From an uncultured Clostridium sp. (GTDB taxonomy: Bacteria; Bacillota; Clostridia; TANB77; CAG-508): 64,000 nt of DNA. Under the pieces are notes generated by a model. That model did not search any database. It saw only the letters and a program-made list of their open reading frames with translations, and had not been told where the DNA came from. Positions 1 to 64,000 of this stretch are shown here, piece after piece. The DNA lies in contig CATZPY010000003.1 in the NCBI GenBank assembly GCA_958422985.1, positions 21,671 through 85,670 of the forward strand, written 5' to 3'. Position 1 is the stretch's first letter. Each line of letters begins with the position of its first letter. A program made the position numbers and the translations under genes.

Positions 1-862
1 TGCTTCTGAAGATTTACCAATAGAGTCTAGAATAATAACAAATGCAGTAGAAAATGCTCAAAAAAGAGTTGAAGGTAGAAACTTTAGCATAAGAAAAAAT
101 GTATTAAAATATGATGATGTTATGAATGCACAAAGAGAACTTATTTACAGACAAAGAAGAGAAGTTCTTGATGGTAAAGACTTAAAAGATAATATAGAAA
201 AAATGTTTAATTCTATAGTAGATAATGTTGTATCAACACATTTTAGTGTTGCAGATAATGAAAAAGTAAATAAAGAAGCTTTAATGCAAGATATTACAGA
301 CGTATTTGGAATTACAGAATTAGAAAGTGTAAAGAAAGAAACTCCAGATGTAGTAGAAGTTTCTGAAGAATTAGCTAAAGTAGTTAGTGACAAATATGCA
401 GAAAAAGAAAAGGACTTTGGTGAAAAAGAAATAAGAGAACTTGAAAGAGTTGTTGTATTAAAAGTTGTTGACCAAAAATGGATGGATCATATAGACAATA
501 TGGAAGAATTAAAAAATGGTATAGGTCTTCGTGCTTATGGTCAAAAAGATCCTGTTGTTCAATATAGAATTGAAGGAACAGATATGTTCGACGAAATGAA
601 CGAAAACATTAGATTAGATGTAGTTAAGATACTTTCTCATGTTGAAAAAGTAGGAAATGTAGTTAGAACATCAAATGTTAAAGTAACAAATGAAGGCTTT
701 GATGAAAGTGCAATTAGTTTAGTAGAAGGAAAACTATCACAATCAGACAAAAACCATGTACAACAAACAATAGTAAATGATGGACCAAAAGTTGGAAGAA
801 ATGACCCATGTCCATGTGGAAGTGGAAAGAAGTATAAGAACTGTTGTGGAAGAAATCAGTAA
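1..862 (+). CDS. secA: Preprotein translocase ATPase SecA, C-terminal part (5' end outside window)
   Basis: The frame is open from base 2 ([49 protein letters not shown]...). The ORF ends with the SecA zinc-binding tail [14 protein letters not shown]. Confidence 0.9.
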
Positions 863-876
863 TATCAAATGATTGA

Positions 877-908
877 ATAGAGTATATTAATAGGTATACT
901 CTATTTTT
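877..908 (+). terminator. Rho-independent terminator after secA
   Basis: The 10-bp stem ATAGAGTATA / TATACTCTAT has an 8-nt loop and is followed by a T-run. Confidence 0.6.
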
Positions 909-945
909 GTATGTGAAGTAAAGTGAACTGTATAGAATGAATGAG

Positions 946-992
946 TAAAATAAAACTCCCCACTTTTCATTTAAAATGAGAAGTGGGGAGTT
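946..992 (-). terminator. Rho-independent terminator after the minus-strand GT2 gene
   Basis: The perfect 12-bp stem AACTCCCCACTT / AAGTGGGGAGTT is followed on the minus strand by TTTTATTTT. Confidence 0.6.
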
Positions 993-998
993 GCCACG

Positions 999-1862
999 TC
1001 AAACCTGAAAGGCGTCAGCAAGTTCAATTTTAAGTTCTTCTGGTAAAGATTCGTATTTTCCACGAAGACGTTTAGTATAATCTTCGTAAAAGAATGCGAT
1101 GTCTAGAGAAGAAACATTATCAAGCTTTGAGAAATTTTCAACTGCATACTTATATGCATAAATGAAATCTAAAGCTTTTTGTCTTTCTGAATCCAGACTG
1201 CAAGTATTTGTCAAGCTATTAAAATTGTTATAGGTATAATTGTAACCAACATACCTAATTGTTACAACTTTTTTAGATGCAGCGATCAGAACAGGAATAA
1301 GAGCAACGTCTTCATAACATCTTAAGTCGATAGTAAATAAAACATTAGCAAAGACATTTCTTTTAAAAGCAAACAGCCAATAAAGTGCATACTTCTTTCC
1401 TGGAACAGACCACTGTTTTAAAACATCTAAACCAGTTTGAGAAACATTCAGATTTTCATCAAAATTATATCTTTGATGATCCTTATACTTTGCATCTCCA
1501 ATAAGATTCGCCTGATAACGGATAATATCAGGAAAATTGTGTTCTTCAACTGCTAAACTAAGTTCGTGAAGTAACTGAGGATTAATTGTATCGTCAGAAT
1601 CCACAAAAATTAGATAATCGCCAGTTGCAAGAGCAATTCCTCTCCTCCTTGAATATGAAACACCAGAATTTTCAAAATGATATGCATGGATATAGGAATA
1701 TACAGTAGCATAATCATCTAGAATTTGAGCTGTACCATCTGTAGATCCATCATCAATGAGGATAATCTCAAAGTTATGGTAGCTTTGTGCTAGAATACTA
1801 TCAATGCACTTCCGAACATAACTTTTGGAATTATAACAAGGAACAATTACTGAAAACATCAT
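999..1862 (-). CDS. Family 2 glycosyltransferase
   Basis: The N-terminus MMFSVIVPCYNSKSYVRKCIDSILAQSYHNFEIILIDDGSTDGT and FVDSDD are GT-A/GT2 signatures. AGGAGGTG lies 6 nt upstream of the ATG at 1862. The gene is on the opposite strand to its neighbours and looks somewhat richer in G+C. Confidence 0.8.
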   Translation of the reverse strand: MMFSVIVPCYNSKSYVRKCIDSILAQSYHNFEIILIDDGSTDGTAQILDDYATVYSYIHAYHFENSGVSYSRRRGIALATGDYLIFVDSDDTINPQLLHELSLAVEEHNFPDIIRYQANLIGDAKYKDHQRYNFDENLNVSQTGLDVLKQWSVPGKKYALYWLFAFKRNVFANVLFTIDLRCYEDVALIPVLIAASKKVVTIRYVGYNYTYNNFNSLTNTCSLDSERQKALDFIYAYKYAVENFSKLDNVSSLDIAFFYEDYTKRLRGKYESLPEELKIELADAFQV

Positions 1863-2026
1863 ACGATGCACCTCCTAACGTGAAACTCTAACTAAGAGTT
1901 TGAACAATGTTCAAATTGTTATAGACCAAAATTATAACTTAAAGAGAGAAATGATTCAAGGGCATTATTGAAAAAAATTTTTTTTTATGATATAAATAGT
2001 AAAAAATGAAAGTGGAGATATATAAT

Positions 2027-4405
2027 ATGAAATATACAGAAATAATTCAAAAAATGTCATTGGAAGAAAAAGCCGAAATATGTGTAGGAGCAGACTACTG
2101 GTCTAGTAAATCTTTTGAAAAGTATGGTATTCCCAAAATAAGAATGTCAGATGGACCTCATGGTCTAAGAGTTCAAAAAACAAAGGCAGACAATTTAGGA
2201 ATCAATGAAAGTGAAGTATCCACTTGTTTTCCTGCAAGTTCTACTTTAGGAAATAGTTGGAATAAAGAAATGGCGTATCAATTAGGAAAAGCATTAGGAG
2301 AAGAAGCAAGACAAGAAGAAGTGAATATTGTACTAGGTCCAGCAATTAATATAAAAAGAAGTCCTTTATGTGGTCGAAATTTTGAATATTTTTCAGAAGA
2401 TCCTTATTTAACAGGAATTTTAGGGGCAGAATATGTAAAAGGATTACAAGATCAAAATGTAGGAGCTTGTGTAAAACATTTTGCAGTAAATAACCAAGAA
2501 AACAGAAGAAGAACTATTGATGTAATTGTTGATGAAAGAGCATTACGAGAGATTTACCTAAAAGCTTTTGAAATGATTATAAAAGACGCAAAACCATGGT
2601 CTATTATGAGTGCATACAATAAAGTAAATGGTCAATATTGTAGTGAAAATACTCATCTGCTAGAAGATATTTTAAGAAAAGATTGGGAGTACCAAGGAAT
2701 TGTAATTTCCGATTGGGGAGCAGAAAATGATAGAGTAAAAGGAATTGAAAATGGTCATGAATTGGAAATGCCAGGTGGAAGAGGAAATGGAAAAGAAGAA
2801 ATTATAGAAGCTGTTAAAACAGGAAAAATACCTGAAAGTAAATTAGATAGTATTGTAGACAGAATTATATCCATTGCAAAGCAAGGAGAACATATACAAG
2901 AGAGTATAAAATATGATGTAGAAGAGCATCATAAAATTGCACAAAAAATAGCAGAGGAATCAATTGTATTATTAAAAAATGAAGATAATATATTACCAAT
3001 TAGAAATAAAAAAATAGCATTAATAGGGGATATGGCAAAATACCCAAGATATCAAGGTGCTGGAAGTTCAACAATTAATCCATATAAAATAGAAAATGCA
3101 TATAATAGTTTTAAAGAAAATAACATTGTATTTGATTATGCAAAAGGATATGAAAGAATAGAATCAGAAAATGACGAGATCCTTAGAAAAGAAGCAATAG
3201 AAATAGCAAAGAAAAATGAAACTATAGTGATATTTGTAGGGTTAACAGAAAATTTTGAGTCTGAAGGAGTAGACAGAGATAGTTTAAATATACCAGACAA
3301 TCAAAATAAATTAATAGAAGAAATTTATAAAGTAAATAAAAATATTGTTATTGTTTTATCTAATGGAGCACCAATTACTATGCCTTGGAAAGATAAAGTA
3401 AAAGCAATTATAACTGGTTACCTTGGAGGAGAAGCAGGAGCAAAAGCAATGGTAAATTGCCTAATAGGTAAAGTAAATCCTAGTGGAAAGTTAGCAGAAA
3501 CATATCCAATTGAATTAAAATCTACTCCATGTTATAAAAACTATCCAGGAACAGAATTAACAGTAGAATACCAAGAATCTATATATGTGGGATACAGATA
3601 TTATGACACAAATAATATAGAAGTATTGTTTCCTTTTGGATATGGTTTAAGTTATACAGATTTTGAATACTCTAATTTACAAGTAAATAACAAAGAAGAT
3701 AAAATAAGAGTTTCATTTACGATAAAAAATATAGGAAGGCAAAAAGGTAAAGAAATTGCACAAATATATTTATCACAAGAAAATTCTAAAATATTTAAAC
3801 CCAAAAAAGAATTAATAGAGTTTACAAAGGTAGAATTGGAAGTAGGAGAAGAAAAACAAGTAGAAATTATATTAAACAAGGATACTTTTGAATACTTTAA
3901 TCCTGAAACAAATAAATGGAGTCTAGAACAAGGAAAATATAAAATATTAGTTGGAAAATCTAGTAAGGATATTGTATTAGAAAAAGAAATTTTTATAGAA
4001 TCTAAAGATAAAAATGTAGAGAAAAACTATTCCAAAAATTATTATACTGGTAATGTTCAAAAAATTAAAGATGAAGAATTTGAAGAATTGCTAGGAAGAA
4101 GTATTCCAAAAAGACATTTAGAGCTAGAAGAAATAACAGCTGAAAATACATTAGAGCAAATAAAAGAAACGAAGATAGGAAAGTTTATTTACGAAAACCA
4201 AATGGAAAAAATGAATAAATTATTGAAAGAACAAAATGTAAATAAAGCGACAAAAGTAATGATGGATTTGCAAAAACCATTAAAGAAATTCTATGAAAAG
4301 AAAAGTAGTAAAATAACTAAAGAAATGGTAGAAGATTTAATAAGAATAGCAAAAAGCAATGAGAACTTTGAAGATAATGCTTTTGTAAAAGAATATTTAA
4401 AATAA
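2027..4405 (+). CDS. Glycoside hydrolase family 3 beta-glucosidase
   Basis: GH3 features are present: MSDGPHGLR, GPAINIKRSPLCGRNFEYFSEDP, KHFAVNNQE and the nucleophile context VISDWGA. There is also a C-terminal FnIII-like part. The start is placed at the ATG after the GGAG site. Confidence 0.85.
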   Translation: MKYTEIIQKMSLEEKAEICVGADYWSSKSFEKYGIPKIRMSDGPHGLRVQKTKADNLGINESEVSTCFPASSTLGNSWNKEMAYQLGKALGEEARQEEVNIVLGPAINIKRSPLCGRNFEYFSEDPYLTGILGAEYVKGLQDQNVGACVKHFAVNNQENRRRTIDVIVDERALREIYLKAFEMIIKDAKPWSIMSAYNKVNGQYCSENTHLLEDILRKDWEYQGIVISDWGAENDRVKGIENGHELEMPGGRGNGKEEIIEAVKTGKIPESKLDSIVDRIISIAKQGEHIQESIKYDVEEHHKIAQKIAEESIVLLKNEDNILPIRNKKIALIGDMAKYPRYQGAGSSTINPYKIENAYNSFKENNIVFDYAKGYERIESENDEILRKEAIEIAKKNETIVIFVGLTENFESEGVDRDSLNIPDNQNKLIEEIYKVNKNIVIVLSNGAPITMPWKDKVKAIITGYLGGEAGAKAMVNCLIGKVNPSGKLAETYPIELKSTPCYKNYPGTELTVEYQESIYVGYRYYDTNNIEVLFPFGYGLSYTDFEYSNLQVNNKEDKIRVSFTIKNIGRQKGKEIAQIYLSQENSKIFKPKKELIEFTKVELEVGEEKQVEIILNKDTFEYFNPETNKWSLEQGKYKILVGKSSKDIVLEKEIFIESKDKNVEKNYSKNYYTGNVQKIKDEEFEELLGRSIPKRHLELEEITAENTLEQIKETKIGKFIYENQMEKMNKLLKEQNVNKATKVMMDLQKPLKKFYEKKSSKITKEMVEDLIRIAKSNENFEDNAFVKEYLK

Positions 4406-4412
4406 GGAGAAA

Positions 4413-5222
4413 TTGATGATAAAGGCAGTATTTATAGACATAGATGAAACATTAACAAATTCACAAAGAGAAGTAACAAAAGAAACACAAGATGCAATAA
4501 AAAGATGTGTAGAAAAAGGAATAAAAATAATTTTAACATCTGGAAGATCTAGAAAAGAAGCAATGGCTTTTCAAGAAACAATAGGTACAAGTCCATATAT
4601 TATTTCGTCTAATGGAGCTTCTTGCTATGATGTAGCTGAAGAAAAAGAAATATATAATGAAGCTATAAAAAAATCAGTAGTAAAGGATTTATTAGAATAT
4701 GTAAAAGAGCATAAATACAAACTGAAGTTAAATTATAAAGATAAATTAGTACTAAATGCAGCTGCTTTTCCAGATGAGGAGGATAAAGTAAAAACAATAG
4801 AAGAATTGGAAAAGATAATAGAAGATGAAGATATTGTTCAATGTGTAATAACCAATTCAGATATCGAAAAAATGAAAAGATTTAAAGTGTTTTTAAAAGA
4901 AAATTTTCATGATGTAAAAATAGTAAATGAATCAAAAAAATTAAAAAATCCAGAATTAAAGCCAAGTAAAAATTATTATTGTGATATTGCATCTGCAAAT
5001 ATTTCAAAAGGTAGAGCTGTACTTGCAGTATGTAAATATTTAAATTTAGAAACAGAGGAAATTATAACAATAGGAGACGGAGAAAATGATATTTCTATGT
5101 TTGAGGTAACTCCAAATTCGGTTGCAATGGGAAATTCGTTGGATACTATCAAAAAACAAGCTAAATATTTAACAGCAACGAATGATGAAAATGGCGTAGC
5201 GGAAGTTCTAAAAATGCTATAA
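4413..5222 (+). CDS. Cof-type HAD-IIB family phosphatase
   Basis: The DxD motif FIDIDETL, then TSGR, and the C-terminal GDGENDISM are typical of Cof/YidA-like HAD hydrolases. Confidence 0.75.
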   Translation: MMIKAVFIDIDETLTNSQREVTKETQDAIKRCVEKGIKIILTSGRSRKEAMAFQETIGTSPYIISSNGASCYDVAEEKEIYNEAIKKSVVKDLLEYVKEHKYKLKLNYKDKLVLNAAAFPDEEDKVKTIEELEKIIEDEDIVQCVITNSDIEKMKRFKVFLKENFHDVKIVNESKKLKNPELKPSKNYYCDIASANISKGRAVLAVCKYLNLETEEIITIGDGENDISMFEVTPNSVAMGNSLDTIKKQAKYLTATNDENGVAEVLKML

Positions 5223-5294
5223 GTAAGCGGACTTTGCTGTATATAAATTGTTCTTAAATGTCATAGTCAAATAAACTTAACATTATAGTATATA

Positions 5295-5335
5295 AAAAAG
5301 GAAGAAAAATGCATAAAACATTAATCTTCCTTTTT
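5295..5335. terminator. Bidirectional hairpin terminator between convergent HAD and ROK genes
   Basis: AAAAAGGAAGA ... TCTTCCTTTTT is an 11-bp stem with an A-run and a T-run on its flanks. Confidence 0.6.
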
Positions 5336-5382
5336 GTGTAAATATTTTTGCTATCTAGATGTTTGGTTAAATGATAGTATGT

Positions 5383-6207
5383 TTACTTTATAAGTAAATG
5401 TTTCATTGCACCAAAGCAACCAGAATATGAAGAAAAATCTGTCTGAACAATCTGTAGGTTACTGAGAAAATCTGAGTAAGTGTGTTGGTAGATAAAATTA
5501 GTTAAAGTGTCAATATAATTTGGAAAATTAAATCCACCACCAGCTAGATAGACTACATCAGGATTAAAAGTGTGAATAAGAGACACGATTTCAATTCCAA
5601 GATAAGTTGCAGCTTGCTCAATAATTTTCTGCTTTAGTTCCTGCTCAGGTATTTGAATGATTTTTTTCAAAACCTTTGAACCAGAACAGATTTTCCCGTT
5701 TTTGATAATTTCTCCATTAGGACCTACTGTAGGATTTCCATAGATCTGTCCAGCAAATCCATTTGCACCTGTAAATAACCGACCATTGATAACTATTCCA
5801 CAGCCAATGCCTGTTCCATTTGTAATACCAAGCAATACTTTTGCATCTGGATATTCTAATAGTCCAGAAAGAGCTGTAGCATTAGCGTCATTAATGAGTT
5901 TAATATTTTTACAGTTCAAATGTGCAAAATCATTAACGGACAAATTTTCAAGACAGCGTAGTGAAGTATCACAAACTTGCAATCCATCAGAAGTACATCC
6001 AGAAAAGGCAATTCCTAGCCCTGCAAAATTGTAACCAAAGGACATATAGAATTTACTAATTTCTTGAATTAACTCTTCTTTAGTAAAGTCGTCTCCAGAA
6101 GGAATAGTTTTTTGCAACAATTCATCTTCAATTACTGCTGTCATTTTTATGTTGGTACAGCCAACATCGATACCACACAGATTCTTCAGTTGCCGAAATC
6201 CTTTCAT
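5383..6207 (-). CDS. ROK family protein (sugar kinase-like)
   Basis: The N-terminal CGIDVGCTNIKM, GITNGTGIGCG and GFAGQIYG are actin-fold ATPase/ROK motifs. The ROK zinc motif CxCGxxGC is not evident. The gene is on the opposite strand to its neighbours. Confidence 0.7.
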   Translation of the reverse strand: MKGFRQLKNLCGIDVGCTNIKMTAVIEDELLQKTIPSGDDFTKEELIQEISKFYMSFGYNFAGLGIAFSGCTSDGLQVCDTSLRCLENLSVNDFAHLNCKNIKLINDANATALSGLLEYPDAKVLLGITNGTGIGCGIVINGRLFTGANGFAGQIYGNPTVGPNGEIIKNGKICSGSKVLKKIIQIPEQELKQKIIEQAATYLGIEIVSLIHTFNPDVVYLAGGGFNFPNYIDTLTNFIYQHTYSDFLSNLQIVQTDFSSYSGCFGAMKHLLIK

Positions 6208-6297
6208 ATATATAACCTCCTTTAATAAGCTTGGACTTAATTATAACACAAATAATGCAAAATCGCAATTATAGATAGAGAACGAGAGGTGAGAGTA

Positions 6298-6639
6298 ATG
6301 ACTAAATCAAAAGAATATATTGGTAAATTAGTTGGAGTAGAAATGGATAGACCAATGGGGGCAAGACATCCAAAACATGGATTTATATATCCGGTTAATT
6401 ATGGATATATTCCAAACACTGTTAGTGGAGATGAAGAAGAACTTGATTGCTATGTATTAGGTGTATTCGAACCACTTGAGAAATTTACAGGAAAATGTAT
6501 AGCAGTAATACATAGAACTAATGACAATGACGATAAACTTGTTATAGTTCCAGAGGAAAAAGATTATTCAGATGATGCAATTAGAGCTTTAACGGAATTC
6601 CAAGAAAGGTTTTTTGAAAGTATTATTATTAGGAAATAG
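6298..6639 (+). CDS. Short inorganic-pyrophosphatase-like protein
   Basis: YPVNYGYIPNTVSGDEEELDCYVLGV and NDNDDKLVIVP resemble the family I PPase core motifs (YPxNYGFIP...DPLDVLV, DxxDxKxxxV). The protein is only about 113 aa. The RBS is GAGAGGTGAG. Confidence 0.55.
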   Translation: MTKSKEYIGKLVGVEMDRPMGARHPKHGFIYPVNYGYIPNTVSGDEEELDCYVLGVFEPLEKFTGKCIAVIHRTNDNDDKLVIVPEEKDYSDDAIRALTEFQERFFESIIIRK

Positions 6640-6695
6640 TAGATAGAACGTCATTCTATTAAGGAATTACATTTTATAAAGAAGGGAGAGATAAA

Positions 6696-7214
6696 ATGGC
6701 AGGTTATGTTATTCATTTAGCAGTAGGCGAAGAATATATAAGAAAATATCCTAATGAGATCAATAACTATGAGGATTTTATAGAAGGCGTGATTTACCCA
6801 GATTCTGTTACAGATAAATCATTAACTCATTATGGACCTACAAGCAGTCAAGTAAACCTAAAAAGATTTTTTGCAGATAAAGATATAAATACAGATTTTA
6901 ACAAAGGATATTGTATACATTTAATTACAGATTATTTATTTTACAATAAATTTTTAACGGTATTTTCTAGTAATTACATATATAATGATTATGATATTCT
7001 AAATAAGGAGCTTGAAAGTAAATTTAAAGTTAAAATTCCATTAAAGGTTAGAAACAAAGTGTTTTATTCTACAGGAGAGACAAAAATACTAAATCTTAAT
7101 GATACAATAAAATTTATAGAAGAAACTAGCTCTAATAATATAAATGATATAAAAAAAGCAGTACTTAATGAAAATAAAAATTGGTTAGAAATAAGACCAC
7201 TAAAAAGAATATAA
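6696..7214 (+). CDS. Hypothetical protein, possible zinc-dependent phospholipase C-like metal hydrolase; paralog of 31574..32206
   Basis: It shares the motif order H(7)...YPD...THY...GYxxHLIxD with the ORF at 31574..32206. The family assignment is from memory only. Confidence 0.35.
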   Translation: MAGYVIHLAVGEEYIRKYPNEINNYEDFIEGVIYPDSVTDKSLTHYGPTSSQVNLKRFFADKDINTDFNKGYCIHLITDYLFYNKFLTVFSSNYIYNDYDILNKELESKFKVKIPLKVRNKVFYSTGETKILNLNDTIKFIEETSSNNINDIKKAVLNENKNWLEIRPLKRI

Positions 7215-7272
7215 AAATTAGAAAATGATTAAGCTTGTATATTGTCATTTCATCAAATTTCTAAAAAAGATA

Positions 7273-7324
7273 AAGAACTTAAATAGTTAGATAAAAAAGT
7301 TTAACTATTTTAGTTCTTTTTTTT
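7273..7324 (+). terminator. Rho-independent terminator
   Basis: AAGAACTTAAATAGTTA / TAACTATTTTAGTTCTT forms a 17-bp stem with one mismatch, followed by T8. Confidence 0.6.
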
Positions 7325-7516
7325 ATAGTAGTAAATTTTTCCTGGTAGGAGAAAAATTATAAAAATAATAATTAAAAAATATAAATTTTGTGTCACCTTT
7401 ATATAAGTAATACAGTCTATAAAGTAGTAGAAAAACAAAAGAGAAATTATCAATTATATTTAACAGCATAAAAACAATATAGCTCTACACAATTTTATAC
7501 AAGAGAGGAATTAACA

Positions 7517-8893
7517 ATGATATTTAGTAGCTTAGAATTTATATTTATTTTTCTACCAATATTTCTAATTATATATTTTGTATCCTCAAAAAAATACAGA
7601 AATTATATTTTATTAATAGGTAGTATTATATTTTATATAGTAGGATCGTGGGGACACCCACACTATATTCTGCTATTAGCATTAACTATTCTTATAAATT
7701 ATATTATAGGAAAAAATTTATATAAAAGCAAAAATAGAAAATTATTAGTAATAGGAATTATATATAATTTATTCTGGTTAATATTGTTTAAATATTCAGA
7801 TTTTATAATTTCAATAATTTGTAATATAAGAAATGTAGATATCGAACCTTTAAACTTACTATTACCGATAGGAATAAGTTTTTATACATTTCAATCAATA
7901 TCATATATAGTAGATATATATAACGAAAAATGTAAGCCTGCAAATTCTATTATAAGATATGCTATGTATGTGCTTATGTTTCCACAGTTAATATCTGGAC
8001 CAATAGTAACATATAAAGATATAAATAAAGAACTTAATAATAGAAAAGAAAGTTTAACCAATATCAAAGTAGGTGCTAAATATTTTATTTTAGGATTAGG
8101 CTTTAAAGTTTTATTAGCAAACAGGATAGGATGCCTTTGGAATGATATAAATATGATTGGAGTAGAGAGTATTTCAACAGGACTTGCATGGCTTTCTGTT
8201 ATAGCATATTCGTTACAAATATATTTTGATTTTTGTGGATATTCTTTTATGGCAGTAGGACTTGGAAAAATTATGGGATTTACACTTCCAATAAATTTTG
8301 AAACACCATATTTATCAACGAGTATGACAGAATTTTTTAGAAGATGGCATATAAGTTTAGGAAACTGGTTTAAAAATTATGTATATATACCATTAGGTGG
8401 AAATAGAAACGGAAAGCTAAAAACAATATTTAATTTATTAGTCGTATGGATTCTTACAGGTTTGTGGCATGGTGCAAATTATAATTTTATATTATGGGGA
8501 CTTTTTATATGGCTAGTAATTGTTTTAGAAAAACTATGCATGAAAAAGTATTTAGATAAATATAAAATATTTGGACATTTGTATATGCTAATTTTAATAC
8601 CAATAACTTGGTCAATATTTGCTATAACAGATATAAATCAACTAGGAATATTATTAACTAAGTTATTTAGCTATAGTGAAGGGCTTTATAAATTAGATTT
8701 TATCAAATATCTAAATATTTATGGAATACTAATTTTAATAGGAATAGTATGTACTACAAAAATACCAAAGAAACTATTTATAACAAAGAAAAACACATGG
8801 TTTCAAACAATAATTTTATTATTAATTTTTAGTATGTCCATTTATTATTTATACATAGGACTAAATAATCCATTTTTATATTTTAGTTTTTAA
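7517..8893 (+). CDS. MBOAT family O-acyltransferase (PatA/AlgI/DltB-like)
   Basis: It is a polytopic membrane protein with the MBOAT histidine context FFRRWHISLGNWFKNYVYIPLGGNR and LTGLWHGANYNF. Confidence 0.85.
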   Translation: MIFSSLEFIFIFLPIFLIIYFVSSKKYRNYILLIGSIIFYIVGSWGHPHYILLLALTILINYIIGKNLYKSKNRKLLVIGIIYNLFWLILFKYSDFIISIICNIRNVDIEPLNLLLPIGISFYTFQSISYIVDIYNEKCKPANSIIRYAMYVLMFPQLISGPIVTYKDINKELNNRKESLTNIKVGAKYFILGLGFKVLLANRIGCLWNDINMIGVESISTGLAWLSVIAYSLQIYFDFCGYSFMAVGLGKIMGFTLPINFETPYLSTSMTEFFRRWHISLGNWFKNYVYIPLGGNRNGKLKTIFNLLVVWILTGLWHGANYNFILWGLFIWLVIVLEKLCMKKYLDKYKIFGHLYMLILIPITWSIFAITDINQLGILLTKLFSYSEGLYKLDFIKYLNIYGILILIGIVCTTKIPKKLFITKKNTWFQTIILLLIFSMSIYYLYIGLNNPFLYFSF

Positions 8894-8910
8894 GAGAAAG
8901 GAAGAAAGAT

Positions 8911-9708
8911 ATGAAGAAAATAAAAGTATTTATCATTTTAATTATTATGTTAGTAGGTGGGATTTTTATAATAAAAAGTGCAAAAAATGACTCAGTAGCA
9001 CTTTCACAGAACACTATTATAAATGAAATAGAAGTAGAAGGAAATAATGCAGAAAAACTAGAAAACGTAAATACAGTAGAAAATATTAAAAATAACGAAG
9101 TACAAAGTAATATAGAAAATAATAAAAAACAAGTAGTAGAAAGAAATTATTTTGATGATGCGCTATTTATAGGTGACTCTAGAACTGTTGGAATATCTGA
9201 ATATGGTGATTTAAACAATGCAACATTTTTTGCAAATACAGGAATGAGTGTATATAATGTATTCGAAAAATCTGTTTCTGTACCAAAAGTTGGTAAATTA
9301 AAATTAGAACAATTGTTAAAGTCAAAAAAGTTTGGAAAAATATATATAATGCTAGGAATAAACGAACTAGGATATGACATGAACAGAACAGCAGAAAATT
9401 ATGAAAAATTAATAGATTATGTAAAAAATAATCAAAGTAATGCTATAATATATGTGCAAGCAAATTTACATGTTACACATGACAAATCTAGCAAAGATAA
9501 AATTATCAATAATACAAATATAGATAAATTTAATAGCAAAATAGCAAAGTTTGCAGATAATAAAAAAATATTTTATATAGATATAAACGAGAAATTTGAT
9601 GATAAAAATGGTAATTTAACTGCAGAGTATACTAAAGACAATGTTCATATTTATGCAAAATATTATAAAGAATGGAGTAAGTGGTTAAGTCAAAATGCAG
9701 TAATATAA
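8911..9708 (+). CDS. Membrane-anchored SGNH/GDSL hydrolase-fold protein (PatB/AlgJ-like O-acetyltransferase partner)
   Basis: It has an N-terminal TM helix, the block I motif FIGDSRTVG, GINELG, and the C-terminal DNVHIY (DxxH). It lies 18 nt downstream of the MBOAT gene. Confidence 0.7.
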   Translation: MKKIKVFIILIIMLVGGIFIIKSAKNDSVALSQNTIINEIEVEGNNAEKLENVNTVENIKNNEVQSNIENNKKQVVERNYFDDALFIGDSRTVGISEYGDLNNATFFANTGMSVYNVFEKSVSVPKVGKLKLEQLLKSKKFGKIYIMLGINELGYDMNRTAENYEKLIDYVKNNQSNAIIYVQANLHVTHDKSSKDKIINNTNIDKFNSKIAKFADNKKIFYIDINEKFDDKNGNLTAEYTKDNVHIYAKYYKEWSKWLSQNAVI

Positions 9709-9718
9709 GGAGGTTAAT

Positions 9719-10195
9719 ATGTTATTAATAGACCAGAAAGAATGGTTTTGCAAGAATATTAAGAGTTTAGAAAATGGTATGTATAGACTTTCATATAGCA
9801 TATTAAAAAATGAAGCAGATGCACAAGATGCAGTTCAAGAAGCTATTTATAAATCTTACAAAAACTTAGACACTTTGAAAGATAAAAGAAAATTTAAACC
9901 ATGGATTTATAAAATAGTGACTAATACTTCATTCGAAATATTAAAAAATACTAAAAATTATTTAGATATAGAAGAAGAAAATATACAGGCTGAAAAAATA
10001 GATATAGAAACAAACTTAACTTTATGGGAGACTGTACAAAATTTAAGCCAACCTTATAGAACTGTAATAACATTATTTTATTATGAAGATATGTCTATAA
10101 AGGAAATAAGTAAAATAACTGGAAATAGTACAGATACAATAAAAAAGCAATTATCTAGAGGAAGGGAAAAAATTAAGGAGGTAATAAAGATATGA
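9719..10195 (+). CDS. sigV: ECF-type RNA polymerase sigma factor, SigV-like
   Basis: At 158 aa it has a sigma-70 region 2 (DAQDAVQEAIYKSYKNL, KPWIYKIVTN) and region 4 (YRTVITLFYYEDMSIKEISKITGNSTDTIKKQLSRGREKI). It is translationally coupled (ATGA overlap) to an RsiV-like gene. Confidence 0.75.
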   Translation: MLLIDQKEWFCKNIKSLENGMYRLSYSILKNEADAQDAVQEAIYKSYKNLDTLKDKRKFKPWIYKIVTNTSFEILKNTKNYLDIEEENIQAEKIDIETNLTLWETVQNLSQPYRTVITLFYYEDMSIKEISKITGNSTDTIKKQLSRGREKIKEVIKI

Positions 10196-11082
10196 ACTTT
10201 TTTACAGATAGGAAATTTAAAAAAATTGCAAAAAAAGAAAATATAAAAGCTCCAGAAAAATATTTAAAGTCGATAGACGAAACACTAAATAATTTGCAAG
10301 ATACAAATGAAAAAATTCATGTAAAGCCAATTTGGGGATATAGTCTAAAATTTGCTTTAGCAATTGCTTTAATTACGTTTGTAGTATTGCCTAATTTAAG
10401 CTCTGAAGTTTCTTATGCTATGCAAAAATTACCTGTAATAGGAAACTTAATTAAGGTAATTACTATTAAGAATTATTTTGATAAAGATGGTAATAGCGAA
10501 TTAAATGCTAATGTACCTAACATAGAAAATAAAGAAAACATAATAAGTAAATCTAATGAAAAAATAAATACAGATGTTCAAGAATTAACAAAAAGAATTA
10601 TTAATAAATATTATGAAGAAAAAGATCCAAATAATCATATGTCAGTGGAAATTAATTCAGATATAATAACAAATACTAGTAATTGGTTTACGTTAAAATT
10701 AACAATATCTGAAACTGCAGCAAGCAGTAATTTGGAGTATAAATATTATCATATAGACAAAAAAACAGATGAAATGATAGAAATGGCAGATTTATTTGAT
10801 GGTGAAGAATATAAAGAAGTAATAAGTAAAGAAATAAAAAGGCAGATGAAAGTTAGAATGCAAGAAAATGAAAATGTTGTTTATTGGATAGATGAAGAAC
10901 TTCAAGACTGTAGTTTTAGCAAAATAGATAATAATCAAAATTTTTACTTTTCAGAAAATGGAAATATAGTAATAGTTTTTGACAAGTATGAAGTTGGACC
11001 TGGTTCTAGCGGAGCTCCAGAATTTGAAATAGATAAATCAATTTATGAAAAGTATTTAAAAAATAAAAATGAAAAAAATTAA
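10192..11082 (+). CDS. rsiV: Anti-sigma factor RsiV-like (single TM, DUF4163/DUF3298-type ectodomain)
   Basis: It has a short cytoplasmic N-terminus, one TM helix (LKFALAIALITFVVLP), and an ectodomain ending FYFSENGNIVIVFDKYEVGPGSSGAPEFEI. This mirrors the B. subtilis RsiV C-terminal motif (...YEIAPYAAGIPEFTIP), recalled from memory. Confidence 0.65.
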   Translation: MNFFTDRKFKKIAKKENIKAPEKYLKSIDETLNNLQDTNEKIHVKPIWGYSLKFALAIALITFVVLPNLSSEVSYAMQKLPVIGNLIKVITIKNYFDKDGNSELNANVPNIENKENIISKSNEKINTDVQELTKRIINKYYEEKDPNNHMSVEINSDIITNTSNWFTLKLTISETAASSNLEYKYYHIDKKTDEMIEMADLFDGEEYKEVISKEIKRQMKVRMQENENVVYWIDEELQDCSFSKIDNNQNFYFSENGNIVIVFDKYEVGPGSSGAPEFEIDKSIYEKYLKNKNEKN

Positions 11083-11230
11083 TTTTTATATTGTAATTTT
11101 TATTTTCTTAGTATATATTATGCAAAAGGGTGTGAAGAAATGCAAAAAATGTTAAAAAAAGAAGAATTAAATACTAAGAAAAAAACAAAGGCGCAAGTAG
11201 CTTTTTTTAACAACCATATATTTATATATT

Positions 11231-11263
11231 AATACTAATTCTTTTTTGAATTAGTATTTTTTT
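11231..11263 (+). terminator. Rho-independent terminator closing the MBOAT-SGNH-sigV-rsiV unit
   Basis: AATACTAATTC-TTTTTT-GAATTAGTATT is a perfect 11-bp stem, followed by a T-run. Confidence 0.7.
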
Positions 11264-11354
11264 GTATTTGGCTAATTATTCCTATTTATATAGCAGACAA
11301 TTAGTATAATATTGCACACTTATACATTAAAATAAAAAGAGGGGGTATCTTCAA

Positions 11355-12674
11355 ATGGAAGAAAAAAAGTTACTACTAGATGTAAACGAAAAGCCAGAAA
11401 TTGCTAAATGGATTATTTTGGCAATACAACATGTTTTTGCAATGTTTGGTGCTACAATTTTAGTACCTATTTTAGTAAATAGTACAGCAGGTCAGGAAGT
11501 TCTCACAATACCTGTTGCTTTAGTTACTTCGGGAATAGGAACGTTAATTTATATACTGTGTACAAAAGGAAAGTCACCAGTTTATTTAGGAAGTTCATTT
11601 GCTTTTATAGCACCACTTGCAGCTGCGTATTTAAAAGGTGGTATTTCTGGAGCTATGACAGGAATAATGGTTATAGGACTTATATATGTAGTATTTGCTA
11701 CAATTATTCACTTTATAGGTAAAAACTGGATAAATAAATTGTTACCACATATTGTTATAGGTCCAATGATAATGATAATAGGACTTGGTTTGGCACCTAA
11801 TGCAATATCACAAATTGGTTTAGGAACCGAGTCACAAATAGAGTGGAAGGGCATAATTGTGGCACTTATAACATTTTTAACAACTGCAATTATTATGGTT
11901 AGAGGAAAGGGATTTTTAAAGATAGTACCTTTTTTAGTAGGGATAGTTACAGGATATGTAGCTTCTATATGTTTAGGATTAGTAGATTTTACACCAGTAG
12001 CAGAAGCGGCATTTTTTAGTATGCCTAACTTTATAATACCATTTGTAGATTATGTTCCTAGTTTTTCTGCATTACTTACAATAGCGCCTATAGCTTTAGT
12101 AACAATGGCAGAGCATATTGGTGATCATACAGCATTAAGTACAATAATTGGAAAAGATTTATTAAAAAATCCAGGACTGGATAGAACTTTACTTGGAGAT
12201 GGTATTGCAACTTTTGTAGCAGGAATACTTGGTGGACCTGCAAATACAACATATGGAGAAAATACATCTGTTGTTGGAATGACTAAGATTGCATCTGTTT
12301 GGGTAATAGGATTAGCAGCTATTATAGCTATATGCTTGGGATTTCTTGGTAAATTTACAGCAATTATTTCTACAATACCAGAACCAGTATTAGGTGGAGT
12401 TTCCTTATTACTTTATGGTTTTATAGCTATAAATGGATTAAAGGTTTTAATAGAAAATCAAATAGATTTTGGAAAGCCTAAGAATATAGTTGTAGCGTCA
12501 ACAATGCTTGTTTTAGGATTAGGAGGAGCTGCAATATCTATCGTATCTGGAGATCTATCTATTACTATATCTGGTATGAGTTTAGCAGCAACAGTTGGAA
12601 TAATATTAAATTTATTATTACCAGAAGAAAAAATGGAAAGATTAGAAGAAAGTACACAGAAAAAGGAGGAATAA
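11355..12674 (+). CDS. uraA: Uracil permease (NCS2 family)
   Basis: It is a 12-14 TM protein with the NCS2 signatures LAIQHVFAMFGATILVP and GENTSVVGMT. It lies immediately upstream of upp. Confidence 0.85.
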   Translation: MEEKKLLLDVNEKPEIAKWIILAIQHVFAMFGATILVPILVNSTAGQEVLTIPVALVTSGIGTLIYILCTKGKSPVYLGSSFAFIAPLAAAYLKGGISGAMTGIMVIGLIYVVFATIIHFIGKNWINKLLPHIVIGPMIMIIGLGLAPNAISQIGLGTESQIEWKGIIVALITFLTTAIIMVRGKGFLKIVPFLVGIVTGYVASICLGLVDFTPVAEAAFFSMPNFIIPFVDYVPSFSALLTIAPIALVTMAEHIGDHTALSTIIGKDLLKNPGLDRTLLGDGIATFVAGILGGPANTTYGENTSVVGMTKIASVWVIGLAAIIAICLGFLGKFTAIISTIPEPVLGGVSLLLYGFIAINGLKVLIENQIDFGKPKNIVVASTMLVLGLGGAAISIVSGDLSITISGMSLAATVGIILNLLLPEEKMERLEESTQKKEE

Positions 12675-12676
12675 AA

Positions 12677-13303
12677 ATGAATATACATGTATTAGATAAT
12701 CCAATTATAGAACACAAACTATCTATAATAAGAAATAAAAATACAGGAACAAAAGAATTTAGGGAAATAATAACAGAAATTGCAATTTTCTTATGTTATG
12801 AGGCAATGAAAGATGCAAAATTAGAAGAGGTAGAAATAGAAACACCATTATGCAAAACAAAAGCAAAAATATTAAGGGAAGATAAATATGCTTTTGTACC
12901 AATTTTAAGAGCTGGTACAGGAATGCTAGATGGACTTTTACAAGTTATACCAAATGCAAAAATAGGTCATATTGGATTATATAGGGATGAAGAAACATTA
13001 AAGCCAATAAAATACTATTATAAAATGCCAAAAGACATAAGTAAAAGGGAAGTACTTATATTAGATCCAATGCTTGCAACAGGAGGTTCAGCAGAAGATA
13101 CAATAAGATGTCTAAAAGAAGATGGTGTGAAAAAGATAAAATTTCTTTCAATATTAGCAGCACCAGAAGGAATAGAAAAATTAAACAAAGAATTTCCAGA
13201 CGTAAAATTATATACAGCAGGAATAGACGAAAGATTGAACGAATATGGTTATATAGTGCCAGGATTAGGAGATGCAGGAGATAGAATATTTGGAACAAAA
13301 TAA
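12677..13303 (+). CDS. upp: Uracil phosphoribosyltransferase
   Basis: At 208 aa it carries HPLIxHKL-like NPIIEHKLSIIRNK, VPILRAG, the PRPP motif VLILDPMLATGGS, and the C-terminal YIVPGLGDAGDRIFGTK. Confidence 0.95.
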   Translation: MNIHVLDNPIIEHKLSIIRNKNTGTKEFREIITEIAIFLCYEAMKDAKLEEVEIETPLCKTKAKILREDKYAFVPILRAGTGMLDGLLQVIPNAKIGHIGLYRDEETLKPIKYYYKMPKDISKREVLILDPMLATGGSAEDTIRCLKEDGVKKIKFLSILAAPEGIEKLNKEFPDVKLYTAGIDERLNEYGYIVPGLGDAGDRIFGTK

Positions 13304-13329
13304 CTGGGCTTAGGAAATGGTCCTAAAAT

Positions 13330-13366
13330 TCCCTCTTTTATACAATTTGTAAAGGAGGGATTTTTT
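13330..13366 (+). terminator. Rho-independent terminator after upp
   Basis: TCCCTCTTT / AAAGGAGGGA forms a stem with one G-U pair, followed by T6. Confidence 0.55.
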
Positions 13367-13386
13367 AGTATAGTAGGAAATTATGT

Positions 13387-13443
13387 CATACCTTAGATTT
13401 TCTTAGAATTTACATTTGGTAGAAAATCTTAGGTATGTTTTTC
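13387..13443 (+). terminator. Second hairpin with T-run after upp; a copy of dispersed repeat family 2
   Basis: CATACCTTAGATTTTCT ... AGAAAATCTTAGGTATG is a 17-bp stem with one central mismatch, then TTTTT. The sequence is nearly identical to 29947..30008. Confidence 0.6.
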
Positions 13444-13596
13444 TGTTAAAAAGAGTACTTAACATTTGTAAACTAGGATTTTAGAGAACGTATCTTGCTA
13501 CATCGAACTCGGTTTAAAAGTTCACTAAAAGTTTACTTGAAAAAAGTTAATAGCTATGATAATATGAAAACACAAAAATTAGATTGGAGTGAATAT

Positions 13597-14696
13597 ATGC
13601 TAGAATTAGAAGATAATAAAAAAGAGCTTCAAGAATTATTTAACAAACTAGAAGAAATCGGTGAATCTCTTTGAAGTAGAAAAATTGAAGGCCAAACTAG
13701 AAAATCTTGAAAAAGAAACTTTAAAAGAAGATTTTTGGAATGGTGATAATAGTAAAATTTTGCAAGAAATAAAAATTCTAAAAGATAATATAAATTCATA
13801 TAATAAGATATATAATGAATTACAAAATTGTATAGAGATGAATAACTTATTAGTTTTGGAAGAGGATAAAGAAATTTTACAAGAACTTTTAGAAGATACA
13901 AAGCGTATAAAAAAAGACATAGAAAGTTTGGAAATAAAAACTTTATTATCTGGTAAATATGACATGAATAATGCAATTGTTTCTATGCACCCAGGTGCAG
14001 GAGGAACAGAATCACAAGATTGGGTAGAAATGTTATATAGAATGTATAGCAGATGGGCTGAAAAACATAACTTCCAACTTAAAGAATTAGATTATCTAGA
14101 AGGTGATGAAGCAGGAATTAAAAGTGTTACTTTTTTAGTTAAAGGCGAATATGCTTATGGATACTTAAAAGGTGAAATGGGTGTACATAGGCTTGTTAGA
14201 ATTTCACCATTTGATAGTGGAGGAAGAAGACACACATCGTTTGCATCGGTAGAGGTTTTACCAGAAATTGAAGAAGATATACAAATAGATATAAATCCAG
14301 ACGACTTAAGAATAGATACATACAGAGCCTCTGGCGCAGGTGGGCAACATATAAATAAAACTTCTTCAGCAGTTAGAATAACACATATACCAACAAATAT
14401 AGTGGTTGCTTGCCAATCAGAACGTTCGCAAATTCAAAACAGAGAAACAGCGATGAAGATGCTTAAGTCAAAATTGTTTGACTTAAAAGAAAAAGAAAGA
14501 CAGAAAAATATAACAGACTTAAAGGGAGAGCAAAAGGATATTGCCTGGGGAAGCCAAATTAGGTCATATGTATTTTGTCCATATACTTTGGTAAAAGACC
14601 ATAGAACAAATTACGAAATTCGGAAATGTGCAATCTGTTATGGATGGTCAAATAGATGATTTTATACAAGAATATTTAAAAAAATTTAACAAATAG
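13597..14696 (+). CDS. prfB: Peptide chain release factor 2 (programmed +1 frameshift at 13669-13675; additional apparent 1-nt indel near 14618-14621)
   Basis: ORF0 is MLELEDNKKELQELFNKLEEIGESL-TGA. The +1 frame continues EVEKLKAKLE... through SPFDSGGRRHTSFA and the GGQ motif (RASGAGGQHINKT). The authentic C-terminus GNVQSVMDGQIDDFIQEYLKKFNK is read only after skipping one base at about 14621. Confidence 0.9.
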
Positions 14697-14836
14697 ATAT
14701 TTTATGTTATAATTATTTGTGCTAATATATTTTTGTAACAATATAAAAAGTTACGAAAAATATTTAGTTTCATATAATATATAGAAGTGATATTTAATTA
14801 AATTCATTTCTAACATTACAAAGAAGAGGTGTCAAA

Positions 14837-16024
14837 ATGGACACAATAGTTTTAAAATTTGGAGGGAGTTCAGTTTCAGACAATATAAAATTAAATATTG
14901 TAGCTGATAAAATTAAGGAATTTTATAAAGAAAATAATGTAGTAGTTGTAGTATCTGCTCAAGGAAAAACTACAGATAATTTATTAAAAGAAGCTCACGA
15001 GCTTAGTAATGTTCCAAATGAAAGGGAATTAGACACATTACTAAGTAGTGGTGAACAAATATCAATGTCTAAACTAAGTATATTACTTAACAGATTAGGA
15101 TATCCTGCAATTTCACTTACTGGCTGGCAAGCAGGAATATTTACAAGTGAATCAAACCAGTCAGCAGTTATAGAAAACATAGATACATCAAGAATACAAA
15201 AAGAATTAGAAGAAAGAAAAATTGTTATTATAGCAGGTTTTCAAGGTGTAAATTCAAAAGGAGATATAACAACATTAGGAAGAGGTGGTTCAGATACCAC
15301 AGCAGTAGCAGTAGCAGCAGCACTAAAAGCAGATAAATGTTATATATTTTCAGATGTGGATGGTGTATACTCTACAGATCCAAATAAAATACAAGATGCA
15401 AAAAAAATATCTGAATTATCATATGAAGAAATGCAAGATATTTCGAACGAAGGTGCTAAAGTATTGCATAACAGATGTGTAGAAATAGGAAAAAACTTTA
15501 ATATTCCAATAGTTACAAAATCAACATTTAACAATAGACCAGGAAGTATTATTAATAATAAAATAGAAGATACAAAAGTAAAAAGTATTGTAAAAAATGA
15601 TGATATAATTTTAGTTACTGCAAAACAAGATGTATATACTCCTAGAATAATTAATCGTATATACAGAAAATTATTAGAAAACAATATTTTTGTTAATAAC
15701 ATAATAAATAAGAGTGTATCTAATTTAGAAATACAATTTACTATAAAATCATCTGAATTTAATAAATTTGAAAATTTAATAACAAATGAATATCCTAGGT
15801 TAGATTGTTCTTATAAGAATATAAGTAAGATTTCTATTATAGGTTATGGGATAATGAATGATTCTGAAACGATAATGAAAACTATGCAAATATTAGATGC
15901 AAACGCTTTAGAAGTCTTAAATATACAAACAAATGAGTCAAAAATAAAAATAATATTTAGAGAAAAAGTAGAAGATAATATATTAGAACAATTGCATAAT
16001 GAACTTGTAAACAAAATAAACTAA
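14837..16024 (+). CDS. lysC: Aspartate kinase
   Basis: It has the N-terminus IVLKFGGSSVSD, GRGGSDTTAVAVAAAL, DVDGVYSTDP and C-terminal ACT-like repeats. Confidence 0.9.
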   Translation: MDTIVLKFGGSSVSDNIKLNIVADKIKEFYKENNVVVVVSAQGKTTDNLLKEAHELSNVPNERELDTLLSSGEQISMSKLSILLNRLGYPAISLTGWQAGIFTSESNQSAVIENIDTSRIQKELEERKIVIIAGFQGVNSKGDITTLGRGGSDTTAVAVAAALKADKCYIFSDVDGVYSTDPNKIQDAKKISELSYEEMQDISNEGAKVLHNRCVEIGKNFNIPIVTKSTFNNRPGSIINNKIEDTKVKSIVKNDDIILVTAKQDVYTPRIINRIYRKLLENNIFVNNIINKSVSNLEIQFTIKSSEFNKFENLITNEYPRLDCSYKNISKISIIGYGIMNDSETIMKTMQILDANALEVLNIQTNESKIKIIFREKVEDNILEQLHNELVNKIN

Positions 16025-16083
16025 TGAAAATGTGAGAAAGCTGTTTATAGCTAAACATTGGGGAGCTTTTTAATAAGAAAAAC

Positions 16084-16122
16084 AAAACCGGGATTTTAAG
16101 GACAGTCCCCAAGTCCCGGTTT
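16084..16122 (+). repeat. Dispersed hairpin repeat family 1 (copy A)
   Basis: The sequence is AAAACCGGGATTTTAAGGACAGTCCCCAAGTCCCGGTTT. The AACCGGGA/TCCCGGTT stem and the GATTTTAAGGAC core are shared with copies at 18682, 25075, 39256 and 54565 (minus). Confidence 0.6.
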
Positions 16123-16140
16123 AATAAAAGGAGGATACAT

Positions 16141-17481
16141 ATGAAAAATATTTCTAAAGAAAAATTAAAAAAATATGAAAAAGATTTTGCTAATGTTGAA
16201 AACAAAGTAATAACTAACACAGTTACAAAAAATGGATTTTTTAAATCTTGCGAAAATTATGAAGAAGTAAGAAATTCTAGATATGACTTTTCTGTAAATC
16301 TAAAACAAGGAGAAATAACAGATCAAAAAAGAAGTGGAAGATGTTGGATTTTTGCATCTACAAATTTTATTAGATATTTCTTAATAAAAAAATTAAACAT
16401 AGTAAATATAGAATTATCACAAAACTATATAGCGTTTTATGACAAACTAGAAAAATGTAATTATTTTCTAAATAGTATAATAAATACTATAGCTAGACCA
16501 ACAACAGACAGACATGTAACGTTTTTTCTAGATAATCCTATAAATGATGGTGGACAATGGGATATGTTTTTAAACATTATAAAAAAATATGGCATTGTTC
16601 CTAAAAGTGCTATGCCAGAAACATATAATTCTTCTAATACATTAGAAATTAATAAAATTTTAAAAAGAATCTTAAGAATGTATGCTTATGAATTAAGAGA
16701 AGACTACCAAAATAATAAAAGCTTAGAAGAAATAGAAAACAAAAAATTAGAAATGGTAGAAAAAATTTACAACATATTATGTACAGCATTTGGAAAGCCA
16801 CCTAAAGAATTCAATTTTGAATATACAAACAAAAAAGATGAATTTTTTAGAGAAAATAATATAACACCTATAGAGTTTTATAATAAATATGTAAAAGATT
16901 TAAATTTAGAAGATTATATAAGTATTATAAATGCTCCAAATGAAGATAGACCATTCTTTAAAAAATATACTGTAAATTATGTAGGAAATGTTGCAGAAGG
17001 TAATAAAATAACATACTTAAATTTACCAATAGAAAGACTAAAAGAAATGGCAATTGCACAGCTTACAGATGGTGTTCCAGTATTTTTTGGAAGTGATGTA
17101 GGACAAGAGTCTTCAAGAGATTTAGGAATATTATCACGTTCACTTTATAATATTAATGAATTAATAAACATAGAAGATAGTATGGATAAAGCAACTAAGC
17201 TTGAATATAGAGAAAGTGCAATGACACATGCAATGATGTTTCTAGGAGTAAACTTAGATGAAAACTGGAAAGGAAATCGTTGGAAAGTAGAAAACTCATG
17301 GGGAAATGCCATGGGGAATAAAGGAATATATCTTTTAACAGATGAATGGTTTAACTCTTATGTGTATCAGGTTGTAATTAACAAAAAACACCTAAAACCA
17401 GAAGAATTAGAGGCATACAATGAAAATAATTACTACATGGAATTAGAGCCATGGGATCCAATGGGAACATTAGCAGACTAG
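16141..17481 (+). CDS. pepC: Aminopeptidase C (bleomycin hydrolase-type C1 cysteine peptidase)
   Basis: The active-site context is QKRSGRCWIFAS, and it has a PepC-like length (446 aa) and the C-terminal motif ENSWG. Confidence 0.85.
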   Translation: MKNISKEKLKKYEKDFANVENKVITNTVTKNGFFKSCENYEEVRNSRYDFSVNLKQGEITDQKRSGRCWIFASTNFIRYFLIKKLNIVNIELSQNYIAFYDKLEKCNYFLNSIINTIARPTTDRHVTFFLDNPINDGGQWDMFLNIIKKYGIVPKSAMPETYNSSNTLEINKILKRILRMYAYELREDYQNNKSLEEIENKKLEMVEKIYNILCTAFGKPPKEFNFEYTNKKDEFFRENNITPIEFYNKYVKDLNLEDYISIINAPNEDRPFFKKYTVNYVGNVAEGNKITYLNLPIERLKEMAIAQLTDGVPVFFGSDVGQESSRDLGILSRSLYNINELINIEDSMDKATKLEYRESAMTHAMMFLGVNLDENWKGNRWKVENSWGNAMGNKGIYLLTDEWFNSYVYQVVINKKHLKPEELEAYNENNYYMELEPWDPMGTLAD

Positions 17482-17491
17482 GAGAAAATTT

Positions 17492-18355
17492 ATGTATGAT
17501 TGTATAATAATTGGTAAAGGACCAGCAGGAATAAGTGCAGCAATTTATATTAGTAGGTCTAACTTAAAAACATTAGTAATAGGAAAAGAAAATACAGCTT
17601 TAAATAGAGCTAAAAACATAGAAAACTATTATGGGTTTGAAGATAGCATTTCTGGTGAAGAACTTTTTAAAAATGGTATTAATCAAGCTAAAAAGCAAAA
17701 TATAGAAATGAAAAATGATGAAGTAATAGATATAGAATATGCTAATGGAACATATATTGTAAAAACAGTTAATAGCGAATACGAGACAAGAACAATTGTT
17801 CTTGCAACAGGAAAAAGTAGAAAAACTTCTAATATAGAAGGAGAAACTACATTCGAAGGAAAAGGAATAAGTTATTGTGCAATATGTGATGGTTTCTTTT
17901 TTAAAGAAAAGAATGTTGCTGTTATAGGGAATGGCGAATATGCACTTCATGAAGCAGAAATTTTAAAAAATGTAACAGATAAAGTTACTATTTTTACAAA
18001 TGGTAGTAAACTACCAGAAAATAGATCTTTAAGTATACAAAATGTTATAGAAGGAACAATCGATGCTATAAAAGGAAACACAAAAGTAGAAGCAATTCTT
18101 TTAGAAGATAAAAGAAGTATACCTGTAGATGGAATTTTTATTGCACAAGGCATTGCCTCTAGTGTAGACTTTGCAAAAAAACTTGGAATATTGTTAAAAA
18201 ATAATGATATTATAGTAAATGAAGATATGGAAACTAATGTACCAGGCATTTATGCAGCTGGAGATTGCACTGGTGGCTTATTACAAATATGCAAAGCAGT
18301 ATATGAAGGTGCTAAATGCGGCTTAAGTATTGCTAAAAAAATAAAAAATATATAA
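17492..18355 (+). CDS. trxB: Thioredoxin reductase-like flavoprotein lacking the NADPH HRR motif (possibly ferredoxin-dependent FFTR type)
   Basis: It has the FAD motif IIIGKGPAGISAA, the redox CAICDG, and GDC near the C-terminus. The second dinucleotide site reads GNGEYALHEA...VTIFTNGSKLPE, where NADPH-TrxRs have GGGxSAxEEA...HRRDxFRA. Confidence 0.75.
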   Translation: MYDCIIIGKGPAGISAAIYISRSNLKTLVIGKENTALNRAKNIENYYGFEDSISGEELFKNGINQAKKQNIEMKNDEVIDIEYANGTYIVKTVNSEYETRTIVLATGKSRKTSNIEGETTFEGKGISYCAICDGFFFKEKNVAVIGNGEYALHEAEILKNVTDKVTIFTNGSKLPENRSLSIQNVIEGTIDAIKGNTKVEAILLEDKRSIPVDGIFIAQGIASSVDFAKKLGILLKNNDIIVNEDMETNVPGIYAAGDCTGGLLQICKAVYEGAKCGLSIAKKIKNI

Positions 18356-18368
18356 GGAGGTTATTTTT

Positions 18369-18680
18369 ATGAGTAAAGTAATAGAAATAGCAGAAGAAAA
18401 TTTTGAAGCAGAGGTATTACAATCTGAGTTACCTGTATTAGTAGATTTTTGGGCACCATGGTGTGGTCCTTGTAGAATGATGGGACCTATAATAGAAGAA
18501 CTAGCAGAAGAAAATTTAGAACTAAAAGTTTGCAAACTTAATGTAGACGAAGCTTCAGATATAGCAAGAAAATATGAAATAGAAAGTATACCAACTTTAA
18601 TTTATTTTAATAATGGTATGGCTCTAAAAACTCTTGTAGGATTAAGAACAAAACAAGATATATTAAATACAATTAATTAA
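18369..18680 (+). CDS. trxA: Thioredoxin
   Basis: It is 103 aa with the WCGPC active site (FWAPWCGPCRMM). Confidence 0.95.
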   Translation: MSKVIEIAEENFEAEVLQSELPVLVDFWAPWCGPCRMMGPIIEELAEENLELKVCKLNVDEASDIARKYEIESIPTLIYFNNGMALKTLVGLRTKQDILNTIN

Positions 18681-18681
18681 T

Positions 18682-18718
18682 AAAACGAGATTGGGGAATG
18701 ACCATAAAAATCCTAGTC
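18682..18718 (+). repeat. Dispersed hairpin repeat family 1 (diverged copy E)
   Basis: AAAACGAGATTGGGGAATGACCATAAAAATCCTAGTC aligns with copy B (AAAACCGAGATT...GACC...AAATCCCAGT). It starts 2 nt after the trxA stop. Confidence 0.45.
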
Positions 18719-18727
18719 CAATAAAAA

Positions 18728-18761
18728 AAACTACTAGTGTAAAAACTAGTAGTTTAATTTT
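18728..18761. terminator. Bidirectional terminator between trxA and the convergent hypothetical gene
   Basis: AAACTACTAGT-GTAAAA-ACTAGTAGTTT is a perfect 11-bp stem with A/T runs on both sides. Confidence 0.65.
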
Positions 18762-19057
18762 TATTTATAAGAAGAATAAATATCTAATAAGCTATTTAAT
18801 TCACAAATAGAAGGATATTCTTCTTCAGAATACCTACATAAAATTGTAACATACAATTTTTCTTTGTCACTTAGGAATTTATAACAATTTTCTTTTAAAT
18901 TAAATAAATTAGTATATGTATAATCTGGCTTAAATATTTTTACTTTGTGCACCAATTTATCTTTAATATCTTTTTGCAATGTGTTAATACAATATATGTA
19001 ATCTTTATTTTTAAAATGTTCTGTAAGTTTTTCTTTATCTACCATCTCTTTCATCAT
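18761..19057 (-). CDS. Hypothetical protein (about 98 aa), start overlaps the 3' end of the upstream 603-aa ORF
   Basis: The ORF is open and every possible start codon lies inside the upstream ORF. I recognise no motif. Confidence 0.45.
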   Translation of the reverse strand: MMKEMVDKEKLTEHFKNKDYIYCINTLQKDIKDKLVHKVKIFKPDYTYTNLFNLKENCYKFLSDKEKLYVTILCRYSEEEYPSICELNSLLDIYSSYK

Positions 19058-20846
19058 CTCCAACAGGTAGCACTTTTACTAATACACCTTCTTTAGTTTT
19101 TTCCAAAATAGATCCGGTGTCTAAATTAATATAAGTTTTATGAATTTGCTTGTCTTTTGGCGATTGCTTTAAATGCGCAGGTGGACAATTTTCATCAGAT
19201 AAAAATCTAAGATGTCCAACAGTATCTTGATTATATGCTTTATTATTTTTTGAACATTGTTTAATTGTTTTTTTACTTTTCTTGTTCCATGGCATCATTA
19301 CATGGGACTTCATTTTTCTATCATTTCGCATATTCCAATCATTAGAGCCAGCATATATAGGTACAATTGGGCTTTTAAAATATTCGGTTGCAAACTCTGA
19401 AAAAATATGCGATGGAACATGTACATTAACAGGTAATATAGAATTAATATCTACCACAAAATCTGTAAAATGTTTTAACTCTCCAGAAGTTCCATCTTCA
19501 GAAATTTTATCTACTACAACACCATAGTTTCTTTTTTGGCTATTATTTAATTCTAAAAAACTATAAAGAGATAATGCTATATGAGCTTTAGAACCTTTTA
19601 ATCTGTGAATAGAATTAGCAAACTGTGAAAATCTTAACATATCGTCTCCAACAGAATTTCTAGAAGCAGGGAAAACATTAGAAAAGTATTGCTTATATTC
19701 TTCACCATAAGATTTTTCCATTTCTTTTTCTAAAGGTTCTAAAGAATAATATCTTCTTTCAGAATTTTCATCATCATCTAGAACTAATTCACCACTACGT
19801 GACATTTCTTCTATTTTATTTTCATTTTCTGTATAATACATTTCTGTTGGATAATAAAAAAGTTCCATTTTTAATAAGATGTTTTTTAAATCTTCATCTT
19901 CTAATGTTGGTGCTTCTGTACCATCTAGAATAAGAGGTTCTAAATTAAATTCGGAAATCGCATACATTGCTTTAGAATAGTCCTCTAAGATATGAAAAGC
20001 CCTATTAGTATACATTATGTTTATACCGAGTAAGTCTACTGTATCTAGTTGTTTTTGAACTCCCTCAGATAGTCCACTAGTTAAACTTGCTTTATCTTGC
20101 TTTAATTCCGGAAGTCCAATTTCATCAAATTGTTTATTTGCAAGTGCTAGCCAGTCATCTAAATAACCCATGTCATCGAAAAGACTAACTAGTGCTGTAT
20201 TAGACTCTATTAAATCTTTCTTTATATTTGTTTCAGTATATTTTAAATAAGTTTTCATATATGCAGGAATTCCGTCTGCTAATAGTTCAAAAGCATCTAG
20301 ATAATGTTTCCTTTGTAGTGCAGGTAAATGACCTACAAGTTTTTCAGCCATTATATGTTTTTCTTTATTAGTTTTTGTAGAATTTAAAATATCTGAGAAC
20401 ACAGGTCCATAACTATCTTCTACTTGTGAAGCTACTTGTGGATATAAATGCCTCATAAATAATACTAAATTTGTTAAATTTTCATCAAAACTATTAGTAT
20501 GCATAAAAAAATCCCTGTCTGACGAGATATTATTACTTTCTACATATTCTGTAATTTCAGTATATTTCCTAGGATTTTGAAGTAAGTATAAACAAGCATT
20601 ATATGCTGTAACTTGGTTTAATATATGTTCATTACAAAAAGAAACTGTTTTTAGCCTAGAGTTATAATCGTATAATAAAGAATAAAAATCTGGATCTTTC
20701 ATATCTGGATTTTTAAGTTTTTCTTTTTGAATAAAATCGTAAATTTTACTAATAGTGTTATTAATATATCTATATTCGAATGGTTTAACATTAGAAACCA
20801 TTTCTTCTGCTCTACTTATAGCAGATTTAAAAGCCATAAAATGCAT
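19035..20846 (-). CDS. Hypothetical protein, 603 aa, no recognisable family
   Basis: It is a long uninterrupted ORF with an AGGAGG-type RBS (AAGGAGGATTACTT before the ATG). It is on the opposite strand to all neighbours. I recognise no catalytic motif. Confidence 0.6.
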   Translation of the reverse strand: MHFMAFKSAISRAEEMVSNVKPFEYRYINNTISKIYDFIQKEKLKNPDMKDPDFYSLLYDYNSRLKTVSFCNEHILNQVTAYNACLYLLQNPRKYTEITEYVESNNISSDRDFFMHTNSFDENLTNLVLFMRHLYPQVASQVEDSYGPVFSDILNSTKTNKEKHIMAEKLVGHLPALQRKHYLDAFELLADGIPAYMKTYLKYTETNIKKDLIESNTALVSLFDDMGYLDDWLALANKQFDEIGLPELKQDKASLTSGLSEGVQKQLDTVDLLGINIMYTNRAFHILEDYSKAMYAISEFNLEPLILDGTEAPTLEDEDLKNILLKMELFYYPTEMYYTENENKIEEMSRSGELVLDDDENSERRYYSLEPLEKEMEKSYGEEYKQYFSNVFPASRNSVGDDMLRFSQFANSIHRLKGSKAHIALSLYSFLELNNSQKRNYGVVVDKISEDGTSGELKHFTDFVVDINSILPVNVHVPSHIFSEFATEYFKSPIVPIYAGSNDWNMRNDRKMKSHVMMPWNKKSKKTIKQCSKNNKAYNQDTVGHLRFLSDENCPPAHLKQSPKDKQIHKTYINLDTGSILEKTKEGVLVKVLPVGDDERDGR

Positions 20847-20959
20847 AAGTAATCCTCCTTAATGATTAACATAAATATTATACTATATTTTAAGCTTTTA
20901 CACAATACCTTTACTAAATTATGGTATATATGTTAAAATATCACCATAGGAGAGATAAT

Positions 20960-22000
20960 ATGAAAAAAAGAAGAGTTTTATTAGGTATGAGTGGAGGTGT
21001 AGATAGTAGTGTTTCTGCACTATTACTAAAAAATGAAGGTTATGAAGTAATTGGTGTTACTTTGTCACTATCTAATTATACAGATGCAAAAGATGCAAAA
21101 GAAGTATGTGATAAAATTGGAATAGAACATATTTCTATAGATATGCAAGAAAGTTTTAAAAAGTATGTAATTAATAATTTTATAGATTGCTATTCTAAAG
21201 CACTTACACCTAATCCTTGTATAGAATGTAATAGAAAATTAAAATTTGGAGAAATGTATAAAAAGGCTAAAGAGCTAAATTGTGATTTTTTAGCAACAGG
21301 TCATTACGCTAAAACAGAATATGATAGCAACTATAATCAATTTGTTTTAAGAAAATGTTTAAATGAAAATAAAGACCAATCATATGTATTATATACAATG
21401 AAAGAAGAAATATTAGACAAAGTACTATTCCCATTAGGTAATTTTAAATCTAAAGAGGAAATAAGAAAAATAGCCAAAGAAAACAATTTAGTAAATGTAG
21501 CTAATAAGCCAGATAGTGAAGATATTTGTTTTATTCCAGATGGTAACTATAAGAGGTTTTTAGAAAATAACGGAAATATTAAACCTAAACCAGGTAATAT
21601 AGTAATGAATGATGGAACTATCTTAGGAAAGCATAGCGGACTATATAATTATACAATTGGGCAAAGAAAAGGAATGGGTATATCATATAAAGAACCATTA
21701 TTCGTAATAGGTTTTAATATAAATAAAAATGAATTAATTGTTGGTACTATGAAAGATGCTTTTAAGAAGGAAGCAATTATAAATAATGTAAACATATTAA
21801 TTAAAGATATTAATATAGAAAATTTAAGGGTAGCAGTTAAAACTAGATATAGTAAAAAAGCATCTTTTGCAAGATTAAATATTATAAATGAAGATAAGAT
21901 AAAAATTAATTTTGAAGAACCAGAGAAATCTTTAACACCAGGTCAATCAGCAGTATTTTATTTAGATGATATTGTAGTAGGTGGCGGAATTATAGAATAG
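20960..22000 (+). CDS. mnmA: tRNA 2-thiouridine(34) synthase MnmA
   Basis: It has the PP-loop VLLGMSGGVDSSV, the Cys-containing NPCIECNRKLKF, and GHYA. The start is placed at the ATG after GGAGAG. Confidence 0.9.
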   Translation: MKKRRVLLGMSGGVDSSVSALLLKNEGYEVIGVTLSLSNYTDAKDAKEVCDKIGIEHISIDMQESFKKYVINNFIDCYSKALTPNPCIECNRKLKFGEMYKKAKELNCDFLATGHYAKTEYDSNYNQFVLRKCLNENKDQSYVLYTMKEEILDKVLFPLGNFKSKEEIRKIAKENNLVNVANKPDSEDICFIPDGNYKRFLENNGNIKPKPGNIVMNDGTILGKHSGLYNYTIGQRKGMGISYKEPLFVIGFNINKNELIVGTMKDAFKKEAIINNVNILIKDINIENLRVAVKTRYSKKASFARLNIINEDKIKINFEEPEKSLTPGQSAVFYLDDIVVGGGIIE

Positions 22001-22019
22001 TAAGAAAGAGGGAATACAT

Positions 22020-22439
22020 ATGATTAGAGAAGCTATTATAAGTGATTATGAAATAATAGAAAAAATTATTAGTGATAATTATGAATTTAAATTACTAGAA
22101 GAGGAAACGAATACTATAAGAGAAGCATTAACTAATTATAATAAAGTAGTTTATATAGATTATGAAAATGAGATTCCTGTTGCATATGCACAATGTTCAT
22201 TAAAAAATGATACTAATGTAGTAGGATACTTAGAAAAAATTTATATAAAACATAATTATCGAAATAAAGGAATTGATAAGAAATTGTTAAATAAATGTGA
22301 AGAATGGGCAAAAATTAAGGGATGCGAGAAATTTACTGCAAGTTGTAATTTATCGGATGAATCACTAATGAATTTATTTAATCATTTAGGTTTTTCTGAA
22401 ACAGATAAAATAGCTTATTTTTCTAAGGAGCTTGATTAG
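22020..22439 (+). CDS. GNAT family N-acetyltransferase
   Basis: At 139 aa it has the acetyl-CoA motif region IYIKHNYRNKGIDKKLLNKCEEWAK. Confidence 0.65.
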   Translation: MIREAIISDYEIIEKIISDNYEFKLLEEETNTIREALTNYNKVVYIDYENEIPVAYAQCSLKNDTNVVGYLEKIYIKHNYRNKGIDKKLLNKCEEWAKIKGCEKFTASCNLSDESLMNLFNHLGFSETDKIAYFSKELD

Positions 22440-22442
22440 TAT

Positions 22443-24965
22443 ATGAAGAGTAAAAAATTAAAGAATCAAGAAGAGGAAGAGTTTGTGCCTAAAGCTTTTA
22501 AAAAAGAAAAAAGTAATGGAACACAAGAAAATAAGAAAAATAGAAGAGGCAAAACGAATAAAAATAAAAAAGTAAAGAAAATCATAATTTCCCTAATAGT
22601 TTTATTAATAATAGTTATAGGTATTGCTCTTGCAACATCTGCAGTAAAATGGAGAAATATTGCAGAAGATATGCTAATTAATGAAAATTCTATTGTACTT
22701 GATAATAATGGTAATGAGCTTGCCAAATTAGGAAGTGAAAGAAAACAAATAAAAATTGATATTTCACAGATGCCAGCAAATTTAAAAAATGCTTATGTTG
22801 CAATAGAAGATGAAAGGTTTTATAAGCACCAAGGTGTAGATATAAAAAGAACCGGTTCTGCTATATTAAGTTATATTTTTCACTTTGGCAATTCTTCTTA
22901 TGGTGGAAGTACAATTACACAGCAATTGGTAAAGAACATGACTGGAGATACCACAGATAGTATATTTAGAAAAGTGAAAGAATGGTGGAAAGCTTGGAAC
23001 TTGGAATGTATAACTGAAAAAGATGAAATATTAGAAACATATTTAAATATTATATATGTTGGTCCGAGTATATATGGTGTAGAAGCCGGAAGTGAATATT
23101 ATTTTAACAAACCTTGTAAGAACTTAAATTTAGAAGAATGTGCTTTTTTAGCCGGAATAAATCATTCACCAAATTCTTATAATCCATTTGGAGAGAAAGA
23201 TAATTCAGAGAAAATAAAGAAGAGGACGAAAACAGTTTTATCCAAAATGTTAGAACTTGGTTATATTCACGAAGAGGAATATGAAATTGCTACAAAGAAT
23301 GTAGATGAAGGTATTAAATTTAAAAAGGGCACTATTAATTCAGGGAATGGAGTATATTCATATCATACAGATGCACTTATAACAGATGTTACAAATGATA
23401 TAGCAGATAAGTATAATATTTCTACTAATTTTGCTACTAATTATATATATATGTCGGGTTTAACAATTACAAGTACACAAGAAACTAAAATTCAAGACCA
23501 AATGGAAACAGAAATGGGAAAGAGCAAATACATACTGCAGTCAAAAAATGGAGGAGAGCATTCACAATCTGCTATGGTTATAATAGATCATAAAACAGGA
23601 AATGTGTTAGGTTGTGTAGGAGGTCTTGGAAAAAAAGACAAGCCACGTTCTTTAAATAGAGCAACTCAAAGTATTAGGCAAACAGGTTCTGCTATAAAAC
23701 CAATTGCTGTAGTAGGTCCTGCTATCCAAAAGAAGCTAATTACTGCTTCGTCAATATATGACGATACAGAAAGAGATTTTAGTGGTGGGTATCACCCAGT
23801 AGATTATAGTAAACCTTTAGGTAATATAACAGTAAGAAGAGCTATAGAATCTTCACAAAATATTCCATTTGTAGAAATTATGAATGAATTAAAACCTAAT
23901 GTTGCTATAAAGTATTTAGAAAAAATGGGTATTACTACTCTAACAGAAGAGGACAATAACTTAACTTTGGCATTGGGGGGATTGCAAAAAGGAATTAGCC
24001 CCTTAGAAATGGCTTCTGCTTATGCAACAATTGCAAATGATGGTGAATATATAGAACCTACATTTTATAAAGAAATAAAAAGCAATGCTGGGAAGACAAT
24101 AATGAAACCAAAGCCGAAAAAAGAAAGAGTTTTTTCTAAGGAAACAGCTTTTATACTAAAAGATCTACTAACACAGCCAGTAGAAGGAAAAAATGGAACA
24201 GCTACATACTGCAAAATAAATGGAATTGATGTTGCAGCTAAAACTGGAACAACAGATTCTAATTATGACAGATGGCTCTGTGGTTTTACACCATATTATA
24301 CAGGTGTTACATGGTATGGCTATGACCAAAATGAAACAGTTAATTTTAATAAGAGAAATCCTGCAGGTTTAATTTGGGCTAATGTAATGTCAAGAATACA
24401 TACTGGTTTAAAAACAGCATATTTTATTAAGCCATATTCTGTACAAGAAGTTAAAGTTTGTTCAGAAACTGGACTAAAAGCAAGAACTGGTTGTAAAGAT
24501 ACATATACAGAGTATTTTTTAAGATCTACAGTTCCTGGCTTATGTAACAAACATAGTGGAACAGAGATAAAAGCTTCAGAAACAGAACATAAAAATGAAA
24601 ACACAAATTCTACAGTTCAAGGAATTAAAAACGATATAGATGCAGAAGAACCTGTAATGAATACAAATGTCGTAACAACTGATAATAAAAAAGAAAATAT
24701 GACAGATACAAATACAAACAAGAATACAAATACTAACACGAATACAAATAGCAATATTAATTCAAATAAGAATACTAACTCTAATACAAATACAAATGCA
24801 AACACTAATACAAATACTAATTTGAATACAAATACAAATTCTAACAGCAACAAAAATAATACAAATAGTAATATAAACACAAATACCAATACTAACTCAA
24901 ATACAAACACTAATTCGAACAGCAGTACAAATACACAACCAGGAACAAATACAGCAGATGATTAA
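22443..24965 (+). CDS. Class A penicillin-binding protein (bifunctional transglycosylase/transpeptidase) with Asn/Thr-rich C-terminal tail
   Basis: GT51 motifs are present: EDERFYKHQGVD, GGSTITQQLVKN, RKVKEWW and KDEILETYLN. Transpeptidase motifs are SAIK (TGSAIKP), SQN and KTGT. The last roughly 80 codons are NT(N/S) low-complexity sequence. Confidence 0.9.
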   Translation: MKSKKLKNQEEEEFVPKAFKKEKSNGTQENKKNRRGKTNKNKKVKKIIISLIVLLIIVIGIALATSAVKWRNIAEDMLINENSIVLDNNGNELAKLGSERKQIKIDISQMPANLKNAYVAIEDERFYKHQGVDIKRTGSAILSYIFHFGNSSYGGSTITQQLVKNMTGDTTDSIFRKVKEWWKAWNLECITEKDEILETYLNIIYVGPSIYGVEAGSEYYFNKPCKNLNLEECAFLAGINHSPNSYNPFGEKDNSEKIKKRTKTVLSKMLELGYIHEEEYEIATKNVDEGIKFKKGTINSGNGVYSYHTDALITDVTNDIADKYNISTNFATNYIYMSGLTITSTQETKIQDQMETEMGKSKYILQSKNGGEHSQSAMVIIDHKTGNVLGCVGGLGKKDKPRSLNRATQSIRQTGSAIKPIAVVGPAIQKKLITASSIYDDTERDFSGGYHPVDYSKPLGNITVRRAIESSQNIPFVEIMNELKPNVAIKYLEKMGITTLTEEDNNLTLALGGLQKGISPLEMASAYATIANDGEYIEPTFYKEIKSNAGKTIMKPKPKKERVFSKETAFILKDLLTQPVEGKNGTATYCKINGIDVAAKTGTTDSNYDRWLCGFTPYYTGVTWYGYDQNETVNFNKRNPAGLIWANVMSRIHTGLKTAYFIKPYSVQEVKVCSETGLKARTGCKDTYTEYFLRSTVPGLCNKHSGTEIKASETEHKNENTNSTVQGIKNDIDAEEPVMNTNVVTTDNKKENMTDTNTNKNTNTNTNTNSNINSNKNTNSNTNTNANTNTNTNLNTNTNSNSNKNNTNSNINTNTNTNSNTNTNSNSSTNTQPGTNTADD
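24705..24935 (+). repeat. Imperfect tandem AAT-ACA/AAC-type codon repeats encoding the (N-T/S)n tail of the PBP
   Basis: The translation is DTNTNKNTNTNTNTNSNINSNKNTNSNTNTNANTNTNTNLNTNTNSNSNKNNTNSNINTNTNTNSNTNTNSNSSTNT. The nucleotide sequence is a degenerate 6-nt periodic repeat. Confidence 0.8.
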
Positions 24966-25012
24966 AAGCATATTTAAGATTATATCCGCAATATAAATAA
25001 TAATTTAATAGT

Positions 25013-25060
25013 AAAAAGAGCAATACTTTATTACATAAATGTAGTGAAATTGCTCTTTTT
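25013..25060 (+). terminator. Rho-independent terminator after the PBP gene
   Basis: AAAAAGAGCAAT ... ATTGCTCTTTTT is a perfect 12-bp stem that includes the T-run. Confidence 0.7.
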
Positions 25061-25074
25061 ATTATTAGAAAAGT

Positions 25075-25113
25075 AAAACCGAGATTTTAAGGACCTTTTC
25101 TAAATCCCAGTTT
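25075..25113 (+). repeat. Dispersed hairpin repeat family 1 (copy B)
   Basis: The sequence is AAAACCGAGATTTTAAGGACCTTTTCTAAATCCCAGTTT. Confidence 0.6.
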
Positions 25114-25161
25114 ATAGCTCTTATCCTTTCTCGCTGTAAGAGCGACACCATCATGCATAAA

Positions 25162-25190
25162 TTGACAATAATAGATTTAAATGGTATAAT
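25162..25190 (+). promoter_or_regulatory. Consensus sigma-A-type promoter of the glycan operon
   Basis: TTGACA (25162-25167), a 17-nt spacer, then TATAAT (25185-25190), about 40 nt upstream of the first ORF. Confidence 0.55.
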
Positions 25191-25233
25191 AGAACGTGAT
25201 AATGCAAAAAGATATGAATAAAAGAGAGTGATT

Positions 25234-26208
25234 ATGAGCGAACAATATATTTATATAGGTAATGCGTCAAAAAATGGCATAAACAAGTATCGTTTTTCGA
25301 ATGAAAACTTAAATTTAGTCTATACAACTAATGATTTTGAAAGATGTACATATTTAGCACAAAATGAAAATCATTTATATGCAGTACAAGAAAATGAGAA
25401 TGGTAATATATTAGCATATAAAAAAACTTCCAAAGGTTTAACATATATTGGGAATAAAAGCTCATTAGGAAGTGGCCCATGTCATGTAGAAATAAGTAAC
25501 AAGAAGAAAATGCTATTTATTTCGAATTATATGAATGGGTATTTTACTGCATATAAAATTAAGGAAAGTGGCGAAATAGGAGAGCTTATTTATAATAACG
25601 TAAACCGTAGTAAATATTCGCATTTACATTGTGCAAAAGTTTTTAATAATGAAAACAACTTAATAACTGTAGACTTGGGCATGAATATATTAGATTTATA
25701 CGAAGTGCAAAAAAAATCTTTAAAAAAGATTTTTTCACTTCAATTTCCCAAAGACGAAGAGCCAAGACATATAGCTATTTATAATGAAAAAATTTTTTTA
25801 TTAACTGAAAAAGGTTGTACATTATATGTTTTAAGATATATACAAAAAAAATTAGAAATCCTATATAAAACAAGTATTTTACCTAATAATCACGCAAAAA
25901 AAGAAAACGATACAGGAGCAGGAATTAAGATTTCTTCAGATGGCAAATATATTTACACATCTATAAGAGGACATAATAGCATATCTGTATTTAAATATGA
26001 AAATAAAAAATTAGAATTAGTACAAAATATTTTATCCTATGGCGATACTCCCAGAGATTTAGAAATTGACAAAACACAGAAATATGTATTTGTTGCGAAC
26101 CAAGATTCTAATGAAATTGCAATTTTTAGTAGAGATATTAATACTGGTAAATTGGAATTTTTAAATAAGCAGAAATCACCTTTGCCAACATGTGTACTGT
26201 CAGAATAG
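25234..26208 (+). CDS. 7-bladed beta-propeller lactonase-like protein (6-phosphogluconolactonase/YbhE family)
   Basis: Repeated blade-like segments and the C-terminal PRDLEIDKTQKYVFVANQDSNEIAIFSRD resemble the PF10282 lactonase family. The assignment is from memory. Confidence 0.55.
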   Translation: MSEQYIYIGNASKNGINKYRFSNENLNLVYTTNDFERCTYLAQNENHLYAVQENENGNILAYKKTSKGLTYIGNKSSLGSGPCHVEISNKKKMLFISNYMNGYFTAYKIKESGEIGELIYNNVNRSKYSHLHCAKVFNNENNLITVDLGMNILDLYEVQKKSLKKIFSLQFPKDEEPRHIAIYNEKIFLLTEKGCTLYVLRYIQKKLEILYKTSILPNNHAKKENDTGAGIKISSDGKYIYTSIRGHNSISVFKYENKKLELVQNILSYGDTPRDLEIDKTQKYVFVANQDSNEIAIFSRDINTGKLEFLNKQKSPLPTCVLSE

Positions 26209-26217
26209 GGGGCATAT

Positions 26218-27405
26218 ATGAAAAAGAAGCTGTTAATAGCAGTTCATACTCTTCAATTAGGAGGAGTAGAAAAAATAGTAATTAATCTTTTAAAAATGAT
26301 GGATAAAGAAAAATATGATATAACATTATTATCACTAGTAAATGATGGTGTTTTTGTGGAAGATGCACTAAACATACCAGGAATAAAATATAAGTATTTT
26401 TTTGAAAGCTATTTTAAAAAAAGCAGAAATGACATAAATTCAAAGCATTATAAAATATCTTGTAAATTAATGAGTATAATTTGGAAATGGTATTTATTTT
26501 TAATAAAACATTTTCCAAATTATTTGTATAAAAAGAATATAAAGGAAGTATACGACATAGAAATTGCTTTTCTAGAAGGGAAAGTTGCAAAAGTTATAGC
26601 TAATTCTAATAATAAAAATTCTAAAAAAATTGCATGGATACATACAGATATAGAAAATATTTCGCGAGCTAGTATATTTAAAAATTTAGATGATGAAATA
26701 AATTGCTATAAAAGATTTGACAAAATTGTTTGTGTTTCTAATGATGTAAAATATCATTTTACACAAAAAACAGGAATTTCAGACAATGTAATTGTACAGG
26801 TAAACCCAATAAATTCTGAAGAAATATTAAAAAAAGCCAAAGAGCCAATAACAAAAGACTTAAAGAAAAATGGAATTATAATATCTGCAGTTGGAAGATT
26901 AGCATATGAAAAAGGCTATGACAGATTATTAAAAATCCATAGAAAATTGTTAAGAGAAAACATAAAAAACTCTATATGGATAATTGGAGAAGGTACAGAA
27001 AGAGAAAATTTAGAAAACTACATAGAAGAAAATAATTTAAAAGATACAGTTAATTTAGTAGGATATACCGAAAATCCTTATAAATATGTTAAAGAATCTG
27101 ATATATTTGTATGTTCTTCTAGAATAGAAGGATTAAGTTCTGTTGTAATAGAAGCAGCTATGTTAGACAAGCCAATAGTTACAACATTATGTTCCGGAAT
27201 GAAGGATATTCTAGGAGAAGATAATGAAAATGCACTTATAGTGTCTAATGATACATACAATTTATATTTGGGAGTTAAAAAAGTAATATTAAACAAGGAA
27301 CTTAGAGAAAAATATAAAGAAAATATAAAAAATGTTACACGAAAATTTGATATGAATACAGTTATATCAAATATAGATAAATTACTTGAAAGTTTGGAGA
27401 GTTAA
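26218..27405 (+). CDS. GT-B fold glycosyltransferase (family 4/1-like)
   Basis: The C-terminal half carries VGRLAYEKGYDRLL and the EX7E-type region SSRIEGLSSVVIEAAMLDKPIV. Confidence 0.8.
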   Translation: MKKKLLIAVHTLQLGGVEKIVINLLKMMDKEKYDITLLSLVNDGVFVEDALNIPGIKYKYFFESYFKKSRNDINSKHYKISCKLMSIIWKWYLFLIKHFPNYLYKKNIKEVYDIEIAFLEGKVAKVIANSNNKNSKKIAWIHTDIENISRASIFKNLDDEINCYKRFDKIVCVSNDVKYHFTQKTGISDNVIVQVNPINSEEILKKAKEPITKDLKKNGIIISAVGRLAYEKGYDRLLKIHRKLLRENIKNSIWIIGEGTERENLENYIEENNLKDTVNLVGYTENPYKYVKESDIFVCSSRIEGLSSVVIEAAMLDKPIVTTLCSGMKDILGEDNENALIVSNDTYNLYLGVKKVILNKELREKYKENIKNVTRKFDMNTVISNIDKLLESLES

Positions 27406-27406
27406 A

Positions 27407-28288
27407 ATGATACAAATTGGTTGTAATTATATTGTTAATGAAGATGGCAAAAATATTTATGACGACTTATATAAAAATTTAATAAAAAATAATTATATAG
27501 ATATTTTAAAGTTTCCAGGTAGATTTTGTAATAGTGAAGAACTTAATAACTGCTTGAAACTAGCAAAAGAAAATAATATAAAAGTAGATTTTCATGGTTT
27601 ACCACATATGGAACCTAGAACACATAGTAAAAGAATGATTAAGAATATAGACTGGCATAGCTTGCCAGCCAATTTAATGCAATTAAATAATAAAAAACGT
27701 ATTAGTACACATATAGCAGCAGAAATTAACGAGAATATAGATGAGGCTAAAGAGATATTATTTGAAAATATAAATAGCTTAAAAACTCAATTTTTAAAAT
27801 TATATAATGAAGAAATTAAGTTTGGAGGGGAAAATCAACCCGGAGGTTACGGTATTCCATTAGCAGAGATTTCTCCTAAAACTATAAGTTATATGTGGGA
27901 AATATTAGATTTTGGAGTATTCGATATTTCACATGCAAAACTTGCAGCAAATGATTTAAATATTTCGTATAATAACTATTTAGATTTATTAACAAATAAA
28001 GACAAAGTTAAGATTTTGCATATTTCTGGAAATGTAGACAATACAGGTGAATTTAAAAATAAACTAGATAAACATCTTATGATGGATAAAACAGAAATAA
28101 AAGATATTATTTATACTATTAAAAACTTTAAAAATCTTGACTTAATAATATCTGAGCTTGCTTTTAATTCAAGATATAGTTTTGAAAAGGAACTAAAAAT
28201 AGAAATGCAAACATTAAAAATGATAGCAGAAACACTAGATGTGGAAGAATGTATAAATTTACATGAAAGTTTGTGCAAAGAAAATTAA
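27407..28288 (+). CDS. TIM-barrel protein with a DUF692/MNIO-like (MbnB/TglH-type) motif pattern; alternatively a xylose-isomerase-like sugar isomerase/epimerase
   Basis: The ordered motifs are MIQIGCNY, VDFHGL, RISTHIA, GGENQPG, VFDISHA, ILHISGN, LDKHL and IISELA. They parallel the DUF692 order G-x-N/R, HG, S-x-H, EN, D-x-x-N/H, H-x-x-G, D-x-H, E as I recall it from MbnB. The start ATG lies 1 nt after the GT4 stop and follows GGAGAG. Confidence 0.45.
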   Translation: MIQIGCNYIVNEDGKNIYDDLYKNLIKNNYIDILKFPGRFCNSEELNNCLKLAKENNIKVDFHGLPHMEPRTHSKRMIKNIDWHSLPANLMQLNNKKRISTHIAAEINENIDEAKEILFENINSLKTQFLKLYNEEIKFGGENQPGGYGIPLAEISPKTISYMWEILDFGVFDISHAKLAANDLNISYNNYLDLLTNKDKVKILHISGNVDNTGEFKNKLDKHLMMDKTEIKDIIYTIKNFKNLDLIISELAFNSRYSFEKELKIEMQTLKMIAETLDVEECINLHESLCKEN

Positions 28289-28304
28289 AAATAGAGGTGA
28301 TTAT

Positions 28305-29039
28305 ATGAAAGATACTGTTATTGTAATTACAGGTGGACATGGGGGAATAGGTAGAGTAGTAGTTTCTAATTTTTTAAAACAAGGTGCTAAAGTAGTAGTT
28401 TTAGATAAAGATGATACTACATCTAAAGCTATTCTAGAAAATGAAAATTACACTTTTATAAAAACTGATGTTACTAAAATAGAAGAGCTTCAAAATGCTC
28501 ATAAAATAATAGAAAACAAATATGGCTATATTAATTATTTAATAAGTATGGCAGGAATTAACATGAAAAGTGAAATAGATGGAATTAGAGGAATAACCTT
28601 TAATGACATAGATAAGTCTATAAGCTTAAATTTAACAGCACATATATACCTTATAAAAATAATGCTAGACTTAATAGAAAAGTCTAAAGATATTTCTAAA
28701 AGAGCTATTTTAATGATATCTTCTATAAATGCAATAACTAGATATGGTTTGCCAGCATATAGTGCTGCGAAATCTGGAATATATGGTTTTATGAAATCTA
28801 TTTTAAATGAACTAGGAACTTCTAATATAAGGGTAAACACAATTTCATTAGGAACTGTGCCACATATGGAACAAGAAATAGAAGGTGATGAATATTTTGA
28901 AAATTATAAGAATCATTTGCCTATTAAAAGTTTTGTTAGACCAACAGATGTTTATGATGCAATTTATTCTTTATTAGAAATAGCTAAAGGTGTTAATGGA
29001 CAAAACCTAGTTCTAGATATGGGACAAAGTTTAAGATAA
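28305..29039 (+). CDS. Short-chain dehydrogenase/reductase (SDR)
   Basis: It has the cofactor motif ITGGHGGIGR, and the catalytic S (MISSINA) and YSAAK. Confidence 0.85.
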   Translation: MKDTVIVITGGHGGIGRVVVSNFLKQGAKVVVLDKDDTTSKAILENENYTFIKTDVTKIEELQNAHKIIENKYGYINYLISMAGINMKSEIDGIRGITFNDIDKSISLNLTAHIYLIKIMLDLIEKSKDISKRAILMISSINAITRYGLPAYSAAKSGIYGFMKSILNELGTSNIRVNTISLGTVPHMEQEIEGDEYFENYKNHLPIKSFVRPTDVYDAIYSLLEIAKGVNGQNLVLDMGQSLR

Positions 29040-29051
29040 AGGAGATTAATT

Positions 29052-29876
29052 ATGGCAAATATTTCTGTTATTATACCAGTATATAATGCACAAAATACCA
29101 TAGAAAAAACAATAAACTCTGTATTAAAGAGTAAGGAAGATATAGAACTTATTCTTGTAATAGATGGATTAAGTGATAATTCGCTAAATATATGCGAAGA
29201 AATGAAGAAAAAAGATAGCAGAATAAAAATAATCGTTCAAGAAAATAAAGGAGCATTATGTGCTAGAATAAATGGAATTAAAAGTGCAACTGGAAAGTAT
29301 GTAATGTTTCTAGATGCAGATGATGAATATATAGATGGTGTTTTTAGCAAAATGAATGAAATTATAAATAAATATTCACCAGACTTAATTAAATTTAGAT
29401 ATAAAAAAGAGAATTATGAACAATATAAATATTTTAGTGAAAACGAAATATTTATTAATAAAAAAGACTTTAGCGAAAAAGTATATCCTATGTTTTTTGA
29501 AGGATATCAATTAAATGCTATATGGAATAGCTGTGTAAAGAAATCTTGTTTAGATAGTATAAGTGCCCCAAACCAAAGACTAAGATATGCTGAAGATTTA
29601 ATGATGAATTTAAATATATTTACAAATATAAATTCAGCAGTATTTCTAAACGATATTTACTATTTTTATAACACAAATTCAAGTAGTATTACACAATCTA
29701 GAAAAAGTAGTAAAAAATGGCTAGAAATATTGCAAAATGCTGTAGATGTATATTCTTCATTATTCTCTTATCTTAATATTTGGAATATGTATACAGCTAC
29801 AAATGTAAAACTTGTACAAGAACGACTAGCAAAAGAAGTCAATATAATTATAAATATATTAAATACAATGAATTAA
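29052..29876 (+). CDS. Family 2 glycosyltransferase
   Basis: GT2 signatures are ISVIIPVYNAQNTIEKTINSVL, LILVIDGLSDNS and FLDADDE. Confidence 0.8.
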   Translation: MANISVIIPVYNAQNTIEKTINSVLKSKEDIELILVIDGLSDNSLNICEEMKKKDSRIKIIVQENKGALCARINGIKSATGKYVMFLDADDEYIDGVFSKMNEIINKYSPDLIKFRYKKENYEQYKYFSENEIFINKKDFSEKVYPMFFEGYQLNAIWNSCVKKSCLDSISAPNQRLRYAEDLMMNLNIFTNINSAVFLNDIYYFYNTNSSSITQSRKSSKKWLEILQNAVDVYSSLFSYLNIWNMYTATNVKLVQERLAKEVNIIINILNTMN

Positions 29877-29895
29877 AATTTCATTGTATTTTTTT
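29862..29895 (+). terminator. Rho-independent terminator overlapping the GT2 stop codon
   Basis: AATACAATGAA-TTAAAAT-TTCATTGTATT is a perfect 11-bp stem followed by T5. Confidence 0.65.
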
Positions 29896-29946
29896 ATAGT
29901 AGGAAGTTGCTCCTAGTAGGAGAAACTTCTGTACTAGATAATTATG

Positions 29947-30008
29947 ACGTACCTTAGATTTTCTTAGAATTTACATTTGTTAGAAAATCTTAGGTACGTT
30001 TTTTTTTA
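29947..30008 (+). terminator. Second long hairpin with T-run; a copy of dispersed repeat family 2
   Basis: ACGTACCTTAGATTTTCT ... AGAAAATCTTAGGTACGT is an 18-bp stem with one mismatch, followed by T9. Confidence 0.65.
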
Positions 30009-30015
30009 TTTACTC

Positions 30016-30066
30016 TTGCATAAAAACAAATGTTCTGATATAATTTTTAAAAGCGAACAAACATTC
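30016..30066 (+). promoter_or_regulatory. Promoter (TTGCAT-17-TATAAT) overlapped by two LexA (Cheo)-box-like sites
   Basis: The -35 is at 30016-30021 and the -10 at 30039-30044. Box 1, AAAC-AAAT-GTTC (30024-30035), lies inside the spacer. Box 2, (C)GAAC-AAAC-ATTC (30055-30066), lies at the predicted transcription start. The Gram-positive consensus is GAAC-N4-GTTC. Confidence 0.5.
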
Positions 30067-30088
30067 TAGTACGTAAGGAGGAAAAAAT

Positions 30089-30358
30089 ATGAAATCGAAA
30101 AGGGGACTAATTATAATAATTTTTATAGTAATAATTGCATTTGCAAAGACTAGCTACTCTAAACAAGAAGTTAATTACAAGGTTACAATTATAGACTTTG
30201 GCGAAACACTATGGTCAATAGCGAAAAAAGAACAGGAAACAAATAAATATTATGAGGGGAAAGATATAAGATTTGTAATAAACGATATAAAGTACAACAA
30301 TAATTTAAAAGATTCTAATTTATATGAGGGAATGGAATTAAAAATACCTTCTATGTAG
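30089..30358 (+). CDS. yneA: Small membrane-anchored LysM protein, YneA-like (candidate SOS cell-division inhibitor)
   Basis: It is 89 aa with an N-terminal TM helix (LIIIIFIVIIAFA) and a LysM domain (YKVTIIDFGETLWSIAKKE...LYEGMELKIPS). This is the same architecture as B. subtilis YneA. The RBS is AAGGAGG. Confidence 0.5.
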   Translation: MKSKRGLIIIIFIVIIAFAKTSYSKQEVNYKVTIIDFGETLWSIAKKEQETNKYYEGKDIRFVINDIKYNNNLKDSNLYEGMELKIPSM

Positions 30359-30497
30359 CATAATTTTATATAATAATTAATCGATTTACTTGAAAATATA
30401 AAGTATGAATTATATAATTTTATAAAATAATAAAAGTAAAAATCTTTAGCAATCAATAAGTAAAAAATAGTATTTAAGGAGTTAAGTATTATAATAA

Positions 30498-31571
30498 ATG
30501 AAAAGATATTCAAATACATCATTAATAAAATTTATAGTCAACAAAATTAAACACTTAAAACCCAAAGTAATAATATTATTACTTTTACTAATTATTATAT
30601 TTTCAGTTATAATTAGTCTTATATTAGTAAACAATTCAAAACAAAAATGGGTTACTTACGCAGGAAATAATCTAAATGAAAATAGATATCCTGGCTATAA
30701 AGAAGCTATAGATAAATTAAAAAAAGAACATCCAAACTGGGAGTTTACGCTTTTCTATACAAAATTAGATTGGAAAGATGTGATAAAAAATGAAAGTCAC
30801 TCTAATAAAAATATGCCTTTAAATTTAGTACCAAAATCAGATAAATATGGTAAAGATTGGCAATGTAAAAAAGATAAAGGAAAAACATACGATAATGGAA
30901 ATTGGCTATGTGCCTCAAGTAAAGCAATAGAATATAAAATGGACCCAAGGATCTTGTTAAATGAAAATGATATATTTCAATTAAAAGACTTACAATATGC
31001 AGAAAATTCTACAACCAAGGAAGGAATAATGAAAAAAACGAAAAATACTTTTTTAGAAGGTAGTAGTATTGCAGAAGCAATTTTAAAATCTGGGAAAGAT
31101 AATAATATAGACCCATATTTTATTGTTTCTAGGCTGATACAAGAACAAGGTAAAAAAGGAACTAAATTGTCTAGAGGATATAAATATAAAGATAAAATAG
31201 TATATAATCCATTTAATATAGCAGCTTCAGGAAATTTGCAGTCAACAATTATAAATAATGCAGCAGAATATGCATATTCGAACGAATGGTTTTCGCTAGA
31301 AAAAGCTTTATTAGAAGGAGTAAATTTTATTAATACAAAATATATTAATGAAAAGCAAAGCACATTATATTTGCAAAAATTCGATATAATAAAAGAAAAT
31401 ACATTATATAATAATCAATATATGCAAAATTTATTGGCACCAACATCTGAAAGCCAAATTTTAATAGAACAATATGAAAACTCTAATACATTAGATTCTA
31501 ATTTTAACTTTATAATTCCATTATACGAAAATATGCCAAAAAACTTAACAAAAGAACCAAAAGGAGAATAA
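30498..31571 (+). CDS. Membrane-anchored glucosaminidase-domain peptidoglycan hydrolase-like protein
   Basis: It has an N-terminal TM helix. The region NIDPYFIVSRLIQEQGKKGTKLSRGY...YNPFNI resembles the mannosyl-glycoprotein endo-beta-N-acetylglucosaminidase (LytD/FlgJ) catalytic region. Confidence 0.5.
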   Translation: MKRYSNTSLIKFIVNKIKHLKPKVIILLLLLIIIFSVIISLILVNNSKQKWVTYAGNNLNENRYPGYKEAIDKLKKEHPNWEFTLFYTKLDWKDVIKNESHSNKNMPLNLVPKSDKYGKDWQCKKDKGKTYDNGNWLCASSKAIEYKMDPRILLNENDIFQLKDLQYAENSTTKEGIMKKTKNTFLEGSSIAEAILKSGKDNNIDPYFIVSRLIQEQGKKGTKLSRGYKYKDKIVYNPFNIAASGNLQSTIINNAAEYAYSNEWFSLEKALLEGVNFINTKYINEKQSTLYLQKFDIIKENTLYNNQYMQNLLAPTSESQILIEQYENSNTLDSNFNFIIPLYENMPKNLTKEPKGE

Positions 31572-31573
31572 TT

Positions 31574-32206
31574 ATGAGTTCAATAATTAGTCATATTTAT
31601 ATATCTAATATACTAAAAGAAAAATATAATTTAAATAATGAATTTTTATATGGAGCTATGTTACCAGATGTATTAACTGTAGCAGTTAATTTTAAAACAA
31701 AGAATACAACACATTATTTGCAACATGGTATATTAAATGAAAATGAAGGTGATTATCCAGACATAGAAAAATTTATAAATGAAAATAAGTTATCTTTACC
31801 AAAAAACTTAATGCTACAAGGATATTTAGCTCATTTAATAGAAGACATGATATGGTATAGTATTTCTATTCCTAATATGGCAATAAAAAGAGATGATAAA
31901 ATTGTATTATATACTAAAGATAATTCTATTCATTCAGAAGAAGAATTTTCGAAAGATATATATTCAGATTATCCCATTATAGATAGATATCTTTTAAAGA
32001 ATTCTAACATTAATATTAGCGAATTACAAAATGAATTTTTAGAAATATCGGATGATGAAGGTCTAAAGAAAGCAATTAAAGAAAATTTTAAACTATTTGA
32101 TTTAAGAAATAATAAATTAAATTTAGTTACAGAAGATATTTTAAAATATTATATAGAAACTTCTTTAGAAAAAGTCAGCTTGGTTTTAGACAAAATATAT
32201 AAATAA
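31574..32206 (+). CDS. Hypothetical protein, paralog of 6696..7214 (possible PLC-like zinc hydrolase fold)
   Basis: It shows the same motif order as its paralog: H(7), MLPD, THY, GYLAHLIED. The start lies 2 nt after the upstream stop. Confidence 0.35.
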   Translation: MSSIISHIYISNILKEKYNLNNEFLYGAMLPDVLTVAVNFKTKNTTHYLQHGILNENEGDYPDIEKFINENKLSLPKNLMLQGYLAHLIEDMIWYSISIPNMAIKRDDKIVLYTKDNSIHSEEEFSKDIYSDYPIIDRYLLKNSNINISELQNEFLEISDDEGLKKAIKENFKLFDLRNNKLNLVTEDILKYYIETSLEKVSLVLDKIYK

Positions 32207-32226
32207 AAAGGAAAAGGAGAATAAAG

Positions 32227-33201
32227 ATGTGTACATGTATAGACTTTAAAACAAAAGATAATTATTTTGGTAGGAATTTAGATTTAGAGTATAGGTTTAA
32301 TGAAAAAGTAGTTATAACACCAAGAAACTATAAATTTAATTTAAAAAATGGTACTTCTATAACTTCAAAATATTCTATGATAGGAATGGCAACAGTAGTT
32401 AGTAATTATCCTTTGTATGCAGAAGCAACAAATGAAAAAGGACTATCTATGGCAGGATTATATTTTCCTAAAAATGCTTGCTTTTTTAAAGAGGAAGATA
32501 ATAAATTAAATTTAACCCCATATGAACTTATACCATATTTTTTAGGTTTATATTCATCTATATCAGAAATTAAAAAAGACATTACAAATCTAAATATCAC
32601 CGATACTCCTTTTTCAAAAGAAATGCCAGTATCGGACTTACATTGGATGATAAGTGATGAAAGTGAATGTATTGTTATCGAACAAATGGAAGATGGATTA
32701 AAAGTGTACAATAATCCAATAGGTGTACTTACTAATAATCCACCTTTTGACTACCATTTAAATAATATTAATAATTATAGTAATTTAAGCCCATATAATA
32801 GTAAAAATACATTTTCGAATAAAATTAATTTAAATCAATACGGACAAGGTATGGGTGCAATAGGTTTGCCAGGCGATAACTCACCTGCTTCAAGATTTAT
32901 AAGAGCCTCTTTTAATAAACTAAATTCTAAATGCAAAGATGATGAAAAAAGTTCTGTAACACAATTTTTTCATATATTAGATTCTGTAAGCATGGTACAA
33001 GGTACAACCATAACTAAAGAAAATAAAAACGATATTACCACATATTCGTGTTGTATAAATACATCTAAAGGTATATATTATTATAAAACATATACTAACA
33101 ATCAAATAATTGCAATAAAGATGTCTGAAAAAGAAAAAAATAATAAGGATTTATCAATTTTTGATTTAATAGAAGAACAGCAAATAAAATATATTAATTA
33201 A
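32227..33201 (+). CDS. Choloylglycine (bile salt) hydrolase family Ntn hydrolase
   Basis: It has the MCT N-terminus (Cys2 nucleophile), FGRNLD, HWMISD, GVLTNNPPFDYH and GLPGDNSPASRFIR. It strongly resembles Clostridium perfringens CBAH as I recall it. Confidence 0.85.
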   Translation: MCTCIDFKTKDNYFGRNLDLEYRFNEKVVITPRNYKFNLKNGTSITSKYSMIGMATVVSNYPLYAEATNEKGLSMAGLYFPKNACFFKEEDNKLNLTPYELIPYFLGLYSSISEIKKDITNLNITDTPFSKEMPVSDLHWMISDESECIVIEQMEDGLKVYNNPIGVLTNNPPFDYHLNNINNYSNLSPYNSKNTFSNKINLNQYGQGMGAIGLPGDNSPASRFIRASFNKLNSKCKDDEKSSVTQFFHILDSVSMVQGTTITKENKNDITTYSCCINTSKGIYYYKTYTNNQIIAIKMSEKEKNNKDLSIFDLIEEQQIKYIN

Positions 33202-33219
33202 AATATGGAGGAAAGATAT

Positions 33220-34200
33220 ATGCAATTTGATAGAATTTTATTATCTTCTTGCACCAAAATAAAAGATGAAGGAGAGCTATCAGGGAACTTTACATCTGTA
33301 ATTGGTGAATATTTTATTCCTAACGAAAATAAAACAGGTTTTTATAAAACAAATGCTGGTATTAAGAGCACTGCAGATTTAAGAGAACTATTAGCATCTA
33401 TATTATTACAAGAAATAAAAATACCAGTTTCAGATATCCTACTTGCTTATGATGACGAACATAATGAAAAAGGATGTATTTCTATGAATATTTTAAATGA
33501 AGGCGAACAATTTTTAGAAATATTTCCATATCCCTATGATGAGATTCCACAGAATTTAAGAGAATTTAATTTAGATAATTTTATAGAATCAGATTTATAT
33601 GTTTATAAATTAAAATATAATTTCACACCAGAACTAATTCAAGAAAGAAGAGATTTTTTAGTTAACTATGTTTTTATATCAGCCTTTTTAGGAAATGATG
33701 ATATAAAAACAGATAATTGCCAAGCAATATTTAACAAAAGAAATGGTAGCATAAGAAACCCTGAATATTATGATATGGGAAAAGCATTTCAAGAAAAGTC
33801 TGTTAATGGAACTTCGAGAAAATTTTTTCAGAATCAAACAGATATAGACGTATTAAAAGAAATTTATGAAAATTATCCAGACAAAATAAGAGATGTTTCA
33901 GAAAAGATTGAAAAATCTTTGGATAAAAAATTCATACAAAATGTATTAGATAATGAGGTTTTTAAAGAATTTGATGGAGAAACACGAAAAGAAATTTGGC
34001 AAAGTATGGGAGAGAAGATAACATATATTTCAAAACAAAATGAATTATTGTATGATATGCATCACGCAAATGACTCATTCATAATTCCTTTAGATTCTAT
34101 AGAAGAACTAACACAAAAAACAGATATTGTGCTAGTTGATAAAGCAAAGAAATTCTTACATTCATTAAGGCAGAAAGTATTGGGAGGAGCTGAAAGATAA
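33220..34200 (+). CDS. HipA_C-like (protein-kinase-fold) protein
   Basis: FLVNYVFISAFLGNDDIKTDNCQAIF...IRNPEYYDMGKAF matches the HipA catalytic-loop pattern hhGNxDxxxxNhxhh...xPxYDxxxx. The start is placed 8 nt after GGAGG. Confidence 0.45.
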   Translation: MQFDRILLSSCTKIKDEGELSGNFTSVIGEYFIPNENKTGFYKTNAGIKSTADLRELLASILLQEIKIPVSDILLAYDDEHNEKGCISMNILNEGEQFLEIFPYPYDEIPQNLREFNLDNFIESDLYVYKLKYNFTPELIQERRDFLVNYVFISAFLGNDDIKTDNCQAIFNKRNGSIRNPEYYDMGKAFQEKSVNGTSRKFFQNQTDIDVLKEIYENYPDKIRDVSEKIEKSLDKKFIQNVLDNEVFKEFDGETRKEIWQSMGEKITYISKQNELLYDMHHANDSFIIPLDSIEELTQKTDIVLVDKAKKFLHSLRQKVLGGAER

Positions 34201-34667
34201 TGGTAAATACAACAAATATAGATTATGCAAAATCTTGTACAGAAATACTTGCTATAATATATAATATGTCTATAGAAAACTTTAATAAAGTACCTCCCGA
34301 AGTTATAAAATCTTTAGAAGAAAACAAAGATCCTAATTACAATTTTAAATTAGACTATAGTAAGGACATAAATGAACAGAATATTTCTGAATTCGCGATA
34401 GCAATGCTTAAAAATGTGTATAGAGATTATTGGGCTACAGAAAATACAAGACAAAAAATATTATTTGATGAAGCAAACAGAAGATATGAAAAGGAAAAAA
34501 TTAGACGTGAACTATATAATCCAGATAATATTTTTAAAACCATGAGTAAAACTAATAATAGAAAGGAAACGACAACCGCAATTGTTCCTGCTAAAGAAGA
34601 GAATATATTAAAAAGGCTATTAAGAAAGCTAAAAAGCAATATATGGAGGAAAACAAGTGAAAAATAA
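34200..34667 (+). CDS. Hypothetical protein (155 aa), translationally coupled to the HipA-like gene
   Basis: There is a TAATG stop/start overlap. The protein is basic and helical with no recognised motif. Confidence 0.5.
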   Translation: MVNTTNIDYAKSCTEILAIIYNMSIENFNKVPPEVIKSLEENKDPNYNFKLDYSKDINEQNISEFAIAMLKNVYRDYWATENTRQKILFDEANRRYEKEKIRRELYNPDNIFKTMSKTNNRKETTTAIVPAKEENILKRLLRKLKSNIWRKTSEK

Positions 34668-35463
34668 AAATAAAATAATAATCGTAATAATATCCATTAT
34701 ATTTGTTGCGATTACAGGATGTACTATATACGAAATTACTACAAGGGATAACAAGTATTATATAAGCGAAAAAAAACTAGAAATTCCTATTTTTGTATAT
34801 CATAATATTGTAGATGACGAATCACAAGTGTATTATGATTATATGCAAACTACTAAGGAGACATTTGAAGACCAGATTAAAGGTTTAAAAAGTATTGGAT
34901 ATCATTTTATAACTTATGAAGATTTAAAAGCATATAAAGAAGGAAAAAAGGAATTGTATAAGCGATCATGTATATTAACTTTTGATGATGGCTATGAAGA
35001 AGTTTATAAAAATGCTTATCCAATAGCAACTAAATATAATATTCCATTTACAATGTTTATCATAACAAATAATGTTGGAACACCTGGTACAATTACTTGG
35101 AATGAAGCAAAAGAGATGAAAGAAAGTGGCTTAGTAACAATTGCTTCACATAGTGAAGACCACGCAAATTTTAATAAACTAACAGTTATGGATGCAGTAA
35201 ATAATGTAAACAATTCTTATAATAATATAGAAAAGAATTTATCTACTGAGAGCACTAAGATTTTTACATATCCATATGGCTTATATACAGAAGAAGAAAT
35301 AAATGAATTAACTAATTTGGGATATATTCAAAATTTAACAGATAATAGGATTAATACAAGTGAAAATTTAGATTTATCTAGGCTACATAGGTGCTATCCT
35401 TTAAGTGATTCTACCTACAAAATTCTTCTTAAAATAATGTATAGAAATTTAAGATATAACTAA
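34657..35463 (+). CDS. Membrane-anchored polysaccharide (peptidoglycan) deacetylase, NodB/CE4 family
   Basis: It has an N-terminal TM helix, TFDDGYEEVY (the Asp-Asp motif), and HSEDHANF (the His-His motif). The GTG start overlaps the preceding ORF by 11 nt. Confidence 0.8.
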   Translation: MKNKNKIIIVIISIIFVAITGCTIYEITTRDNKYYISEKKLEIPIFVYHNIVDDESQVYYDYMQTTKETFEDQIKGLKSIGYHFITYEDLKAYKEGKKELYKRSCILTFDDGYEEVYKNAYPIATKYNIPFTMFIITNNVGTPGTITWNEAKEMKESGLVTIASHSEDHANFNKLTVMDAVNNVNNSYNNIEKNLSTESTKIFTYPYGLYTEEEINELTNLGYIQNLTDNRINTSENLDLSRLHRCYPLSDSTYKILLKIMYRNLRYN

Positions 35464-35652
35464 TTGTCCAAATATTAAAACGCATAAGAGGACAAAAGCA
35501 ATTAACTATTTTTATCCTTTTATGTGCTTTCAAAAATTAATTTAATTTGAAATTTCGTATACATATTTCTTATAAAATGCATATGAAATGTCGAAATTTT
35601 GACTAAAGGATGGTATAGGCTGTTATATTATTTAGTAGGAGATGGAAAAATA

Positions 35653-36183
35653 ATGAAAAAAATAACAAAGCATGGAAAAAAAAGATTGAAACAAAGAAAT
35701 AAAAATCAATGTCGTAATGGAATAGCTAATATTGCAAAAAAGTGTGGAAAAACCAAAAGATATTTTGAAGGAGAATTTTATGAATATTTATTAACGAAAT
35801 CCTCAAGAGATTGCACAGTTAAAGTATATAAAAACGATATTTACATTTATGCTAGGACTTCTAAAAAGCTTATTACAACATATCCTGTACCAAAAAAATT
35901 TATCCCGACAGAACAATATTTACTTGAAAAAGAAAAAAGATATGTAATTGAAAATATAGTAAAATATTTAAACAAAAATGTTATAATAACATTAAAAAAT
36001 GGTGAAAAAATACAAGGAATTATAATTGACAAAACTAAAAATAACTTACTGCAAATTTGTGAAGTAATACTAAAAGTAAATGAGCAAAGTATAGTTTTAG
36101 AAGTAGATAACATAGAAAAAATAGAATTGGACTATGATATATTTAACAAAGAAATTATGCAAGCAATGGGAATATCTGCTTAA
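35653..36183 (+). CDS. Hypothetical protein; the N-terminal ITKHGKKRLKQR motif is reminiscent of DUF4258-type small toxin domains, and the C-terminal half looks Sm/beta-barrel-like
   Basis: The start is placed at the ATG after GGAGATGG. The family assignment is a weak guess from a HAxxRxxxR-like motif. Confidence 0.4.
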   Translation: MKKITKHGKKRLKQRNKNQCRNGIANIAKKCGKTKRYFEGEFYEYLLTKSSRDCTVKVYKNDIYIYARTSKKLITTYPVPKKFIPTEQYLLEKEKRYVIENIVKYLNKNVIITLKNGEKIQGIIIDKTKNNLLQICEVILKVNEQSIVLEVDNIEKIELDYDIFNKEIMQAMGISA

Positions 36184-36786
36184 TCAAAAGATAAATTATT
36201 TAAATCTTTAAAGGACTATGAGGTGTTTATCACGGTGGAGTAGGGGGATAGTGCATTTTTCAATATTGTCAAATTTGATTAAAAACTTTTGTGCAAAGTA
36301 AAAATAATATCAGAAATTTAAAATTGAATTTTCAAAATTAGAATTTATAAAAAAATAAATTTGAAAAAATTTTATAGAAAACAAATTTATATAATTATAA
36401 TAAAAATTTTAATTACGAACATTAAAATTCTAAAAACCGAACAATTGTTATTTGATGTTTTTTTACAAATTTAATGTTATATATTTTATACAATAATTAT
36501 TGTTATTAAACTCAAAATGGATTTTTAGTAATTTTGATTATAAATATGTAATATGTGTGTATTTAAAATATAAAAACTAATCTTATCGATTTTAAGAGTT
36601 GTATTAAAAAATATTGACCTCTCAAAATCGTTTTTAAGCTGTTTTAATTTTTAAGCTAATAAATTGCTCATTTAAAATATAACTAATTATTTAAAGTTTA
36701 GAATTTTTGCGGTTTGGCTATTAAAAATATATTTTTTGCAGATAATTTATCTATATATAAAAATGCTAAAAAAGTGCTAAAAAAGC

Positions 36787-36809
36787 GACGCACGAGAATC
36801 GATTTTAAG
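36787..36809 (+). repeat. 23-bp direct repeat, copy 1 (GACGCACGAGAATCGATTTTAAG)
   Basis: It is identical to 37584..37606. Shorter related copies (ATCGATTTTAAG / AATCGTTTTTAAG) occur at 36585 and 36616-36638. Confidence 0.85.
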
Positions 36810-37185
36810 CGTTTTTAAAAAAACAAACATATAGTTTGTTGTCTGCAAAATAATGCAAAATAAGCGATTTGAAGAATTTGCGAAATTTTGATAAAAATAT
36901 TTTAGAACTACTAGAAAAAATTATATAATAATATAATGAAAGATTTAAATAAATAATATAAGTGTATTAAATAAGGACGCTTGTAACAAACGTATAGGTT
37001 TAGCAAGATGGTGATAGTGGATACCAATATTGGAAGTCCATATAATTTTACCCCTATGCCTTTTTGCACAAAACTTTGATTTTGCGCAATGTTATATATT
37101 GCAAAATAACCTGTATCTTGCCTCTATCTCTTTCCCCTCTAGCATTAAAATGCTTTTCATAATATCTTTAGCCATTATATTTTAT

Positions 37186-37582
37186 TTAAACATTATCAAT
37201 TTTCCGTTTTTTATCTTTTGAATTTTTAGAGCTTCTAGAAACTAACCTTTCACTTTTCTCCCATTCTGAAACGCTTCGCTCTAAAATACAAAAATATTTC
37301 CCGTTTACACTTGATGGATATTTATTTTCATAAAAGTCATTATCCACATAAAATATCTCCCCTCTTTCCTCATCTGTAGATTTTAAAGTTTTAGATAATT
37401 AATATCATCTTCCGAATGTGCTAGACAATTATACGTATCTGTAATAAATAAGATTTTTAAACTTATTAAAATATGAGCAATTGCTTCTAATGGTTCAATA
37501 CTATAGATATAATTTGGTTCTCTTTTTCATATTTTTCCGCAACAAAACGTTCAATCGTAGTAGTATCAATGCTTTTAAACAT
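37186..37582 (-). pseudogene. Decayed ORF remnant (three frame segments, unknown family)
   Basis: The minus-strand translation gives MFKSIDTTTIERFVAEKYEKENQIISIVLNH*, then in another frame EPLEAIAHILISLKILFITDTYNCLAHSEDDINYLKL*, then STDEERGEIFYVDNDFYENKYPSSVNGKYFCILERSVSEWEKSERLVSRSSKNSKDKKRKIDNV*. The pattern is consistent with one gene broken by two frameshifts. Confidence 0.35.
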
Positions 37583-37583
37583 T

Positions 37584-37606
37584 GACGCACGAGAATCGAT
37601 TTTAAG
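37584..37606 (+). repeat. 23-bp direct repeat, copy 2
   Basis: It is a perfect match to 36787..36809, 797 bp downstream. Confidence 0.85.
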
Positions 37607-37687
37607 GCATTTTTATATTTTAGTCATATAATTTCATTGCTAAAAAACAAGAAATTTTACTATTTTTAATATAATTATATATTTTAA

Positions 37688-37716
37688 TTGAATTTACTTA
37701 TAAAATATCATATAAT
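37688..37716 (+). promoter_or_regulatory. Candidate sigma-A promoter of asnS
   Basis: TTGAAT (37688-37693), a 17-nt spacer, then TATAAT (37711-37716), about 30 nt upstream of the ATG. Confidence 0.45.
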
Positions 37717-37747
37717 ATGAGAAGATTTTATATTTTAGGAGGAAAAT

Positions 37748-39139
37748 ATGGAAAAAGTTATTTTAAAAGATTTATATAAAAATTCAAAAAATTATGCAGA
37801 TAAAAACATATGTATAGAAGGTTGGGTTCGTACAATTAGAGATTCTAAAACTTTTGGTTTTATCGAGCTAAATGATGGTACATTCTTTAAAAATGTACAA
37901 ATTGTATTTAATGATACATTATCTAATTTCGCTGATATTTGTAAACTTACTATAAGCTCTACAATAAAAGTAGAAGGTAAATTTATCTTAACAGAAAATG
38001 CAAAACAACCTTTCGAAATACAAGCTACAGGAGTAGAAATAGAATGTTTGTCAGATTCTACTTATCCACTTCAAAAGAAAAGACATACATTTGAATATTT
38101 AAGAACTATTGCCCATTTACGTCCAAGAAGCAATACATTTAATGCAGTATTTAGAGTTAGAAGTGCACTAGCATACGCTATTCACAAATTCTTTCAAGAA
38201 AAAGGCTTTGTATATGTAAATACACCTCTTATTACTGCAAGTGATGCTGAAGGTGCTGGTGAAATGTTTAATGTAAATTCATTTGATCTAAATAATCTTC
38301 CTAAGGACGATAAAGGAAATGTAGATTTTACACAAGACTTCTTTGGAAAACCTTCACATCTAACAGTTAGTGGACAATTAAATGCTGAAACATTTGCAGA
38401 AGCCTTTTGTAACGTATATACATTTGGTCCAACATTTCGTGCTGAAAATTCTAATACAGTTAAACATGCTGCAGAATTTTGGATGGTCGAACCAGAAATA
38501 TGTTTTGCGGATTTAAAAGATGACATGGACTTAGCAGAAGAAATGATTAAATATATATTTAAATATGTTTTAGATAATTATCCAGAAGAAATGCAATTCT
38601 TTAATAACTTTGTAGACAAAGGCTTATTAGATAGGCTAAATAATGTTATTAATTCTGAATTTGCTAGAATTAGCTATACAGATGCAGTTGCAGAATTAGA
38701 AAAACATAATGATGAATTCGAATATAAAGTTAGTTGGGGTGTTGACTTACAAACAGAGCATGAAAGATATTTATGTGAAAAAATATTCGGAAAGCCTGTA
38801 TTTGTAACAGATTACCCTAAAGAAATTAAAGCATTTTATATGAAGTTAAATGATGATGGAAAGACAGTTGCAGCAGCTGACTTATTAGCACCAGGAATTG
38901 GCGAAATAATTGGTGGAAGCCAAAGAGAAGATGATTACAATAAACTTCTTGATAGAATAAAAGAACTAGATATGCCTATAGAAAACTATAGTTGGTATTT
39001 AGATTTAAGAAAATATGGAAGCTGTAAACATGCTGGATTTGGACTTGGTTTTGAAAGAGCAATTATGTATTTGACAGGTATGCAAAATATACGTGATGTT
39101 ATTCCTTTTCCAAGAACTCCAAATAATTGCGAATTCTAA
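37748..39139 (+). CDS. asnS: Asparagine--tRNA ligase
   Basis: It is 463 aa with an N-terminal OB fold ([20 protein letters not shown]) and class IIb motifs ([42 protein letters not shown]). Confidence 0.95.
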
Positions 39140-39202
39140 TAAATACAATCATTAACGCAATATATAGTAGCTATACTACTGTATAATTTACAGCTATATG
39201 TA

Positions 39203-39239
39203 AAATCCTCTATTATATAATAAAAATAGGGGATTTTTT
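39203..39239 (+). terminator. Rho-independent terminator after asnS
   Basis: AAATCCTCTATT / AATAGGGGATTT forms a 12-bp stem with one G-U pair, followed by a T-run. Confidence 0.6.
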
Positions 39240-39255
39240 GTGCTATAAAGAAACT

Positions 39256-39311
39256 AAAACTGAGATTTTAAGGATCATCCTCCAATCTATGAGGCATCCA
39301 AAATCCCAGTT
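39256..39311 (+). repeat. Dispersed hairpin repeat family 1 (copy C, with internal insertion)
   Basis: The sequence is AAAACTGAGATTTTAAGGATCATCCTCCAATCTATGAGGCATCCAAAATCCCAGTT. It lies between the convergent asnS and rho genes. Confidence 0.55.
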
Positions 39312-39318
39312 ATATTTA

Positions 39319-40638
39319 CTATTTAAATCTTCTTAAATATAAGTCTATTTTATCTAAAAATTCTGTATTATTTTTTGTAGCAACCATTTGCGAAATAATG
39401 TTCTCTGTTACATCTGCTACTGGTAAATTATTTAATGCTTTACGCAATGCATATACTGTTTCCATTTCTTTAGTATTAAGTAATAAATCTTCTCTTCTTG
39501 TTCCAGATTTATTAATGTCTATTGCAGGGAAAATACGTTTTTCAGATAATTTTCTATCTAAATGTACTTCCATATTACCTGTACCTTTAAATTCTTCGAA
39601 TATTACTTCATCCATCCTGCTTCCTGTTTCTATTAAAGCTGATGCAAGAATTGTTAAACTTCCACCATTTTCTATATTTCTTGCTGCTCCAAAGAATTTT
39701 TTGGGTTTATGTAATGCATTTGGGTCAAGACCACCAGATAAAGTTCTTCCAGAAGAAGGAATAACTAAATTGTACGCTCTAGCAAGTCTTGTTATACTAT
39801 CAAGTAATATAACAACATCTTTTCCCTGTTCTACAAGCCTTTTTGATCTTTCTATAACCATTTCTGCAACTTTAACATGGTGTTCTGGTAATTCATCAAA
39901 TGTAGAATAAATTACTTCACCGTTTATAGAACGTTTCATGTCTGTAACTTCCTCAGGTCTTTCATCTATTAATAAAACTATTAACTCTATTTCGGGATTG
40001 TTTTTAGTAATACTGTTTGCAAATTTCTTAATTAATGTTGTTTTTCCTACTTTAGGTGGTGCAACAATCATTCCTCTTTGACCTTTTCCTATAGGGCTTA
40101 TTAAGTCTATTATCCTCATTGCATATTCTTTAGGATCTGTTTCTAATTTAATTCTTTCAGTTGGATAAATAGGTGTTAAGTCATCGAATTTCTTTCTTCT
40201 ATAAGATTTCTCTGGAGATTCACCATTTACTTCTCCTACAAATATTAAAGATGGAAATCTTTCTCCTTCTTTTGCCATTCTCGAAATTCCTTTTATATGG
40301 TCTCCTGTATCTAATCTAAATCTTCTAATTTGAATTGGAGATATATATACATCATCTGGTGTAGAAAGATAATTGTCTCCTCTTAAAAAGCCATATCCAT
40401 CTGGTAATACTTCTAATATTCCTTCTGCTATTTTATCATCACTATTTGTAATTTTAAATGATGTATTGTTTTCTTGCATTATATTTTCATTTTTGTTTTT
40501 CTTTTCAGTTATATTATTTTCACTATTTTCATTTAATAAGTCAATTAATTCACTTTTTTTGTATTTTGAATATCCTTTAATATCTTTGTTTTTTGCAAGC
40601 TCTCTTAATTCACTTAGACTAAAATCTTCTAAGTTCAT
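39319..40638 (-). CDS. rho: Transcription termination factor Rho
   Basis: It has the Rho N-terminal domain ([28 protein letters not shown]), the RNA-binding [14 protein letters not shown], Walker A ([16 protein letters not shown]), and [10 protein letters not shown]. Confidence 0.95.
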
Positions 40639-40715
40639 AAAATCCCTCCTATATTTAATTGTAATTGCATGAGAAATAATATCTAGAATAAAAAAGAAAT
40701 AGAAAAATAAACGGA

Positions 40716-40780
40716 TAAAAAAAGAATTGTATATCTGTTATTAAAAAAGATAAGAAATTTTAGGGTTAATAACAGATATA
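40716..40780 (-). terminator. Rho-independent terminator after divIC
   Basis: The perfect 15-bp inverted repeat TATATCTGTTATTAA / TTAATAACAGATATA (40730-40744 and 40766-40780) is followed on the minus strand by CAATTCTTTTTTT. Confidence 0.65.
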
Positions 40781-40825
40781 TAATATATAAATCTTTAGAT
40801 TTCCATAGTTAATATATTTTAAAAT

Positions 40826-41110
40826 TTATTTATTAGCATCAACATATACTCTTTCATTAGGTAAATACATATCTAATTTGTCTCTTGCAATTTGTTCTAT
40901 ATATTCATCTGAATTTATGTTTGCTTTCATGTCTGCTAATTCATTTTTATATTCTTGTTGTTCTTGAATTTGTTCAGAAACATAATCTTGTTCTGCTTTA
41001 TAAGAATTTAATGTTGTTTGTTGTTTTACAATAATATAAATAAAATAAGATAGTACAATTAAAATTATAATAACTTTTAATATTTTTTTATTTCTAAAAA
41101 CATTTTTCAT
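40826..41110 (-). CDS. divIC: Septum formation initiator family protein (DivIC/FtsB)
   Basis: At 94 aa it has an N-terminal TM helix, a coiled coil, and the C-terminal IEQIARDKLDMYLPNERVY motif. It has the conserved position after yabP-yabQ. Confidence 0.8.
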   Translation of the reverse strand: MKNVFRNKKILKVIIILIVLSYFIYIIVKQQTTLNSYKAEQDYVSEQIQEQQEYKNELADMKANINSDEYIEQIARDKLDMYLPNERVYVDANK

Positions 41111-41146
41111 AAGTATATTCTCTCTCCTATAATCAATTCCCTATAA

Positions 41147-41566
41147 TTATATATTATAATTATCCTTTTGTATAGGTTTTTTTGAGTTATTTTTACATTT
41201 TTGATGAAAATTATTTTTTAAGTACAAAATTTTCTTAAATAATGCTAAAAAACTGTCTAATATTTTTTTTATTGGTGTAAGTACTTTTAAAAATATATTA
41301 TTCACAAATTTAGTAAATAATATTATGTACATAGCTATTCCTATTAAAATACCAATAAAAAGATATGCACGTAATTCTCCTTCATTAAATTTAAATATTG
41401 CTGAAATTATTAAACCTCCCGATATTACCCAAAAAGAAATATCTTCTATATATGTAAAAAAGTTATTGGTTTTAAACTTTTTTCTTAATATTCTAAATAT
41501 GTCAAATACAAAACTTATAATTATACCTAAAACGATAAATACACAAAAATTATATAGTTGTACCAT
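41147..41566 (-). CDS. yabQ: Spore cortex biosynthesis protein YabQ
   Basis: It is a small polytopic membrane protein with FVFDIFRILRKKF...IEDISFWVISG. It is in synteny with yabP. Confidence 0.75.
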   Translation of the reverse strand: MVQLYNFCVFIVLGIIISFVFDIFRILRKKFKTNNFFTYIEDISFWVISGGLIISAIFKFNEGELRAYLFIGILIGIAMYIILFTKFVNNIFLKVLTPIKKILDSFLALFKKILYLKNNFHQKCKNNSKKPIQKDNYNI

Positions 41567-41579
41567 ACAAAACCTCTAC

Positions 41580-41873
41580 CTATTTGAAAATCTTACTAAA
41601 CAAACTTTCTCCTTTACTTTCTTCTGAATTTTGACTATAGCTCATACTGCTTATATTTCCCTCTATTTTAACTTCACTTTCATCTATATTTAACTTGTTT
41701 ATTTTTAGTTCATTTCCCTTTACTGTAAGCATGCCTAAATCTGTAGAAAGAATAACCACTTGATCATCGAAACTTAAAATATCATTTATGCCTGTTACAT
41801 TTAATCGTTCTCTGTTTTCTAATACTATATTTTGAATAACATTAATATTGTTTTGTCTTCTTTCATCTATCAT
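41580..41873 (-). CDS. yabP: Sporulation protein YabP
   Basis: At 97 aa it reads IVLENRERLNVTGINDILSFDDQVVILSTDLGMLTVKGNELKINKLNIDESEVKIEGNISSMSY, which is the YabP pattern. Confidence 0.85.
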   Translation of the reverse strand: MIDERRQNNINVIQNIVLENRERLNVTGINDILSFDDQVVILSTDLGMLTVKGNELKINKLNIDESEVKIEGNISSMSYSQNSEESKGESLFSKIFK

Positions 41874-42051
41874 AACTCGTACCTCCTAAACTATATATAT
41901 TCAGAATTTCTATAAATTATTACAATTTATAGAAATTTATACTTCTTATATAAGTAGAATATTATTAATACACAAAATAACACCTACCTTTCGATAAGTG
42001 TTATCTGATAATTTATTTTCGTAAACTAAAGATTTACTCTACCTCATTGTA

Positions 42052-43872
42052 TTATTTAATAATAGTTTTATCTTGGTCTTGTTGTTTTAATTTTAAATAT
42101 CCAAGTTCTTCCCAGCGATTGTATGCTAAGTTTAATCTAAATAGTAATTTAGGCTTAGCACCTGCTCTGTTTTTATCTACAACACAAGCATAATATCGTA
42201 CGTCTGGATCATCATATTTTACTAAATCGTAGCACTTTTCGTCCATTTCTTCTATAGAATATTCATAATCTTTATAATTTTCATGGTTAATTTGTTTTAC
42301 TAAAGTTAGTGTATCTAATACTTCTTTTACTGTTCTACTTGCTTGTAAATCGTTTATTGTTAAATTAATTGGCCATGTAGCAGTTTCTGTTAATTGTAAT
42401 GTAGAAAATATAAACATATTAAAGTTTTGTGCTAAATTAGAAAGAATTGTAGCAGTTTTCTTAACCTCTTCCCCATTTCCTATATGCTCTGTGTCTGTTT
42501 TTAATGTATCATAAAATACATATTCTATATGCTTCATATAATAATAATTCATTATAACTTTTAATAATTCGTCATTAGTATGGTCTGTTATATTAATAAA
42601 ATATATAGAATTATTTATTTCTTTATCTATCCAGTCTGTTACTGCAATTGTATCTCTAAACTCTTTAGAAATTTTTGCTAATCTCTTTACAAATTCTGGT
42701 CTTGTTTCTCCTTCTTCTGGCAATACAAAACCGTTTTCATCTATTTTTACATCTACATCTTCATCAGGTCTAAATTTGAATTCTAATAATTCTCCTTCTG
42801 TTTTGCATAATTTCTTACCATGTATTTTTTGAATTTCTGGATCATTTATTATAGTTGTCATTAAACATAATTTCATCTTTTCTTCTGACATTTCATTAGA
42901 AATTACTAAAACTCTTTTTTTATGCACTAAAGATAAGTTTGCTACTAAATTAATTGTAAATCTACTTTTTCCAGAGTTTGATGGCATTGCTATTGCCATT
43001 GTTTCTCCTTTCCTTAAACCTTTAAATTCTTTTGTTAAACGTGCAAAAGGTAAAGGAATTCCTTTAGTTAAATTATTTTCTCCTGTTTCTAAAAATTCTG
43101 TAAGTCCTCTATTTAATACAGATCTTTTAAATTTTTCTGTGGCAGTAACTTGTTCTACAGCATTTTCTACTTCTTCTACAGACATTTTATCATATAGTTC
43201 ATAATTCTTAATTTCTACAACTTTATCTTGAATATTTTTAATAGGTATTTTTAAAAACCAATTTCTTAAAATAAATAATTTTTTTAAGTCGGTGTATACT
43301 TTTTCCATAGTAACTGATCTTTGTAATTTAATACGAGTTACTAATTGCTTTTTTAAGTCGTATACTTCTTTTGTTGTTTTAGCAAAGTTAAATTTTCTTT
43401 TTACTGCTTCTGGTGCATATTTTTCACCTTCTGTAAAAATAACACTTTTGTATAAATTAAGCATTCTTTCATCTTGAAAATATACTTCATCATATACAAA
43501 GTTGTAGCTTACTATATATCTTGGATCATAAAGTAATAAACCAATATAGTCTTTTTCTAAATCTAAATCTTGTAATTCGCTAGGAAATCTTTCTACTTCA
43601 TCTTCATTAATTTGTTCAGCCTCAAATTCTCGTTTTCCTTCTTCTAAAGCTGCTTGTTTTTCTTTTGCTTTCTTAGTTTGGTTTCTTTTTATTTCTTGCT
43701 TTCTCATTTGTAAAGCTTCATTTAATTCCTTTATGCCATCAAGTGCTTTTTTTAAGTCATTTTTTCCAATTGCATCTTTAATCTCTTGAATTTTTTTTGC
43801 ATTACCTTTCGTTACTGGTATATGATTTAACAAATCGTATAATTGTGATACATTGCTATCGTTTTTTTCCAT
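42052..43872 (-). CDS. DnaB-like helicase C-terminal-domain (RecA-fold) protein with a long coiled-coil N-terminal extension
   Basis: It has a DnaB N-terminal-like segment LEKDYIGLLLYDPRYI, Walker A (MAIAMPSNSGKSRFTINL), and a Walker B/DnaB H2-like segment (RVLVISNEMSEEKMKLCL). At 606 aa it is much longer than replicative DnaB/DnaC (about 440-450 aa). Confidence 0.55.
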   Translation of the reverse strand: MEKNDSNVSQLYDLLNHIPVTKGNAKKIQEIKDAIGKNDLKKALDGIKELNEALQMRKQEIKRNQTKKAKEKQAALEEGKREFEAEQINEDEVERFPSELQDLDLEKDYIGLLLYDPRYIVSYNFVYDEVYFQDERMLNLYKSVIFTEGEKYAPEAVKRKFNFAKTTKEVYDLKKQLVTRIKLQRSVTMEKVYTDLKKLFILRNWFLKIPIKNIQDKVVEIKNYELYDKMSVEEVENAVEQVTATEKFKRSVLNRGLTEFLETGENNLTKGIPLPFARLTKEFKGLRKGETMAIAMPSNSGKSRFTINLVANLSLVHKKRVLVISNEMSEEKMKLCLMTTIINDPEIQKIHGKKLCKTEGELLEFKFRPDEDVDVKIDENGFVLPEEGETRPEFVKRLAKISKEFRDTIAVTDWIDKEINNSIYFINITDHTNDELLKVIMNYYYMKHIEYVFYDTLKTDTEHIGNGEEVKKTATILSNLAQNFNMFIFSTLQLTETATWPINLTINDLQASRTVKEVLDTLTLVKQINHENYKDYEYSIEEMDEKCYDLVKYDDPDVRYYACVVDKNRAGAKPKLLFRLNLAYNRWEELGYLKLKQQDQDKTIIK

Positions 43873-43994
43873 TTTGCTACTCCCTTTTTTCTTATATTTA
43901 ATTCATTATATCAATAATAAAATAGTTTTTAAAGTATTTAAAATAAAAAATATATAGATTTTTTTGCATATAATTACTATATATTTTTTATTTT

Positions 43995-44027
43995 ACAGAA
44001 AAAAACGGGAACTATTCCCGTTTTTTT
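43995..44027 (-). terminator. Hairpin terminator overlapping the stop codon of the 163-aa ORF
   Basis: AAAAAACGGGAA-CTAT-TCCCGTTTTTTT is symmetric, with A/T runs on both sides. Confidence 0.6.
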
Positions 44028-44503
44028 CCTGTTTCTTTAGAGGCAAGATAAAATTTAACTCTTCTTAAAATTTCTTTATCTTCTTCTTTAATGGTTAAGC
44101 CAAAATCCCACTGTCCTAGGTTTTTGCGTTCACATATAGCGACATAGAGAGCATCTGTTTGCATTAAGTCTGCAACTACAGTTTTTATATCCTCCATCTC
44201 TTGCTTGTTAGCTTTCATAAACAGTCGTGAAAGCTGTACAATCTTAATAAGCGATGGATTTCGCATCATTTCTTCTTCAAGAGTAATCTTTTTTAACTCC
44301 TTATGAACTAATCTTGCGAAATTTTTCTTGTTCCCATAGTTTCTTGATATCTTTTTGAATTCTGCAGGAAATCCTGGATCATCCAAAATTTCACTTTTTT
44401 CAATGTCTTTAGCAGATGCATATATAGCGCATTCGCAAAATTCTTCAACCAAGCTTTCATTTTTTCTTATTAACTCCCGACAAGCCTTTTCCAATTCTGT
44501 CAT
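44012..44503 (-). CDS. Hypothetical protein (about 163 aa), G+C-richer than its surroundings
   Basis: It is an open ORF with GGAGGT 7 nt upstream of the ATG at 44503. Two 60-nt lines counted by hand gave about 37-42% G+C. I recognise no motif. Confidence 0.5.
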   Translation of the reverse strand: MTELEKACRELIRKNESLVEEFCECAIYASAKDIEKSEILDDPGFPAEFKKISRNYGNKKNFARLVHKELKKITLEEEMMRNPSLIKIVQLSRLFMKANKQEMEDIKTVVADLMQTDALYVAICERKNLGQWDFGLTIKEEDKEILRRVKFYLASKETGKKRE

Positions 44504-44658
44504 GTTGTTTACCTCCATTTTCAACTATTTTTGTATCATACTTAATTATAACATAAATTTACATATTTTACTAGTATTACAGAGGTTAAATTGCACACCT
44601 TTACTTAATTTCACATTAAACGAAAAATTACTTTTTCTACTTAGCTTAAATTGTGTAC

Positions 44659-45198
44659 TTATATTTCAACATTAATATTTTTTTCTTCATTTTTTCTATC
44701 TGTTAATTCGAATAGTTCGCCTTCCTTAAAATTAAATATTTTCCCGATTATATTAGAAGGAAATACACTTAGTTTTGTATTGTATTTTGTTATATCATTA
44801 TTATAAATCCTTCTTGCAGCCTGTAATTCACTTTCTACCTTTATAAGGTTTTTTTGCAATTTTGCAAATTGTTCGCTTGCTTTTAACTCTGGATAGTTTT
44901 CAACTATTAGCATTAAATTTTCATATTCTCTATTTAGTTTATATATAGAATCTCTGTCATTTTTTTGGTTATATGCTGTTCTATACTCAGTTATTTTTGT
45001 TAAAATATCTTTTTCATAATTTGCATATTCCTTGGTTATTTCCACTAAATTTGGTATTAAGTCAAATCTTTTTTTTAGGTAAACATCAATTACGCTATAT
45101 GAATTATTTATCTGTTTTTTTAATTTCACAAAAATATTATATGTAACTATTATATATATAATTAAAGCAATTAGTATTAAAATTAATGCAACTAACAT
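44659..45198 (-). CDS. lemA: LemA family protein
   Basis: It has an N-terminal TM helix followed by YNIFVKLKKQINNSYSVIDVYLKKRFDLIPNLVEITKEYANYEKDILTKITEYR, which is typical of LemA. The RBS is GGAGAGAGG. Confidence 0.8.
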   Translation of the reverse strand: MLVALILILIALIIYIIVTYNIFVKLKKQINNSYSVIDVYLKKRFDLIPNLVEITKEYANYEKDILTKITEYRTAYNQKNDRDSIYKLNREYENLMLIVENYPELKASEQFAKLQKNLIKVESELQAARRIYNNDITKYNTKLSVFPSNIIGKIFNFKEGELFELTDRKNEEKNINVEI

Positions 45199-45317
45199 TT
45201 TTACCTCTCTCCTATCTTTTTTATATAAAATAATTATATTCTTTAAAATAAAAATTGTCAAAAAATTTACATAGCAAATAACTTATGGTAAAATAACCTC
45301 AATAGGAGGTTTTACAA

Positions 45318-46325
45318 ATGATATTTTTAGAAATTTTAGTTGCAATATTCGTTGGTTTCTTAGTATACAAATTTATTCTAATGCCAAACTTTTCTAATAA
45401 GAAAATAGAGCTTTCACAGATACCAGATTCTTTTCATGATATATTTACAAAATTTAATAATTTAGACTTCTCCGAGATACTTTCTATAAAGAAAAAACTG
45501 TTATTTTATACTGTTTCTGGAATATTGTGCTTTGTTTTACTATTATTTACTTTTATTTTTACTTATTTAAATTCTTTTAATATGGCATTTTCTATTATAC
45601 CAGCAGTAGCTTTGCTTATTATAATTGTTATGTTTTTATTAGAATTTAAAAAGTTTAAACTTAAATATTCAAATGTTATAGAACGTTTCATACAATTAAT
45701 AAATATAGATTTAAATTATAATAATACATCTTATGAAAATGAAGAAAATTATTATCAATCTGCATGTTTTGACAATTTAGAACTTAAAAGTTTGATAACT
45801 AAAGATACTATGAGTGGATGTACTAAAGAAAATTATAAATTTTATGCTTCTAATATAGTTGCAACCTCCACTACAGAAAATGTATTTAACGGAATTTTTG
45901 CTACTGTTATTTTGAATAAAGCTGTTCCTTCTTATACAAAAATTAATACAGACAATTTGGAATATAATACATCATATGCATTAGGTGCTACAAATTCATT
46001 ATTAAAATACATAGAAATGGACAATTCAGATTTTAATAAAGTTTTACATGTATATTCAAATAATAGACTAAATACTCACGAAATATTAACTTCAGATATA
46101 TTGGATTATCTAACTGAATTTTATAAAAAATATAATGTGAATTTCCAAATTGTTTTCTCAGGCAATTATGTATATTTTAGATTTTTTATTAACCAATTAT
46201 TTACCCCATCTTTTATGGGTAATTTATTTAACGAAAATAATTTTGCATTGTGCTATATTATAATAACATTTATATTAGATATAATCGAAAAAATATCAAA
46301 TAATATGGCTAATTATGAAGAATAA
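45318..46325 (+). CDS. Membrane protein of unknown function (possibly the DUF3137 type often paired with LemA)
   Basis: It has about three TM helices in the N-terminal third and a soluble C-terminal domain. It is divergent from lemA. The family name is from memory only. Confidence 0.4.
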   Translation: MIFLEILVAIFVGFLVYKFILMPNFSNKKIELSQIPDSFHDIFTKFNNLDFSEILSIKKKLLFYTVSGILCFVLLLFTFIFTYLNSFNMAFSIIPAVALLIIIVMFLLEFKKFKLKYSNVIERFIQLINIDLNYNNTSYENEENYYQSACFDNLELKSLITKDTMSGCTKENYKFYASNIVATSTTENVFNGIFATVILNKAVPSYTKINTDNLEYNTSYALGATNSLLKYIEMDNSDFNKVLHVYSNNRLNTHEILTSDILDYLTEFYKKYNVNFQIVFSGNYVYFRFFINQLFTPSFMGNLFNENNFALCYIIITFILDIIEKISNNMANYEE

Positions 46326-46339
46326 TATAGGAGGAAAAA

Positions 46340-47323
46340 ATGATTTCACGCGATATGAACCCAGAGTATTTAAACTCATTTTTGGATTACTCTATAACAA
46401 TATTAAATAAATCTCCAAATACAATAAAGGAATATAATTATGATTTAGCAATGTTTTTAAAATTTATAATGGTCCATTTTAATCTTGCATCATCTAAAGA
46501 TTTTAAAGATATTGACATACGTAATTTATCCTTAGATGTAATAAAAAAAATAGAATTAAATGATATACATGCTTTTCTTGCATATCTTACCACAACTTAC
46601 CATAGTAAAGCTGCTACACGTGCAAGAAAAGTTAGCAGTATTAGGGTATTTTTTAATTATCTTTCACAAAAGGCAAATTTAATAGAAAAAAATCCTGCTC
46701 AAAATTTAGAAACTCCCAAGATAGAAAAACGTATGCCTAAATATCTAACTCTTGATGATAGTAAAAAGCTATTAACTGTTACAAGTGACGAAGAGAGAAA
46801 TAAAGAAAGAGATTATGCTATAATAACTTTGTTTTTAAATTGTGGACTTCGTTTATCTGAATTGGTAGGAATAAATATTAACGATATTTCGTTTGATGAT
46901 GCAAAAATGACTGTAATAGGTAAAGGTAATAAGGAACGAACAATATATTTAAATAAGGCGTGTTTACAAGCTATTAACAGCTATTTAGAAGTACGACCTA
47001 AAATAGGCATAAAGCCAAGTTCTATTAAAGCTTTATTTTTAAGTGAAAGAAAAGAACGTATTAGTAAAAGAACTGTTCAATATGTTGTAGACAAAGAATT
47101 AAGACGAGCTGGTTTAGATACAAAAAAATATTCTACCCATAAATTAAGACATACTGCTGCAACTCTTATGTACCAATATGGAAATGTTGATATTAGAGCT
47201 CTGCAAGAATTACTTGGCCACGAAAGTATTTCTACAACAGAAATTTACACTCATGTGGCTAATGAACAAGTACGAAACGCTGTAGAAGTAAACCCACTTT
47301 CAGATTATTCTGCTAATAAATAA
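46340..47323 (+). CDS. Tyrosine recombinase, XerC/XerD family
   Basis: It has an N-terminal SAM-like domain (YLNSFLDYSITILNKSPNTIKEYNYDL). The catalytic residues sit in RDYAIITLFLNCGLRLSELVGI, HKLRHTAATLMY and LLGHESISTTEIYTHV. Confidence 0.85.
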   Translation: MISRDMNPEYLNSFLDYSITILNKSPNTIKEYNYDLAMFLKFIMVHFNLASSKDFKDIDIRNLSLDVIKKIELNDIHAFLAYLTTTYHSKAATRARKVSSIRVFFNYLSQKANLIEKNPAQNLETPKIEKRMPKYLTLDDSKKLLTVTSDEERNKERDYAIITLFLNCGLRLSELVGININDISFDDAKMTVIGKGNKERTIYLNKACLQAINSYLEVRPKIGIKPSSIKALFLSERKERISKRTVQYVVDKELRRAGLDTKKYSTHKLRHTAATLMYQYGNVDIRALQELLGHESISTTEIYTHVANEQVRNAVEVNPLSDYSANK

Positions 47324-47416
47324 TTTAAAGCACTAATTTTTATTAGTGCTTTTATCATTCTACTTAAGCTCTATTAATATGAATTATACTTTTTATTAAT
47401 ATATATTTTATACCTT

Positions 47417-47995
47417 TTATCCTATTATAGGTTGTAATTGTTTATTATTTAATGCTTCTTTTATAGTGGGTATTAAGTAATCAAATTTAAAAACTAATGA
47501 TGTTGGCTTTGTTATAGGATTATCCTGAGTAAATGGTACAAAATAATAATTTTTTCTATTTAATAACTTGCCTATGTTTTCGGCAGAACCAGAAAGTCCA
47601 TCATTAGTAGATATACCTACCACTAAAGGTCGTTGATTTCTTAAATGTGATTTTATTGCCATGGTACTTGGTGTATCTATTATCGAATTTGCAAGTTTTG
47701 CAAGAGTATTTCCAGAACATGGAGCAACTACCATAATATCTGTTAAACTTTTAGGCCCAATAGGTTCTGCTCCTTGTATTGTATGAATAATTTTATTTTC
47801 TGTAATACCTTCTATTTCTTCTATAAAATCTTTTGCTTTTCCAAACTTTGTATTAAAATTGTAGCTATTGTATGACATAATTGGTAGTATATTAGCACCT
47901 AGATCCTTTAGTTCCTTTATTTTTGGTATTACCTTTTTAAATGTACAAAAAGAGCCTGTTAACGCAAACCCTACATTAATATTCTTAAGTTCCAT
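47417..47995 (-). CDS. dpaB: Dipicolinate synthase subunit B (SpoVFB/DpaB flavoprotein)
   Basis: It is collinear with B. subtilis SpoVFB as recalled: GFALTGSFCTF, VAPCSGNTLAKLANSI, RPLVVGISTNDGLS and the C-terminal QLQPI. Confidence 0.8.
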   Translation of the reverse strand: MELKNINVGFALTGSFCTFKKVIPKIKELKDLGANILPIMSYNSYNFNTKFGKAKDFIEEIEGITENKIIHTIQGAEPIGPKSLTDIMVVAPCSGNTLAKLANSIIDTPSTMAIKSHLRNQRPLVVGISTNDGLSGSAENIGKLLNRKNYYFVPFTQDNPITKPTSLVFKFDYLIPTIKEALNNKQLQPIIG

Positions 47996-48126
47996 TTTTC
48001 TCCCCCTTTCACATTATCTTTATATATAATATGAAATTATGTTAATTATGGTGTTTTTAGATAGTAATTATACTAAAAAAAGACCTTAATATTGCGTATT
48101 ACACAATATTAAAGTCCTCTTAAAGT

Positions 48127-49110
48127 TTAAATTATGCCATTGAATGGAATATCTGTATGGTAAAAATAGTTATACAGCTCTCTCAAAACTTTCTGGTATG
48201 GCCTCCAGTCCAGAGCGCACTGTCTGTAGCTATATCCCATTTTACAACCAATTTCTGGAAGATTAGGTACTAATGCTCTTCCGCCATATGGTCTATCTTC
48301 ATCTTCGAAAAAACATCCCGTTTCTTCAAGCAGAATACAAGGTCTAGCAAGATGTACATCTAAGTCACATACTCTAGCTCCTTTGTTCCGAACTTTTAAA
48401 GATAAAATATCTTCTTCTAAGCCGGATTGTATGTCTGGAATAGTGATAATAGAAATGAATCCCTTAGAAATAAGCTTTTTTAGATATGCATAGGATATTT
48501 CTTTGAAATCAGTAGGTGCAAAGCTACAACCACTTACTTTACAGCACCGTCCTCCACACATTTTACAGACTTCATGACTATAAGAAAATTCTTGTATCTG
48601 AAGTCTTTCTTCTGCAAGAATGTGTTCCACTGTAGCCTCTAGAATAACGGCAAAAGGCTTCCATTCTTCTAATGCTTTTTCTACAGTAAAATGAGTCTTA
48701 CAATCTTCTATAACAAAAGAAATAGGAAGCGATGTTAAAAAAGATTGTGGTCTGCATTCTTTTATTTCGACCAATTTAGGCTCTAAGAGTTTAGCTCCTC
48801 TAGGCCTGTGATAGTAGTCTGTTATTTCACATCCTTTTTCTGTTAAATGTATGCATGGAGAGTTTCCTACCATGATATTAGTCTGTATTCTAGGTGTTGC
48901 AACTTGTGCAGGTTTTACTAACCATTGATTAAATGGTGTACCACCGTCTAATTGTGACACCCGCGAGAACATTATTTTTCCTTCATTATATAGCCGAAGA
49001 AAATGTTCTACACTTATTTCTTTAAAGTCTTCTGGTGCATACAAGCAACTGCTAGCTTGGCAGCATTTTCCTCCACATTCTCTGCATAATTCGTTGTTTT
49101 CAAATTTCAT
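48127..49110 (-). CDS. Cys-rich protein with two tandem YkgJ/UPF0153-like CxxCGGxCC domains
   Basis: There is an internal duplication: CRECGGKCCQASSCLYAPEDFKEIS...PCIHLTEKGC...HRPRGAKLLEP versus CKMCGGRCCKVSGCSFAPTDFKEIS...PCILLEETGC...DRPYGGRALVP. Hand counts of three 60-nt lines gave about 38-48% G+C, against about 20-30% nearby. Confidence 0.6.
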   Translation of the reverse strand: MKFENNELCRECGGKCCQASSCLYAPEDFKEISVEHFLRLYNEGKIMFSRVSQLDGGTPFNQWLVKPAQVATPRIQTNIMVGNSPCIHLTEKGCEITDYYHRPRGAKLLEPKLVEIKECRPQSFLTSLPISFVIEDCKTHFTVEKALEEWKPFAVILEATVEHILAEERLQIQEFSYSHEVCKMCGGRCCKVSGCSFAPTDFKEISYAYLKKLISKGFISIITIPDIQSGLEEDILSLKVRNKGARVCDLDVHLARPCILLEETGCFFEDEDRPYGGRALVPNLPEIGCKMGYSYRQCALDWRPYQKVLRELYNYFYHTDIPFNGII

Positions 49111-49267
49111 TTGTTTTTCTCCCTTCATTTATTAGAGTTATATTAACAAGTTATCTTATCTATTATAACATTTATTTACAAATTTATCAAATTTAACATA
49201 AAAAAAGCGAACATACTTGCAGCAAATTAAGTTTATTCGCTACACACATATGTTCCCTTTTATTTAT

Positions 49268-50458
49268 CTATTTAATTAATTCTAAAGTTTGTTTTGCAAT
49301 CATTAATTCTTCATCTGTTGGTACTACATAAACTTTAATTTTAGAGTTTTCAGTAGAAATTAGTCTTTCTTCTCCTTTTACATTATTCTTTTCATCATCT
49401 ATTTCTATTCCTAAGAATTTTAAGTTTTCACAAATACCTTTTCTTATATTTTTTTGGTTTTCTCCAATTCCTGCTGTAAATAACATAACGTCAAAACCAT
49501 TCATTGCAACAGCACATTTAGCAATTTGAGTTGCTACTAAATAATTATGTATTTTTATTGCAAGTTCTGCTTGTTCATTTCCTTCTTCTGCAGCAGCTTC
49601 CATATCTCTACAATCTTGTGAAACTCCAGATAATGCTAAAATTCCAGATTCTTTGTTTAAAATATGTTCCATCTCATCAGGTGTTAAACCTGCTTTTTTC
49701 ATTATGAAAGTTACTACAGATGGATCTATATCTCCAGAACGTGTTCCCATAGGAATACCAGCAAGAGGAGTAAGCCCCATACTTGTCTCTACAGATTTAC
49801 CACCTTGTACAGCACATATACTTCCACCTTGACCTAAATGGCAAGATATAATTTTTAAATCTTCAATTGGCTTTCCTTCAAGCTCAGCTACACGGTTTGA
49901 TACATATTGGTGTGATGTACCATGGAAACCATATTTTCTAACACCAAATTCATTATAATATTTATATGGTATTGGGTATATATAGTGTTCTTTAGGCATT
50001 GTTTGGTGGAAAGCTGTATCAAACACTGCTACCATTGGTTTATTTGGCATTATTTTTTCTGCTGCTCTAATTCCCATTATTGCTGCTGGGTTATGAAGTG
50101 GAGCTAAATGAGAACATTCTTCTATCGTTTTTATTACTTCTTCATTAATTATTACAGGTTTGTTGAATTTTTCACCACCATGAACAACTCTATGTCCTGT
50201 AGCATTAATTTCTTCTAAAGAATCTATTACCTTATATTTAGAATCTAATAATTGTTCTAAAGAAAATTCTAATGCTTCTTCATGATTTTTTACTGGTTTT
50301 TCTAATTTATATTTTTCTCCATTCACTTTATGTGTTAAGAATGAATTAGGTTGTCCAATTCTTTCAAAAGTTCCTTTTGCCATTACATTTTCAGAAGCCA
50401 TATCTATTAATTGATATTTTAAAGATGAGCTTCCACAATTAATTACTAAAATTTTCAT
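49268..50458 (-). CDS. ackA: Acetate kinase
   Basis: It has MKILVINCGSSSLKYQL, HRVVHGG, FDTAFHQTMP and GFHGTSH. Confidence 0.95.
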   Translation of the reverse strand: MKILVINCGSSSLKYQLIDMASENVMAKGTFERIGQPNSFLTHKVNGEKYKLEKPVKNHEEALEFSLEQLLDSKYKVIDSLEEINATGHRVVHGGEKFNKPVIINEEVIKTIEECSHLAPLHNPAAIMGIRAAEKIMPNKPMVAVFDTAFHQTMPKEHYIYPIPYKYYNEFGVRKYGFHGTSHQYVSNRVAELEGKPIEDLKIISCHLGQGGSICAVQGGKSVETSMGLTPLAGIPMGTRSGDIDPSVVTFIMKKAGLTPDEMEHILNKESGILALSGVSQDCRDMEAAAEEGNEQAELAIKIHNYLVATQIAKCAVAMNGFDVMLFTAGIGENQKNIRKGICENLKFLGIEIDDEKNNVKGEERLISTENSKIKVYVVPTDEELMIAKQTLELIK

Positions 50459-50473
50459 AAAAAAACCTCCAAT

Positions 50474-51481
50474 TTATTTTTCTTGTTCTTGAGCTTGAAC
50501 TGCTGTAATTGCAATAACACCTTCTATATCTTTACTATTGCATCCCCTTGATAAATCATTAACAGGTTTTGCTATACCTTGACATAAAGGACCATATGCT
50601 TCTGCCTTTGCAAGCCTTTGAACTAATTTATAACCTATATTTCCAGAGTTTAAATCTGGGAATATTAAAACATTAGCTTTTCCTTTTAAAGGACTTTCCT
50701 TTGCCTTATATTCTGCAACTTCTGGAATTATTGCAGCATCTAATTGCAATTCTCCATCTACTAACAATTCTGGAGCTTTTTCTTTTACAAGGTTAGTTGC
50801 ATTTATTACTTTCTCAGTTAGATCTGACTTAGCACTACCATGTGAAGAATAAGAAAGCATTGCTATTTTAGGTTCTTTACCTACTAATAGATCGAAACTT
50901 TTGCTAGATGAAATTGCTATTTCAGATAAAGCTTCACTATCTGGATTTTCGTTTAATCCACTATCTGAAAATAGAAATACTCCATCTTCACCAAATTCAC
51001 AATTAGGTACAATCATCATGAAAAATGCAGATACTAATTTTGTTCCAGGTGCTGTTTTTAAAATTTGAAGCGCTGGTCTTAATGTGTCTGATGTAGAATG
51101 TACTGCTCCAGATACTAAACCATCTGCATATCCTTGTTTTACCATCATCATACCAAAATATGTATTATCTAACATATATTCTTTTGCCTTTTCTATAGTC
51201 ATACCTTTATTTTTTCTTAATTCATAAAATTTTTCTACAAATTCATCATATTTATCTGAATTAACTGGATCTATAATTTCTGCTTCTTCTACATTGTTTA
51301 GTTTTAATTCGTTTGCTCTTTTTAATATTTTCTCTTTATTTCCTATTAATATTATTTCTGCAAACTTTTGTTTTAGTACTTCAGATGTAGCTTTTAAAGT
51401 TCTATCATCTTCTGATTCTGGAAGTACTATTTTTTTTATATCTTTTTTTGCTCTGTTTTTAATTTCATCTATAAATGACAT
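50474..51481 (-). CDS. pta: Phosphate acetyltransferase
   Basis: It is the 335-aa short Pta form, with ADGLVSGAVHSTSDTLRPALQI and NVLIFPDLNSGNIGYK. It is adjacent to ackA. Confidence 0.93.
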   Translation of the reverse strand: MSFIDEIKNRAKKDIKKIVLPESEDDRTLKATSEVLKQKFAEIILIGNKEKILKRANELKLNNVEEAEIIDPVNSDKYDEFVEKFYELRKNKGMTIEKAKEYMLDNTYFGMMMVKQGYADGLVSGAVHSTSDTLRPALQILKTAPGTKLVSAFFMMIVPNCEFGEDGVFLFSDSGLNENPDSEALSEIAISSSKSFDLLVGKEPKIAMLSYSSHGSAKSDLTEKVINATNLVKEKAPELLVDGELQLDAAIIPEVAEYKAKESPLKGKANVLIFPDLNSGNIGYKLVQRLAKAEAYGPLCQGIAKPVNDLSRGCNSKDIEGVIAITAVQAQEQEK

Positions 51482-51568
51482 TTTATCCTCCTTTTAAAGA
51501 TATACTTGGTTGTAACCTTATTAATTATATATTAGTATTTAAGAGTTGACAAGCTAAAACATATTAAT

Positions 51569-52516
51569 TTATAAAGATTGTTCCGAATTTTCTTGCTTTC
51601 TGTTTTGCTCTCTTATTACTCTTTTTAATAATTTTACTCCGTTTTCATTTCCCCTAATTCCTAATTTTAATCCCTCTTCTTGTAAAGTAGCTATCTTACC
51701 TATATCTACACCTAAAAACATATTATGCTTATTAGAATATAAATATGTTTTTGGTTGTTTATCATTTACAAATATACAACTTGTATATTCCTCTGGTTTA
51801 ATTTCGCAAGGAAATATAAAAAGCTTTTTCCATATTTCATTTTCTGCTAAACTACTTAACATTTTATAGAAAAAAGAATATTTTTGCATATATCCCATAT
51901 CTTTAGAAATTTCATTTATTTCATTATTACTTATAAAGCTTGATACTCTTTCTGTTAATGGTAAACCTTTTAAATTATTTATAATACTATTTATTGTTTC
52001 GTCTGAATACTCTACTTCTTTATTAGGATAACCTATATTTCTATCTGCTTCTATTATTTCCTTTTCTGGTAGCTCATCTAATAAAACATATTCATTATCT
52101 GACGTGCCAAAATATCTTGTTTTTCTACCAGTTTGAATAAACTCTAAATCAGATTGTAAGTCTAATTTTATTCTTCTACCATCCTTTAATGTAAGAATAT
52201 TAAACACATGTTCTAGCTCTTTAGGTTCATGAGTAACAGTACAACTATATCCTAAGTTTTTAAAGATGTATTCACATTGTCTTGCTAAAGAATAGCATAT
52301 AATCTCTCGTTCATCCAATCTTTTTTCTACTTCTGTTCTTCTTCTAGCAAGATTATATATTTTCTTTTGAGTCTCAGTATTACCAAAATAATATTTTACA
52401 TCAAAAGTTTTATTTCTTCCTATTTCTATATAAATCTTTCTAATAAAACTTAATTCATCTAACTTTTTATATTCTTCATTGCTTTTAATGTCTTCTAATA
52501 ATTCTTTTACTTTCAA
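51569..52516 (-). CDS. Hypothetical protein; possible transglutaminase-like/papain-fold Cys-His-Asp arrangement
   Basis: The order IICYSLARQCEYIFKNLGY ... LEHVFNILTLKDGRRIKLDLQSD resembles the transglutaminase-core C...H...D spacing. This is a weak, motif-only call. Confidence 0.3.
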   Translation of the reverse strand: MKVKELLEDIKSNEEYKKLDELSFIRKIYIEIGRNKTFDVKYYFGNTETQKKIYNLARRRTEVEKRLDEREIICYSLARQCEYIFKNLGYSCTVTHEPKELEHVFNILTLKDGRRIKLDLQSDLEFIQTGRKTRYFGTSDNEYVLLDELPEKEIIEADRNIGYPNKEVEYSDETINSIINNLKGLPLTERVSSFISNNEINEISKDMGYMQKYSFFYKMLSSLAENEIWKKLFIFPCEIKPEEYTSCIFVNDKQPKTYLYSNKHNMFLGVDIGKIATLQEEGLKLGIRGNENGVKLLKRVIREQNRKQENSEQSL

Positions 52517-52541
52517 TATATATTTTTCCTCTTCTTATTAA

Positions 52542-53201
52542 TTATTTAAGCTTAGCAATTAAAGCCTTAATTTTAATTCCTTCTTTAGAAAACATTTCTT
52601 CATGTTCTGTTGTAATATCTTCCCAATCTGTTTCAGAATGTAAGTTATATGTTATTTTTGTTATTTCGAATCCACTTTCGTTAAAGTACACTATACTAGA
52701 TTCGAATAAATCATCATCATCTGTTTTAAAATGTATTTCTCCTCCTGGAATTAAAAACTCTTTATACTTTTCTAATTGCCTTGTATGTGTTAATCTTTTC
52801 TTTCTATGTTTTCCTCTAGGCCAAGGATTGCAAAAATTAATATAAATTCTTTCTACCTTATCGTTATTACTCATCATTAATAATATTCTTTCTATATCGA
52901 ACCTAGTAATAATTACATTTGAAGGTTCTTTATTATTATCTTTAAACTCTTGCTCTATATTTCTTTTAGCTAAACCTAACATTGCATCTACTAAGTCTAT
53001 TGCAATATAGTTTATATTTGGATTATTTATAGAAAGTTTTGATATAAAGTTACCTTTCCCACATCCCAATTCTAAGTGGATTGGGTTATTTGAGTTTTTA
53101 AAAACTGTTTTCCATTTTCCTTTATAGTCTTCTGGATTATCTATATAAAATTTACATGCTTCTAATTCTGGTCTTGCCCATGGTTTAAATCTAATTCTCA
53201 T
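52542..53201 (-). CDS. trmB: tRNA (guanine46-N7)-methyltransferase
   Basis: It has [13 protein letters not shown], the SAM motif [12 protein letters not shown], and [17 protein letters not shown]. Confidence 0.9.
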
Positions 53202-53325
53202 TTTATTGCTCCTCTTAATAATTTTTAATAATTATATACTAAAATTACTAAAAAAAGCAAATATAAAATTTTAGAGTACATAAAACTACTATTAATAACT
53301 ACAGAATATAAAAAACAACCAAAAC

Positions 53326-53649
53326 CTATGTTCTAGTTGTTATTATTGTTGGTGATATTTCGTACTTCATATCATCTATTATATCTTTCATTACAATTGG
53401 TGTAACGTAGTGTTCTTTTAATTTATTTATAATAGAAATTACTTCTTTCTCATTTGGTGAAATATCTTCTATAACTCCTACTTCTCTTGTTATTTTAGAA
53501 TCTTCATTAAATTGTATTTTTACAATTTCTATTCCATAGCTTGCATTCTCATATGTTAAATAATATAGCAAACTAATTGGATGTTCTACTCCTAATTCTA
53601 TCATTAACTTCGGCTCATAAAATATTCCACCATAAAATCTCTTGCTCAT
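53326..53649 (-). CDS. Hypothetical protein (107 aa)
   Basis: It is an open ORF with a purine-rich RBS region (AAGGGAAGAGAAAACAA before the ATG). I recognise no motif. Confidence 0.45.
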   Translation of the reverse strand: MSKRFYGGIFYEPKLMIELGVEHPISLLYYLTYENASYGIEIVKIQFNEDSKITREVGVIEDISPNEKEVISIINKLKEHYVTPIVMKDIIDDMKYEISPTIITTRT

Positions 53650-53810
53650 TTGTTTTCTCTTCCCTTCTTATTTTTCTTAAGTTATAATTGCTAAAAAAAA
53701 TATGTCTAACAATTAAGCTTGTATCGTCTACTTTATACCCATAGTATAATAAATGCAAGTATTTTCGTTCGCCATTTTTTTCGGTTTATGACCTTTTTCG
53801 ACAAAACAGT

Positions 53811-53860
53811 AACCCATAGATTAATTACATTTTATAGTATTTAACCTATGGGTTCTTTTT
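53811..53860. terminator. Hairpin (AACCCATAG / CTATGGGTT) between two minus-strand hypothetical genes
   Basis: It has a perfect 9-bp stem and a 26-nt loop. There is a T-run on the plus side and a weaker CTGTTTT on the minus side. Confidence 0.4.
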
Positions 53861-53893
53861 ATATTATATTAAATTTATTTTTGTGGAAAAATA

Positions 53894-54508
53894 TTATACT
53901 ACCTCTGCATAGTATTTTATAATTATATTATTTATTTCTGAATCTGAAGCTTTTAATACTTTATTATAATTTTTTGCTTTTTTATACAATTTTATAACTT
54001 TATTTATTCCATAAGTATTAATTAAAGATAAAGTTATAAAATAAGCATCACTAAAACTTCTTACATTACCAATATCTAGTTTTTTATAAGAATACGTTGT
54101 TTTAGCATCATTCAAACCAAAAATGTATGTTGTAATATCTAACCATTTTGGAATATATTCAAAATTATCTGCAAGAATGCTATCTGCAACAGTTTTTTGT
54201 GCAATTTTCATTATATCGCTATAAGAATGTACTGCTCCCGAATTTAAAGGTGTTACTAATTTTAAATTACCTTCTTCATCTTCTATTGCTACTTTCCATT
54301 CCTCTTGCTTTTCACCAAAAACTTCATTATGTAGTTCTTCTACACTATTATATAAGTAAATTATAATCTTTCTATTATAGTTTTTTAGTTTAAATAAACT
54401 TGTGATAGTTTCATAAGCAATAAGTACTTGGTTCATTAGTTCGAGCACACACGGCTCATTCTCATCACTATACTGTATTTCGATATTACCATCATCAAAT
54501 TTTTTCAT
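53894..54508 (-). CDS. Hypothetical protein (204 aa)
   Basis: It is an open ORF with the RBS AAGGAGTGATTTGTATTA before the ATG. I recognise no motif. Confidence 0.5.
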   Translation of the reverse strand: MKKFDDGNIEIQYSDENEPCVLELMNQVLIAYETITSLFKLKNYNRKIIIYLYNSVEELHNEVFGEKQEEWKVAIEDEEGNLKLVTPLNSGAVHSYSDIMKIAQKTVADSILADNFEYIPKWLDITTYIFGLNDAKTTYSYKKLDIGNVRSFSDAYFITLSLINTYGINKVIKLYKKAKNYNKVLKASDSEINNIIIKYYAEVV

Positions 54509-54564
54509 TAATACAAATCACTCCTTATTTTTTAATACACTTATATTATACCTTATTATAAATA

Positions 54565-54599
54565 GGGATTCAAGGGACGGTCCTTAAAATCCCGATTTT
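54565..54599 (-). repeat. Dispersed hairpin repeat family 1 (copy D, minus orientation)
   Basis: The reverse complement reads AAAATCGGGATTTTAAGGACCGTCCCTTGAATCCC. It lies about 76 nt downstream of the tsaC stop. Confidence 0.55.
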
Positions 54600-54674
54600 T
54601 TTTGGTTTATATGTGCTCTTTATAAAAATATCATTATGCCACATCTTTTAGTATAATTAGGAAATAACATATGT

Positions 54675-55706
54675 TTATATTTCTATATAATTATATTCGC
54701 ATGCTCGTAGTAATCTGTTATTTAAAGCTAGGCCTAATCCTTCTTTTTCCATTCCTTCTATTACTACTATATCTACATTATATTTGTCTACTTCTCTTAA
54801 TATAGAAAATATGTTGTGTGCTATTTCTTCTAAATTATTTCCCATCTTAATCTTATGTTTTGCCTTATATTTAGAATAATTACAATCCTTACAAACTATT
54901 AAAGCTTTTTTCCCGTTTACAAACGCATTTATTTTATTTACCATTTTTAATTCATCTTTACTATATATCATAACGCAATTAGTATTTGGCGCATAATGTT
55001 TATATTTCATCCCTGGTGATAATACTTTTTCTTTTCCATCATATTTTCCAAGTATATTTTTATCTATTTCTACTTCTACACCAAATTTTTCTATATCATC
55101 TTTTGTTACTTTTCCTGGTCTTAGTATTCGTACTTTATTTTCTATAACCTTAACTACAGTAGATTCTAGTCCAATATCTACCATTCCAGAATCTATAATT
55201 GCAGAAACCTTTCCATCAAATTCTTTTTTTATATCCTCAATTTTAGTTCCACTCGGTTTTCCAGAAGCGTTTGCACTAGGTGCTGCAATTGGTGTGTTAG
55301 CATATTCTATTAATTTCCTAGCAATTTTATTTGATGGCATTCTTATTCCTACTGTATCTAATCCTGCTGTTACTACATTTGGAATAAAGCCTTTTGATTT
55401 TAATATTATAGTAAAAGGCCCTGGACAAAATTCTTTTATTAATTTTCTTTCTAATTCATTTGGTTCTTTAGCAACTTTGCTTATCATTTCTTCATTACAC
55501 ACATGTACAATTAAAGGATTATCACTTGCTCTACCTTTCGCTTTAAATATATTTTTACATGCCTCTTCATTAAAAGCATTTGCGCCTATACCATAAACTG
55601 TTTCTGTTGGGAAAATAACCAAATTACCATTTTGTATTTCTTTTGCTACTTGTTTAATTTCCTCATCATTATATCGTTCTTTTAAATTTATATATCTTGT
55701 TATCAC
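54675..55706 (-). CDS. tsaC: L-threonylcarbamoyladenylate synthase (Sua5/YwlC-type TsaC, with C-terminal Sua5 domain)
   Basis: It has the YrdC-domain motifs VIFPTETVYGIGANA, KGRASDNPLIVHV and APSANASGKPS. It is 343 aa long. Confidence 0.9.
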   Translation of the reverse strand: MITRYINLKERYNDEEIKQVAKEIQNGNLVIFPTETVYGIGANAFNEEACKNIFKAKGRASDNPLIVHVCNEEMISKVAKEPNELERKLIKEFCPGPFTIILKSKGFIPNVVTAGLDTVGIRMPSNKIARKLIEYANTPIAAPSANASGKPSGTKIEDIKKEFDGKVSAIIDSGMVDIGLESTVVKVIENKVRILRPGKVTKDDIEKFGVEVEIDKNILGKYDGKEKVLSPGMKYKHYAPNTNCVMIYSKDELKMVNKINAFVNGKKALIVCKDCNYSKYKAKHKIKMGNNLEEIAHNIFSILREVDKYNVDIVVIEGMEKEGLGLALNNRLLRACEYNYIEI

Positions 55707-55793
55707 ATCTGCACCTTCTATTATTTATATCAAATTATTTTTCCACAATATTATAGTCCGTTTTTGCTTAAAAATCAAGGTATAGCAAAAGTT

Positions 55794-55838
55794 AAAAAAA
55801 GCGTACCTAAGATTTTCTATTATAGGTACGCCATAATT
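55794..55838 (-). terminator. Terminator after the ABC permease gene; a truncated copy of dispersed repeat family 2
   Basis: The minus strand reads AATTATGGCGTACCTATAATAGAAAATCTTAGGTACGCTTTTTTT. The stem is GCGTACCT/AGGTACGC, and the flanks AATTATG...AGAAAATCTTAGGTACG-T(n) are shared with 13378-13443 and 29941-30008. Confidence 0.6.
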
Positions 55839-55865
55839 CTATTATACAAAGTAAGCTAGAACTAC

Positions 55866-57317
55866 TTATACATTCTTTATATTCCTCTTCTTAAATGATA
55901 CTATAGAAGCTACTAGCATTATTACAAAATATATTGCACAAATAGTAATTGAAAATTCCACACTAGTATCTTTAAACATTGGTGTTCCTCCAAATAAGTA
56001 TTGGCTTAAATCCCAGTTAGGTGTTACAAAATATTTTACCCAATCCCATTTGTAAGTAAGAGCCAACATATTAATCATATCACCGCCCATATATCCAAAG
56101 ATAGGCAAAGCTATTGCAAGTGGTGAATTTAAGAAAATTGTACTAAGAGTAAATGCTAAAGTTCCTATTAAAATAACTATTGGTAATTTGCAAATAAACA
56201 TTAATCCTAAATATGCAAATATATTTAATGTAACGATACTATTATTATTAAAGTCAAATTGTAGAACTTGCATTGCATAAGTTTCGAATCCATATACTAT
56301 TCCACCAACTATAAGTTGTAATGCTAGAATTGATATTGTAGTAAGAACCATAGTAATAAAAACAGAAATTAATTTTGCTATAAGAATTTTTGTTCTGCTA
56401 TATGGTCTAACTAATAATAATTTTACAGTTCCTTTGTTAAACTCTTCACTAACAGAAATACCTGCAACTATTACAACAACCATTACTATTATAAACATAT
56501 ATGATGATATAGAATTTTGGAATAAATAATTTGCCGTTGAAGGATTTTGGTATTCAGTATTATTATATATGTCATATTTATATAAGTTTGCTTGTTCTAG
56601 GTTGTTATTCATATCTGTTTTCTCTTCATCTGTTATATTCTTATTTTGTGCATATTGATTATAATTTTCCATATACATTCTATAACGTTGTATTGCCAAA
56701 CTTTTATAATCTTCACTACCATATTTTATATCTTTTTCTAGTCTTAATGTTACTACTTCTTTTTGTAATTCTAAGCTTTTTAATTGTAATTGTAAATCTG
56801 TATTTTCCTTATCTTGCTCCATTAATAAATTTAGTTGTTCAAGTTGTAAATTAATATTTTCAAGTTCTTTATTTGCAAAATACTTCCAATTGTTTTCTCT
56901 TAAAGCTTTAGACATCTCGTCATATTTAGCATTAGATTCTGCAAGCTTATTTTCGTTTTTATCTACATATTTATAATTATTTATTTCTCCCATTATTGGA
57001 GCCATAACGTTTTCTATTACTTCTGCTTGCCAGCTATTTTGTGTATAATCTTTTGCTAAGTCTGCAACATCTTTTTGTGACTTTACCTCTGCATATTTAT
57101 TTATATCTGATGCTTTATTTTGGTCTAATCCATTTAATTCCTCTTCTAGATAATTTATATAATTATCTGTATATGCTGGATATGAACTTGACCTATCTAT
57201 GCTTATTTTTCCCATTACATTAATACCTATAATGAATATTAATATGAGAACTCCAATAACAATCATACTCTTTTTAGAGAAAATTTTTACTAATTCATTT
57301 TTTATTAATTTAATCAA
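55866..57317 (-). CDS. ABC-2 type transporter permease with a large coiled-coil extracytoplasmic insert
   Basis: It has an N-terminal TM helix, a hydrophilic region of about 240 aa, then five TM helices (VSEEFNKGTVKLLLVRPYSRTKIL...). It overlaps the ATPase gene by 8 nt. Confidence 0.7.
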   Translation of the reverse strand: MIKLIKNELVKIFSKKSMIVIGVLILIFIIGINVMGKISIDRSSSYPAYTDNYINYLEEELNGLDQNKASDINKYAEVKSQKDVADLAKDYTQNSWQAEVIENVMAPIMGEINNYKYVDKNENKLAESNAKYDEMSKALRENNWKYFANKELENINLQLEQLNLLMEQDKENTDLQLQLKSLELQKEVVTLRLEKDIKYGSEDYKSLAIQRYRMYMENYNQYAQNKNITDEEKTDMNNNLEQANLYKYDIYNNTEYQNPSTANYLFQNSISSYMFIIVMVVVIVAGISVSEEFNKGTVKLLLVRPYSRTKILIAKLISVFITMVLTTISILALQLIVGGIVYGFETYAMQVLQFDFNNNSIVTLNIFAYLGLMFICKLPIVILIGTLAFTLSTIFLNSPLAIALPIFGYMGGDMINMLALTYKWDWVKYFVTPNWDLSQYLFGGTPMFKDTSVEFSITICAIYFVIMLVASIVSFKKRNIKNV

Positions 57318-58222
57318 TTATATTCCCCCCAGTCTTTTCTAAAAATGCATCTTCTAAGCTTAAGTTTTCCTCTGTTATACTGTATACTTTTATATTTCTT
57401 AAAATTAATTCCTTTAAAAGCATAGGCACTTGACTTTTTTCTATATAAATTCTTATTTCTCTTTCTGTTAAAATTTCATTTTTATAATCTATTATAGAAT
57501 TTATAATGCTAGTATCTTCAACTTCTAATATATAGCAATCTTTCTTTATATCTTTTTTGAATGTTTCTATATCACTTGTTTCAACTATTTCGCCATTTTT
57601 TATTATTGATATTTTGTTACAGAATGTATCTAACTCTGCTAAGTTATGGCTAGATATTAATATGGCCATATTTTCCTTTTCTGCTAATCTTTTCAAAAGT
57701 ACTTTAACTTCTTTTATACCCTCTGGGTCTAAACCATTTGTTGGCTCGTCTAGTATTAATAACTTAGGTTTATGCAATAATGCTTGTGCAATACCTAATC
57801 TTTGACGCATTCCTAGTGAATATTTAGAAACTTTATCTTTAATTCTATTTTCTAGTCCAACTAATTTTACAATTTCATTTATTCTATTAGAATCTACATT
57901 TTTATATAAGTTGGCTACTAATTTTAAATTTTCATAGCCTGACATATACATATATAAATCTGGACTTTCTACAATTGTGCCAACACTTTGTATTGCTTTT
58001 GTAAAGTTTTCTTCTATGTTATATCCATTTATATACACCTTTCCAGATGTTATATTTTGAAGTCCGAGTATTAACTTTATAGTTGTTGTTTTCCCTGCTC
58101 CATTTGGACCAATAAAACCTAAAATATCTCCTTCTTCTAGTTTTAGTGATACACCTTTTAAAATTTCTTTTTGACCGAAAATTCTTTTTTAAATTTTCGC
58201 ATCTTAATATAATCTTTTTCAA
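57310..58222 (-). pseudogene. ABC transporter ATP-binding protein interrupted by a 1-nt frameshift (or sequence error) near codon 15
   Basis: TTG start after AAGGAGGGTG: LKKIILRCENLKKNF. Walker A (GQKEILKGVSLKLEEGDILGFIGPNGAGKTTT) is in the next frame. It continues into the long ORF with the signature LSLGMRQRL, Walker B LLILDEPTNGLD, and the H-loop SSH. The shift must lie within 58175-58190, which includes an A6 run on the coding strand. Confidence 0.8.
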
Positions 58223-58321
58223 CTTTTCACCCTCCTTAGTATTTTATCTTTTTATATATTAGCACATAAATATTAAGGAAAAAGTATACAATTTATTAAG
58301 ATTTTATTTAGGAGGATTATT

Positions 58322-59170
58322 GTGAAGATAAAAATATTTTCTTTTTCAAAATTTATCTGTGCCTTTGTAATATTAATTATTTTATTAGTTATAGGTTTTT
58401 CTATTACTATTGCAAATACAGAAGATTACGTAGAAGTACCAATAATTATGTATCATAGCATTTTAAAAGATACTTCTAGGTCTAATAAATATACTATTAC
58501 GCCATCTGTTTTAGAAGAAGACTTAAAATACCTTAAAGATAATGGTTATACTACAATTACCATTTCTGATTTAATTACTTATGTATATGATGATAAAAAC
58601 TTACCTTCAAAGCCTATTATTTTAACTTTTGATGATGGTCATTATAATAACTATGGGTATTTATTTCCATTATTAGAAAAATATGATATGAAAGCTGTAA
58701 TCTCTATTGTAGGAGCGTATACAGATAAATTTACGCAAACAGATGAAGCTAATTTAAATTATTCCTATTTAAGATGGAAAGATATTAAAGAATTAATTGA
58801 TACCGGGCGTATCGAATTCCAAAATCATACTTATAATTTACACCATAGCTATGGCAAAAGAATTGGCACTAAGAAGATTAAAGGTGAAACTAATGAACAT
58901 TATAAAACCGCTTTAGAAGAGGATGTTTTAAAATTGCAAAATGAATTTAAGGATAATACTGGTTATACTCCACAATGCTTTACTTATCCGTTTGGTGGAG
59001 TTTCTAAAGAATCTCTAGATATAATAAAAAAATTAGGATTTAAAGCCAGTTTATCTTGTGAAGAAGGTGTTAATAAACTAACTAAAAATCCCAATTCTCT
59101 ATATTTACTAAAAAGATTTAATAGGCCAAGTTATATTAGTACTTATAACTTTTTCCAAAAGATTAATTAA
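58322..59170 (+). CDS. Membrane-anchored polysaccharide deacetylase (NodB/CE4)
   Basis: It has an N-terminal TM helix, TFDDGHYNNY, and QNHTYNLH. The GTG start follows AGGAGG. Confidence 0.8.
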   Translation: MKIKIFSFSKFICAFVILIILLVIGFSITIANTEDYVEVPIIMYHSILKDTSRSNKYTITPSVLEEDLKYLKDNGYTTITISDLITYVYDDKNLPSKPIILTFDDGHYNNYGYLFPLLEKYDMKAVISIVGAYTDKFTQTDEANLNYSYLRWKDIKELIDTGRIEFQNHTYNLHHSYGKRIGTKKIKGETNEHYKTALEEDVLKLQNEFKDNTGYTPQCFTYPFGGVSKESLDIIKKLGFKASLSCEEGVNKLTKNPNSLYLLKRFNRPSYISTYNFFQKIN

Positions 59171-60293
59171 CCTTAATAATTTCATATTTTCTTGTACCTA
59201 CTCCTATTTTTTCTGCATGTTCTAAGCAAGATTTCCACTCGCTTTGTGGAGTAGTGTTTTTAAAGTGGTCATGGTGGTCTTCGAAATCTTTTGACTTCAT
59301 ATTATTATCTAATAAACTACCTGGTATTGGTTTTTGTGCATTGCAAGCATCTGCACATGCTTGGTCTAATGCTACTGGGTCAAAACTTGCAAACATTCCT
59401 ATATCTGGTAATATTGGAAGATCGTTTTCTGCATGACAATCGCAATATGGTGATATATCTAAAACTAAGTTAATATGAAAATTTGGTCTTCCATCTAGAA
59501 CTGCTTTTGTATATTCTGCCATCTTTTTATTTAGTAACTCGTTTGCATGAGTATTGTTGTTATAAATAGCGTCAAAATTACAAGCTCCTAAACATCTACC
59601 ACAACCAACACATTTATTGTGATCTATATTAGCTTTTCCATTATTATCAAAAGATATTGCACCATGAGCACAATTTTTAGCACAAAGGTGGCATTTTTTA
59701 CATTTTTCTAAATCTACAGAAGGTTTTCCAGAACGGTGTTGCTCCATTTTTCCTGCTCTACTGCCACAGCCCATACCAATATTTTTTAAAGCTCCTCCAA
59801 ATCCTGCTGCTTCATGTCCTTTAAAATGGTTTAAAGATATAAATACATCTGCATCCATAATTGTTCTTCCAATTTTAGCATCTTTTACATATTCTCCACC
59901 TTCTACTGGTACTTCTACATCATCTGTTCCTTTTAACCCATCTGCTATTATTACGTGGCAACCAGTGGAAAATGGACTAAATCCATTTTCATATGCTGCT
60001 TCTAAATGGTCTAATGCATTTTTTCTTTGTCCTACATATAATGTATTACAATCTGTTAGAAATGGCTTTCCACCTAATTCTTTTACAATATCTACTACTG
60101 TTTTTGCATAGTTTGGTCTTAAATATGCTAAGTTTCCTGGTTCTCCAAAGTGAATCTTAATTGCAACAAATTTGTTTTCAAAATTAATATTTTCTATTCC
60201 TGCTTTCTTTATTAGCTTTTCTAGCTTTTTTTGTAAACTTGTACCTGGTAATGCTCTAAAATCTGTAAAATATACTTTTGATACTTCTTCCAT
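59163..60293 (-). CDS. DUF362 domain protein with two 4Fe-4S ferredoxin-type clusters
   Basis: The N-terminus VYFTDFRALPGTSLQKKLEKLI...VAIKIHFGEPGN is the DUF362 pattern. It also has CKKCHLCAKNCAHGA and CVGCGRCLGACNFDA. Confidence 0.75.
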   Translation of the reverse strand: MEEVSKVYFTDFRALPGTSLQKKLEKLIKKAGIENINFENKFVAIKIHFGEPGNLAYLRPNYAKTVVDIVKELGGKPFLTDCNTLYVGQRKNALDHLEAAYENGFSPFSTGCHVIIADGLKGTDDVEVPVEGGEYVKDAKIGRTIMDADVFISLNHFKGHEAAGFGGALKNIGMGCGSRAGKMEQHRSGKPSVDLEKCKKCHLCAKNCAHGAISFDNNGKANIDHNKCVGCGRCLGACNFDAIYNNNTHANELLNKKMAEYTKAVLDGRPNFHINLVLDISPYCDCHAENDLPILPDIGMFASFDPVALDQACADACNAQKPIPGSLLDNNMKSKDFEDHHDHFKNTTPQSEWKSCLEHAEKIGVGTRKYEIIKVN

Positions 60294-60308
60294 CTTTCTT
60301 TCCTCCTA

Positions 60309-61238
60309 TTAATGATTAAATGATAGTATTCTTTTTATGAAAGCTATTATCTTATTGTTATATATAATAGCTAAAGCATTTTTGCTATTTTTTTTGTTGT
60401 ATTCCTTTTCTTTTTTATGTAATTTATCTATTATTTTATTATAGCTCTCTTCATAAAATTTATCTTCTTCTACTACGCCTCTATAATTTTTTAGTTCTTC
60501 TAATTTCTCTTTTATGTTTTCTATATCCTCTTCATTATATATATTAGTTAAAGCATAGTAAAAATACGATTTCATTATATAATTTTGTATATCGAAATAT
60601 GTTTCCTTTATTTCTTGTTCTACTTTATATATGTCATCTGTTTCTTTATACTCTATTTCTAAATAGTATAGTTTTTTAAAGTCTGAAATAAGCTTTTCTA
60701 TATTACCATTAAAAACTTTATTTACTAATATAAAATAATCATCTTTATTCTTTATTACAGTTTGTACTAATTCTTCTTTTCCTAATAAGAAATCTATTTG
60801 CATTACTAAATTAACTAACAACGCATAGTCACCCTCTATTAAAGATGATAAAAAAATTCCAAATATATTCATTCTTTCTTTTAATTCTTGCGTTAGTAAT
60901 TTAGTAATAAATTTATTTAATGATTCTAAAAAAAATGATTGCTCTTGACCTTCTTGTAAAAAGTGCAAAAATTCTATTACTAAAACTTCGTTTATTGAAT
61001 TTATATAAATTTTATTTGAAAGGTATATAGTCCCATCATTATAATAGTGCTTTATACTTTCATCTTCAAATTTTACAATACTTATTTTACATTGTTCTAG
61101 CTTTTTTAATAATTCTGTATATTCTTCCTTTAAATTGCCAAATACATTTATAATTCTTATTGCAATTTCGTTTGCAATTTTATTTACTTTATATTGTGGC
61201 ATTTCTTCTATTATTTCTTTTATCTTTTGCTCTTCCAT
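60309..61238 (-). CDS. Hypothetical protein (309 aa, helical, Glu/Lys-rich)
   Basis: It is an open ORF, 19 nt downstream of the 118-aa ORF. I recognise no motif. Confidence 0.5.
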   Translation of the reverse strand: MEEQKIKEIIEEMPQYKVNKIANEIAIRIINVFGNLKEEYTELLKKLEQCKISIVKFEDESIKHYYNDGTIYLSNKIYINSINEVLVIEFLHFLQEGQEQSFFLESLNKFITKLLTQELKERMNIFGIFLSSLIEGDYALLVNLVMQIDFLLGKEELVQTVIKNKDDYFILVNKVFNGNIEKLISDFKKLYYLEIEYKETDDIYKVEQEIKETYFDIQNYIMKSYFYYALTNIYNEEDIENIKEKLEELKNYRGVVEEDKFYEESYNKIIDKLHKKEKEYNKKNSKNALAIIYNNKIIAFIKRILSFNH

Positions 61239-61257
61239 ATTCTAACCTCTGATATAT

Positions 61258-61614
61258 TTAGTTTTTATCTATTAATAATTTTATTATGTAATCTTCTTGT
61301 TTTCCTATAATGTATAGCCCTTCTTGTTTCTTTATAAACCATGATGTTAAATCATTATATTTTTCGCCATCTATTATTAAACCATTAAAGTTTACGGGAT
61401 TTCTTACTCTAAATTTTTCACTTTCTAAGTCTATTATAACTGTTTTTATTTTACCTTCTTCCTCTAACTTCTCTAGTTCTTCCATTCTTGCTTTACTATT
61501 TTTAGCAATTTTGTTGAATTGGATTACTTTAATAATATATACTATAGATTTTAAACTTATAAGTGTAATAGTAGCTAATATTGCACTTAATAAAATTATA
61601 TGCTCATCACTCAT
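61258..61614 (-). CDS. Hypothetical membrane-anchored protein (118 aa)
   Basis: It has an N-terminal TM helix (IILLSAILATITLISLKSIVYII). I recognise no motif. Confidence 0.5.
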   Translation of the reverse strand: MSDEHIILLSAILATITLISLKSIVYIIKVIQFNKIAKNSKARMEELEKLEEEGKIKTVIIDLESEKFRVRNPVNFNGLIIDGEKYNDLTSWFIKKQEGLYIIGKQEDYIIKLLIDKN

Positions 61615-61847
61615 ATTCTTACTTCCTTTTTATTTTATCGCTCTAAAATTTCTTGGCTTAATTCACTCGAATTATATCATAATAAAAATAAAAAAAACAT
61701 ATTTATACAAAAATTAATAAAACTTTAATTACACCATTCTAAGTCATGCAATGCTTTTTTAGTACAAAAGTTATTAGCTAAAAAAATAAAGTGAACCTTT
61801 ATTGTTATTTTTATAACATTTTTAGTCCACTTTTAAATTATATATTA

Positions 61848-62990
61848 CTAATCACCTAAACAAATACCAACATCTCTTGCTGTCTTTACTAGGTCGTCTT
61901 CCATTGTTACATATCTTACATTACTTTCTGCTGTACCACCTTGAACGGCTCCTATTTCTTTGTTTTCTCCAACTACAACTTCTAGAGGAACACAGTCTAA
62001 TTTTCCGTTTTTTATAACTGTTAAAACTCCGAATTTTCCTTCCATGGCAAGTTCCATAGCTTTTGCACCATATTTTGTAGATAATACTCTATCATAAGCT
62101 GTTGGTGTTCCACCTCTTTGCATATATCCTAAAATAGTACATCTAGAGTCTAAACCTGTTAATTCTTTTAATTGTTTTGCAACTCTATTTCCTTCTCCTC
62201 CAAATTTAACACTTATTCCTGCTTTGTTGTCAATTCCTTCTGCTTCGTGTGTTGTTTGTTCTGCATTTATAGGATGTGCCCCTTCTGAAACAACTACAAC
62301 GCTGAATTTTTTACCATTTGCTTTTCTTTTATTAATAGCTTCTGCTGCTTTATTAATGTCATATGGTATTTCTGGTATTAAAGCAACATCTGCTCCTCCA
62401 GAAATTGCAGATTCTAATGCTATCCAACCTGCAAATCTTCCCATAACCTCTAATACCATTATTCTGTCATGTGTTTCTGCTGTTGTATGTAATCTGTCTA
62501 ATGCTTCTGTTGCAACATGAACAGCTGTATTATATCCAAATGTAACATCTGTACAAGCAACATCATTATCAATTGTTTTTGGAACACCTATTGTGTTAAT
62601 TCCTTTTAAGAATAAATCTCTTGCAGATTTTTGTGTACTATCTCCTCCTAGTGTAAATACACAATCAAATCCTGCTTCTTTTACATTTCTTACACATTGA
62701 TCTGATAAATCTTCATAAGTAACTGTTCCATCTTCATGTTCTACTTTATAATGGAAAACTATAGCATTTGTAGAAGATCCTATGATTGAACCTCCTTTTG
62801 TTAATATTCCAGAAGCTGTTTCACTTCCGTCTAAACGAATATAGTTATTATTTACAAGACCTCTGTAACCGTCAATATAACCATAACATTCAATTCCATT
62901 AGTTTCACAAGTCTTTTTTATTGCTCTAATTACAGCATTAAAGCCTGAAACGTCTCCACCATTTGCTAAAATTGCTACTTTTTTAATCAT
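61848..62990 (-). CDS. pfk: 6-phosphofructokinase family protein (ATP- or PPi-dependent type unresolved)
   Basis: It has VAILANGGDVSGFNAVIRA, LGGDST, GVPKTIDNDV and MQRGG. The Lys in PKTIDND is the residue typical of PPi-dependent enzymes, but the GGDS context is atypical. Confidence 0.85.
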   Translation of the reverse strand: MIKKVAILANGGDVSGFNAVIRAIKKTCETNGIECYGYIDGYRGLVNNNYIRLDGSETASGILTKGGSIIGSSTNAIVFHYKVEHEDGTVTYEDLSDQCVRNVKEAGFDCVFTLGGDSTQKSARDLFLKGINTIGVPKTIDNDVACTDVTFGYNTAVHVATEALDRLHTTAETHDRIMVLEVMGRFAGWIALESAISGGADVALIPEIPYDINKAAEAINKRKANGKKFSVVVVSEGAHPINAEQTTHEAEGIDNKAGISVKFGGEGNRVAKQLKELTGLDSRCTILGYMQRGGTPTAYDRVLSTKYGAKAMELAMEGKFGVLTVIKNGKLDCVPLEVVVGENKEIGAVQGGTAESNVRYVTMEDDLVKTARDVGICLGD

Positions 62991-63045
62991 TTAAAAAACC
63001 TCCCTAATAATAACTTTTAAGCCCAATATATATTTAAGCCTTTGC

Positions 63046-63549
63046 TTAGTCTTCCAATAATCTTTCACTAGTTTCTTTAAAATTAGCAAAATTAGTATGT
63101 CTTATTACCTCGTATGCTAATATTGAAACGGCATTAGATAAATTTAAACATCTAATTCCATCTATCATTGGAATTCTCATAGTTTTATTAATATATTTTT
63201 TCATTATATCTTCTGGTAACCCTTTAGTTTCTTTTCCAAATAGTAAAAATACTTCATTCATATCTTCGTACTTAGGCTCATCATATCTATGCGTTCCTTT
63301 AGATGTAATAAAAAACATATTTGTTTGTTCAGGATCATATTTTTTTAGAAATTCTGCAAAAGAAGTATGTCTTTCTATTTCTAATTTGTCCCAGTAATCT
63401 AAACCTGCTCTTTTCAAATATTTGTCTGTTATTTGAAATCCTAATGGCTCTACCAAATGTAATTTTGCTCCTGTTGCTGCACAAGTTCTTACAATATTAC
63501 CTGTGTTTTGTGGTATTTCTGGTTCTACTAGTACAATATTTAATTTCAT
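63046..63549 (-). CDS. trmL: tRNA (cytidine/uridine34-2'-O)-methyltransferase TrmL (SpoU/TrmH family)
   Basis: It has LNIVLVEPEIPQNTGNIVRTCAATG, LLFGKETKGLP and MRIPM...RCLNLSNAVSILAYE. Confidence 0.9.
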   Translation of the reverse strand: MKLNIVLVEPEIPQNTGNIVRTCAATGAKLHLVEPLGFQITDKYLKRAGLDYWDKLEIERHTSFAEFLKKYDPEQTNMFFITSKGTHRYDEPKYEDMNEVFLLFGKETKGLPEDIMKKYINKTMRIPMIDGIRCLNLSNAVSILAYEVIRHTNFANFKETSERLLED

Positions 63550-63675
63550 TTATATGCCTCCTTACGTAAATTATATAATATCAATTATATTGTTTTATTT
63601 CAAGAGTTTTGTATTAATTTATGCGATTAATTTCTTATAGTTTCATACTATAAAGGTGTTTTCTTATATTACACA

Positions 63676-63706
63676 AAAAGAAGAGGCTCTAGCCTCCAAC
63701 TTTTTT
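63676..63706 (-). terminator. Hairpin terminator after the spoIIIAH-like gene
   Basis: The minus strand reads AAAAAAGTTGGAGGCTAGAGCCTCTTCTTTTTG. The stem is GAGGCT/AGCCTC, extended by the flanks. Confidence 0.5.
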
Positions 63707-63718
63707 CCTACGTATATT

Positions 63719-64000
63719 TTATTTATTACTAATATGTATGTTTTCGATTTCCGCATTCATCTCTCTTGCTATAATATTTTGTACTTGTGCAATTACTTCT
63801 TGTTCTAATTTTTCCGATTTTACAATTACATTTATACTCTTATCATTAACAAAGATTACAACATCATCTATTCCTTTAGTTTTAATTAAGTTTTCACAAA
63901 TCATTATACTATTTTGCATGTTGTTTATTTTAGTTATTTCTTGTGTTGCTACTGTTTTTTGCTCTTCTCCTACATTTTGATTATCTAATAAGCTCTGGTA
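63719..64000 (-). CDS. spoIIIAH: C-terminal part of a SpoIIIAH-like sporulation protein (5' end outside window)
   Basis: The frame is open to the window edge (YQSLLDNQNVGEEQKTVATQEITKINNMQNS...). The C-terminus ...DDVVIFVNDKSINVIVKSEKLEQEVIAQVQNIIAREMNAEIENIHISNK resembles the SpoIIIAH/YscJ-like C-terminal domain. The call is from memory only. Confidence 0.45.
   Translation of the reverse strand, partial: YQSLLDNQNVGEEQKTVATQEITKINNMQNSIMICENLIKTKGIDDVVIFVNDKSINVIVKSEKLEQEVIAQVQNIIAREMNAEIENIHISNK

Follow-up and report, generated by a model that had tools for sequence, protein, structure and literature searches.

A GT4-linked protein of the DUF692 lineage in gut Clostridia, a candidate carbohydrate-linked branch of the superfamily

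The 293-residue protein X, encoded in a five-gene glycosylation operon of an uncultured Clostridium sp., is best explained as belonging to a new branch of the DUF692 superfamily that is linked to carbohydrates and not to RiPPs. X would found a divergent and so far unannotated branch within the DUF692 (MNIO)/endonuclease-IV-like lineage of TIM barrels, one that keeps a complete two- or three-metal site and serves carbohydrate metabolism instead of modifying a ribosomal peptide. Taken whole, as a divergent branch with a predicted metal site that tailors a sugar with GT4 in a redox-neutral reaction, this explanation is held with moderate confidence. The window is the whole stretch of 64,000 nucleotides that was analyzed, and the features discussed are listed in Table 1.

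Translation of positions 27407 to 28288 of the plus strand gave 293 open codons followed by a stop. The eight motifs on which the first-pass annotation had based its assignment to DUF692 were present exactly as written, namely, MIQIGCNY (residues 1 to 8), VDFHGL (60 to 65), RISTHIA (98 to 104), GGENQPG (140 to 146), VFDISHA (171 to 177), ILHISGN (203 to 209), LDKHL (220 to 224), and IISELA (247 to 252). The MbnB motifs given there for comparison agree in pattern with the MbnB sequence (CAFHIM, YISDHIG, LLLENY, LLFDISNA, HFHIAG, VDTHS, and SVERD). The longest open reading frame over X opens at TTG 27386. The homologues all begin with MI.IG.NY, and ATG 27407 lies one base past the GT4 stop, indicating that this ATG is the start of X. 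Residues D61, H63, S100, H102, E142, N143, D173, H176, H205, D221, K222, H223, and E250 are invariant in 41 homologues (43 to 96% identity), indicating that the motifs are not due to chance. Residues K35, C41, R98, and K178 are likewise invariant or almost so.

The operon carries the genes for a lactonase-like propeller, GT4, X, an SDR, and GT2, in this order, and is delimited by a predicted promoter and a predicted terminator on either side. All four neighbors had been named from the sequence at first reading and were recovered by Pfam. The gene upstream of the left edge encodes PBP1A (22443 to 24965). The predicted promoter is the sole 12/12 match in positions 24800 to 30600 and lies in intergenic DNA, 38 nt ahead of the propeller gene; since the DNA is AT rich, weaker matches also occur, but no more often than in shuffled sequences. 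The stem of the closing terminator is formed by GACGTACCTTAGATTTTC...GAAAATCTTAGGTACG and is followed by TTTTTTTTT. No transmembrane segments were found in any of the five operon products, and Rfam and tRNA scans of the window detected no RNA genes.

Table 1. Features of the operon and its borders in the window
Feature	Position	Strand	Evidence
Hairpin and T-run ending the upstream PBP1A gene; left operon edge	25013..25063	+	RNAfold of 24966-25100: long perfect stem, then TTTTTATT
Sigma-70-type promoter, TTGACA / 17-nt spacer / TATAAT, extended -10 TG	25162..25190	+	Consensus match only
Lactonase-type 7-bladed beta-propeller (6-phosphogluconolactonase-like), first operon gene	25228..26208	+	PF10282, E 1.8e-68
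GT4 glycosyltransferase	26218..27405	+	PF00534, E 1e-30
X, DUF692/MNIO-related TIM-barrel protein, 293 aa	27407..28288	+	Nine invariant metal-ligand positions (predicted): H63, H102, E142, D173, H176, H205, D221, H223, E250
Classical short-chain dehydrogenase/reductase (SDR)	28305..29039	+	PF00106, E 1.5e-33
GT2 glycosyltransferase, last operon gene	29052..29876	+	PF00535, E 3.2e-30
Intrinsic terminator, long hairpin then T9, closing the operon	29946..30007	+	RNAfold of 29877-30020, -42.3 kcal/mol

The NCBIfam models of 6-phosphogluconolactonase scored far under their cut-offs with the propeller. The best NCBIfam match of GT4 was PglJ (1.6e-34, under the cut-off), and its PDB matches were the glycosyltransferase domain of Cps3D and TarM. 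GT2 matched GalT1 (5hea) and the "Glycosyl transferase" entries 5tze and 5tz8 in the PDB, the latter two presumably being S. aureus TarS. Both transferases weakly resemble protein O-glycosyltransferases (SdgA/SdgB and GtfA models; GalT1 5hea). The longest reading frame of the SDR runs from 28263; its PF00106 domain begins at residue 19 of this long frame, and homologues span just 94% of it. The SDR likely starts at ATG 28305, after the predicted Shine-Dalgarno sequence GAGGTG.

X alone gave only noise against Pfam, NCBIfam, and PDB sequences; PF05114 (DUF692) was absent even at an E value of ≤10, and a direct search gave no PF01261 match. The X family comprises 49 unnamed clusters, every one from gut Clostridia metagenome-assembled genomes (MAGs). 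PF05114 was matched by 8/41 members on their own (best E, 2.4e-7), and four members carry a precomputed PF05114 mark. PF01261 was matched by 4/41 (best E, 0.0088), so that PF05114 is ahead in the direct comparison of the two models; a better isomerase/epimerase score with no significant DUF692 score, which had been named as evidence against the assignment, was not what came out. When the family profile was run against 1.84 billion representatives, 55 of the 59 distant matches were PF05114 proteins and 8 matched PF01261. Alignment of the family with 45 of the distant PF05114 proteins by hhalign gave a probability of 99.9 and an E value of 1.2e-34. A profile of the 59 distant matches, including those 45 (profile A2), matched TglH (1e-21), 3BWW (3e-19), and MbnB (2e-16). 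Endonuclease IV was matched by this profile at 1.5e-3 only, 18 orders of magnitude more weakly than TglH, and the family profile itself matched no PDB sequence, endonuclease IV included. The kinship with PF05114, shown by profile-profile comparison, is at the superfamily level because X has no PF05114 match of its own. These sequence comparisons support a place for X in the DUF692/MNIO lineage and not in a sugar-epimerase family. The assignment made at first reading stands for the lineage, but X itself does not match the model.

The AF2 model of X (pLDDT, 95.5) is a TIM barrel of eight strand/helix units, with the nine predicted ligand positions at or just past the C-terminal ends of the barrel strands. 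In alignments, these positions coincide with those of the Fe ligands in MbnB and TglH. The MbnB residues that bind the catalytic Fe1/Fe2 pair (H54, H90, E133, D163, H192, and E239) correspond to H63, H102, E142, D173, H205, and E250 in X. At the third site of MbnB (N166, D208, and H210), the Asp and His are kept as D221 and H223, but the Asn is replaced by the invariant His176. This Asn is reported to be highly conserved among MbnB homologues (N187 is the TglH equivalent). A His in this place can bind metal, as in endonuclease IV. The listed Zn ligands of AsfvAP, an endonuclease IV homologue, are H78, H115, E142, D179, H182, D231, H233, and E271, a pattern matched by H63, H102, E142, D173-x-x-H176, H205, D221-x-H223, and E250 of X. 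The one-to-one match to MbnB-type ligands claimed by the first-pass annotation holds at eight of nine positions and fails at the third-site Asn. Loss of the multinuclear set, which it had named as counting against an MNIO, was not seen, and the invariance of all nine positions in the 41 homologues supports a ligand set that is complete at the sequence level.

In Foldseek searches of the PDB with the model, MNIOs, sugar epimerases, and endonuclease IV could not be told apart, with TM scores of 0.5 to 0.67 throughout. The searches confirmed the fold shared with MNIOs (TM, 0.58 to 0.67 for 8hi7, 7tcw, and 3bww) but did not single these out. The best E values belonged to epimerases (8.8e-8 to 1e-5), led by 3wqo, which we take to be MJ1311, followed by 8xiv and 3vnk. 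The MNIO structures gave 2.7e-6 (TglH), 7.5e-6 (MbnB), and 1.6e-4 (3bww); AsfvAP (6ki3) ranked no. 8, and YcjR (6wn6) ranked no. 32.

This ranking would suit an ordinary mononuclear xylose-isomerase-fold epimerase or isomerase of the D-tagatose/D-psicose 3-epimerase type that uses the Glu-Asp-His-Glu tetrad only. The tetrad is indeed reproduced by E142, D173, H205, and E250, all invariant, and the SDR after X recalls the dehydrogenase/epimerase pair YcjS/YcjR. Ketose 3-epimerases also carry a His three residues past the tetrad Asp. To our knowledge, they have neither the first-site His pair nor the third-site Asp-x-His, and equivalents of H63, H102, D221, and H223 are not needed in such enzymes. 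These four residues, invariant in the X family, correspond to ligands of the first and third sites in MNIOs and endonuclease IV. The TM score normalized by target length is highest for DUF692 structures (3bww, 0.67; MbnB, 0.65), and PF05114 clearly outscores PF01261, both among the members, where PF01261 E values are ≥0.0088, and among the distant matches (55:8). A mononuclear epimerase is on this evidence quite improbable.

In 20/20 loci, including those where identity falls to 53%, GT4 is the gene immediately upstream of X, and the two genes remain adjacent even in loci where all other neighbors differ. The propeller gene immediately precedes GT4 in 13 of about 18 informative loci, the SDR follows X in 12 of about 18, and GT2 is within the module in 15 of about 17; these counts are not independent because common descent links many of the loci, and adjacency alone is no proof of a shared pathway. 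GT4, GT2, the SDR, and the lactonase are the only neighbors conserved across the 20 loci, and the lactonase and SDR genes are absent from several loci that retain GT4-X. The carbohydrate setting noticed at first reading proved stronger than could be known from one sequence, given the constant GT4 and the relatives in NeuB sugar clusters described below. X probably acts on a carbohydrate rather than on a peptide, since in gut Clostridia its gene always has a glycosyltransferase gene next to it.

An endonuclease-IV-type DNA repair nuclease that stands among glycosyltransferase genes by chance would have the same nine-position ligand pattern, and AsfvAP is among the first ten Foldseek matches. 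The profile results given above speak against such a nuclease, and a repair gene would not be expected to stay strictly next to GT4, apparently in translational coupling with it, in 20/20 loci. This reading is extremely unlikely and was rejected because the coupling to GT4 is fixed.

Neither an MbnC/TglI/DUF2063-type nor an RRE-type partner was found among the Pfam-scanned open reading frames of at least 100 residues, plus an 89-residue LysM frame, in positions 16141 to 39139. In 21 loci, clustering of all frames of 15 to 120 residues located up to 1.5 kb from the module revealed no conserved small or Cys-rich frame, only alternate-frame shadows of large genes. The lack of a partner and of a Cys-rich short frame, noted at first for this operon, is hereby extended to these loci. 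It weighs against X being a peptide- or protein-modifying MNIO whose substrate is encoded elsewhere or is nonribosomal, such as a serine-rich surface protein or a peptidoglycan stem peptide. GT4 and GT2 would then glycosylate the same molecule, and GT4 may replace the usual partner protein. The known MNIOs all act on peptides or proteins, and some function without a DUF2063 partner; the resemblance of both transferases to protein O-glycosyltransferases, weak as it is, and the recurrence of the module and its paralogue beside peptidoglycan-synthesis genes point the same way. PBP1A precedes the module in the window and in 8 of the compared loci; the module lies upstream of a Mur-ligase gene (murE/F type), mraY, ftsW, and murG in two loci (L016 and L020), near FtsI/FtsW homologues in L010, and near dcw genes in L018, and the paralogue in L021 follows a PBP gene. 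The 21 loci without a candidate precursor or partner, together with kin of X in nonulosonic-acid-type clusters that likewise have neither, make a peptide substrate very doubtful.

The carriers of X are all gut Clostridia MAGs, and judging from taxonomy and habitat the hosts are presumably anaerobic. Iron- and O2-dependent oxidase chemistry is doubtful for X because its carriers are such MAGs and some of its His-type relatives belong to CPR bacteria. This bears on the reading of X as a true MNIO-type oxidase, in which a mixed-valent di-iron or tri-iron center and O2 would oxidize a sugar, polyol, or glycolipid. By analogy with the Cys thiolate in MbnB and TglH, a substrate oxygen would sit on iron, and the product, a uronic or aldonic acid or a lactone, might then be handled by the lactonase-like propeller and the SDR. 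The closest detectable relatives of X are PF05114 proteins, all Fe1/Fe2 ligands of MbnB and TglH are invariant in X, the context is carbohydrate related and peptide free, and in most loci the operon opens with a gene of the lactonase family. However, an O2-dependent biosynthetic step is unexpected in gut Clostridia and CPR relatives, the exchange of the conserved MbnB-type Asn for His produces the endonuclease IV pattern, and the lactonase and SDR are missing from several loci with GT4-X. We regard such an oxidase as unlikely. The broader proposal that X and the wider His-type PF05114 branch are the first enzymes of the MNIO superfamily with a carbohydrate substrate, carrying out multi-iron/O2 oxidation of a sugar or glycolipid in envelope glycan synthesis of gut Clostridia, is rather improbable.

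A redox-neutral reaction on a sugar intermediate is favored over O2-dependent oxidation, in view of the gut Clostridia carriers and the CPR relatives. Beyond the observed homology, ligand conservation, operon structure, invariant GT4 linkage, and absence of partner and precursor at the loci, we infer the substrate class, metal identity, chemistry, and envelope destination of X as follows. X, made from a five-gene cytoplasmic operon, would tailor a sugar intermediate together with GT4, and this intermediate could be a sugar phosphate, a nucleotide sugar, or a nascent glycoside. GT4 and GT2 would then incorporate the tailored intermediate into a cell-envelope glycoconjugate, a destination supported by the peptidoglycan-synthesis genes that neighbor the module in the loci listed above. 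The favored chemistry would be metal assisted, either phosphoester hydrolysis, as in endonuclease IV, or aldose/ketose isomerization or epimerization, as in the wider xylose-isomerase fold.

The nearest recognizable relatives of X are PF05114 proteins of the His type ("DxxHA") from Clostridia and CPR bacteria (e.g., P0077, P0087, P0109, and P0143). Their source annotations are "DUF692 family protein," "hypothetical," or "xylose isomerase-like TIM barrel" only. In three cases, such relatives of Parcubacteria and Doudnabacteria lie inside sugar clusters of the order SDR-NeuB-X-GNAT-cytidylyltransferase, and these nonulosonic-acid-type clusters contain no small candidate-precursor frame and no DUF2063-type partner. 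One further His-type relative adjoins a GT4/epimerase polysaccharide locus. Some others have uninformative, housekeeping-like contexts, and the intermediate relatives P0061, P0064, P0069, P0071, and P0074 are on short contigs or in uninformative contexts. The SDR and GT4 of the CPR NeuB cluster were rejected as specific kin of those in the window, the similarity being generic (26% identity) or absent. Likewise, a 603-residue unknown protein upstream in the window does not match the sequence of a 609-residue unknown beside P0087, and their equivalence was rejected.

MNIOs are currently treated as peptide-modifying oxidases only, and every characterized PF05114 relative is an O2- and iron-dependent oxidase of this kind (PMC12452194, PMC12257519). 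About 13,500 UniProt entries are PF05114 MNIOs. Published surveys gather them by the Pfam signature and then seek precursors and partners (PMC12452194, PMC12257519); X and most of its family escape this signature. No prior description was found in the literature of DUF692/MNIO proteins with a glycosyltransferase, the cell wall, nonulosonic acid, or nonpeptide substrates. If the carbohydrate reading is true, part of the DUF692 superfamily does carbohydrate chemistry, and the annotation and mining of such genes would change. X could then serve to test how a single trinuclear His/carboxylate site becomes adapted to hydrolysis (endonuclease IV), isomerization (xylose isomerase fold), or O2 activation (MNIO). 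X also marks an uncharacterized five-gene glycosylation operon beside cell-wall synthesis genes in a widespread, uncultured group of low-GC gut Clostridia.

Compared with known systems, X shares the TIM-barrel fold of the PF05114 proteins MbnB, TglH, ChrH, and the H. somnus DUF692 protein 3BWW, and homology to MNIOs is detectable via intermediate sequences. Eight of the nine ligands are identical and run, in both, as H, H, E, D, H, D, H, E, but His176 takes the place of the Asn (MbnB N166, TglH N187). MNIOs also differ from X in that X has no MbnC/TglI/DUF2063 partner or precursor peptide at its loci, is fixed beside GT4 in a sugar operon, and is hosted by gut Clostridia. The endonuclease IV family (E. 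coli Nfo and ASFV AsfvAP; within PF01261) has the same fold and coordinates three Zn ions through the same series of ligands, His, His, Glu, Asp-x-x-His, (His), Asp-x-His, Glu; its sequence kinship to X is far weaker than that of PF05114, and the context of X is not DNA related. The D-tagatose and D-psicose (D-allulose) 3-epimerases and the epimerase-like 3wqo have the best Foldseek E values, the Glu-Asp-His-Glu tetrad, and a carbohydrate context in common with X, but ketose 3-epimerases are mononuclear and the profiles of X favor PF05114 over PF01261. The His-type PF05114 proteins differ from X in that they pass as PF05114, are shorter (about 255 to 285 residues), and are not paired with GT4, and some are without the Asp of the D-x-H motif. 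Like X, they have no RiPP partner in the contexts examined and carry His at the same third-site position, and it is with them that the hhalign match at 1.2e-34 was obtained.

Protein X, the 293-aa product of an operon of the window, had been called DUF692/MNIO-like in the first-pass annotation. Its reading frame comprises 293 codons and a stop, and every motif listed in that annotation was found, in the order and at the positions given. The mechanical ORF opens upstream, at TTG 27386; since MI.IG.NY opens every homologue and ATG 27407 is one base past the stop codon of the GT4 gene, the ATG chosen in the annotation is the right start. The G+C content of the DNA is about 26% throughout. Searches of Pfam, NCBIfam and PDB sequences with X gave only noise at E ≤ 10 and nothing significant. 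In a collection of 5.8 billion proteins, homologues formed 49 clusters (E 1e-182 to 2e-32), none of them named. X is conserved and evolves under purifying selection, and its family is small and phylogenetically narrow. From 1.84 billion 50%-identity representatives the family profile retrieved no more than 93 proteins with E ≤ 1e-3, of which 16 had E ≤ 1e-30, and all 21 loci in GTDB species genomes belonged to gut MAGs (human, chicken, rabbit, goat, mouse) labelled uncultured Clostridia or Clostridium.

X is encoded in a bounded sugar operon of five tightly packed genes on one strand. The two "Glycosyl transferase" structures among those most similar to its GT2 are of S. aureus TarS. No hydrophobic segment was found in any of the five products, indicating that the pathway is cytoplasmic or at the inner membrane face.

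Features of the operon in the window, and His-type PF05114 proteins in NeuB-type clusters at fetched loci (L0xx)
Feature	Position	Strand	Remark
Hairpin and T-run	25013-25063		ends upstream PBP1A gene
Promoter	25162-25190		perfect consensus match TTGACA-17-TATAAT, extended -10 TG
Lactonase-family 7-bladed propeller	25228-26208	+	operon gene 1
GT4	26218-27405	+	nearest models PglJ, TarM, GT domain of Cps3D
X	27407-28288	+	operon gene 3
Classical SDR	likely start 28305	+	start preceded by GAGGTG
GT2	29052-29876	+	nearest structures GalT1, 5tze/5tz8 "Glycosyl transferase" entries
Strong hairpin, then T9	29946-30007		closes operon
His-type PF05114 protein	L032:5001-5777		NeuB-type cluster
His-type PF05114 protein	L033:5001-5771		NeuB-type cluster
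His-type PF05114 protein	L034:4480-5250		NeuB-type cluster
His-type PF05114 protein	L038:5001-5765		NeuB-type cluster

Downstream of the operon (30089-35463) lies a series of genes related to the envelope or the gut. First come those for a small LysM membrane protein, a SagB-like glucosaminidase (N-terminal TM segment) and a weak Zn-phospholipase-C-like protein, all three of which accompany the operon in the closer loci; then come those for a choloylglycine (bile salt) hydrolase, two unknown proteins and a polysaccharide deacetylase. Over the window (1-64000) the cumulative GC skew climbs to about 40 kb and then drops, and genes are nearly all on the + strand before 39139 and nearly all on the - strand after 39319; the interval 39139-39319 looks like a replication-terminus-type convergence point. 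An interval of about 1.56 kb (36183-37748), upstream of the gene for a class II Asp/Asn/Lys-type tRNA synthetase, has no ORF longer than 63 aa and gave no match to an Rfam family or a tRNA. A 602-aa protein encoded upstream of mnmA (19035-20846, - strand), kept at 70-97% identity in the closest loci, had no Pfam or NCBIfam match. Its kinship with a 609-aa unknown protein beside P0087, a distant PF05114 relative of X, was rejected; the two are unrelated.

X is always coupled to one GT4, and GT4 plus X is the minimal conserved unit. The module loci are related by descent, and their synteny counts are therefore not independent: GT4 was directly upstream of X in 20/20 orthologous loci, GT2 lay within the module in about 15 of 17 informative loci, about 12 of 18 had the SDR after X, and about 13 of 18 had the lactonase before GT4. 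X and GT4 remained adjacent even where identity had fallen to 43% for X and 53% for GT4, and L017 and L018 kept the pair though nothing else was shared; the link persists where the surroundings have been wholly replaced. Repeatedly the module is found next to genes for peptidoglycan synthesis, arranged in several ways. PBP1A precedes it in the window and in eight fetched loci; in L016 and L020 it stands immediately before a Mur-ligase gene (murE/F-type), mraY, ftsW and murG, in L010 between FtsW-like and FtsI-like genes, and in L018 murG, ftsW and mraY are within 5-10 kb. A paralogue of X (L021:6816-7670; 32% identical, same ligand motifs), from the same MAG as L011, has no GT4 and stands alone directly downstream of a 774-aa FtsI-like PBP.

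When family members were scanned singly, PF05114 was matched by 8/41 (best E 2.4e-7) and PF01261 by 4/41 (best E 0.0088). Among the 59 full-length distant matches of the family profile, 55 were PF05114 proteins, and eight also matched PF01261. By hhalign, the family alignment matched 45 bona fide PF05114 proteins over 236 columns (probability 99.9, E 1.2e-34). When all 59 distant matches, these 45 among them, were made into a profile, it reached TglH at 1.2e-21, 3BWW (the DUF692 structure from H. somnus) at 2.6e-19 and MbnB at 2e-16, but endonuclease IV at 1.5e-3 only. These results place X as a divergent offshoot of the DUF692 lineage, outside the sugar-epimerase part of the fold. The DUF692 assignment thus held as relatedness but not as strict PF05114 membership, given that X itself is noise in Pfam.

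The AlphaFold2 model from the 41-sequence alignment was a confident (beta/alpha)8 barrel (mean pLDDT 95.5, pTM 0.93), confirming a TIM-barrel fold for X at the level of prediction. Its Foldseek matches in the PDB were a D-tagatose 3-epimerase-like protein (3wqo, E 8.8e-8), TglH (8hi7, 2.7e-6), the ASFV endonuclease IV homologue (6ki3, 3.9e-6), MbnB (7tcw, 7.5e-6) and 3bww (1.6e-4). All five TM-scores were 0.5-0.67, with the DUF692 structures on top when normalised by target length (3bww 0.67, MbnB 0.65); comparison of the modelled fold alone cannot separate epimerases, MNIOs and endonuclease IV. A classical mononuclear epimerase would agree with the 3wqo match, but the sequence evidence points to the DUF692 lineage instead of the sugar epimerase/isomerase family named as the alternative in the first-pass annotation, and PF05114 outscores PF01261 in the relatives of X. 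We regard such an epimerase as distinctly unlikely.

PF05114 relatives of X also occur in sugar clusters. Three representatives, from Parcubacteria, Doudnabacteria and a third sample, were found by the family profile and carry a D-x-x-H-A motif. The gene order around them is SDR, NeuB, X-like, GNAT and CMP-sugar-type cytidylyltransferase, with reading frames that overlap or abut; at the GNAT position of the third cluster (L038) there is instead an unannotated ORF on the minus strand. The flanks contain DegT and class-III aminotransferases, GT2, GT4, a Gfo/Idh/MocA oxidoreductase and a hexose dehydratase. These clusters of CPR bacteria are nonulosonic-acid-type sugar clusters, not RiPP clusters. 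The carbohydrate context proposed for X, borne out by its adjoining GT4, is reinforced by these relatives. Of the other distant relatives, P0087 adjoins a large membrane protein and a divergent GT4/epimerase polysaccharide locus, and the contexts of P0077, P0085 and P0149 were uninformative. P0077 (Clostridia; L022:1-5962, L024:2-3805) follows a Glu/Gln-tRNA-synthetase-family gene, a MoaA-like radical-SAM gene fused to a 2-hydroxyacid dehydrogenase domain and a NodU/TobZ-type carbamoyltransferase gene fused to an HD domain; this unusual gene set may represent another non-RiPP pathway. Database names of these relatives were only "DUF692 family protein", "hypothetical" and "xylose isomerase-like TIM barrel".

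X has no nearby RiPP partner or precursor, as had been noticed from the sequence. Pfam scans of ORFs of at least 100 aa between 16141 and 39139, and of the 89-aa LysM ORF, revealed no DUF2063, MbnC or TglI-like protein. When all ORFs of 15-120 aa lying up to 1.5 kb from the module were clustered across 21 loci, no conserved precursor emerged; the conserved small ORFs were only alternate-frame shadows inside large genes. Neither a DUF2063-type partner nor an obvious precursor was present in the contexts of PF05114 relatives read. An MNIO acting on an unlinked peptide or protein, a role its lineage would allow, is very unlikely.

The 41 sequences share thirteen invariant residues that look functional. 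Among these are nine ligand positions, each at or just past the C-terminal end of a barrel strand in the model. These were mapped to published ligands through the alignments of the family with its distant matches and of the latter with PDB sequences.

Predicted ligands of X and their counterparts in MbnB (PMC9060507) and TglH (PMC10880893)
Site	X	MbnB	TglH
Fe1	H63	H54	H71
Fe1	H102	H90	H107
Fe1/Fe2 bridge	E142	E133	E151
Fe2 (bridges to Fe3 in TglH)	D173	D163	D184
Fe3	H176	N166	N187
Fe2	H205	H192	H216
Fe3	D221	D208	D229
Fe3	H223	H210	H231
Fe2	E250	E239	E258

All nine positions are filled, so the multinuclear ligand set is not lacking. The proposed one-to-one match to the MNIO iron ligands stands at eight positions, which are identical, and fails at the ninth, where the third-site Asn, reported as highly conserved among MbnB homologues (PMC9060507), is an invariant His in X. 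Almost all PF05114 proteins nearest X share this His, and the 59 distant relatives have D-x-x-H in 58 cases and the canonical D-x-x-N in one. The pattern His, His, Glu, Asp-x-x-His, His, Asp-x-His, Glu agrees with the three-Zn ligands of AsfvAP, an endonuclease IV homologue (H78, H115, E142, D179, H182, D231, H233, E271; PMC7076025). The predicted metal site of X thus keeps the full two- or three-metal ligand set in a His, endonuclease-IV-like variant. A DNA-repair nuclease would share these ligands, but given the poor profile score to endonuclease IV it is extremely improbable.

X may act on a carbohydrate intermediate used or made by the GT4, the operon product would be a cell-envelope glycoconjugate, and the chemistry would be redox-neutral rather than O2-dependent, such as phosphoester hydrolysis (of a sugar phosphate or nucleotide sugar) or isomerisation/epimerisation. 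We consider this joint reading evenly poised. Redox-neutral chemistry is favoured because all hosts are gut Clostridia, some relatives are from CPR bacteria and the ligands are the same as in a hydrolase. The O2-dependent sugar or lipid oxidase suggested in the first-pass annotation, which would fit the ligands shared with MbnB and TglH, is unlikely on the same grounds.

MNIO surveys gather members by PF05114 signature and then seek peptide precursors and partners (PMC12452194, PMC12257519); the text of PMC12452194 nowhere mentions Clostridia, Bacillota or glycosyl. No branch like that of X was found described in the literature on DUF692/MNIO with glycosyltransferase, cell wall or nonulosonic acid. 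The genomic role of X, its His-type branch and its fixed coupling to a GT4 have not been described before, whereas its fold and metal site are those of known systems.
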